A DNA stretch of 33,352 nt from Chthonomonadales bacterium (GTDB taxonomy: Bacteria; Armatimonadota; Chthonomonadetes; Chthonomonadales; CAJBBX01), in assembly GCA_037442185.1 (NCBI GenBank), contig JBBIQU010000002.1:29538-62889 (forward strand). Reading direction: 5' to 3'. Under the pieces are notes generated by a model. That model worked only from the letters and a program-made list of their open reading frames with translations. It was not told where the DNA came from and searched no databases. Both the position numbers and the translations under genes were made by a program. Shown piece by piece: positions 1-33,352 of the stretch (the stretch's first letter is position 1; every line of letters starts with the position of its first letter).

Positions 1-16
1 AGTCGGGAGGTTAACC

Positions 17-2436
17 GTGAACAGCGTTAGCGTGCTCTTGATCGGCATCGCCCTGGCGGCGGCCTTCGGGGTGAGCTTTGGACGTTCCGACGCGGAACGC
101 ATCATCCTCGCCAACGACGCCGTATCCGTTGCCCTCGATCGGCGCACCGGCGCGCTGGTCAGCCTCAAGAACCTAGGCACCGGGACGAGTATCTGAAGGA
201 GCCCACACGCCCCGGCAACCCGTTCGTCATCCACGTTGATCCGACGGTAACGCCGAGGGCGGCGCGCGATCCCGGCTGGTGGTCGGCCGAGGTCGAGGAC
301 GATCTCGGAGGGACCGCAGTGGAGCCGACGGCGTGTCGCGTATTGTCCGTGCGCGAACGTCCCACCCGATCGGGCAAGACCATCGCCATCGAGACAGAGC
401 ACGTCGCTACACGTCTTCGTATGCTGTTGACGATCGTTCTGCCCGAATCGGCGAACTACGCCGACATGACACTGCGCGTCACCAACGCCGACACTGGCCC
501 ACACACCGTCGTGACCGCGTTCCCGCACATCAACGGCCTGAGCCTCGGTCCCGATCGCGAAACCAACCTCGGCATCATGATGGCGTCCTACGGAACGCCC
601 GGCGTGAAGGGGTGGGCCAACTCGGGAGGATGGTACGGGCGGGAAACGAGCATGCAGTGGCAGGCCGCTTACGAGCCGAGCCTCGACGAGGGCGTCGGCA
701 TGGTCATCATGGACCCTGACTGCGCGCCCAAGCTCATCCGGCGCGGTCCCGGCGGTCTCCTCTCGACGCTGCATTATCCCGGCTCCAGCCTCGCCCACGG
801 CGAGTCGCGCACCTACCCGACCGCTCGAATCGTGGTCCATCGGGGAAGCTGGCGCGTGACTGCCGAGGCCTACCGCGATTGGTTCGGGCGAGCCTTCCAG
901 GTACGCAAGCCGCCGTCGTGGATCTACGAGGCGGACCTGTACTACGGAGGCTGGATACCGGCCGCCGCCGACGTGGCCAAGGCGAAGAAGGACAGTCCGG
1001 CAACGGGTTTCACGACGTTCGAGCGTATGCCGCTGCTCTACAAGGACGGCCCGTATGACCTGATCGAGTGGGCCATGTACAACCAGGGCGTGGTGGACGA
1101 GCCCGAGAGCTATGGGCCCTACATGGGCGACGGCACGTACCTGTTCCGGTCCGATCTCGGCGGTCCCGAGGCCATGCGCGAAGGCGTTCGGCGGCTGCAC
1201 GCCATGGGGCGGCGCATCATGTTCTACGTGGCCGGAAACTCGATACTGAAATCGAGCGCCGTGCTCAAGGGCGCCAACCCCGAGGACTGGATGCTGATGG
1301 ACCGGCCCGGCCACGGGTACGACGTCGGATATCCAAACGGGTTTTCGGTGTGTCCCGGCTACCGCCCATGGCAGGAGAACCTTGCGAAAGTGGCGCGACG
1401 CATCCTGGCCGAGTCGGGAGCCGACGGAATCCGCCTCGATGAGCTGGCAGGGTTCGTGCCGTGCTTCAATCCCGCGCACAAGCACGAGAGCCCTTACGAC
1501 TCGGTGCGGTGGCTGCGCGAGCTGACGCGAACGGTCAGGGCTGCCATGGACGAGGTCAACCCCGACGCCATCCTACTCACCGAGAACCCGCTCGACGCGG
1601 TCCACGAGTCGGTCAACGGCGCCTTGCAGATGTTCCAGTCGGGCCGCGAGATAGACGCCATGCGCGTGGCGGTGCCGACCATGGTCGGCATGGCCTATCA
1701 CCCCGGAGCGGTCGAAAGCGCTCTCAACGGCTGGATCGGCGGCAAAGTCACCGCGCGACGCGTGACATGGCCGTGGGAGCATCGCGGGCTGTCAGGAAAG
1801 CCGACGTGGTATGCCGACGGGCCGGGACCCGAGCTGCGGTGGCATGAGCTTCGGGCGAGCTTCACGGAGGCCATCGGCGAGGGGTCGCCACTGGCAACCG
1901 ACCCGGTTGCGCAAGGCGACGAACGATGGGTGGGCCGAATCTGGAAGGGGAAGCGCTATTGGCTGATGGTCGGCGGCACGCTCGATGCGACACCGCTGAA
2001 AGGAACGGTTGAAGTGGATATCCCCGGACTACCGGCGCGGGTGCAGAACGCCATCGAGGTTGATGCCGGCTCGCTCGAACTCAGCGACGCCGACCTTCGA
2101 CGATCCGGTCCCAACGGTCGCGTGACAGTCCGGAGCGGGTTCGGAGCCGTCATCCTGCCGCTGCCGGGCTGTCCGCCGCTGGTGCGGATCAACGGCCGGT
2201 TGGAGGTGCGCGCGGGCGGCGAAGCGATTCTGGAGATCAAGGCCGTCCCGCTGGGCGGGAAGGTCAGAGGCGCCGTGCGCGTGGAATGCCCCGGGCTTAT
2301 CAGCGGCTCGATGGCGGCGCGCCTGCCCGGCACGGTGCGGTTTCATGTTCCCGCGGATACGCTCCCGGGCTTGTACCCGCTGCGCATCGAGGGCGACTGC
2401 CTGCCGGCGAAGCGTTGGATCAGGGTCAAGCCGTAG
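17..2436 (+). CDS. Secreted glycoside hydrolase-like protein (DUF6259-like TIM barrel); frameshifted at ~182-185 in this sequence
   Basis: GGAGG at 6-10, then GTG at 17 gives signal peptide MNSVSVLLIGIALAAAFG...LKNLGTG before TGA at 194-196. The frame of ORF 319..2436 is open upstream and reads DEYLKEPTRPGNPF from 184. Motifs DLGGPEAMREGVRRLHAMGRRIMFY and GADGIRLDE...PCFNPAHKH. Confidence 0.7.
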
Positions 2437-2515
2437 ACCCGACGACGGGCGTTGTCTGGGCCACATCCGAGAGTCGGCTGGCCGTGACGGTCGCGGGCGC
2501 GCCGGGCCTGCCAGC

Positions 2516-3433
2516 CTACTGGCTGCCCACTCCCCTGGTTCTCATGCGGATGGAGTAGAGCCCTTTGCCCGCGGTGATGAACAGCATGCGCCGATCGCTC
2601 CCGCCGAAACACACGTTGGCGGTCCAGCGCTCCTCGGGAACGGCAATCCGCTCGATCTCATTGCCTGCACGATCGAAGACGACCACGCCCGGGCCTGTCA
2701 GGTACACGTTGCCCTCGCTGTCAATGGTCATCCCGTCGGACCCCATCTCGCAGAATATGCGCTTGTTGGTCAATGATCCGTCGGCGGCGATGTCATAGGC
2801 ATAGGTTCGGCCGGCTCCAATGTCGGCCACATACAGCGTCTTGCCGTCGGGAGCGCCGATGATGCCGTTCGGTTGTTTCAAATCGGCCGCAACGCGGGTG
2901 GTCTGCTTGCCGTCAGGCGCAAGCCGAAACACCGACTGCGGATCGCGCCGGGTCTGCTCAGGCTGCCAGTAGGGACGCCGGTAATACGGATCAGTGAAGT
3001 AGACCGAGCCGTTCGGCGAGACCCACACATCGTTGGGACCGTTGAGCCGCCCGCCGCTCTCGTCACCGGAGACCGCGACCGTATGTTTGCCGGTTCGCAC
3101 GTCAACCGCTCTGAGCTCGTTCTTCTCGTCGGCGCAGACCCACAGTCGGCCGTCTCTGCCGAAGCACAGCCCGTTCGCGCGCCCGGCCGGCTGCATGAAA
3201 GTCCTGAGCTTGCCGTCCACGGTCCAGATGAGGATGCGGTCGTTGGGTTGGTCCGTGAAGTAGACGTTGCCGCGCGCATCGCTCGCAGGGCCCTCCGTGA
3301 AAGCGAAGCCGTCGGCGAGCTTCCGGAGAACCGCCCCCTCCTCCGTCACTCCGGCAGGACGGGTTACCGGCTGAGCCGGAGCAGCGCGTCCCGATGCAAT
3401 CCATACGAGCAATACCGCAAATGGCGCGTACAT
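2516..3433 (-). CDS. SMP-30/gluconolactonase/LRE family beta-propeller protein, secreted
   Basis: FTEGP, NGPNDV, QPNGI and SDGMTIDSEGNVY motifs; N-terminal signal peptide; GGAGG RBS upstream. Confidence 0.92.
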   Translation of the reverse strand: MYAPFAVLLVWIASGRAAPAQPVTRPAGVTEEGAVLRKLADGFAFTEGPASDARGNVYFTDQPNDRILIWTVDGKLRTFMQPAGRANGLCFGRDGRLWVCADEKNELRAVDVRTGKHTVAVSGDESGGRLNGPNDVWVSPNGSVYFTDPYYRRPYWQPEQTRRDPQSVFRLAPDGKQTTRVAADLKQPNGIIGAPDGKTLYVADIGAGRTYAYDIAADGSLTNKRIFCEMGSDGMTIDSEGNVYLTGPGVVVFDRAGNEIERIAVPEERWTANVCFGGSDRRMLFITAGKGLYSIRMRTRGVGSQ

Positions 3434-3521
3434 GGTCGTCCTCCTTGCCTCTTGAGGTTACCTCACACATCCGGCACGACCCGTCACGACCGGAGGCGAT
3501 GGACGTTTCCCTAGACCGGTG

Positions 3522-3549
3522 GGAACTTCAAACATAGAGACCGTGTCAA
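3522..3549 (+). promoter_or_regulatory. ECF (sigmaE/RpoE-like) promoter
   Basis: GGAACTT (3522-3528), 16-nt spacer, GTCAA (3545-3549); matches the RpoE-type consensus GGAACTT-N16-GTCAA. Confidence 0.6.
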
Positions 3550-3575
3550 CACAGACCGGACAGGAGCGTACTGCC

Positions 3576-4370
3576 ATGAAACTGAGAAATGCGACTGCAC
3601 GGCGCTTCGGGATCGGCGCGCTGGTTAGCTTGATGGCAATGACCGCCGGAGTTGGCGCCTCGGCCCGTGACCTGATCGTCGAAGTTGAGGGGCGCAGGGT
3701 TGACCTGGGCCATCGGCAAAGGGCGTACATGGACCGCGGCGTCTGGATGATCCCGGCCCAGCCGGTCCTGCGGGCGGGCGGGGTCTGGAGCCGCTGGGAC
3801 AGCCGCCGGGGCGAGCTGGAGATTGCCGCGGGTTACGGGCGGTTCGTCGTGTTCGCAGACAGCTGGACCATCATCGTCGGATCGCGCCGTGAGGCGCTCT
3901 CGCGTCCCGTCGCGGTCCACCACGGAGCCCCGTTCGTGCCCGTCGAGTTCCTTGAGAGATGCCTGCGCATGCGGGCTGTCTACGACCCGCGCGATGACGT
4001 GCTCTGTTTCGGCGAACGACCGCGCTGGCGGCATGATGACCGCGACCGGTGGCGCTTTGACGATCGCGAGCGGTGGCGCTACGACGATCGCCGCAACGAC
4101 TATCGCCGAGACCGGGGCTTCTACATGGATCCACCCGGACGCCGCTTCGGTTCGAGCGTGGATTTCCGCGGTCGTTGGGGCGGCAACAGCGTCCGCATTC
4201 GGGTGTACCGCGACAACGGCTCGGTCTGCATCAATCGGAGCGCGGGAGTGCGCAACGGTGAGTGGTCCGCCGCGCTTTCCCTTAGCTCAGGGAAGTACCG
4301 TGCGGTGGTAGAGGCGATGGACGGCGTCGTGGTGGCCCACAGGCGGGAGGTCGAGTTCGAAGTCAGGTAG
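3576..4370 (+). CDS. Secreted copper amine oxidase N-terminal (stalk)-like domain protein with RWRxDDRx repeats
   Basis: AGGAG RBS at 3562-3566 before ATG 3576; signal peptide; GVWMIPAQPVL...WD...HHGAPFVPVEFLERCL..AVYD pattern. Confidence 0.7.
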   Translation: MKLRNATARRFGIGALVSLMAMTAGVGASARDLIVEVEGRRVDLGHRQRAYMDRGVWMIPAQPVLRAGGVWSRWDSRRGELEIAAGYGRFVVFADSWTIIVGSRREALSRPVAVHHGAPFVPVEFLERCLRMRAVYDPRDDVLCFGERPRWRHDDRDRWRFDDRERWRYDDRRNDYRRDRGFYMDPPGRRFGSSVDFRGRWGGNSVRIRVYRDNGSVCINRSAGVRNGEWSAALSLSSGKYRAVVEAMDGVVVAHRREVEFEVR

Positions 4371-4392
4371 TCTCCGTACGCGCGATCTCTGA

Positions 4393-4426
4393 CGAGGCCG
4401 GCTGAACGTTCTTCGAGCCGGCCTCG
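4393..4426 (+). terminator. GC-rich hairpin after CDS 3576-4370
   Basis: CGAGGCCGGCT ... AGCCGGCCTCG, an 11-bp perfect stem; weak U tail. Confidence 0.45.
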
Positions 4427-4471
4427 CCTGTTCGGAGCGCATCAAACCCGCGGAATGGTTGTCGGCGGTAG

Positions 4472-4480
4472 TGGTACAAT
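4472..4480 (+). promoter_or_regulatory. Extended -10 element upstream of ABC transporter
   Basis: TGGTACAAT (TGn-TACAAT), 31 nt before ATG 4512. Confidence 0.4.
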
Positions 4481-4511
4481 GGAGTGAAAGCTCAGTACCA
4501 GTAACCACGCC

Positions 4512-6782
4512 ATGCCACTGCTCGAGGAACTGCCTCCGTCCGTAAGTGAGGCGCTGCGCGCGCTAGCGCCCGAGACCCACGACGCACCCAAAGCCGAGGA
4601 CACCGCGCAACCGACCGACGACGGTCAATCGCCGACCGTCATACTCGAGACGGACATCTCCGGCGGCGTGTTCGGCACCGAGTGGCTCGTGCTGAAGGAC
4701 CGCACGGTCTACGTCCTCTGTCCGAACGGATCGGGTCCGGCGACCGTGCGGCATGCCATACCGATCTCCCGCATTCGGGCGGCAAGCGCCGACATGTATG
4801 TGGGCAACGGCGCGCTCGAAGTTCGCACCGACGAAGAGACCATCCCCCTGATCCGGTATTCGATCGCCGCGGCCGCCGAAGCAGGCGCCGTCGCCAGACA
4901 GATCAACGGACTGGCGACAGGAGAGGCGCTCCCGCTCGACAAGGTTGAGCCCAGGAAGCGCCTCTGTCCCAAGTGCAAGCGCGTGCTGCCCGAGGGGAGC
5001 GACGTCTGCCGCGCCTGCATTGACGCTCGGGCGGTGCTGCTGCGGCTGTTCCGGTTCCTGAAGCCCTACAGTCTCCTCGCGGTCTTGAGCGTGTTCATCA
5101 TTGTGGCCCAGGCGCTTCTCGAACTGGTTCCGCCGTGGATCGGCGGGCGCATCGTAGACACGGTAGTGAGACAGGTTCAGGCCGGCGACGCCAACATGGG
5201 CGAGGTATGGGGCTTCGTCGGCATCTTCGCCGCAACCCAGGCAGGCATGGCGCTGTGCATGTATGGGCGCAGGCGCATCAACTCGTGGCTCGGCGCGCGT
5301 GTCTTGATGGACATTCGGATCGGCGTGTTCAACCAGCTCAGCCTCCTGTCGCTGAGCTACTACGACAAGAGAAACTCGGCCTCCGTGATGTCGCGCATCA
5401 CCAACGATGCCGACCACCTCTGGGACTTCCTCACCGACGGCATTCCGTGGCTCATGTCCACGCTGCTGGCGATCGTGTTCACCAGCTCGGTGCTCTTCAC
5501 GATGAACGCCCGTCTGGCGGCCATCCTGCTCACTCCCGGCATCTTCGTCTTCTTCCTGAACCGCTGGTTCCATCCGCGGGCGAGACGCAAGTGGCAGCAT
5601 GTCTGGCACCGCATCAGTAAGATGTATGCCGCGCTGGGCACGACGCTGTCCGGCATGCGGGTCGTCAAGGCGTTCGCCCAGGAAGAGCGGGAGCGCGGCC
5701 GATTCCGCGACCGCAACCTCAACGTCTTTCGCGCCAGCTACGAAGCGAATGCCATGTGGGCCATCTACTGGCCGATCCTCGGGTTCCTCATGGCCGGCGG
5801 CTACATGATCCTCTGGGCATATGGCGGCCATCAGGTTCTTCACGGCGTCATGTCGGTCGGTACCCTGACCGCGTTCGGGGGGTACCTGATGCGGTTCTAC
5901 ACCCCCTTCCAGGACTTCGGCCGGGTGATTGACTGGTCCACACGATCCCTCACCGCTGCCGAGCGCGTCTTCGAAGTGCTTGACACCCAGCCGGATGTCA
6001 CCGAAAGCGACAAGCCGCAGCGTCCGGCGGAAATGCGCGGCGCGGTTGAGTTCGATAGGGTCGGCTTCAGCTACGATGGCGCGAAGCGGGTGCTCGACGA
6101 GTTCACGTTGAAGGTGGAGCCCGGCGAGATGATCGGCCTTGTCGGGCATAGCGGAGCCGGCAAGACCACGATCATCAACCTGCTGAGCCGCTTCTACGAC
6201 GTGATTGACGGGTCCATCAAGGTGGACGGCGTGGACTTGCGCGACATGGACATGGCCGAGTTTCGCAATCGGCTGGGCATCGTGCTTCAGGAGCCGTTCC
6301 TGTTCCCCGGCACCGTGCGCGACAACATCGCCTACGCCAAGCCCCATGCTACGGTCGAGGAGATCATGCGGGCCGCCAAGGCCGCCAACTGCCACGAGTT
6401 CATCATGAAGTTCCCCGACGGCTATGACACCCAGGTGGGTGAGCGCGGTCAGCGCCTCTCGGGCGGAGAGCGGCAGAGGATCAGCATCGCGAGGGCCATC
6501 CTGCACGATCCGAAGATACTGATCCTCGACGAGGCGACGGCCAGCGTGGACACCGAGACCGAGCAGCAGATACAGCAGGCCATCCAGAGGCTCGTGGCCA
6601 ATCGAACCACGTTCGCCATCGCGCACAGGCTGAGCACCCTTCGCAACGCTTCGCGCCTTGTCGTGATGAAAGAGGGACGCCTGGTCGAAGTGGGCACGCA
6701 CGACGAGCTGATGGCCAAAGACGGCGTCTACGCGAATCTCGTAAACATCCAGACGGAGGTGAACCGCATCCGTGCCGTCTGA
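4512..6782 (+). CDS. ABC exporter, fused permease/ATP-binding protein with N-terminal extension and CxxC-CxxC zinc ribbon
   Basis: Walker A GHSGAGKT, signature LSGGERQR, Walker B ILILDEATA, AHRLST; TM helices; CPKC...CRAC before the TMD. Confidence 0.95.
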   Translation: MPLLEELPPSVSEALRALAPETHDAPKAEDTAQPTDDGQSPTVILETDISGGVFGTEWLVLKDRTVYVLCPNGSGPATVRHAIPISRIRAASADMYVGNGALEVRTDEETIPLIRYSIAAAAEAGAVARQINGLATGEALPLDKVEPRKRLCPKCKRVLPEGSDVCRACIDARAVLLRLFRFLKPYSLLAVLSVFIIVAQALLELVPPWIGGRIVDTVVRQVQAGDANMGEVWGFVGIFAATQAGMALCMYGRRRINSWLGARVLMDIRIGVFNQLSLLSLSYYDKRNSASVMSRITNDADHLWDFLTDGIPWLMSTLLAIVFTSSVLFTMNARLAAILLTPGIFVFFLNRWFHPRARRKWQHVWHRISKMYAALGTTLSGMRVVKAFAQEERERGRFRDRNLNVFRASYEANAMWAIYWPILGFLMAGGYMILWAYGGHQVLHGVMSVGTLTAFGGYLMRFYTPFQDFGRVIDWSTRSLTAAERVFEVLDTQPDVTESDKPQRPAEMRGAVEFDRVGFSYDGAKRVLDEFTLKVEPGEMIGLVGHSGAGKTTIINLLSRFYDVIDGSIKVDGVDLRDMDMAEFRNRLGIVLQEPFLFPGTVRDNIAYAKPHATVEEIMRAAKAANCHEFIMKFPDGYDTQVGERGQRLSGGERQRISIARAILHDPKILILDEATASVDTETEQQIQQAIQRLVANRTTFAIAHRLSTLRNASRLVVMKEGRLVEVGTHDELMAKDGVYANLVNIQTEVNRIRAV

Positions 6783-7329
6783 ACTCCCTGCCGACAGCGC
6801 CGAGAACCGCGCCGGCGATCCTGGTCCCCAGCATCTCGATTCGTTCGATCTCCGCATCCTCGATCCGTCGAAGACGACGCTGCGAAGAATCGGAGGACTG
6901 ACGCGATTGACCATCGAGGGCGATCGCTCGTGGACGCGCGCCAATCCTGCGCGCGCCTTCCCCGTATCGGATCCGGACCACTACATCGGATTTCTCGACG
7001 GCGCAGGCAAGGACATCGGCATTCTGCGCGACCCCTCGCTGCTCGACGAGGAGTCGAAGCGCATACTGGCCAAGGACCTTGAGATGCGCTACTTCGTGCC
7101 GGTGGTCACGAAGGTCAACAAGGTGAAAGTCGAGTTCGGCGCGGTGTACTGGACTGTGGAAACAACGCGGGGGCCCCGCGATGTCATCGTGCGCAATCTG
7201 CGCGACAACCTTCAGGAACTGAGCGCGACGCGGGTGCTGGTCACGGACGTGGACGGCAATCGGGTGGAGTTTCCCAACATCAACGAGCTCGATCAGGAGA
7301 GCCTCGGGGTCATCTTGCGTCACCTCTGA
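6772..7329 (+). CDS. DUF1854 domain protein
   Basis: RAFPVSDPDHYIGFLD, RYFVPVVTKV, WTVETTRG and DVDGNR motifs; overlaps the ABC gene stop, its usual neighbour. Confidence 0.85.
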   Translation: MPSELPADSAENRAGDPGPQHLDSFDLRILDPSKTTLRRIGGLTRLTIEGDRSWTRANPARAFPVSDPDHYIGFLDGAGKDIGILRDPSLLDEESKRILAKDLEMRYFVPVVTKVNKVKVEFGAVYWTVETTRGPRDVIVRNLRDNLQELSATRVLVTDVDGNRVEFPNINELDQESLGVILRHL

Positions 7330-7492
7330 TGCCGTCGCATTGTCGGGCGGCCGGAACGCTGCAACACGGCGGCGTCCGCGTGCGTCCAACCTTTGGCGCA
7401 CCGACGCCGCACGCTTCGCGTCGGATGGCGCAAGGTACAATGACCGGACGAAAGTTCGCGTCTCCAATGCGGGCGACGCAGGAAGGGCAGCA

Positions 7493-8758
7493 ATGTCAGA
7501 CAAGCAAGGAATGGATCGTCGGGATTTCCTCATGGGAGCCGCTCTCACCGGCCTGACCATGGGGCTGGTTGTTGAGGAGCTCCGCGCGGAGCCGCAGGCA
7601 GCAGGCCAGGCTGCCGCGCCGGCCGCTCCGCCCGTCAGCTGCGCGGTTGTGGGCCTCGGGCTCAGAGGCCGCGAGATACTGACCGCATTGGCCAAACTGC
7701 CCGGCGCGCCCGTGGCCGCGATCTGCGACTCGTACACGTCCGAGGCCTATGTCAAGCGCGCGCAGACGATCGCCCCCAACGCCAAGTTCGAGGCCGACTA
7801 CAAGGCGGTCCTCGGGAACCCCGCCGTCAAGGCGGTGTTTGTTGCGACGCCGTCGCATCTGCACAAGCAGATCGTTCTCGATGCGATCCAGGCCGGCAAG
7901 CATGTCTACTGCGAAGCCCCATTGGCCAGCTCGATTGACGATGCCAGAGCCATAGCCCAAGCGGGCGCTGCCGCCAAGACGATCTTCCAGGCGGGCCTCC
8001 AGTATCGGGCGAACAAGATGCACAACCATGCCATCACGTTCCTTGGCGACATGGGCAAGCCGGTCGGCGCAAGGGCACAGTGGCACCGCAAGACCTCGTG
8101 GCGGGCGGCTGCCCCCACTCCAGATCGCGAGCGAGAGCTGAGCTGGCGGATGTACAAAGCCTCGTCGGCGGGTCTGCCCGGCGAAGTCGGCATCCACCAG
8201 TTCGACGTGATCTCGTGGTACCTGAAGGAGCAGCCCGTTGCGGTGACCGGCTTCGCCAACGCCGCCGCGAAAGACGGCATGGAGGTCCCCGACACGATCC
8301 AGTGCCTCCTCGACTACCCGTCGGGCATTCGGATGGTCTACGACGCGACGCTCTGCAACTCGTTCGACGGGTCCTATGAAATCATCCTTGGCCCGGCGTT
8401 CGCCATGATGATCCGCGACCAGCGCGGCTGGATGTACAAGGAGACCGACTCTCCGCTGCTCGGCTGGGAAGTGTACGCCCGCAAGGACAAGTACGGCGAC
8501 GAGAACGGCATCGCGCTCGTTGCCGATGCGACCAAGCTCATGAGTCAGGGCAAGGAGCCGGGCAAGGTCGGCACAGATGTCGGCAAGTCGGCGTTGTATC
8601 AGTCCGTCGAGGCGTTTCTGAACAGCGTGCGAACGGGCGCAAAGCCGGCTGCGACGGCAGAGATCGGCTTCCAGGCGAACGTGGTGGCGGTCCGCGCGCA
8701 TGAAGCGTGTCTCAGCGGAAGCCGCGTTGAGATCACCGCCGATTCGCTGAAGCTCTAG
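7493..8758 (+). CDS. Tat-exported Gfo/Idh/MocA family oxidoreductase
   Basis: DRRDFL twin-arginine signal; VGLGLRG NAD-binding motif; ATPSHLH; KHVYCEAP (Ala replaces the usual EKP Lys). GGAAGG RBS before ATG 7493. Confidence 0.9.
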   Translation: MSDKQGMDRRDFLMGAALTGLTMGLVVEELRAEPQAAGQAAAPAAPPVSCAVVGLGLRGREILTALAKLPGAPVAAICDSYTSEAYVKRAQTIAPNAKFEADYKAVLGNPAVKAVFVATPSHLHKQIVLDAIQAGKHVYCEAPLASSIDDARAIAQAGAAAKTIFQAGLQYRANKMHNHAITFLGDMGKPVGARAQWHRKTSWRAAAPTPDRERELSWRMYKASSAGLPGEVGIHQFDVISWYLKEQPVAVTGFANAAAKDGMEVPDTIQCLLDYPSGIRMVYDATLCNSFDGSYEIILGPAFAMMIRDQRGWMYKETDSPLLGWEVYARKDKYGDENGIALVADATKLMSQGKEPGKVGTDVGKSALYQSVEAFLNSVRTGAKPAATAEIGFQANVVAVRAHEACLSGSRVEITADSLKL

Positions 8759-8829
8759 TTGCCCCGCCATGTGAGCGGGATGGAGAACCTAACGTCGGCC
8801 GGGTTCGACCAAAGGAGTGACATCGAACC

Positions 8830-10164
8830 ATGAACAACGAAAACGCAAGCGGCGCAACGAGACGCGACCTGATCAAGTCCGCGGCGGCCGCGACGGTCGC
8901 CACAGTTGCCGGCGCAAGCGTTGCCAAGAGCGCCGCGTTCGCCGTAGCCCCTTCACGCGTGCTCGGGGCCAACGAGCGGATCAACGTGGGCTTCGTCGGC
9001 GTCGGCGGTCAGGGCATGACACATGTTCGACTGCTCAAGGAGAACGCCGAAGACAACAACACCGCCAATGTCGCGGTGTGCGATATCTATCGGCGACGCG
9101 TCAAGGGAGCCCAGGGCTTCTGCGAACTGCCCGACAAGGCGGCGTTCGAGGACTACCGCAAGCTGCTCGAGATAAAGGACATTGACGCCGTCTGGATCGC
9201 CACATCGGACAACTGGCACGCCCCGATCGCCATCGCCGCCATGGAGGCCGGAAAGCACGTTTACATCGAGAAGCCCATGTGCCGCACCGTAGAGGAAGCC
9301 TATGCCATCTACGACGCAGCCAAGAAGACCAGGAAGCTCGTTCAGGTCGGTTCCCAGGGCTGTTCGGACCCCAAGTGGCATGTTGCAGGCAAGGTGGTCA
9401 AGGAAGGCCGCATCGGTCACCTCGTGCAGGCGCAGGGCAGCTACTGCCGCAACGGCAAGGCGGGCGAGTGGAATTACTACGCGATTGACAAGGATGCAGG
9501 TCCCAACGCAACCGGCGACGGCTACATCAACTGGGATGTCTTCCGGATGGGCAAGGAGCCCAGAGAGTGGGATCCCGATCGGTATTTCCGGTGGAGGAAG
9601 TACTGGGCCTACGGCAACGGCATCATGGGCGACCTGTTCCCCCATCGCCTGCACCCGCTGGCCATCGCCATGGCCCTCCCGCAGACCGGCATGGGCGGCT
9701 TCCCCTCGCGCGTATCTTCGATGGGCGGCCTGTATGTCCAGAAGATCAATCCTGAGACCAAGAAGGTTGACCGGGAAGTGCCGGACTTCACCACCATTCA
9801 GGTGGATTTCGCCGAAGGCTGCACCATGATGCTACTCGGCTCGACGATCAACGAGCAGGGCTGGCAGGACATGATCCGTGGCAACATGGCCACGCTGTAC
9901 TTCGGCGGATCGGGCGTTCAGATCCGGCCCGAGCGCGTCTGGGCCGAAGAGGTGGAGTTCGGCGAGGAGCCGGTCGAGGGCGCAGGCGAGAGCATCGAGG
10001 AGCACCACAAGAACTTCCTGAAGTGCATCCGCGAGGGCGGCGTGCCCAACTGCAACATTGAACTGGCACTTCGCGTGCAGATCATGATCTCGCTCGGCGA
10101 GATGGCCTATCGCCGCGGCAAGACCATGCACTTCGACCCCAAGACCCGCAAGTACTGGGGCTAA
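8830..10164 (+). CDS. Tat-exported Gfo/Idh/MocA family oxidoreductase
   Basis: TRRDLIK signal; RVLGANERINVGFVGVGGQG; KHVYIEKPM; AAGGAG RBS. Confidence 0.92.
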   Translation: MNNENASGATRRDLIKSAAAATVATVAGASVAKSAAFAVAPSRVLGANERINVGFVGVGGQGMTHVRLLKENAEDNNTANVAVCDIYRRRVKGAQGFCELPDKAAFEDYRKLLEIKDIDAVWIATSDNWHAPIAIAAMEAGKHVYIEKPMCRTVEEAYAIYDAAKKTRKLVQVGSQGCSDPKWHVAGKVVKEGRIGHLVQAQGSYCRNGKAGEWNYYAIDKDAGPNATGDGYINWDVFRMGKEPREWDPDRYFRWRKYWAYGNGIMGDLFPHRLHPLAIAMALPQTGMGGFPSRVSSMGGLYVQKINPETKKVDREVPDFTTIQVDFAEGCTMMLLGSTINEQGWQDMIRGNMATLYFGGSGVQIRPERVWAEEVEFGEEPVEGAGESIEEHHKNFLKCIREGGVPNCNIELALRVQIMISLGEMAYRRGKTMHFDPKTRKYWG

Positions 10165-10174
10165 TGGAGAACCT

Positions 10175-10217
10175 GTCTGACCTGTCCGACCCGTCCGACA
10201 GGTCAGACAGGTCAGAC
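10175..10217. repeat. 9-bp-period array of GTCNGAC (5 units), overall self-complementary
   Basis: Units at 10175, 10184, 10193, 10202 and 10211. Confidence 0.9.
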
Positions 10218-10228
10218 GGTTCTGCTTC

Positions 10229-11173
10229 ATGCCCTCTCCCCTGACCCGGGCAGCATGCGCCGCCATGGGCACGCGGTTCGAGGTGGCGCTTTGGGGAGGA
10301 CCGCCTGAACGCCTCGAGGCAGCGGCATCGGCAGCGCTCGAAGAGATCGTCCGCCTCCATCACCAGCTCAGCCTGTTCGACACGGCTTCCGATGTCTGGG
10401 ACCTGAACGCCCGTGCCGCCCATGAGCCGGTTCGCGTCGAGCCGCGCCTGTTCGCACTGATCGCACGTTGTCTCGAGCTGAACAGCCTCACACTCGGGGC
10501 CTTCGATATCACCGTGGGATCGCTGATGCAGGCATGGGGATTCCGCGATGGCGCAGGGCTATCCGACGGTTCGCGGATCACCGCGTCGCGCGTCGTCGCC
10601 CGCAATGACGTGGTTCGCGGCGGCGAGCGGCCCACCTCGCCGCACACTCATCGCCAGCGAGCATGCGGTGCGCAGAGCGGAGGCTCCCATCCCATCGCGT
10701 TGGACCCAGCCTCGTTCACCGTGCGCTATCTCGACCCGGCGGTTCAGGTGGACCTTGGCGCCATCGGAAAGGGTTACGCCCTGGACGAGGCAGCCTCGAT
10801 CCTGCGCGAGTGCGGCGTCGGCGGCGCGCTGATCCACGGTGGCACAAGCTCCATTGTCGCCGTCGGCTCCGATCCCGAGGGGCGCCCATGGAAGATCGGC
10901 GTGGCGCGACCGCCCGATCAGGGCGCAGAGATGCTCACTGTGGAGATCATGGACAGCGCGCTGGCCGTGTCTGCGAGGCATGGCGGCGTAGTTGGCGATG
11001 TCGGCCACGTCATGGACCCGCGCACAGGGCAACCCGCAATGGATACACGTACAGCGATCGTCCAGGGCCCGTCGGCCGCGGACGCCGATGCCCTTTCGAC
11101 GGCGCTTCTCGTGCTGGGAGACGAGTTTGTTGAGGCCCTTGCCGCGATGGGCTATAGGGGATGGTTGGCGTGA
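10229..11173 (+). CDS. apbE: FAD:protein FMN transferase (ApbE family), no signal peptide
   Basis: AMGT, GAFDITVG, DLGAIGKGYALD, HVMDPRTG and ADALSTAL motifs. Confidence 0.92.
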   Translation: MPSPLTRAACAAMGTRFEVALWGGPPERLEAAASAALEEIVRLHHQLSLFDTASDVWDLNARAAHEPVRVEPRLFALIARCLELNSLTLGAFDITVGSLMQAWGFRDGAGLSDGSRITASRVVARNDVVRGGERPTSPHTHRQRACGAQSGGSHPIALDPASFTVRYLDPAVQVDLGAIGKGYALDEAASILRECGVGGALIHGGTSSIVAVGSDPEGRPWKIGVARPPDQGAEMLTVEIMDSALAVSARHGGVVGDVGHVMDPRTGQPAMDTRTAIVQGPSAADADALSTALLVLGDEFVEALAAMGYRGWLA

Positions 11174-11245
11174 GCGACGTTGCCGCAGCAGCCGTGGCTG
11201 CTCCGCAAACCGGCCTCGCTACTCAGCGCGAAGTCGTTGGCGGCT

Positions 11246-11889
11246 CTATCGGCGTCTTCGCCGAACCAGTCCGCCCAGGATGCCGCTGGAGGCGAGCAAT
11301 AACGGCAGCTGTAGCCCGGCGGGCTCAGGAACGACACTGAAGTTCGGCCCGAAGTACCCCTTCTCCTCCGCCGGATACGTGTTTGACGGGTATCCGGTCG
11401 AGTTCACGTAAACGTTCTTCACATAGGTTACGGGCGAACTGGCGCTGACGGACGCGGCCTTGCCCACGATTCGGTCATGCTGGGAAGGATCCGGGTTTGG
11501 ACCCGCAATCGGATACACAGCGCTTATCCGGTACGTGCCCGGACCCAATGCGGTGGGCGAGACCGATACCCATCTCCACTCGGAGCCCGGGCTTCCTCCT
11601 GACGGGACCGTGCCCTCTACAAGCCGTGTCTTGACGGTTCCGGTGGACCATATCGTGACGAGATGACTGTGGACCAGCCCGTCCGATCCATAGTCCCACA
11701 ACCCAAGCCGATCCACAGTGACGGCCTGACTCAGCGTGAACTCCCAGCCGAGAGTGCGAACCTCGGCGCCTCCGGTTATGTAGGATGAGAAGCCGGTCAG
11801 CGCGATTTCGGCCCGGCACGGCACGGCAAGGCAAGGCCAACCATCAGACCGATGACCCCGATCATACCGACCGTTCGGCTGCCACGCAT
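11246..11889 (-). CDS. PEP-CTERM sorting domain surface protein (DUF4082-like domain); frameshifted in the signal-peptide region by a 5-bp repeat
   Basis: C-terminal VPEPAGLQLPLLLASSGILGGLVRRRRR. AAGAGGAG RBS then ATG 11889 gives MRGSRTVGMIGVIGLMVGLALPCRA, out of frame with the body EIALTGFSS...TLGWEFTLSQAVTVDRLGLWD. Confidence 0.85.
11809..11838 (-). repeat. Pentamer tandem repeat GGCCT-TGCCT-(TGCCG)x3-GGCCG
   Basis: Read directly; the + strand has CGGCA at 11814, 11819 and 11824. Confidence 0.9.
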
Positions 11890-11991
11890 GCTACAACTCC
11901 TCTTGGCGGAAACATTCCGCGACTACGGTTGAGTATACCGCCGCGGGGCGTCTCCGGAAAGGCGCGTTCGGAGGCGTCTTTGGCTACCGCC

Positions 11992-14037
11992 TCAAGGGAA
12001 CTTGAGTACAATCCCGTCCTGAGGCGCAAGGGTGACCTCACGCACGAGCGCACCGTCGTTGAAGCGAGCCGCGCTCTCGGCGAGGATGGCGTCGGCGACC
12101 GTGACTCCCATTCCGGCGCTGGTAACCGTCACCCGGCAGCGTTCGCCCTGACCGAGCGGGACGGTGAACAGCCTCACCCATCCGCCGTCGCCCTTCCGCT
12201 GATCCACGACCGCTGTGGCAAGCTTGCGCCCACCGGAACCGGTCACCTGATACGCGGCTCCGGCGGTAAGGGTCTCCCCACCAGGTAGGCACGCGTAGAT
12301 CGTGTAGCGGTCGGCGCTTGGAGCCGTGAAGGTCCAGTGGGCCCTGCTGCCCGGCTTCAGCGCCATGCGGTGCGTCGTGCCCACATAGCGCCCCTCTTCG
12401 GACTTGCGCTCCCACGCTCCCTGCGCGGTGAAGCCCGGCGCAGAGTCATCTACCTCAATGGCATGGAGCGGGGCTGCGGCGTCCTTCAGCCTGCGCATCG
12501 GCGGGTTCAGCGGTATGCGCACCGCATGCGACAGCGGGTTGAACAGAGCGACGCCGCGCTCGAAGTCACGGCGCAAGTAGGTCGCGCCAAGGTACGTCAC
12601 CCGCAAGCGGGTCAGGGCGAAGTTGGCGGCTCCGTGCAGGTGCCACTCGATGGAGTAATCGGCGAAGTCGTCGGGGATGATGACCGTATTGATGCGCCAG
12701 ACTCCGCCGTCGCCGACGCTGCAGAAGTCGCGCCCCTTGTCATGATGCTCCCATCCTCCGGTCGCCGTGCGCGCATTGAACTGCAGCGTGCCGGTGGGCT
12801 TGCTCAGCACCCGGCAATCGGCCTCGATCCGGTAGGCTTTGCCCGGCGTGAGCTTCAGCAGTTCCGGGTTGGTTCCGATGACGCGCGCCCAGCCCGCCGA
12901 CCGATCATTGCGCCGCACATGAATGCCGTCAGGTTCGACTGAGGCGGTATCGGGATCGAGCACGATCGGTCCGATCGGCTTGCCGGACGTCCAATCAAGC
13001 AAGACCGGCGGAGCGACTGGCGACGCCTCTCGCCCAGGATGGAGCGCCTTGCCAAGCTTCGCGTCGTACTCGGCATACCACCACGGCAGCCCGTACCACG
13101 TGGTGCCGAAGTCGTTGGCAAAGTAGCAGTCGGTCATCAGCGTCATGGTGAGGCCCGCACGCATGCGCCGGAAGTCGCGCCGCACCCGTTCCTGCTCGCC
13201 CCTGGTGGTGACGCGCTCCCCCTTGCCGACGCGCCACGCCTGCCAGCCCAGCGGATGCGTCATGATGGCGAAGGTCAATGTCGGCTTGAGCGATGCGTGT
13301 TGCCACTCGGTCAGAATGCGCACTGCGTCCATGCCGTTGAGCGTCCCCATGGTGACCCGCTCGAGCAGCGGCTGACCCTCGAATAGGCGGCCATGCAGAT
13401 GCCCGGCATGTCCCATGTCCACGTCATTGGCGAGGATGAGCGCATTCGGCCATCGCTGGCGCAGGCGGTCGAAGAAAAGACACTGGCGCGCGTGCCAGAT
13501 GGGGTCAATCTTGGCCGGATCGTCGGCCTTGCCGCCGCGGTCGGTATCCACGTCACCGAGCCAGGTCGCGCGTCCGACCACGCTGTCGAAGAACAGGCCG
13601 TCTGCAGTGCCTTCCTTGAGCAGTTCGTCGAACTCCGTCGCAGCCTGTTGAACGAGCGCATCGAGGCAGTCATCCCGCGTGATGTTGGGCAGCGTGATCA
13701 TGTCGGCCCACCATTTGACCATCGTGCCGTCGGGCCTGCGCAGGAACCACTCGTCCTTCATCCACGGCATCGTCTTCGGATCCCCAAGGTTCATGAACTG
13801 CCCGGTTCCCAGCAGCACGATGCGTGGGTTGCGCTTCCGCACCTCGGTCCCGAAGCGGCGCCACGCCTCGGGCGACGCCCCGCCCATCACGAGCAAGTCG
13901 TACTTCGCCCAGCGGTCATACTCCTTTGAGTTCGCCGACACTCCCCACAGGTTGGCGATGCGGGGGAAGGTGGGCGCCGATGCGGTCGGCGCCCCACGGA
14001 CGGCGACGGCGAGCGCGATCAAGGCCATGGCGTTCAT
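11992..14037 (-). CDS. Secreted putative glycoside hydrolase (GHL15-like) with carbohydrate-binding-like insert and golvesin/xanthan-lyase-C-terminal-like domain
   Basis: Signal peptide MNAMALIALAVAV; DGLFFDSV; WWYAEYDAKLGKA...RRDFERGVALFNP; EVDDSAPGF...WTFTAP...VDQRKGDGGWVRL...ADAI. The ORF extension to 14391 overlaps cocE and is rejected. Confidence 0.65.
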   Translation of the reverse strand: MNAMALIALAVAVRGAPTASAPTFPRIANLWGVSANSKEYDRWAKYDLLVMGGASPEAWRRFGTEVRKRNPRIVLLGTGQFMNLGDPKTMPWMKDEWFLRRPDGTMVKWWADMITLPNITRDDCLDALVQQAATEFDELLKEGTADGLFFDSVVGRATWLGDVDTDRGGKADDPAKIDPIWHARQCLFFDRLRQRWPNALILANDVDMGHAGHLHGRLFEGQPLLERVTMGTLNGMDAVRILTEWQHASLKPTLTFAIMTHPLGWQAWRVGKGERVTTRGEQERVRRDFRRMRAGLTMTLMTDCYFANDFGTTWYGLPWWYAEYDAKLGKALHPGREASPVAPPVLLDWTSGKPIGPIVLDPDTASVEPDGIHVRRNDRSAGWARVIGTNPELLKLTPGKAYRIEADCRVLSKPTGTLQFNARTATGGWEHHDKGRDFCSVGDGGVWRINTVIIPDDFADYSIEWHLHGAANFALTRLRVTYLGATYLRRDFERGVALFNPLSHAVRIPLNPPMRRLKDAAAPLHAIEVDDSAPGFTAQGAWERKSEEGRYVGTTHRMALKPGSRAHWTFTAPSADRYTIYACLPGGETLTAGAAYQVTGSGGRKLATAVVDQRKGDGGWVRLFTVPLGQGERCRVTVTSAGMGVTVADAILAESAARFNDGALVREVTLAPQDGIVLKFP

Positions 14038-14053
14038 CGTTCCGTGGTGCGCT

Positions 14054-15745
14054 TCAGCGCGCGGCAGCCGCCTCACGACCTGTCCTCCATGCGACAGGAA
14101 GCACGATGCAGCTTGCCCGTGTGCCGCCGGTGTAGACCGTGTTGCGCGCGGTACGAACACCTGAGGACGACCGGAACGGCTCGCCCGTGTTCGGATTCGG
14201 GTCCCACCCGGGGGCGTTGCTGGAAGTGACATGCACTCGGATCCGGTGGCCCTTGTTGAAGATGATGCTCGTTGACCACAGGTCAATGTCGAAGCTGTAG
14301 GCCTTGCCCGGCTGCAAGGGCTCGGGTTTGCTGAACGACCTGCGAAATCGAGCCCGCAGGATGCCCTCGCAGACGTTGATCGAACGTCCATCGGGGTACA
14401 CGTCGCAGAGCTTGGCAGCGAAGTCGGTATCCGGAGCGTCGCTCGATGCCCAAAGTCGAACGCGGACCCTTCCCGTGACCTCGACAGGCCGCGTCAGGAC
14501 ATCGGTACTGAAGACGAGGACGTCCTTGCGTCGTTCGACTGCCCTCTGGTCCCTGGGTCCCGCAGGCAGGGTGAGCTGCGGACCGCCGGTTGTTGGGCAG
14601 GGGTCACGGGGATCATAAACGTAGGTCAGGCTTCCTCCGCTTGCGGGTCGCCTGGGGCTGAGCGACCGGTCTGCGCCGAAGTAGAAGGACTCAGGCTTGA
14701 CGTTGGAAGGAGGCCAGACGGGCGAAGTGCGCCACACGTTCCCGGGCGCCGATGGATCCGATGCGTCTCCCATGGTGTAGTAAGTGACCGCCGGCTCGCG
14801 GTCAACGCCGTTGCTTTCGCCCTTGAGGTATCGGTCGAACCATACCCAGTGGTCCCGTGCCCTGCCGGGAGGCGTGCGTCCGTTGCGGAAGGTAAGGTCG
14901 CCGGCTTTGTCCTGGAAGATGCCGTGCGTCCACGGTCCCATGATCAGCTTCTGGCGGCCGCGCGCGCCGGGGCCGCCGCGGGTCTGATAGCCTGTGAAGG
15001 CATCAATCGTGCCCTGAGCGAAGATGTCGTACCACCCGCCAACGTGCACCGCGGCCGCATTGACCCGAGGGTACCGGACCGAGAGGTCCCGTTCGCGCCA
15101 GTTACGGCCATACACGTCGGTAGTCGTCCACCGCTTAAGGGAGTCGGGACTGAACTGCGCGAGCGAGAGCCAGCCTTCGACGAGCGCCTTGCGGAAGACA
15201 CCTCCCGAGAACACCGTATCGCCGTAGGGTCTCGGCCCGCCCACGTGAATCACCTGAGCCTTGACGTGCTTGGTGCCGGTGCCGGCCAGCATGAGCTGCG
15301 TGATTCCGAGCGCGGAGCCGCCCATGGTGCCGATATTGCCGCACCAGGGCTGCTTCACGAGCCACTCCACCGTGTCGAGGCCATCCTGCTTGCCGCCCCA
15401 CCATCCATCGGTCTCGAACGGCAGGTTCTCGCCCTGAGATGCGAACCGCCCTCGCGTGTCCTGCACGACCACCGCGTATCCGCGCTGTTGCCCTTCGGAG
15501 CCGAGACCGGCCAAACCCGCCTTGTTGTAGGTGGTGCGAACCAGTATGGTCGGGAAACGCCCCGAGCCCGCAGGCAGATACACGTCAGTCGCAAGCTTGA
15601 TGCCGTCCGCCATCGGCAGCATGACCGTTTGCTTCCGTGCCTGATCCTGTTGCAGCTCAGTTCCCGTCGCGCCCGTTCCCGAAACGAGAGAAACGGCCAA
15701 AGCCGACGTAACCAATGCGACGATTGCCGCCCTACCAGACGTCAT
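14054..15745 (-). CDS. CocE/NonD family hydrolase (peptidase S15-like), secreted
   Basis: DGIKLATDVYLP, QDTRGRFASQG, GTMGGSALG nucleophile elbow, GGWYDIF, GPWTHG, DAPDTDFAAKLCDVYPDG; GGGAGGT RBS before ATG 15745. Confidence 0.93.
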   Translation of the reverse strand: MTSGRAAIVALVTSALAVSLVSGTGATGTELQQDQARKQTVMLPMADGIKLATDVYLPAGSGRFPTILVRTTYNKAGLAGLGSEGQQRGYAVVVQDTRGRFASQGENLPFETDGWWGGKQDGLDTVEWLVKQPWCGNIGTMGGSALGITQLMLAGTGTKHVKAQVIHVGGPRPYGDTVFSGGVFRKALVEGWLSLAQFSPDSLKRWTTTDVYGRNWRERDLSVRYPRVNAAAVHVGGWYDIFAQGTIDAFTGYQTRGGPGARGRQKLIMGPWTHGIFQDKAGDLTFRNGRTPPGRARDHWVWFDRYLKGESNGVDREPAVTYYTMGDASDPSAPGNVWRTSPVWPPSNVKPESFYFGADRSLSPRRPASGGSLTYVYDPRDPCPTTGGPQLTLPAGPRDQRAVERRKDVLVFSTDVLTRPVEVTGRVRVRLWASSDAPDTDFAAKLCDVYPDGRSINVCEGILRARFRRSFSKPEPLQPGKAYSFDIDLWSTSIIFNKGHRIRVHVTSSNAPGWDPNPNTGEPFRSSSGVRTARNTVYTGGTRASCIVLPVAWRTGREAAAAR

Positions 15746-15782
15746 GGTGAACCTCCCGGCACGATGTTGTGCCCGATGGCGT

Positions 15783-15811
15783 ATCATGCCATGCGGCGCT
15801 TCTGCCGTCAA
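15783..15811 (-). promoter_or_regulatory. Putative sigma70 promoter for cocE
   Basis: TTGACG-17 nt-CATGAT on the minus strand. Confidence 0.35.
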
Positions 15812-15838
15812 GTGCACTGACACATTCGACTGGGAGCG

Positions 15839-17278
15839 ATGGTTCTACTCACGGGTGCGACGGGCTATATCGGTGGGCGACTGATGCCCATATTGGCGCG
15901 GGAGGGCTACCGCGTCCGCTGTCTCGCGCGCCGACCCGATGCCCTGCGCGGTCGCGCGCCCGAGGGCGTCGAGGCGGTGCGCGGCGACGTTCTCGATCCC
16001 GACTCGCTTCGAGCGGCCATGGAAGGCGTCAGAATCGCCTATTTCCTTGTCCACGCTCTCGGTTCGTCGGGCCAGTTTGAGGCCCAGGAGCTTACCGGCG
16101 CCGCCAACTTCGCCCGAGCCGGCGCCGAAGCCGGCGTCGAAAGGATCGTGTACCTTGGCGGCCTCGGCGACGGCGGCGAGGAGCTTTCGCCCCATCTGCG
16201 CAGTCGGCACGCCGTCGGCCACATTCTACGCGAGAGCGGCGTCCCTGTGGTCGAGTTTCGCGCATCCATCATCATCGGCTCAGGGAGCCTGTCTTTCGAG
16301 CTGGTGCGCGCCCTGGTCGAGCGGCTGCCGATCATGGTGACGCCCACGTGGGTGTCCGCCCCGGCGCAGCCGATCGGCATCGGCGACACGCTGGAGTACC
16401 TGCTGCAGGGCGCGCGCGTGCCGATCGAGGGTTCAGTCATCTATGAGATCGGCGGTCCCGATCGAGTATCGTACGGAGACCTCATTCGCGAGTACATGCG
16501 CGTCCGCGGCCTTCGTCGGCTGATCATCCCTGTGCCGGCGCTGACGCCACGGCTGTCCAGCCTGTGGCTCGGCCTCGTGACGCCCCTCCACGCTCGGATC
16601 GGGCGCAAGCTCATCGAGAGCGTGCGCCACGCGACGGTGGTGAATGACGACAGGGCGCTGCGCGACTTCGCCATTCGACCCGTGGGCTTCCGAGACGCCA
16701 TGGCGCTCGCGTTGCGCAACGAGGACGCGGAGTTCGCCCAGACCCGATGGACCGATGCGGTGTCGTCTGCCGGCATTCCGGCCCAGTGGGGCGGCGTCAG
16801 ATTCGGCAACAGGCTAGTGGATACCCGGGCCGTTTCGATGGACGCCTCGCCAGCCGCGGCGTTTCGTGCGGTTGAGGCGATTGGCGGTCCCAACGGATGG
16901 GGATACGCCGACTGGCCGTGGACTCTCCGAGGATGGCTGGACCTCCTCATCGGAGGCGTGGGGATGCGGCGTGGTCGCCGCGACCCAAGCCGGCTCTCGG
17001 TCGGCGATGTAGTGGACTGCTGGCGAGTCGAAGCCATCGAGGCTGGACGGTGCCTGCGCCTGTGGGCCGAGATGAAGCTCCCAGGTCGCGCGTGGCTGCA
17101 GTTCGACGTGACATCGGCTCAGGACGGCTGTGAGCTCCGCCAGACAGCCATCTTCGATCCGGTGGGCTTCTGGGGCCTGGCTTACTGGTACGGCATATGG
17201 CCGCTCCATCAGGTAGTCTTTCGCGGGATGTTGCGAGGCATTGCGCGTCGAGCGATGGAGGACGACGGATCACGATGA
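15839..17278 (+). CDS. SDR/NAD(P)-binding oxidoreductase with C-terminal DUF2867 (YbjT-like)
   Basis: TGATGYIGG; LSPHLRSR; GGVGMRRGRR; AEMKLPGRAWL; QTAIFDPVGFWGLAYWY. Confidence 0.9.
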   Translation: MVLLTGATGYIGGRLMPILAREGYRVRCLARRPDALRGRAPEGVEAVRGDVLDPDSLRAAMEGVRIAYFLVHALGSSGQFEAQELTGAANFARAGAEAGVERIVYLGGLGDGGEELSPHLRSRHAVGHILRESGVPVVEFRASIIIGSGSLSFELVRALVERLPIMVTPTWVSAPAQPIGIGDTLEYLLQGARVPIEGSVIYEIGGPDRVSYGDLIREYMRVRGLRRLIIPVPALTPRLSSLWLGLVTPLHARIGRKLIESVRHATVVNDDRALRDFAIRPVGFRDAMALALRNEDAEFAQTRWTDAVSSAGIPAQWGGVRFGNRLVDTRAVSMDASPAAAFRAVEAIGGPNGWGYADWPWTLRGWLDLLIGGVGMRRGRRDPSRLSVGDVVDCWRVEAIEAGRCLRLWAEMKLPGRAWLQFDVTSAQDGCELRQTAIFDPVGFWGLAYWYGIWPLHQVVFRGMLRGIARRAMEDDGSR

Positions 17279-19131
17279 TCGCGGTAGTTCACGCCATGCT
17301 CGCGCTGATTGCGGCCCAGTTTCCTCCCGTCACAGGGCCGACCTGCGCGGTTTCCATGCCCGGCGTCGTAAGAAGCGACGGATACACGCTGCGCGTTCCG
17401 TCGCCCGCCGGCGTCGAACGGTCCTCGGGTACTGCGCGGCCGGTTGCCACGTCCGGCGTCGCAAGAAGCGACGGCTACACGCTGCGCGTTCCGTCGTCCG
17501 GCGTCGCAAGAAGTGACGGCTACACGCTGCGCGTTCCATCGTCCGCCGGAGTCGAACGGTCCTCGGGTACTCCGCGGCCGGTTGCCGTGTCCGGCGTCGC
17601 AAGAAGCGACGGCTACACGCTGCGCGTTCCGTCGTCCGCCGGAGCTGAAGGGACGGCCGAAGCGCGGGCCACCTCGGGTTCCTCCCGAGCGAAGATGCAG
17701 GCGGCTGCCTCGGTGCCGCCGATGACGCTCAGGGACAGGTTCGGCCGGGATCTGGCTCAACGGGGCGCGACGCTGGTGGATTGGCAGGGGCATATCGCCA
17801 ACCCGGCCATCGCGCTCACGATCGAGCTGAACGACAGGGTCAACCTCCCCGCCCGGGTGACGCTCAGGGCCAACAGTCCGCGACTGATGTTCAACCTCTT
17901 CTCCGAAGTCGGCCCCGAAGGCCCGTCGAAGACCCTTTTCGTCAACGGCCCGGGCCGCTCGGCGCAGTTCCTGATGTCGGTGTTCCCCGATCGTGACTCG
18001 AGGGACGAGGAGTACCGCCTGACCGCGGAGCTTACCACGGGGATGGGCGAAATCCGGACCGTGTCGTGGACCGTGCGGGTCCTGGACCAGGATCGCGACC
18101 TGCCTGCGGCATATCCGATTCACTTCGACTACGCGCATGACGCACATGGGTTCTTCGCTGACCCGACGGCGCGCCGAATCATTGAGACCGCTGCCAATGA
18201 CTGGGCGTACTTCCTCGACGATCAGGGCTTCGACCCGGTGCCGGCAGGGAGCGAGATTGCCTGGATCCACGAGCCGGACACGTTCGAGCGCGGACACGCG
18301 GTCACCAACCCCGCTTCCTACTCGGGTTTCCTCCTGTTCGTGCAGAGCATTCGGGGACCCGAGAGACGATCCGGAGGGCGATGCTCCGATCAGGGCGGCC
18401 TGCACACTCGCGGAGGGCGCGGCGCCAACCTGCGCAGGTCGGGCACCGTCATTGCTGAAGTGACGGGCAACTGGAACGGGCTCGGATGGTCGTATGAGGA
18501 AGACGACGACCGATGGTGGGCATCGTCATGCCATGCCCGCGAGAAGCACGATTTCTACTCGGTGATCCGGCACGAGATCGGTCATGCCCTTCTCTACCAT
18601 CGCCCGAATCCGGGCTTCGGCTCCCTCATCAAGAACGGCCGAGTGACCAACCGTGAGCTCGCCCGCTACCTTGGCGCTATACCGGCGATCAACGCATCCG
18701 AGCATCTGTTTGCGACTGTGGACCCTGTCAGCCGAGTGGGCGCCTTCGGCAACGAGTATGGGGGCGATATGCCCCGCAAGCGGTGGCTGATCACGAAGGC
18801 GGACCTGTTGATCGCACGAGCCGCGGGCTATCGGCTCCGGGAGACGACGCCATTGATGCCGTTACGCGCGCCCAGGCGGTACGTCGCCGAAGCGCACGTC
18901 GGTCGGCCTATGGCGGAGCGCCCTCTGGTCTCAGGAGGCATACCGGCCTACGATGCGCGAGTGGTGCGCGGAACGCTGCCCGATGGCGTAGAGTTGGATC
19001 CGTTCACCGGCGAGCTTCGGGGCGCTCCCACCCGCCCGGGACGCTTTCGGGCCGGCATCGAGTTTCGCGACAACGACCCCGCATCCCCAAGAGTCGTCTG
19101 CGACCTGACCATCTCCGCCAAAGAGCAATAG
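17275..19131 (+). CDS. Secreted zincin-like metalloprotein with C-terminal putative Ig (He_PIG) domain and in-frame N-terminal DNA repeat array
   Basis: ATGA overlap with the upstream stop; hydrophobic N-terminus; HEIGH motif; GTLPDGVELDPFTGELRGAPTRPG. Confidence 0.75.
   Translation: MIAVVHAMLALIAAQFPPVTGPTCAVSMPGVVRSDGYTLRVPSPAGVERSSGTARPVATSGVARSDGYTLRVPSSGVARSDGYTLRVPSSAGVERSSGTPRPVAVSGVARSDGYTLRVPSSAGAEGTAEARATSGSSRAKMQAAASVPPMTLRDRFGRDLAQRGATLVDWQGHIANPAIALTIELNDRVNLPARVTLRANSPRLMFNLFSEVGPEGPSKTLFVNGPGRSAQFLMSVFPDRDSRDEEYRLTAELTTGMGEIRTVSWTVRVLDQDRDLPAAYPIHFDYAHDAHGFFADPTARRIIETAANDWAYFLDDQGFDPVPAGSEIAWIHEPDTFERGHAVTNPASYSGFLLFVQSIRGPERRSGGRCSDQGGLHTRGGRGANLRRSGTVIAEVTGNWNGLGWSYEEDDDRWWASSCHAREKHDFYSVIRHEIGHALLYHRPNPGFGSLIKNGRVTNRELARYLGAIPAINASEHLFATVDPVSRVGAFGNEYGGDMPRKRWLITKADLLIARAAGYRLRETTPLMPLRAPRRYVAEAHVGRPMAERPLVSGGIPAYDARVVRGTLPDGVELDPFTGELRGAPTRPGRFRAGIEFRDNDPASPRVVCDLTISAKEQ
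17360..17644. repeat. Tandem 2 x 138 bp (A-B-A)(A-B-A) array; A = 45 bp containing a GTAG-footed REP-like hairpin, B = 48 bp
   Basis: A starts at 17360, 17453, 17498 and 17591; B at 17405 and 17543. On the minus strand A reads GTAGCCGTCGC-TTCTT-GCGACG. Confidence 0.9.
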
Positions 19132-19140
19132 GCGGCCTTC

Positions 19141-19185
19141 CCCATTCGTACCATCAGTCCCATCCATCCCATCCGTCCCATCACT
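19141..19185. repeat. 9-bp-period array CCCATCNNT (5 units)
   Basis: cccattcgt accatcagt cccatccat cccatccgt cccatcact. Confidence 0.85.
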
Positions 19186-19216
19186 CTCTGATTGTTAGCA
19201 CTATCAAAGTTTTATC

Positions 19217-19245
19217 TTGACTTCGTAAGTCATGTGGAGTATCCT
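19217..19245 (+). promoter_or_regulatory. sigma70 promoter of dtxR-feo operon with overlapping inverted repeat (candidate operator)
   Basis: TTGACT (19217-22)-17 nt-TATCCT (19240-45); palindrome TGACTT-CGT-AAGTCA at 19218-19232. Confidence 0.7.
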
Positions 19246-19253
19246 CATTCATC

Positions 19254-19727
19254 ATGAGCGAACCAACCCAGACCGATAACGGCAGCGCTCCCCTTACAGC
19301 GACGATGGAGGATTACCTCGAGGGAATCTTCCGGCTGTCCAAGGACCGGCGCGTGGTCCGCATGCGCGACATTGCCGGCATGCTCGGCGTCACCCCTTCG
19401 ACGGCAACCACCACCGTCCAGAGCCTGGCCCGGCGAGGTCTGCTCAGCCACGAGAAGTACGAGGACGTGGTGCTCACCAAGGCCGGGCAAGAGATCGCCG
19501 AGGATGTCTTGCGCAGGCATATGGAGATCCGCTCGTTCCTCGAAGACGTTCTGCTGCTGGATCCGGATACGGCGGAAGATGACGCGTGCCGCATGGAGCA
19601 CGGCATCAGCGAGCTCACGCTCAACCGACTTCGGTGGTTCGCGGCTGCGCTGCGAGGGTGCGGCAACAGCCGGATGGGCTGCATGCGCGCATTCAGAGAC
19701 CAGGTGAACGGCAGTTCGGAGTCGTGA
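19254..19727 (+). CDS. DtxR/MntR family metal-dependent transcriptional repressor
   Basis: MEDYLEGIF, HTH DIAGMLGVTPSTAT, AEDDACRMEHGIS. Confidence 0.93.
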   Translation: MSEPTQTDNGSAPLTATMEDYLEGIFRLSKDRRVVRMRDIAGMLGVTPSTATTTVQSLARRGLLSHEKYEDVVLTKAGQEIAEDVLRRHMEIRSFLEDVLLLDPDTAEDDACRMEHGISELTLNRLRWFAAALRGCGNSRMGCMRAFRDQVNGSSES

Positions 19728-19758
19728 GTTCGGATCGGTGAGCGACAAGGGCGAAGCG

Positions 19759-20001
19759 ATGGGTGATGCGAGGGTGCCCTTGTCCGAGGCCCCGACCGGG
19801 CGAACTCTGCGGGTCGAGGCGGTTCAAGGGGGGCACGGCTTGGTCATGCGCCTCGCCGGACTGGGCCTGACTGTCGGGAGCGACGTTCGCAGTCTCATCA
19901 ACAATGGCCGCGGGCCTGTTCTGATCGTGGTCAGGCACACGCGACTGGCGCTGGGGCGCGGGCTGGCGTCCAGGATCATGGTATCGCAACCAGAGGACTG
20001 A
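19759..20001 (+). CDS. feoA: Ferrous iron transport protein A
   Basis: [35 protein letters not shown]; alternative GTG start at 19738. Confidence 0.92.
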
Positions 20002-20002
20002 T

Positions 20003-22123
20003 GTGACGAGGACCGTTGCGCCGGAATCGAACAGGATCGCGGGTCCTGCCGTGCCGACGTCGGCATCGGATCCTGCCCTGCAGACGCGAGCCCTTACGGT
20101 CGCACTTGCGGGCAACCCGAACTCGGGCAAGACCTCCATCTTCAATGCCCTTACCGGCGCCAATCAGCGCGTGGGCAACTGGCCTGGAGTGACCGTCGAG
20201 CGCAAAGAGGGCTTTCGAGCGGCGACCGAGGGGGGCGCGCATCGCACCCCGTCCCGCGCCAGGATTGTGGACCTTCCCGGCACCTACAGCCTCACCGCTG
20301 CATCGCCCGACGAGCGCATCGCGCGAGACTTCATCTTGCACGGCGACAGTGACCTTGTCATCGCCGTCGTGGATGCGGCCAATCTCGAGCGCAACCTCTA
20401 TCTGGTCCTCCAGCTCATTGAGATCGGCAAGCCGCTCGTCATCGCCCTCAATATGGTTGACATAGCCGAGGCGCTCGGCATCAGCATAGAAGTCGAAAAG
20501 CTCTCGCAGCTGCTCGGCGTGCCCGTTGCGCCCACTTGCGCCAACGTCGGCAAGGGCATAGCCGAGCTGTGGGATGCGGCCATGCAGGCTGCGCGGGATC
20601 CCTGGGAACCGAGACGACTGTCGTACGGTCGTCAGGTTGATGAGGCCATCGAACATGTTCGCGAGCGCGTCGCGGCCGAGCCCGAACTGGTACGCACTCA
20701 CCCTGCGACGTGGATGGCCGTGAGCCTGCTGTGCGGCGACGCCAGCCACATGCCCGACTCGCGTGAGGCCGATCCGCGCATGCAGGGCGTTCTCTCCGCA
20801 GCGCGGTCTGCCGCACGACATCTTCAGGACGTCACCGGCGACACGGCCGAGGCAGCGGTCATCCATGGCCGCTACGGAGCCATTGCGGGACTGATGCGCG
20901 AGGTCGCCACTCTCCCTGAGGACACGCGCGAGACCCCATCGGACCGCGCCGATCGTGTGTTGCTGCACAGGATCTGGGGCATGCCGATCCTGCTCGCGGC
21001 AGTTGCGCTGACCTTCCACCTGACATTCACGCTCGGCGACATCCCGAGCCGGTGGATCGAGATGGGCGCCGCCGCGCTCGGCGACTACGTTGCGACGCTC
21101 ATGCCTGCCGGCATGGTCCGGTCGCTGATCGTGGACGGCATCATCGGCGGAGTCGGCGGCGTCCTAGTGTTTCTGCCTCAGATCCTGATTCTGTTCGCGG
21201 TCATCGCGATTCTTGAGGACAGCGGCTACATGGCGCGCGCGGCCTTCCTGATGGATCGTACGATGCATCGGATGCGCCTGCACGGCAAGGCGTTCATCCC
21301 GATGGTGATGGGTTTCGGATGCAACGTTCCGGCCATCATGGCCACTCGCACCCTCGAGTCCCATCGTGATCGGCTTGTCACGATCATGGTGGCTCCGCTC
21401 ATGACCTGCAGCGCACGGCTGCCGGTCTATGCGCTGATCGCGGGAGCGCTGTTCGGGGTCTACGCCGGCCTTGCGATTGCGTCCATGTATGCGCTGGGCG
21501 TTCTGCTGGCCGCGATCATCGCCCGCGTCTTCCGCAGGCACGTCCTGAGCGGCGAGGAAGATCCGTTCGTCATGGAACTTCCACCCTACCATCGCCCGAC
21601 CTTCAGGGGGGTCATGATCCACACCTGGGAACGCGGAAGCCTCTTCCTGCAGAAGGCCGGAACGGTGATTCTTGCAGGTGCGGCGCTCATGTGGTTTCTG
21701 AGCGCGTTTCCGTGGGGAGTTGAGGTTGGCGGTCCCGAATCCTATGCGGGGCGGCTGGGGCGCATGACGGTGCCGGTTCTGAGACCGCTGGGGTTCGGTC
21801 CCAATGAAGGCGTCGCGCTGATCTCGGGCTTCGTGGCCAAGGAGATCGTCGTCTCGACACTGGGCGTGATCTACGGTCTTGGAGCCGAGGCCGACACTGC
21901 CGCGCTGGGCAAGGCCATTGCAGCCGGACCCATGACGCCCCTGTCGGGCTACGCGTTCATGGCATTCGTTCTGATCTACTCGCCGTGTCTGGCGACCATC
22001 GCGGCGATCAAGCGGGAGACCGGCTCCTGGAAGTGGGCGTTGGGAGCCATGGGATACCTGACGGCCCTTGCTTGGTTCGTCGCTTTCGTCATCTATCAGG
22101 GAGGACGATTGCTGGGGCTATAG
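20003..22123 (+). CDS. feoB: Ferrous iron transport protein B
   Basis: [63 protein letters not shown]. Confidence 0.97.
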
Positions 22124-22335
22124 GCACGCGCAAATCCAAAGCGCAAGCAGGCTGGAAAGCAAGTCGGGAAGCATCCGATGGACGCGTTCCCGGCCACCAG
22201 AGGCGATGCGCGGGTGGTGGAGCACCCGCGCATCTCAAGAGACGGACGGATGCCCGATCCCTTGCCGAAGGGCATCTTACCGTCTATCACGCCGCCCGTC
22301 AAGCATAACGGGCACAGGGCAGGAGGAGGTAAGCC

Positions 22336-23100
22336 ATGCCTTCACGTAAGGGTTTCACGCTCATCGAGCTGCTGACGGTGATCGCCGTCATCGCCGTCCT
22401 CGCAGCCATTCTGTTTCCCGTCTTCGCCGAAGCACGGGCGAAGGCAAGACAGACGGACTGCCTTTCAAACACGCGCCAGATAGGGTTGGCGATCGCCATG
22501 TACGTTCAGGACTACGAGCGCTATCCGATGCATTCGTCGAGCGCCTCGACTTCGCCCCGCACCCGCTGGCCCGACTACATCATGCCGTACACGCGCAACG
22601 AAGCGGTCTTCACATGCCGATCGGCATCGCTCGATGTCTTCTGCAAGCAATGGGCACATGCGCCGGCGCGGCTCTATGGAGGGTACGGGTACAACTACCA
22701 GTATCTCGGCAACTCACGGCTGGCGTGGACGGCAGCGGAAGCCGAGATAGCCGCGCCGGCAGACACTATCGTCGTCGCCGATACGAATGGTGTGCGGCGT
22801 GACGACGGATCGGTGGGAGGCGGCGAATACACCGTTGATCCTCCGTTGCCGAGCCTGCGCGGCAGCGGCAACGCGACGGGATACTACGGTTCAGGCTCGT
22901 CTTGCGGCTCGGGCGCCGATGGTCCCGGTCGCCATGGCTGTCGCTCGACGCCTGCCCGGCGCCATGCGGGGCTTACGGTTGTCGCGTATGCCGATGGGCA
23001 TGCCGCGTCGAGAAGCCTGTCGGCGCTCGACGACAGCAACGGCGACGGCGTGACCGACAACGGTTCCTGGAACGGGCTCGGAGATCCGAGCCGCCGATGA
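22336..23100 (+). CDS. Prepilin-type N-terminal cleavage/methylation, DUF1559 / H-X9-DG domain protein
   Basis: KG|FTLIELLTVIAVIAVLAAILFPVF; CLSNTRQIGLA; H-AGLTVVAYA-DG; strong AGGAGGAGGT RBS. Confidence 0.92.
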   Translation: MPSRKGFTLIELLTVIAVIAVLAAILFPVFAEARAKARQTDCLSNTRQIGLAIAMYVQDYERYPMHSSSASTSPRTRWPDYIMPYTRNEAVFTCRSASLDVFCKQWAHAPARLYGGYGYNYQYLGNSRLAWTAAEAEIAAPADTIVVADTNGVRRDDGSVGGGEYTVDPPLPSLRGSGNATGYYGSGSSCGSGADGPGRHGCRSTPARRHAGLTVVAYADGHAASRSLSALDDSNGDGVTDNGSWNGLGDPSRR

Positions 23101-23182
23101 CAGGTTGTGGCTTGTCCGATGGGCTGTCGTGGAATGGCGGAGCGGACAGACGCGTACTGATTAGGCGGTAACGACCGGCACC

Positions 23183-23395
23183 ATGACCATCGAGATCATC
23201 ATCGTCGGCGCGGCAGTGGCGCTCGCAGTGATAGTGCTTGGCCGCCACGTCCTCCGAGAGTCCCAGGGGCGTGGCGGCTCATGCGCCGACTGCTGCGAGC
23301 GCTGTACCCACCGCTCGCAGTGCTCTCTGATCACGATCAAGACCGGGGTCAACAAACGTGAGGCAACGGCGGATCAAGCCCCGGGAGATCGCTGA
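23183..23395 (+). CDS. FeoB-associated Cys-rich membrane protein
   Basis: N-terminal TM helix followed by GGSCADCCERC...C; downstream of feoB on the same strand. Confidence 0.75.
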   Translation: MTIEIIIVGAAVALAVIVLGRHVLRESQGRGGSCADCCERCTHRSQCSLITIKTGVNKREATADQAPGDR

Positions 23396-23450
23396 AGCCG
23401 CCTCACGCCTCGCCGCCAATGGCGCAGACACTTACGTAGCGCGGACAACA

Positions 23451-23514
23451 TCGTAGCGCAGGCGTCCTGCCTGCGTCTCGCGATTCCTTTGCAGCCGGGA
23501 CGGCTGCGCTACGA
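23451..23514. repeat. GTAG-type REP-like inverted doublet between convergent genes
   Basis: TCGTAGCGCAGGCGTCCTGCCTGC ... GCAGCCGGGACGGCTGCGCTACGA; the terminal 17 nt are inverted with 1 mismatch, and each half is itself a hairpin. Confidence 0.75.
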
Positions 23515-23563
23515 AGGGACGAGACGGCTGCGATGCGATTTGCCGACGGCGTGCGCGGAGCTG

Positions 23564-25831
23564 CTACCGCTTTCTCACGGCCACGATGCGTTCCACCGAT
23601 ATGGCGTTGCGTTGGTCCGGCTTGCCGTGCGGAAACGCGGGTCCCTCGAACTTGATGCGGGCGTGGACCTCGTGAAGGTCGCCGCCACCGTCGCTCAGGT
23701 CGCACTGAATGATCCAGCTCCAGAAGAACCACACGTAGTCCGCAGTGCCAACCTTGCACGCCGGCAGCCGATACCAGTGGTAGCCTGGACCCGGTATGGC
23801 CTCGGGCGCAATCCGGGCGCTGACAACTCCGCGCAGGCCGACTGTGTCGTACGTCCCCCACGGTATGGGCAGAGCGTATTTGGCCAGTTCCGCATCGGGG
23901 ATCTCGAAGCGCGAAGCGGTGCCGGTCTCGGCCTCGGCGTCCTGAACGACCCTGGCCTGGTCGGCGAAGTTGCGAAACGTCTCAGCGGCGTGGTCCTGGA
24001 CGGAACCTGCGGGAAGCCCGCGGAAGGGCTCGGGGAGGGGAAGATTCAGGCGCACTGCGGCCAGCGTCTCGATTTCGCGGCGCGCTGCGGCCCGTTCGGA
24101 TTCGCGCTTTGCCGGTGCAACGCGCCGGTCAATCTCAGTCAGCCATGTCTCCAGCGCTCGTCGGGCTACGGCGTCGCGATCCCACGGACACGATGCGGAC
24201 CCGAGTTGCGCGTTCAGTCGCCTTGCCAGCGCCAGCGTGGCGCGATCCAGCGACAGGCGCGCAACCCGGACGCGGTGGAGCATGTCGGGCTTGCCGGCAA
24301 CGGCGCGCTCCGCTCGGTCGAACAGCTCGTGCGCCCGGGCAACAAAGGAAGGCGTCAGATGGATGAAGCTGATCGGCCCGCTCCCCATGCCGATGAAGCT
24401 GCCCGCCTTCTCCTGCGCGGCCTGAAGTTCGGACAGGTATATCCGAATGACGGCGCCGGCTGCCCCGTAGTAGCCGTCCGTGAACTCCCGCAATGCGGCG
24501 GCGTAGTCGAGGTTGGGGTCCTCGAGGAACCGGGCCATCAGCCACAGCTTCAGATCGCGCATGTCGCCCGACATGCTGTACTCGTGTTCCGTGAAGACCC
24601 CTTCGACGTTGTGGTCGCGGTAGAACCGGAAGTCGAGCGGGTACGTCTGGGCGCTCGCAAAGGGCAGAACCGAGTGCGGGCAATAGGTCACGGCGTAATC
24701 CCAGATGCGCAGGCGCTTCGCTATGTTCGCCCAGGAGGTGATGTGATCCCGGAACGCCTTGTTGGCCGGATCGGTGATGGGGCGCGCGAAGTTGCTTCCG
24801 GTGTCGCAGAGCCGAATGATCACGTTGTCGCGCGGACGAACCGAGCGCGGCGGCTTCTGGGTCATGAAGTAGGCGAGCGTGTCTATGGCTACATCGGGAT
24901 AGTCGTTGCGGATGCCGTCAGCAAGGTAGTTGGCGAGGTCAATGTATGGCCCGGCATATCCGCCCTCGCGTTCAGCCGCTGCCTTACACTGCGCGCATTC
25001 GCAGAATCCTCCCCAGTCGTTCTGCGAGACGCTGTAGACCATAGAAGCCGGCGAGCCGGTCTTGGCAGCCTCGGCACGTGACTGTGCGATATAGGCACGC
25101 AGGCGCTCAAGCATGAGCCGCCGCACATCGGCATTGGTCGTGCATAGCTGCGCATTCTCGCCGGTTCGCTTGCCCCCGACCTCGGCAAAGTACTCGGGGT
25201 GAGACGCGAAGAACTCGCCGGGCGGCACGTAGTTGTAGAACGTATGGACGTGGTAGGGCGGTCCGTAGTCCATTGCGCCGCCGAGTTCGGCGCCAATCGG
25301 TCGGTCCCCGTTGCGGTTCAAGCGGTTGCGAGCGCACCATCGGTCGGCGCCCGGGTCCTCGACCATGTAGACATCGCGGTAGCGGAATGCGGGCTCGCCG
25401 CGCAGATTGAGACCTGTGAGCCTGGGGTTCCTGATGCGCGGCACCGTCTCGTCGCACGGCGTCCACCACCGCACTCCAAGCCGCTCCAGCAGATGCCATG
25501 CGGCGTAGAGCGTGCCGCGCGGCCGACCGCCCGTCACGACCAGGCCTCGCGGCGTGCTGCGAACAACCCACTCTTCGGCGCGCAGCGAGCCCGCGCGCAG
25601 ACCGGCGGCACTGGCCTGCGCCGTTGGTCCGACCCAGATCGCGTCGCGCCTCGATGATGCGCGGGTTTCCGGGATGACGGGCCACGCGCGGCCTGTCATC
25701 TTGCCCGGATAGGTTGACAGCTCCCGCGCGGCGGTAGTTTCGGCGGCCGTCGCACCTTCGGCCAGCGCGATCACACTCGGAGCCGCGTTGTGCGACATCG
25801 CCATCAAGACAAGTGCGGGCATCAGCATCAT
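23564..25831 (-). CDS. Secreted DUF4838 domain protein (GH-like, alpha-glucuronidase-N-type domain at N-terminus)
   Basis: GGRPRGTLYAAWHLLERLGVRWW, HPEYFAE, QLCTTN, SQNDWGGFCECAQC, TLAY, IWDY; signal peptide. Confidence 0.88.
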   Translation of the reverse strand: MMLMPALVLMAMSHNAAPSVIALAEGATAAETTAARELSTYPGKMTGRAWPVIPETRASSRRDAIWVGPTAQASAAGLRAGSLRAEEWVVRSTPRGLVVTGGRPRGTLYAAWHLLERLGVRWWTPCDETVPRIRNPRLTGLNLRGEPAFRYRDVYMVEDPGADRWCARNRLNRNGDRPIGAELGGAMDYGPPYHVHTFYNYVPPGEFFASHPEYFAEVGGKRTGENAQLCTTNADVRRLMLERLRAYIAQSRAEAAKTGSPASMVYSVSQNDWGGFCECAQCKAAAEREGGYAGPYIDLANYLADGIRNDYPDVAIDTLAYFMTQKPPRSVRPRDNVIIRLCDTGSNFARPITDPANKAFRDHITSWANIAKRLRIWDYAVTYCPHSVLPFASAQTYPLDFRFYRDHNVEGVFTEHEYSMSGDMRDLKLWLMARFLEDPNLDYAAALREFTDGYYGAAGAVIRIYLSELQAAQEKAGSFIGMGSGPISFIHLTPSFVARAHELFDRAERAVAGKPDMLHRVRVARLSLDRATLALARRLNAQLGSASCPWDRDAVARRALETWLTEIDRRVAPAKRESERAAARREIETLAAVRLNLPLPEPFRGLPAGSVQDHAAETFRNFADQARVVQDAEAETGTASRFEIPDAELAKYALPIPWGTYDTVGLRGVVSARIAPEAIPGPGYHWYRLPACKVGTADYVWFFWSWIIQCDLSDGGGDLHEVHARIKFEGPAFPHGKPDQRNAISVERIVAVRKR

Positions 25832-25920
25832 GATCGTCCTTCGGTCAATGGTCTGGTCTTAGCGCGAATGCGCCGCCTCGATCCTATACCAGTTCCACAT
25901 TGGGAATCAACCGAGCAAAC

Positions 25921-25950
25921 GAAAAACCGCCCCTCGTCTTGAGGGACGGC
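25921..25950 (-). terminator. Rho-independent terminator of tRNA operon
   Basis: Minus strand GCCGTCCCTC-AAGAC-GAGGGGCGG-TTTTTC, just after tRNA-Gly. Confidence 0.8.
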
Positions 25951-25959
25951 ATCACGGTT

Positions 25960-26034
25960 TGGAGCGGGAGACGGGTTTCGAACCCGCGACCTCCTCCTTG
26001 GCAAGGAGGCGCTCTACCACTGAGCTACTCCCGC
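25960..26034 (-). tRNA. tRNA-Gly(GCC)
   Basis: GCGGGAGTAGCTCAGTGGTAGAGCGCCTCCTTGCCAAGGAGGAGGTCGCGGGTTCGAAACCCGTCTCCCGCTCCA; CCA encoded. Confidence 0.97.
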
Positions 26035-26057
26035 ACGATGGGTGCGGCGAACTACCA

Positions 26058-26138
26058 TGGGCGAGAGGAGATTCGAACTCCTACACCTTTCGGCACTGGT
26101 TCCTAAGACCAGCGTGTCTGCCATTCCACCACTCGCCC
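26058..26138 (-). tRNA. tRNA-Leu(TAG)
   Basis: GGGCGAGTGGTGGAATGGCAGACACGCTGGTCTTAGGAACCAGTGCCGAAAGGTGTAGGAGTTCGAATCTCCTCTCGCCCA; long variable arm, CCA not encoded. Confidence 0.96.
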
Positions 26139-26172
26139 ACGAGGGAATGGCCGCCGTCCCCATGGTAGGAGC

Positions 26173-26203
26173 ATTATAGCACCCGCCTCGTTCAGGATGT
26201 CAA
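26173..26203 (-). promoter_or_regulatory. sigma70 promoter for tRNA-Leu/tRNA-Gly
   Basis: Minus strand TTGACA-19 nt-TATAAT, with extended -10 TGC-TATAAT. Confidence 0.75.
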
Positions 26204-26383
26204 GCGGCGCGCGAACGCGTCGGATGCCCGATGACCCACGTGCGAAGGCCCAGAATAACTGCCGTTCGGTCGCGCGGGAACGTGGCGGGCGGTTCGGCGC
26301 GTTGTCCTGGGCCTATGGGCGTGACGTGCCGTCGAGCCCGCGGAAGACCGCGCGGGGCCATTTGGATGCGTCGCGCCGTGCCG

Positions 26384-27484
26384 TCAGGGAATGGTGCGCG
26401 GGTCGCCGTATTTCCGGAAGAGCTCGCCCCATGGCGTCTTGAGTATCTCGGCAACGCGCTTCTTGCCCACGAAGGGGAACCAGTAGCCGTCGTGATAGGC
26501 GCGCGACGCAAGGAACGACCACGGCACAATCCAGGTCCGCAATAGAAGGTGTTCGAGAGGCTTAAGCGGTCCCCAGTAGATGAGCTTCTGGCCGCGGCTC
26601 GCGAATGTCTCCTGCTTCTCGTGGAAGTGCCAGTTCACCTCCGAGATATCGTCGCCGACGATCTCGATCTCCTTCGGATCACCTGCGCCCAGCCCGGCCT
26701 CATGCGCCAGCCGAATGAACTTGAATGACATGGGGTCGAAGCCCATGAGCTTGGCTTCGATGGCGTCAATGGCCACCTGATCGGCGCTCGCGAGGATCGT
26801 GTTCTTCACGTGGGGCATCATGGCCCGTGGTCCCGGACCGTCGCCCGCGATCGTGCCGTCCATGACGGCGAATAGCCCGGGGTGTATCTCCTTCTGGATT
26901 GCCAGGAGGTCCACCAGCGTCTCATGGATAACGGAATGGGTCCAGTGCCTGTTCTCGCGCAGCAAGCCGCCGAAGGCGTTCTTCATGGCGCCCGTGATGC
27001 CGGTGAATACGTGGGTCTTGGTGGTTGGCAGGTGGACAGCGTTCTTGCCGACGAACATGGAAGGGATAAGGATGCCCTCGGGAAACACCTTGTCGAGCAC
27101 GAGCATGCGTGTTCTGGGCTCGTACTTGATCCACTCGACGCCCGCCTCGTATAGATATGTGAACTCCATGCCGTGCTTCTTGACGACCGGCGCGAGATGG
27201 TTCCGCTCGGCGCCGACCTTCGGATCAACGACGACGGTGCGGTTCTGTGCCGGGATGAGGTTCCCGTAACCCTCGGCTTTGAGCTTGCGGATGACCGCGT
27301 CGAACTGCCACGCCGTCGTCGAGCAGCCCGGGAAGTAGTGATGCCACGATATGTTGATCTTCAGAAGCGTATCGCGATCGCGGGGCAACGCATCGGTCAA
27401 TCCGGCAAGGTCCATGAGACGCCCGTAATCCTCGATGACAGACTCGGGCGTGGTTGTCAGAACGGCTACCTTCGATCGCTGCAT
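26384..27484 (-). CDS. DUF362 domain protein
   Basis: LLKINISW, LPTTKTH..TGITGAMKNAFG, DGTIAGDGPGP, DQVAIDAIEAKLMGFDP; GGAGG RBS before ATG 27484. Confidence 0.9.
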   Translation of the reverse strand: MQRSKVAVLTTTPESVIEDYGRLMDLAGLTDALPRDRDTLLKINISWHHYFPGCSTTAWQFDAVIRKLKAEGYGNLIPAQNRTVVVDPKVGAERNHLAPVVKKHGMEFTYLYEAGVEWIKYEPRTRMLVLDKVFPEGILIPSMFVGKNAVHLPTTKTHVFTGITGAMKNAFGGLLRENRHWTHSVIHETLVDLLAIQKEIHPGLFAVMDGTIAGDGPGPRAMMPHVKNTILASADQVAIDAIEAKLMGFDPMSFKFIRLAHEAGLGAGDPKEIEIVGDDISEVNWHFHEKQETFASRGQKLIYWGPLKPLEHLLLRTWIVPWSFLASRAYHDGYWFPFVGKKRVAEILKTPWGELFRKYGDPRTIP

Positions 27485-27704
27485 TTCGCGAGTTCCTCCA
27501 CCTTTCGATACGGCGCTCCGCGCGTTCATTGCTACGATACCCCGACACGGCGGTCTGGATGAGGCGAAGGGCGCAACCTTTGGCTTATGCGCATCGAACG
27601 TAAGGTCGCGCTGCTGCGTAGAAGGGATTCGGGCGGCGGCCGGCGAAAGCATTGGAGCGCGGCGAAGTTGCCAGGCGCACCGTACCAAAGGAGATACCGA
27701 GGCA

Positions 27705-28166
27705 ATGGAGACTCTTGAGAGCTTACTGACCGAGAACCCTATGTTCCAGGACCTGGACGAGGAGACGCTTCAGACGATCCTGGGGTGTGTTTCCAACGTC
27801 CGCTTCGACGCCGGTCAGTTCATCTTCAAGGAAGGTGAGGATGCCAAGCGGTTCTATGTGATCCGGGAGGGCACCGTGGCGATTGAGGTCTTCCATCTGG
27901 AACGCGGAGCCATCCCCCTGCAGCATCTGGAGGCAGGCGAGATCGTCGGATGGTCGTGGCTCGTCGCTCCCTACAAGTGGCGGTTCGATGCGCGAGCGGT
28001 GACGCGCGTCCGGGCCTTCGCCCTCGACGGGGCGTGCCTGCGGGGCAAGTGCGCCGAGAATCCGCGCCTGGGCTACGAACTGCTGAAGCGCTTCGCGCGG
28101 GTCCTGGAAAGCCGCCTGCAGGCAACGCGGCGTCAGCTTGTCGAGGCGCACGCTCGGACGATCTAG
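27705..28166 (+). CDS. Stand-alone cyclic nucleotide-binding (Crp-like) domain protein
   Basis: IFKEGEDAKRFYVIREGTV, GEIVGWSWL..PY.WRFDARA; 153 aa, no HTH. Confidence 0.88.
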   Translation: METLESLLTENPMFQDLDEETLQTILGCVSNVRFDAGQFIFKEGEDAKRFYVIREGTVAIEVFHLERGAIPLQHLEAGEIVGWSWLVAPYKWRFDARAVTRVRAFALDGACLRGKCAENPRLGYELLKRFARVLESRLQATRRQLVEAHARTI

Positions 28167-28198
28167 CTTCCGAGCATGCGCCTGAGCGTTCGGTCCCT

Positions 28199-29002
28199 CT
28201 AGCGTCCGGGGCCTCGTCCGCCTCCCGGACGCGGCCCACCGGGCATTCCGGGCGCGCCCATCCGGCCACCGGGTCCGCCTGGACCGCCGGGCCCGCCCAT
28301 GCGTCCGCCGAACTGGGCCCTCGGATGCTCCTTCTCCCATTTCTCGACGGCTGCTTTCTGCTGTGCATTCAGGGCGCCCAGCGCCTTCTTGCGCGCGTCA
28401 TCCCGCAACTGCCCGAACTGCTGCATGGCCGCGCCGGGATTGCCCTGTCCGGCTCCGGCAACCAGCTTCCTCAGCTTCTCGCTGCGCTCCTTGGCAACCG
28501 CCTGGAGCTTCGTCAGCTGCGCAGGCGTCAGCTTGAGCGAACCGGCGAGCGACATGGGCAGTCCAGCCCCGCGAAGCGCATGCATTTCCTTGAGCATGGC
28601 CGGCGCCTTCTGCCTCTGAGCGGGCGTCAGCTCCTTCATGATGTCGGCGTCGGCCTTCTTCATCCGGGCTTCCAGCTTGGGCATTGCCGCCTCGATGGCC
28701 TTCTGGTCGGGGCGCTGCCCCCGCTCCATCCGCGGGAAAAGCCCTCGCATGTCCTGACCGGCCTTCTCAGCGATGGCACTGATCTTCTTCTCCTGTGCGT
28801 CGGAGAGCTTGAACACAGCCTTGAGGGTTGGCACAGGCGTGGCCGACAGCGTCAGCGGACGGTCCATCATCCGCATGCCGGGCATGCGCATGCCGCCCGT
28901 CCGGCGACCGCCGGGCTGGCCCTGACCGCCCGGGCGTCCCGGTTGCGCCAGAGCGCCGGCCCCGATGACGAGCACGGCGCACACCGTTAGGAGTTTTCTC
29001 AT
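28199..29002 (-). CDS. Secreted Spy/CpxP (LTXXQ)-like helical protein with Gly/Pro-rich ends
   Basis: Signal peptide MRKLLTVCAVLVIGAGALA; LSDAQ, LTPAQ (x2) and LNAQQ motifs. Confidence 0.65.
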   Translation of the reverse strand: MRKLLTVCAVLVIGAGALAQPGRPGGQGQPGGRRTGGMRMPGMRMMDRPLTLSATPVPTLKAVFKLSDAQEKKISAIAEKAGQDMRGLFPRMERGQRPDQKAIEAAMPKLEARMKKADADIMKELTPAQRQKAPAMLKEMHALRGAGLPMSLAGSLKLTPAQLTKLQAVAKERSEKLRKLVAGAGQGNPGAAMQQFGQLRDDARKKALGALNAQQKAAVEKWEKEHPRAQFGGRMGGPGGPGGPGGRMGAPGMPGGPRPGGGRGPGR

Positions 29003-29108
29003 GGTCGTTTCCTTCCGTAGATGCCCGAGACGAACCGGAACGCTGGACCGGGTGCGGCGGGCAGTTATAGGTTAGACTGCGTGCTGCGGTCGGCGGGAAC
29101 AGCCGACA

Positions 29109-30191
29109 TCACTGTCTGATGCAGACCTCGCCCAGCCGCCGCATGTGATACACATAGTTGGGCAATGAAATGTCCGGCGGACACGAGTGGTCGGCCATCG
29201 GGATGTATCCGCCCTCTTCGATCAACGGTCGGACCCTGGCCAGTTCGGCTTCGATGGCGTTCGGCCCCTCGGCCATGGCGCGCTTGTCAATGCCTCCCCA
29301 CATGCGCAGGTCGCGCCCGTACTGCCGGCGGACCTGGTTCACGTCCATGCCTGCCTGCACTTCGAAGGGATAGAGGAAGTTCAGGCCGGCATCGAGCCAG
29401 ACCGGTATGAGCGTATCTATGCGTCCGTCGCTGTCGAGCCCGATCCACCGGACGCCTCGGCCGCGCAGAAACTCGGCCACTCTCTTGTATCTCGGCAGCA
29501 TGTATCGCCTGGCCAGCTTCGGCGTCAGCAACGGGCCGGTCTTGTATGCCATGTCTTCCCAGAACGCGAAGGCGTCAATGGGACCCGCGTCGAGTATCTG
29601 GTCCATCATTGCGATGATGAAGTCGGCATTGGCGTCCATCATTTCCTCGATGAACGCCGGATCATCGTAGAAGAGCGTACAGAGCGACTCCACTCCGACG
29701 AGGTTGCGCAGCGGCCCGAAAAAGCCGCCCCACCGGTCAGAGATGATCACGATCGGTATCTCGGATGCCCGCAATGCGGCGAGCCGCTCGCGCCAGTCAG
29801 GGCCGATGCGCTCCTCGGGTCTGGGCTGCATCCGCTCCTTCCAGAACGCGCGGAACTCCTCGCGCGTAGTCACCGGGAACTTCACGAACTGTGGCATTGA
29901 GCTGAACGGGTTGTTCTTCATCTCGCGCATCAGGATGCCTTCGTGGTTGACATACAGGATATGCTCGGCATCCTCCTCGATCACGCGATGTTCGAACGGC
30001 GGGTTGGGGAAGAACCAGTGACCGATCCAGTGAACCTGGCTTGCGCCCTGACGCACGTCGTCTTTGCTCGGGTCGTAGCCCTCACTCTGCCAGCGCTCAA
30101 TGGTGTCGGGCCAGCCGCCCCAGGTCCAATGCGGCGTGACATCCACAGGCCGGTAGTCCATGCATGCGTGAAAGCGTTCGCGCTCGGTCAT
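29109..30191 (-). CDS. Uroporphyrinogen decarboxylase family (MtaA/CmuA-like) protein
   Basis: MTERERF start, EDMAYKTGPLLTP, DSDG, PFEVQAGMD, WGGIDKR, GGYIPMADH. Confidence 0.85.
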   Translation of the reverse strand: MTERERFHACMDYRPVDVTPHWTWGGWPDTIERWQSEGYDPSKDDVRQGASQVHWIGHWFFPNPPFEHRVIEEDAEHILYVNHEGILMREMKNNPFSSMPQFVKFPVTTREEFRAFWKERMQPRPEERIGPDWRERLAALRASEIPIVIISDRWGGFFGPLRNLVGVESLCTLFYDDPAFIEEMMDANADFIIAMMDQILDAGPIDAFAFWEDMAYKTGPLLTPKLARRYMLPRYKRVAEFLRGRGVRWIGLDSDGRIDTLIPVWLDAGLNFLYPFEVQAGMDVNQVRRQYGRDLRMWGGIDKRAMAEGPNAIEAELARVRPLIEEGGYIPMADHSCPPDISLPNYVYHMRRLGEVCIRQ

Positions 30192-30324
30192 ACTTCAGTT
30201 CCTCTCCCCTGTAACCTGATCGGGCTTCAGTTCGGGCCGATCGCGGCCTATCCCTGCAAGGAGAAAGACCATTGTCCTCCCAGCACCGAGCGACAGAACG
30301 CGAAACGCCCCCTATCCGGCTCGT

Positions 30325-31689
30325 TCAGAGCGCCCGCAGAACAGCGTCCCTGAGAGCATCCAGTCCGTCGCGGATCGCTACCTCGGTGATGCACAGCGGC
30401 GGCGCAATCTTGACGCAAGCGCCCCCGACCCCAACAGGCGCGAACAGAAGGAGGCCGGCGCGGAAACACTCTTCGACGATGGCGTGCGCCAGATCGGGAT
30501 CGGGATCCTTCGTGGCGGGCCGAACAGTCTGGATGCCCGCTACTAGGCCCTTTCCGTGGACGCATCCCAGCCGATCGGGATCGAGCCCCTGGATGTCCTT
30601 CAGCCCCGGCAGGAGGACTTCGCCCATGCGACGCGCGTTCTCCGTCAAGCCCTCGCTCAGGATGGCTTCGATGCTCGCCAGCGCCGCCCGAACGCATATC
30701 GGATTGCCGGAATGGGTGCTGGTCATGCTCCCGGGGGGATACAGGTCCATGATCTCGGACCGACCCAGCACCGCCGACAGGGGCAGCGAGCTGGAGATGC
30801 CCTTGCCGCACGCGATGAGGTCGGGTGCGATCCCGTAGTGCTCGAAGCCCCAGAATGTCCCGCACCGACCGAAACCTGCCTGCACTTCATCGAATATGAG
30901 CGCAGCTCCATGCTCGTCGCACCATGCGCGAAGATCGCGGGCGTACTCAACCGGAAGGAAATCGGGTCCGGCGCCCTGGTAGGTCTCGACCATGACGCCC
31001 GCTATGGTGTCAGCGTTGATCCCACGCTCCTTCAGAGCGCGCAGGAAGCCGTCGAAGCTCGTATCGGTAACGCGGTACCCGTCCGGAAACGGGATGCGGT
31101 GGATGTCCGGATCCAGATTGACGATCCAGCTGTGGCCGTCGCCGAGCGGCCCCATCTGCTGCGCTCCCATCGTTCGGCCGTGGAAGCCCTGCAGGAAGCC
31201 GATGATGCCGATCTTGCGCTCGCCGCCGGTTGCGCGCCCCCAGGTTCGGGCCAGTTTGAGGCAGCACTCGGTCGCTTCCGATCCGGTGGTCAGGAGGAAG
31301 CACTTCTCGATGCCCTCAGGCGCAAGCTCCACCAGCTTCTCGGCCAGAAGCGCGCGCTCTTCGCTGGGGAAGCAGTAGTTGTGCAGCAGAGGCAGATCGC
31401 ACTGCGCCTTCACGGCCTCGCGGATAGCCGGACGGCCGTGCCCCGCATTCGTCACCAGCACGCCCGACGACCAGTCGAGCCACATGTTGCCGAACGGATC
31501 GTACACCTGCACTCCCTCGGCCCGATGCCAGATGACGGGCGGCTGCCCGGACATGGAGCGGGGCTCGAACCGCCGAAGTCGCTCAAGGATCGGCAACGAG
31601 TCAGGGTGCGGTATTGGCGACGCGATGCGCCGATACGGTGTGTCCACCGTCGGCACCTGCGTAGGAGTCAAATCGAAGGGCTTGCCCAT
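30325..31689 (-). CDS. Class III PLP-dependent aminotransferase
   Basis: TTGSEATE, FHGRTMG, FDEVQAGFGRCG, PDLIACGKG, STHSGNP. Confidence 0.93.
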   Translation of the reverse strand: MGKPFDLTPTQVPTVDTPYRRIASPIPHPDSLPILERLRRFEPRSMSGQPPVIWHRAEGVQVYDPFGNMWLDWSSGVLVTNAGHGRPAIREAVKAQCDLPLLHNYCFPSEERALLAEKLVELAPEGIEKCFLLTTGSEATECCLKLARTWGRATGGERKIGIIGFLQGFHGRTMGAQQMGPLGDGHSWIVNLDPDIHRIPFPDGYRVTDTSFDGFLRALKERGINADTIAGVMVETYQGAGPDFLPVEYARDLRAWCDEHGAALIFDEVQAGFGRCGTFWGFEHYGIAPDLIACGKGISSSLPLSAVLGRSEIMDLYPPGSMTSTHSGNPICVRAALASIEAILSEGLTENARRMGEVLLPGLKDIQGLDPDRLGCVHGKGLVAGIQTVRPATKDPDPDLAHAIVEECFRAGLLLFAPVGVGGACVKIAPPLCITEVAIRDGLDALRDAVLRAL

Positions 31690-31711
31690 GGGATGGTCTC
31701 TTTCGCGTTAG

Positions 31712-31772
31712 GTCGGACAAGTCGGACGGGTCGGACAAGTCGGACGGGTCGGACTCGTCGGACTGGTCAGAC
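31712..31772. repeat. 9-bp-period array of GTCNGAC (7 units)
   Basis: Units at 31712, 31721, 31730, 31739, 31748, 31757 and 31766; the last contains the TGA stop of the upstream minus-strand gene. Confidence 0.92.
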
Positions 31773-33056
31773 GGGCTTTGTGTAAATCCTCTCGATGACG
31801 GCTTCAGGGCCTTCGGCCGCTCGATAGGGGTCCAGGATCGCAATGCCGTCCGGACCGAAGCTCGCCGACACCGCAGGCGCGCGGCCTGCCTCTTGGTATG
31901 CGAAGTTGCGATCTCGGACGATTCGAGCCACCTCAACGATGGCGACAGTAATGCGGGCCTCCTCCGGTGTGGGATAGGTCCCCGCGATATCGTCGAGCGA
32001 CGCTCCCATGAACTTCACGCGGCATGCGGCAAGCACGCCCGCATGGATGCTGTCGGCGCCGTAGCCTACATAGGTCGGCGGCCCGCCCGCGGGGTTCGGA
32101 ACGTCCCGCGTGAAGTGGTTGTTGGCGGTGCGCGATCCGCCGCCCGCGTTCCACCACCGGAAGCCCCGGTATTGCTGGTCGCTCTCGACCTTGCCGTCGG
32201 TCCCGACGATCTCGTGCCCCTGGTTGACCGGTCCTTCGAAGTCGGGCGGCGTGATCCAGTTGTTCATGAACGTAATGCTCATGCCGTTGTCCCAGTCCAC
32301 GCGCACCTGAACCGCATCAAATGCCCGGATGCCGTCGCGAAGCAGCCGCTTCTTCTGCCCCACCGCCGTGAGGCCGACGGGCTTCGCGCCGTAGTAGTGG
32401 TGGAACAGGTCGGTCCAGTGAGGGCCGACATAGCTGAAGGGATCGCTCCGCTCGGCCCATTTGAACGTCGCTGTGGACACCTCTAGCGGCTCTTCCAGCA
32501 TGGCGGTTCCGTACAGAGGGTCGCCGATACGCTTTCGGATGTCATTGCGGATGCGCATGTGATCGGGATCGTACCGCTTGTGCATATCAACGCACACAAC
32601 AAGGCCCGATCCGCGCGAGACGGCGATGATCTCGTCGGCTTCCGTCATCGTAAGGCACATGGGCTTCTCGACGATGACATGGCATCCCGCCCGCAACCCG
32701 GCCAGCGCCGGGCCTGTATGCAGATGGTCCGGCGTGGCGACGGCCAGAATGTCAAGGTCGGGATAGGCGGCAAGGACATCCTCCCATGGGCTCTCACCGC
32801 AGAACGGCTGCGGCAACGTCCCGGCAAGGTCGCTGAACGCATGGGAGGCGCGAATGGCCGACGGCTCCGTGCGGGTCGCGACGGCGACCAGCTCGAAACG
32901 CACGTCGGCAAGGGGCCGGGCGAACTCACCCAACCCCAGACGCGCAAGGAACGGCGCAAGCCCCACGCGCTGCAGGTCTGCATAGGCGCGGAGATGCACG
33001 TCGCCGCCGAACATGCCCGCGCCCACGAGGGCTATACGCATGGTCCTGGTTGGCAT
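31767..33056 (-). CDS. Cytoplasmic Gfo/Idh/MocA family oxidoreductase
   Basis: VGAGMFG, VATPDHLH, HVIVEKPMC, HKRYDP; GAAAGGA RBS. Confidence 0.9.
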   Translation of the reverse strand: MPTRTMRIALVGAGMFGGDVHLRAYADLQRVGLAPFLARLGLGEFARPLADVRFELVAVATRTEPSAIRASHAFSDLAGTLPQPFCGESPWEDVLAAYPDLDILAVATPDHLHTGPALAGLRAGCHVIVEKPMCLTMTEADEIIAVSRGSGLVVCVDMHKRYDPDHMRIRNDIRKRIGDPLYGTAMLEEPLEVSTATFKWAERSDPFSYVGPHWTDLFHHYYGAKPVGLTAVGQKKRLLRDGIRAFDAVQVRVDWDNGMSITFMNNWITPPDFEGPVNQGHEIVGTDGKVESDQQYRGFRWWNAGGGSRTANNHFTRDVPNPAGGPPTYVGYGADSIHAGVLAACRVKFMGASLDDIAGTYPTPEEARITVAIVEVARIVRDRNFAYQEAGRAPAVSASFGPDGIAILDPYRAAEGPEAVIERIYTKPV

Positions 33057-33069
33057 TGGGTTGGTCCTT

Positions 33070-33352
33070 TCAGAGCTTGTCGGACAGGTCGGACAGGTCG
33101 GACGGGTCCGACGGGTCGGACGAGGCGTCTATCCGCTCTCCTCCGAGGATCGTGGCGACTATACCCAGTGGGCCATCGTCGCTGACACGGAATAGGGTCA
33201 TGTCGGCGTCATACCCGACCTCGATGCGCCCTTTGCCCTTCAGTTGCAGGGCTCGCGCAGGAGTTTCGGTGGCGCAGGCAACGGCCTCGGCCAGGTCCAT
33301 GTCGGTCCAACGCCACGCATTGGCGATGCAGGTGTCAAGCAGCGCCGACGCC
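33070..33352 (-). CDS. nagA: C-terminal part of N-acetylglucosamine-6-phosphate deacetylase-like amidohydrolase (runs off window)
   Basis: ...ASALLDTCIANAWRWTDMDLAEAVACATETPARAL..KGRIEVGYDAD; a typical amidohydrolase C-terminus. Confidence 0.65.
   Translation of the reverse strand, partial: ASALLDTCIANAWRWTDMDLAEAVACATETPARALQLKGKGRIEVGYDADMTLFRVSDDGPLGIVATILGGERIDASSDPSDPSDLSDLSDKL
33079..33121. repeat. 9-bp-period array of GTCNGAC (5 units) inside the nagA-like 3' end
   Basis: Units at 33079, 33088, 33097, 33106 and 33115; translated as SSDPSDPSDLSDLSD. Confidence 0.9.

Follow-up and report, generated by a model that had tools for sequence, protein, structure and literature searches.

A prepilin-type, DUF1559-family gene lying within a feo operon of a Chthonomonadales bacterium appears to encode a pilin-like envelope protein that is regulated by iron starvation, assists ferrous iron acquisition in an accessory role and is likely co-made with FeoAB by transcriptional read-through; this is the reading towards which we lean, with modest confidence. 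The gene was analysed within the window, by which we mean the whole 33,352-nt stretch of DNA under study (GCA_037442185.1, contig JBBIQU010000002.1, positions 29,538-62,889, forward strand). Five plus-strand open reading frames follow one another there in the order DtxR-family regulator, feoA, feoB, prepilin/DUF1559 gene and small Cys-rich gene, exactly as the first-pass annotation had laid them out (Table 1).

Table 1. Features of the regulator-feo-pilin locus, numbered from the first letter of the window.
Feature	Position	Strand	Basis
Promoter-like site TTGACT-17-TATCCT	19217..19245	+	Upstream of regulator gene; sole + strand promoter-like site in 18900-23700
DtxR/MntR-family metal-dependent regulator, 157 aa	19254..19727	+	PF01325 59.6 bits, 3.4e-16; PF02742 59.2 bits, 4.2e-16
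feoA	19738..20001	+	PF04023 60 bits, 2.5e-16
feoB, ferrous iron transporter	20003..22123	+	TIGR00437 640.5 bits (cut-off 315.65), 3e-192
Spacer between feoB and pilin gene	22124..22335	+	Part of inserted segment; strongly structured as RNA
Prepilin-type, DUF1559-family pilin-like protein, 254 aa	22336..23100	+	Pfam/NCBIfam matches, AlphaFold2 model
Dx[DN]xDG-type loop D233-S-N-G-D-G-V-T-D241	23032..23058	+	Read from sequence; follows H222-X9-D232
Small Cys-rich membrane protein, FeoB-associated type, 70 aa	23183..23395	+	PF12669 25.1 bits, below 27-bit cut-off; synteny

Both DtxR-family domains, the N-terminal DNA-binding domain and the metal-binding/dimerisation domain, were found in the regulator by Pfam search. 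It is a short form without the SH3/FeoA-like C-domain, and it scored below cut-off against the NCBIfam equivalogs for MntR (86.8, cut-off 153) and DtxR (48.5, cut-off 290). A genome search returned it as the sole Fe_dep_repr_C gene. The feoA gene starts 10 bp past the regulator stop codon, the full set of FeoB Pfam domains is present in the feoB product, and this feoB is the only match in the genome. While a DtxR-family gene does adjoin feoA, the control of the operon by DtxR that had been proposed is something we infer from this adjacency alone. G001 and G002, the two same-genus genomes, conserve the promoter region of the regulator. A perfect 6-3-6 palindrome (19218-19232) overlaps the promoter-like site and occurs once in the window; it was rejected as an operator, as it was not significant alone (31 of 100 shuffles also matched), and neither G001 nor G002 retains it well. 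No TonB-dependent receptor family was matched among the 26 genes called in the window, in agreement with the first-pass annotation.

The pilin gene is carried on a lineage-specific insertion of about 1 kb, which separates feoB from the FeoB-associated small gene. In G001 and G002 the small gene follows feoB directly, and neither genome contains a pilin ortholog, which indicates that the feo operon works without the pilin gene. The small gene had been called an FeoB-associated Cys-rich protein. Its PF12669 score falls short of the cut-off, and it is a probable member of this type by its conserved synteny and sequence: tblastn placed its orthologs directly after feoB in both same-genus genomes, a DNA alignment with these showed the reading frame and Cys cluster to be kept, and a homolog scoring 35.9 bits against PF12669 follows feoB at an ortholog locus of another genome (L146). 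As the small gene is thus intact and conserved downstream of the pilin gene, it is most easily explained by transcription reading through across the latter. Neither a plus-strand promoter-like site nor a canonical terminator was found in the interval from feoB to the small gene. Among five sequencing runs containing the stretch, none was listed as RNA. The spacer in front of the pilin gene is unique in the genome and is predicted to be strongly folded (MFE -100.5 kcal/mol, z -4.91), with none of 200 shuffles equally stable. It holds a perfect 12-bp hairpin of GC type (22205-22216 / 22223-22234) with no T-run behind it, and we note that this hairpin could end feoB transcripts, which counts against read-through. 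No Rfam family reached its gathering score for the spacer (the top match, symR, gave 21.4 bits against 61), and neither the spacer nor the DNA behind the pilin gene was similar to any other locus retrieved.

The pilin-like protein combines a class III signal peptide and long N-terminal helix with a head of about 200 residues, which has conserved Cys and a calcium-type loop. The prepilin N-methylation motif was matched well above cut-off (PF07963, 32.9 bits against 21.2; TIGR02532, 32.6 bits against 16.3), and DUF1559 (PF07596, SBP_bac_10) was matched at 35.4 bits against 23.3, over profile positions 2-63 of 268 alone, about the first 63. The canonical prepilin cleavage site (G6/F7-T-L-I-E11), the several Cys (five) and the acidic loop that had been read from the sequence are all present. 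The H-X9-DG motif is not; the sequence instead reads H222-X9-D232-D233 (H-X9-DD), and a search of the window protein with the 22-position H-X9-DG model TIGR04294 gave no match at a threshold of E<=10. Two orthologs, at L096 (22.0 bits) and L146 (19.3 bits), marginally pass the TIGR04294 cut-off of 19, which puts the ortholog group on the margin of the H-X9-DG family. An AlphaFold2 model (pLDDT 95.4) comprises a helix at residues 9-60 plus strands. A Foldseek search of the PDB with this model returned nothing at E<=1e-3, and a structural comparison with VIA-align gave about 20 pilins or pseudopilins among the 22 top chains, with Z scores of only 5.1 to 2.5. The genome has 64 pilin-like matches; this gene is among them and falls in a distinct ortholog group. 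The statement that such proteins are greatly expanded and of unresolved function also stands: 68 copies are reported for Planctopirus and 74 for Rhodopirellula (PMC10632474, PMC2754498), and these two sources give the DUF1559-type family no known function.

The check proposed for the first-pass reading was whether close homologs cluster with feoAB and dtxR. A scan of genome contigs with the head domain alone returned no relative and was repeated with an alignment; the ortholog set comprises 79 loci from other genomes, in which genes were called by crude ORF picking. Most of these loci do not show such clustering. About 69 of the 79 lack any recognisable metal gene at a distance of up to two genes, which we count against the iron tie, the neighbours being as varied as RNase PH/RtcB, FHIPEP, M14 and M50 peptidases, a secretin and alpha-2-macroglobulin, among others, and none of eight orthologs from 40 relatives had feo or dtxR in its flanks. 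A minority of loci, in contrast, place the ortholog beside iron-sensing regulators. A DtxR-family gene lies within 300 bp at three of the 79 loci, with the orders dtxR-pilin-feoA-feoB in L096 and dtxR-pilin-OM-barrel-like gene-feoA-feoB-FeoB_associated in L146, and with an HMBD-domain gene downstream in L091, where the ortholog adjoins the regulator gene. At one further locus (L145) a Fur gene lies 189 bp upstream. PepSY_TM genes occur within two genes of the ortholog at three of the 79 loci (L102, L106 and L120), and a divergent VIT1 gene adjoins it at one (L119). In G011, a relative from the same family, the Fur gene is two genes upstream of the pilin gene and between two operator copies (operator-fur-operator-methyltransferase-pilin), and two metagenome contigs carry fur-pilin (L201) and dtxR followed by a pilin-like gene (L214). 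The OM-barrel-like protein of L146, used as a query, had no match in the genome of the window.

These counts have to be read with kinship in mind, as related genomes are not independent and L096 and L146 probably represent one event. The 83-sequence tree came from a quick search that leaves deep branches unresolved, and the number of independent origins is therefore a lower-bound judgement made from differing gene arrangements. With window-derived queries only, five of six DtxR/FeoB matches lay 1.3 kb or less from the pilin gene, while 64% of the flank DNA lay more than 3 kb away. The background is low: the genome of the window has one DtxR-family, two Fur and one feoB gene against its 64 pilin-like matches, and the sole paralog inside a feo operon is a member of this ortholog group. 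Thus the link of the group to iron regulators and Feo recurs well above chance, though it is not universal.

Palindromes shared upstream of orthologs and iron genes, which we regard as predicted operators, provide a second line of evidence. TCTTGAC-N6-GTCAAGA precedes the ortholog in all five Fimbriimonadales-type genomes tested, with one to five sites per genome at one mismatch or fewer, and the remaining well-matched copies stand immediately upstream of sufB (two genomes), ABM monooxygenase (two), heme oxygenase (one) and feoB (one). A Fur-type palindrome, TGCGAC-N3-GTCGCA, is found upstream of fur in G020 and on both sides of fur in G011, as well as around the fur beside feoB in G017; it precedes feoB in G022 and G023, and is present in two copies upstream of the pilin gene in L201. 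Within the family to which the window belongs, one Fur-type operator precedes fur, feoB or this pilin. A shared operator or an adjacent regulator, which we took as the mark of an iron regulon, accompanies the orthologs in the five Fimbriimonadales-type genomes, G011, G020 and L201.

The window gene itself carries its operon position only, with no shared operator found in its own genome. That genome has no perfect TCTTGAC-N6-GTCAAGA core, its 69 one-mismatch sites being mostly GC-rich and apparently coding; its single TGCGAC-N3-GTCGCA site lies inside a gene; and neither iron-linked class was found at its other iron genes, sufB there having an Rrf2-type regulator. Two further palindromes were discarded as iron operators: TTTAGAC-N3-GTCTAAA, seen in one clade, also precedes a subtilase and a metallophosphoesterase and no iron genes, and TTTTTAG-N6-CTAAAAA was seen only at the pilin gene and a tandem paralog. 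At two mismatches the ATCGGCGAC-N7-GTCGCCGAT class gave 33-71 sites per genome, swamped by GC-rich coding matches, and its only clear extra site was upstream of another pilin paralog. The proposal that the pilin is metal-repressed and works with Feo is upheld in part: it describes a trait that recurs in the ortholog group, in regulator adjacency and in palindromes common to the ortholog and sufB, heme oxygenase, feoB and fur, though not a universal one. As relatives repeatedly stand beside iron-sensing regulators, the family probably helps cells to cope with iron shortage.

The position of the gene could nonetheless be an accident, in which one of the mobile, fast-evolving pilin-like paralogs, about 64 in number, landed in the feo operon and stayed there neutrally with no tie to iron. 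The great number of such genes, the absence of the insertion from both same-genus genomes, the unrelated neighbourhoods of most orthologs and a spacer hairpin strong enough that it could insulate the pilin gene are all in keeping with this. However, it is the same ortholog group, and not paralogs generally, that stands beside DtxR, Fur or Feo in at least four arrangements in other lineages, and operators are common to pilin orthologs and iron genes. In addition, the window gene has retained every invariant residue of its family in both the 9- and the 120-sequence alignments, and no such iron-gene match was seen at 21 loci of other paralogs, a control that is underpowered (132 kb against 1.13 Mb). 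We thus consider chance placement unlikely.

Alternatively, the protein could respond to iron and have no part in uptake, serving as an alternative (pseudo)pilus subunit for adhesion, biofilm formation or motility, or in support of type II-like secretion. Its modelled fold and its signal peptide resemble those of assembly-competent pilins and pseudopilins, a second pilin-like gene lies within three genes of the ortholog at 20 of the 79 loci, L105 has a secretin downstream, and a Legionella pilA2 mutant is reported to be altered in biofilm formation (PMC13170364). We regard such a role as distinctly unlikely. A profile search of the 26 called genes revealed no pilus-machinery genes in the window, and there were no T2SS genes near the pilin-like gene; moreover, three arrangements (those of the window, L096 and L146) have the gene inside a feo operon, which together with the PepSY_TM, VIT1, OM-barrel-like and HMBD-domain neighbours points to metal traffic rather than surface behaviour.

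The acidic loop conforms to the pattern D-x-[DN]-x-D-G (D233-S-N235-G-D237-G238, with a further acidic D241), which is described as calcium-binding (PMC3123361), and a structural calcium site is reported to be conserved in major pseudopilins (PMC13081927). It is kept in eight of nine aligned orthologs regardless of neighbour genes, L031 having Asn in place of the fifth-position Asp; D179, G184 and D187 are invariant in the same alignment, and the same loop positions are nearly invariant in an alignment of 120 sequences. Judged by this pattern, the loop is probably a structural calcium site. The first-pass proposal that it binds Fe or Mn on a displayed pilus and feeds FeoB has in its favour that the gene lies inside the feo operon and that the loop, like His and Asp residues of the head, is conserved, but appears very improbable given an exact calcium motif kept near metal genes or not, its likely counterpart in pseudopilins and no sign of a displayed pilus.

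We therefore return to an accessory role in ferrous iron acquisition under iron starvation. With the insertion of about 1 kb in place behind feoB, read-through from the promoter in front of the DtxR-family regulator gene most likely transcribes the pilin gene, and scarcity of iron (or manganese) would then lead to joint production of the pilin and FeoAB. The protein would work outside the cytoplasm, where it may be a subunit of a (pseudo)pilus or else a periplasmic protein anchored in the membrane, and its step might be binding, reduction, adhesion to iron minerals or hand-over to FeoB. A bolder version, which we entertain tentatively and with some doubt, is that the whole ortholog group is a dedicated Fur/DtxR-controlled DUF1559 'iron-starvation pilin' forming a periplasm-spanning or surface part of a route for ferrous iron. 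The L146 operon, with its regulator, pilin, OM-barrel-like protein, FeoA, FeoB and FeoB-associated protein, hints at such an arrangement. If true, this would be the first function for any DUF1559/H-X9-DG member and a new Feo accessory component. Our analysis suggests that the Feo systems of diderm bacteria may employ unrecognised envelope accessories. With 60 to 70 copies per genome, the DUF1559-type pilin-like proteins form one of the largest paralog families of Planctomycetota and Armatimonadota, and one ortholog group is now singled out with a testable role, namely a predicted response to iron via Fur/DtxR-type repressors and an effect on ferrous iron acquisition; the predicted operators are supplied and can be tested by gel shift.

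Compared with canonical Feo systems (feoA-feoB-feoC, or feoAB with PF12669 small proteins), the feoA, feoB and small Cys-rich genes are typical and a DtxR-family gene precedes feoB at 22 of 29 loci of relatives, whereas the pilin-like gene within the operon sets this one apart; our literature search found no described Feo accessory that is pilin-like. The protein has an N-terminal methylation motif, the DUF1559 start, a C-terminal D-G-H box and massive paralogy in common with the DUF1559/'H-X9-DG' proteins of Planctomycetota, Verrucomicrobiota and Armatimonadota, and differs from them in the recurrent coupling of its ortholog group to iron regulators and in lacking a TIGR04294 match. With the major pseudopilins of type II secretion (GspG, EpsG, PulG) its model shares a predicted helix-plus-sheet fold (EpsG Z 4.7, PulG Z 4.1) and a calcium-type loop near the C-terminus, and TIGR01710 matches its N-terminal 62 residues below cut-off; however, the head is about twice as large, the Z scores are low and no part of the sequence outside the N-terminal helix is matched. 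The study of Synechocystis PilA1 reportedly proposed that the major pilus acts on iron oxides, and we know of no genomic coupling of PilA1 to feo or to Fur/DtxR. PilA1 resembles the present case as a type IV pilin implicated in acquiring iron (PMC4144903). Also comparable in outline is PilA2, Legionella pneumophila's major type IV pilin, which is reported to promote low-iron growth and iron acquisition or assimilation independently of piliation (PMC13170364), and which is thus likewise a pilin with a low-iron role alongside FeoB for which no pilus has to be assembled. PilA2 belongs to the classical small major pilins, whereas the protein described here has a large DUF1559-type head and a predicted role, and a gene position within a feo operon or next to an iron regulator is not reported for PilA2 in the accessible part of that source. 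Our analysis would extend this recent and surprising link between pilins and iron (Legionella, 2026) to a whole phylum.

In the window, the pilin gene lies within a cluster of five genes, all on the + strand (19254-23395), and the order dtxR-feoA-feoB-pilin-small Cys-rich gene proposed by the first-pass annotation was confirmed by open reading frames and family matches, as was the lack of a TonB-dependent receptor, no match to such families being found among the window's 26 called genes. The regulator, feoA and feoB are closely spaced, 10 bp and 1 bp apart, and are followed by a spacer of 212 bp between feoB and the pilin gene and a gap of 82 bp between the pilin gene and the small gene. The genome (4.56 Mb) encodes one DtxR-family protein, two Fur proteins and one FeoB.

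Features of the window and of related loci
Feature	Location	Coordinates	Strand	Remarks
Gene for 644-aa protein	window	17197-19131	+	immediately 5' of regulator gene
DtxR/MntR-family regulator	window	19254-19727	+	157 aa; PF01325 and PF02742, each about 59 bits
feoA	window		+	second gene of cluster
feoB	window		+	TIGR00437, 640.5 bits
Perfect 12-bp hairpin	window, spacer	22205-22234
Pilin gene	window	22336-23100	+	254 aa; prepilin N-terminal methylation motif plus first part of DUF1559
Small Cys-rich gene	window	23183-23395	+	70 aa; score slightly below PF12669 cut-off
DUF4838 gene	window	23564-25831	-	adjoins feo cluster
tRNA gene	window	25963-26034	-	Rfam, 73.1 bits
tRNA gene	window	26058-26138	-	Rfam, 58.1 bits
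URO-D-like gene	window	29109-30191	-	6 kb downstream
URO-D-like gene	L145	8666-9772		right after Fur-linked pilin ortholog
AT-rich palindrome	window's genome, C132	~1150-1220		just 5' of Fur gene
AT-rich palindrome	window's genome, C245	~1900-1990		just 5' of Fur gene
Phenol_MetA_deg-type gene	L146	10764-11492
Phenol_MetA_deg-type gene	L091	10767-11804		upstream copy; also bears HMBD (heavy-metal-binding domain)
Phenol_MetA_deg-type gene	L091	11932-12618
Phenol_MetA_deg-type gene	L123	1829-2059
Phenol_MetA_deg-type gene	L121	10930-11079
feo cluster with DUF1559 paralogs	G015, contig C3 (L260)	2702-7766	-	dtxR-feoA-feoA-feoB, then two paralogs

Comparison with two genomes of the same genus (feoB 87% and 80% identical) showed that the pilin gene is an insertion into a regulator-feoAB-small-gene operon. 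In both, the small Cys-rich gene came immediately after regulator-feoA-feoB, and DNA similarity broke off at the feoB stop codon and returned at the small gene. No pilin ortholog was found in either genome, the best matches belonging to a sister subfamily (46-50% identical). A consensus scan of 18900-23700 yielded a single + strand promoter-like site, located 5' of the regulator, and no canonical terminator. Since the pilin gene lies on the same strand, the spacer contains no promoter-like site and the conserved small gene downstream still requires a transcript, we infer co-transcription of the pilin gene with feoAB, and it would thus be derepressed once the regulator loses its metal. The inserted spacer itself is predicted to be highly structured as RNA (minimum free energy -100.5 kcal/mol, z -4.9) and contains a perfect hairpin; it occurs once in the genome, is without an Rfam match or similarity to the other fetched loci, and might attenuate or terminate transcription.

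Several further features surround the cluster. The 644-aa protein encoded 5' of the regulator carries, near its N-terminus, several tandem repeats of ~15 residues resembling GVARSDGYTLRVPSS, together with an HExxH motif (weak Matrixin match, E 0.0038) and a weak match to a He_PIG Ig domain; no NCBIfam model matched it. Homologs of the DUF4838 gene occur shortly 3' of feoB in three related genomes, G022, G023 and G017 (tblastn; L061, L062 and L063), so that the pairing of feoB with DUF4838 is a conserved feature of the family. Two tRNA genes and a URO-D-like gene follow on the opposite strand; the parallel with the URO-D-like gene at L145 is perhaps coincidental.

The window's genome contains 64 pilin-like matches, among which the window pilin falls into a sharply delimited ortholog group. 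Orthologs were found in 8 of 40 relatives (58-63% identity), and all 119 relatives listed from a large protein collection were full-length and 54-70% identical, those with names being mostly Armatimonadota DUF1559 or prepilin proteins. The annotated G|FTLIE cleavage site, Cys residues (five) and acidic loop are all present. The H-X9-DG motif, in contrast, was not borne out literally, as the sequence reads H222-X9-D232-D233; TIGR04294 gave no match to the window pilin even at E<=10, and its cut-off was reached by two orthologs. In an alignment of nine head sequences, three Cys, a GGYGYN-QYLGN strand, a DPP box and a DGH box were invariant, and the loop DD-x-[ND]-x-[DN]G-x-x-DNG-x-WNG was mostly so. 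Within this loop, eight of the nine sequences carry Dx[DN]xDG, the remaining one (L031) having Asn in place of the fifth-position Asp. According to the accessible portion of PMC3123361, Dx[DN]xDG is a calcium-binding motif used by diverse families, and the part of PMC13081927 at hand describes a conserved stabilising calcium site in major type II secretion pilins. The loop is thus most simply read as a predicted structural calcium site, like that of pseudopilins, and its earlier interpretation as an Fe/Mn capture site feeding FeoB is not favoured.

An AlphaFold2 model built on a 120-sequence alignment was confident (pLDDT 95.4, pTM 0.88). Foldseek gave no match in the PDB at E<=1e-3, and with an exhaustive aligner type IV pilins or pseudopilins made up about 20 of the 22 top-ranked chains (Z of 5.1 for Thermus PilA4, 4.7 for EpsG and 4.1 for PulG). 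Together, these results indicate a pilin-like protein whose large head lacks a close relative of solved structure.

The expectation that orthologs cluster with feoAB and dtxR held only in part. Feo linkage of the orthologs is not conserved as a fixed module: in flanks of up to ~7 kb around the orthologs of the 8 relatives, with the G014 and G008 loci sitting on a short contig or at the contig's end, tblastn detected none of the regulator, FeoA, FeoB or small protein, the same queries found no match at seven sister-subfamily loci, and Pfam annotation of ortholog neighbours was heterogeneous. What stood was a recurrent minority adjacency to iron regulators. Among 79 ortholog loci from a species-representative genome collection, the gene order was dtxR-pilin-feoA-feoB at L096, and at L146 dtxR-pilin-feoA-feoB-FeoB_associated with a 242-aa protein of a Phenol_MetA_deg-like outer-membrane barrel family encoded between pilin and feoA. 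A full-length DtxR gene was divergent to the pilin at L091, followed by a gene for a protein bearing a heavy-metal-binding domain, and a fur gene lay 189 bp 5' of the ortholog at L145. Apart from the DtxR, Fur and Feo genes, neighbours were classed as metal-related post hoc; they included PepSY_TM genes no more than two genes away from the pilin (L102, L106 and L120) and a divergent VIT1 gene (L119). At L089, feoAB lay 4.8 kb away. With queries from the window only, five of six DtxR/FeoB matches fell no farther than 1.3 kb from the pilin gene, while 64% of the flank DNA lay more than 3 kb from it. Direct regulator adjacency was observed at four loci, or three if L096 and L146 are taken as a single event, against ~0.1 of 79 expected by rough arithmetic; the iron genes, held by a minority of loci, lie much closer than chance would place them. 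Setting aside clade-specific synteny blocks and other pilin paralogs (20 loci), neighbour clustering identified the DtxR family as the most recurrent neighbour across contexts.

When 80 loci on metagenome contigs were scanned independently, apparent duplicates of L096, L145 and L123 were recovered, along with three new cases: fur-pilin (L201), a DtxR-family gene followed by a pilin-like gene 40% identical (L214), and pilin, a second DUF1559 gene and a partial PepSY_TM gene (L164). The remaining 71 loci gave no metal-gene matches. In a quick tree, L096 and L146 grouped with the PepSY-linked L102 and L120 (support 91), and the window, L091 and L145 were placed elsewhere, deep branches being poorly resolved. 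Nearly all related loci derive from metagenome-assembled genomes, and the related genomes counted here are non-independent. Two loci labelled as a 'Methanoregulaceae' archaeon (L074) and an 'Actinomycetes' bacterium (L114) carry Armatimonadota-type orthologs, probably through binning error.

Other neighbourhood patterns were also seen. In the family-level relative G015, a further feo-pilin linkage involves two same-strand, non-orthologous DUF1559 paralogs, with identities of 34% (full length) and 51% (N-terminal 106 residues). Within the DtxR-linked clade, the Phenol_MetA_deg-matching family recurs directly 3' of the orthologs, and a search with this query did not find it in the window's genome. 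In one clade (L124, L128 and L130-L133) a conserved 379-aa protein, without a Pfam match, is always encoded at +1 to the ortholog; a giant alpha-2-macroglobulin-type gene lies 5' in at least L128 and L130, the homolog elsewhere being cut by the contig end.

The upstream regions of 145 orthologs contained strikingly long palindromes of several classes, four of which were checked in the genomes carrying them. Class 1, TCTTGAC-N6-GTCAAGA, was located 40-89 bp 5' of the ortholog at nine loci from several clades. Allowing up to one mismatch, five genomes had 1-5 sites each, against 0-2 for a reversed-pattern control, and in 5/5 a site lay 5' of the pilin gene. Other well-matched sites were 13-33 bp upstream of a gene, namely sufB (two genomes), an ABM-family monooxygenase (two genomes, once with an ECF sigma/anti-sigma pair after it), heme oxygenase (one genome) and the 5' end of feoB (one genome); leftover one-mismatch sites lay in or near unrelated genes, such as a phage capsid gene. 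Together, these putative class 1 targets have the make-up of an iron-starvation regulon; no candidate for the regulator that would bind class 1 was found.

Class 3, TGCGAC-N3-GTCGCA, was searched in 2.2 Mb of collected loci and was found only 5' of fur in G020 (duplicate loci included), on either side of fur in G011, as two copies 5' of the pilin in L201, as operator-fur-operator-feoB in G017, and 5' of feoB in G022 and G023. On these sites, a Fur-type regulator and its putative operator pair, within the window's family, with feoB in three genomes and with the pilin in two genomes and one metagenome contig, G011 having one gene between (operator-fur-operator-methyltransferase-pilin; genes were called with a simple ORF picker, with at least one miscall, in G011). 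The palindrome of the alpha-2-macroglobulin clade, TTTAGAC-N3-GTCTAAA, recurred 5' of a subtilase and a metallophosphoesterase gene rather than of iron genes. A fourth class was confined to the pilin and a tandem paralog, and genome matches to the GC-rich class ATCGGCGAC-N7-GTCGCCGAT were swamped by noise. Other long perfect palindromes (arms up to 10 bp) of several classes lay 25-130 bp 5' of orthologs in different clades (L070-L072, L147 and L148; L204-L224; L098, L099, L183 and L213).

Neither iron-linked operator class marks other iron genes in the genome of the window, where an Rrf2-type regulator lies 5' of sufB. A palindrome at the promoter of the DtxR-family regulator resembles class 1 but has a 7-bp spacer; alone it lacks significance, and it is weakly conserved within the genus. 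The AT-rich palindromes at both Fur genes are candidate autoregulatory operators unlike those of relatives. Across genomes, gene order and predicted operators show the ortholog group to be repeatedly wired to Fur- and DtxR-type regulators and to putative iron-regulon operators.

We lean somewhat towards an accessory, extracytoplasmic role for the pilin in ferrous iron acquisition. It could bind the ion or a chelate, contact iron minerals, assist, alongside PepSY_TM-type proteins, in a reductive step or, as suggested by the gene order at L146, bridge an outer-membrane channel to FeoB. DUF1559 proteins are described, in the sections available of PMC10632474 and PMC2754498, as highly paralogous and of unknown function, and a literature search, supplements aside, found among the papers listed no iron-regulated DUF1559 pilin or pilin-like Feo accessory. 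The nearest functional precedent is Legionella PilA2, a major pilin which, in the available text of PMC13170364, aids low-iron growth without a need for piliation and in addition to FeoB; Synechocystis PilA1, as far as the accessible part of PMC4144903 goes, offers a second.
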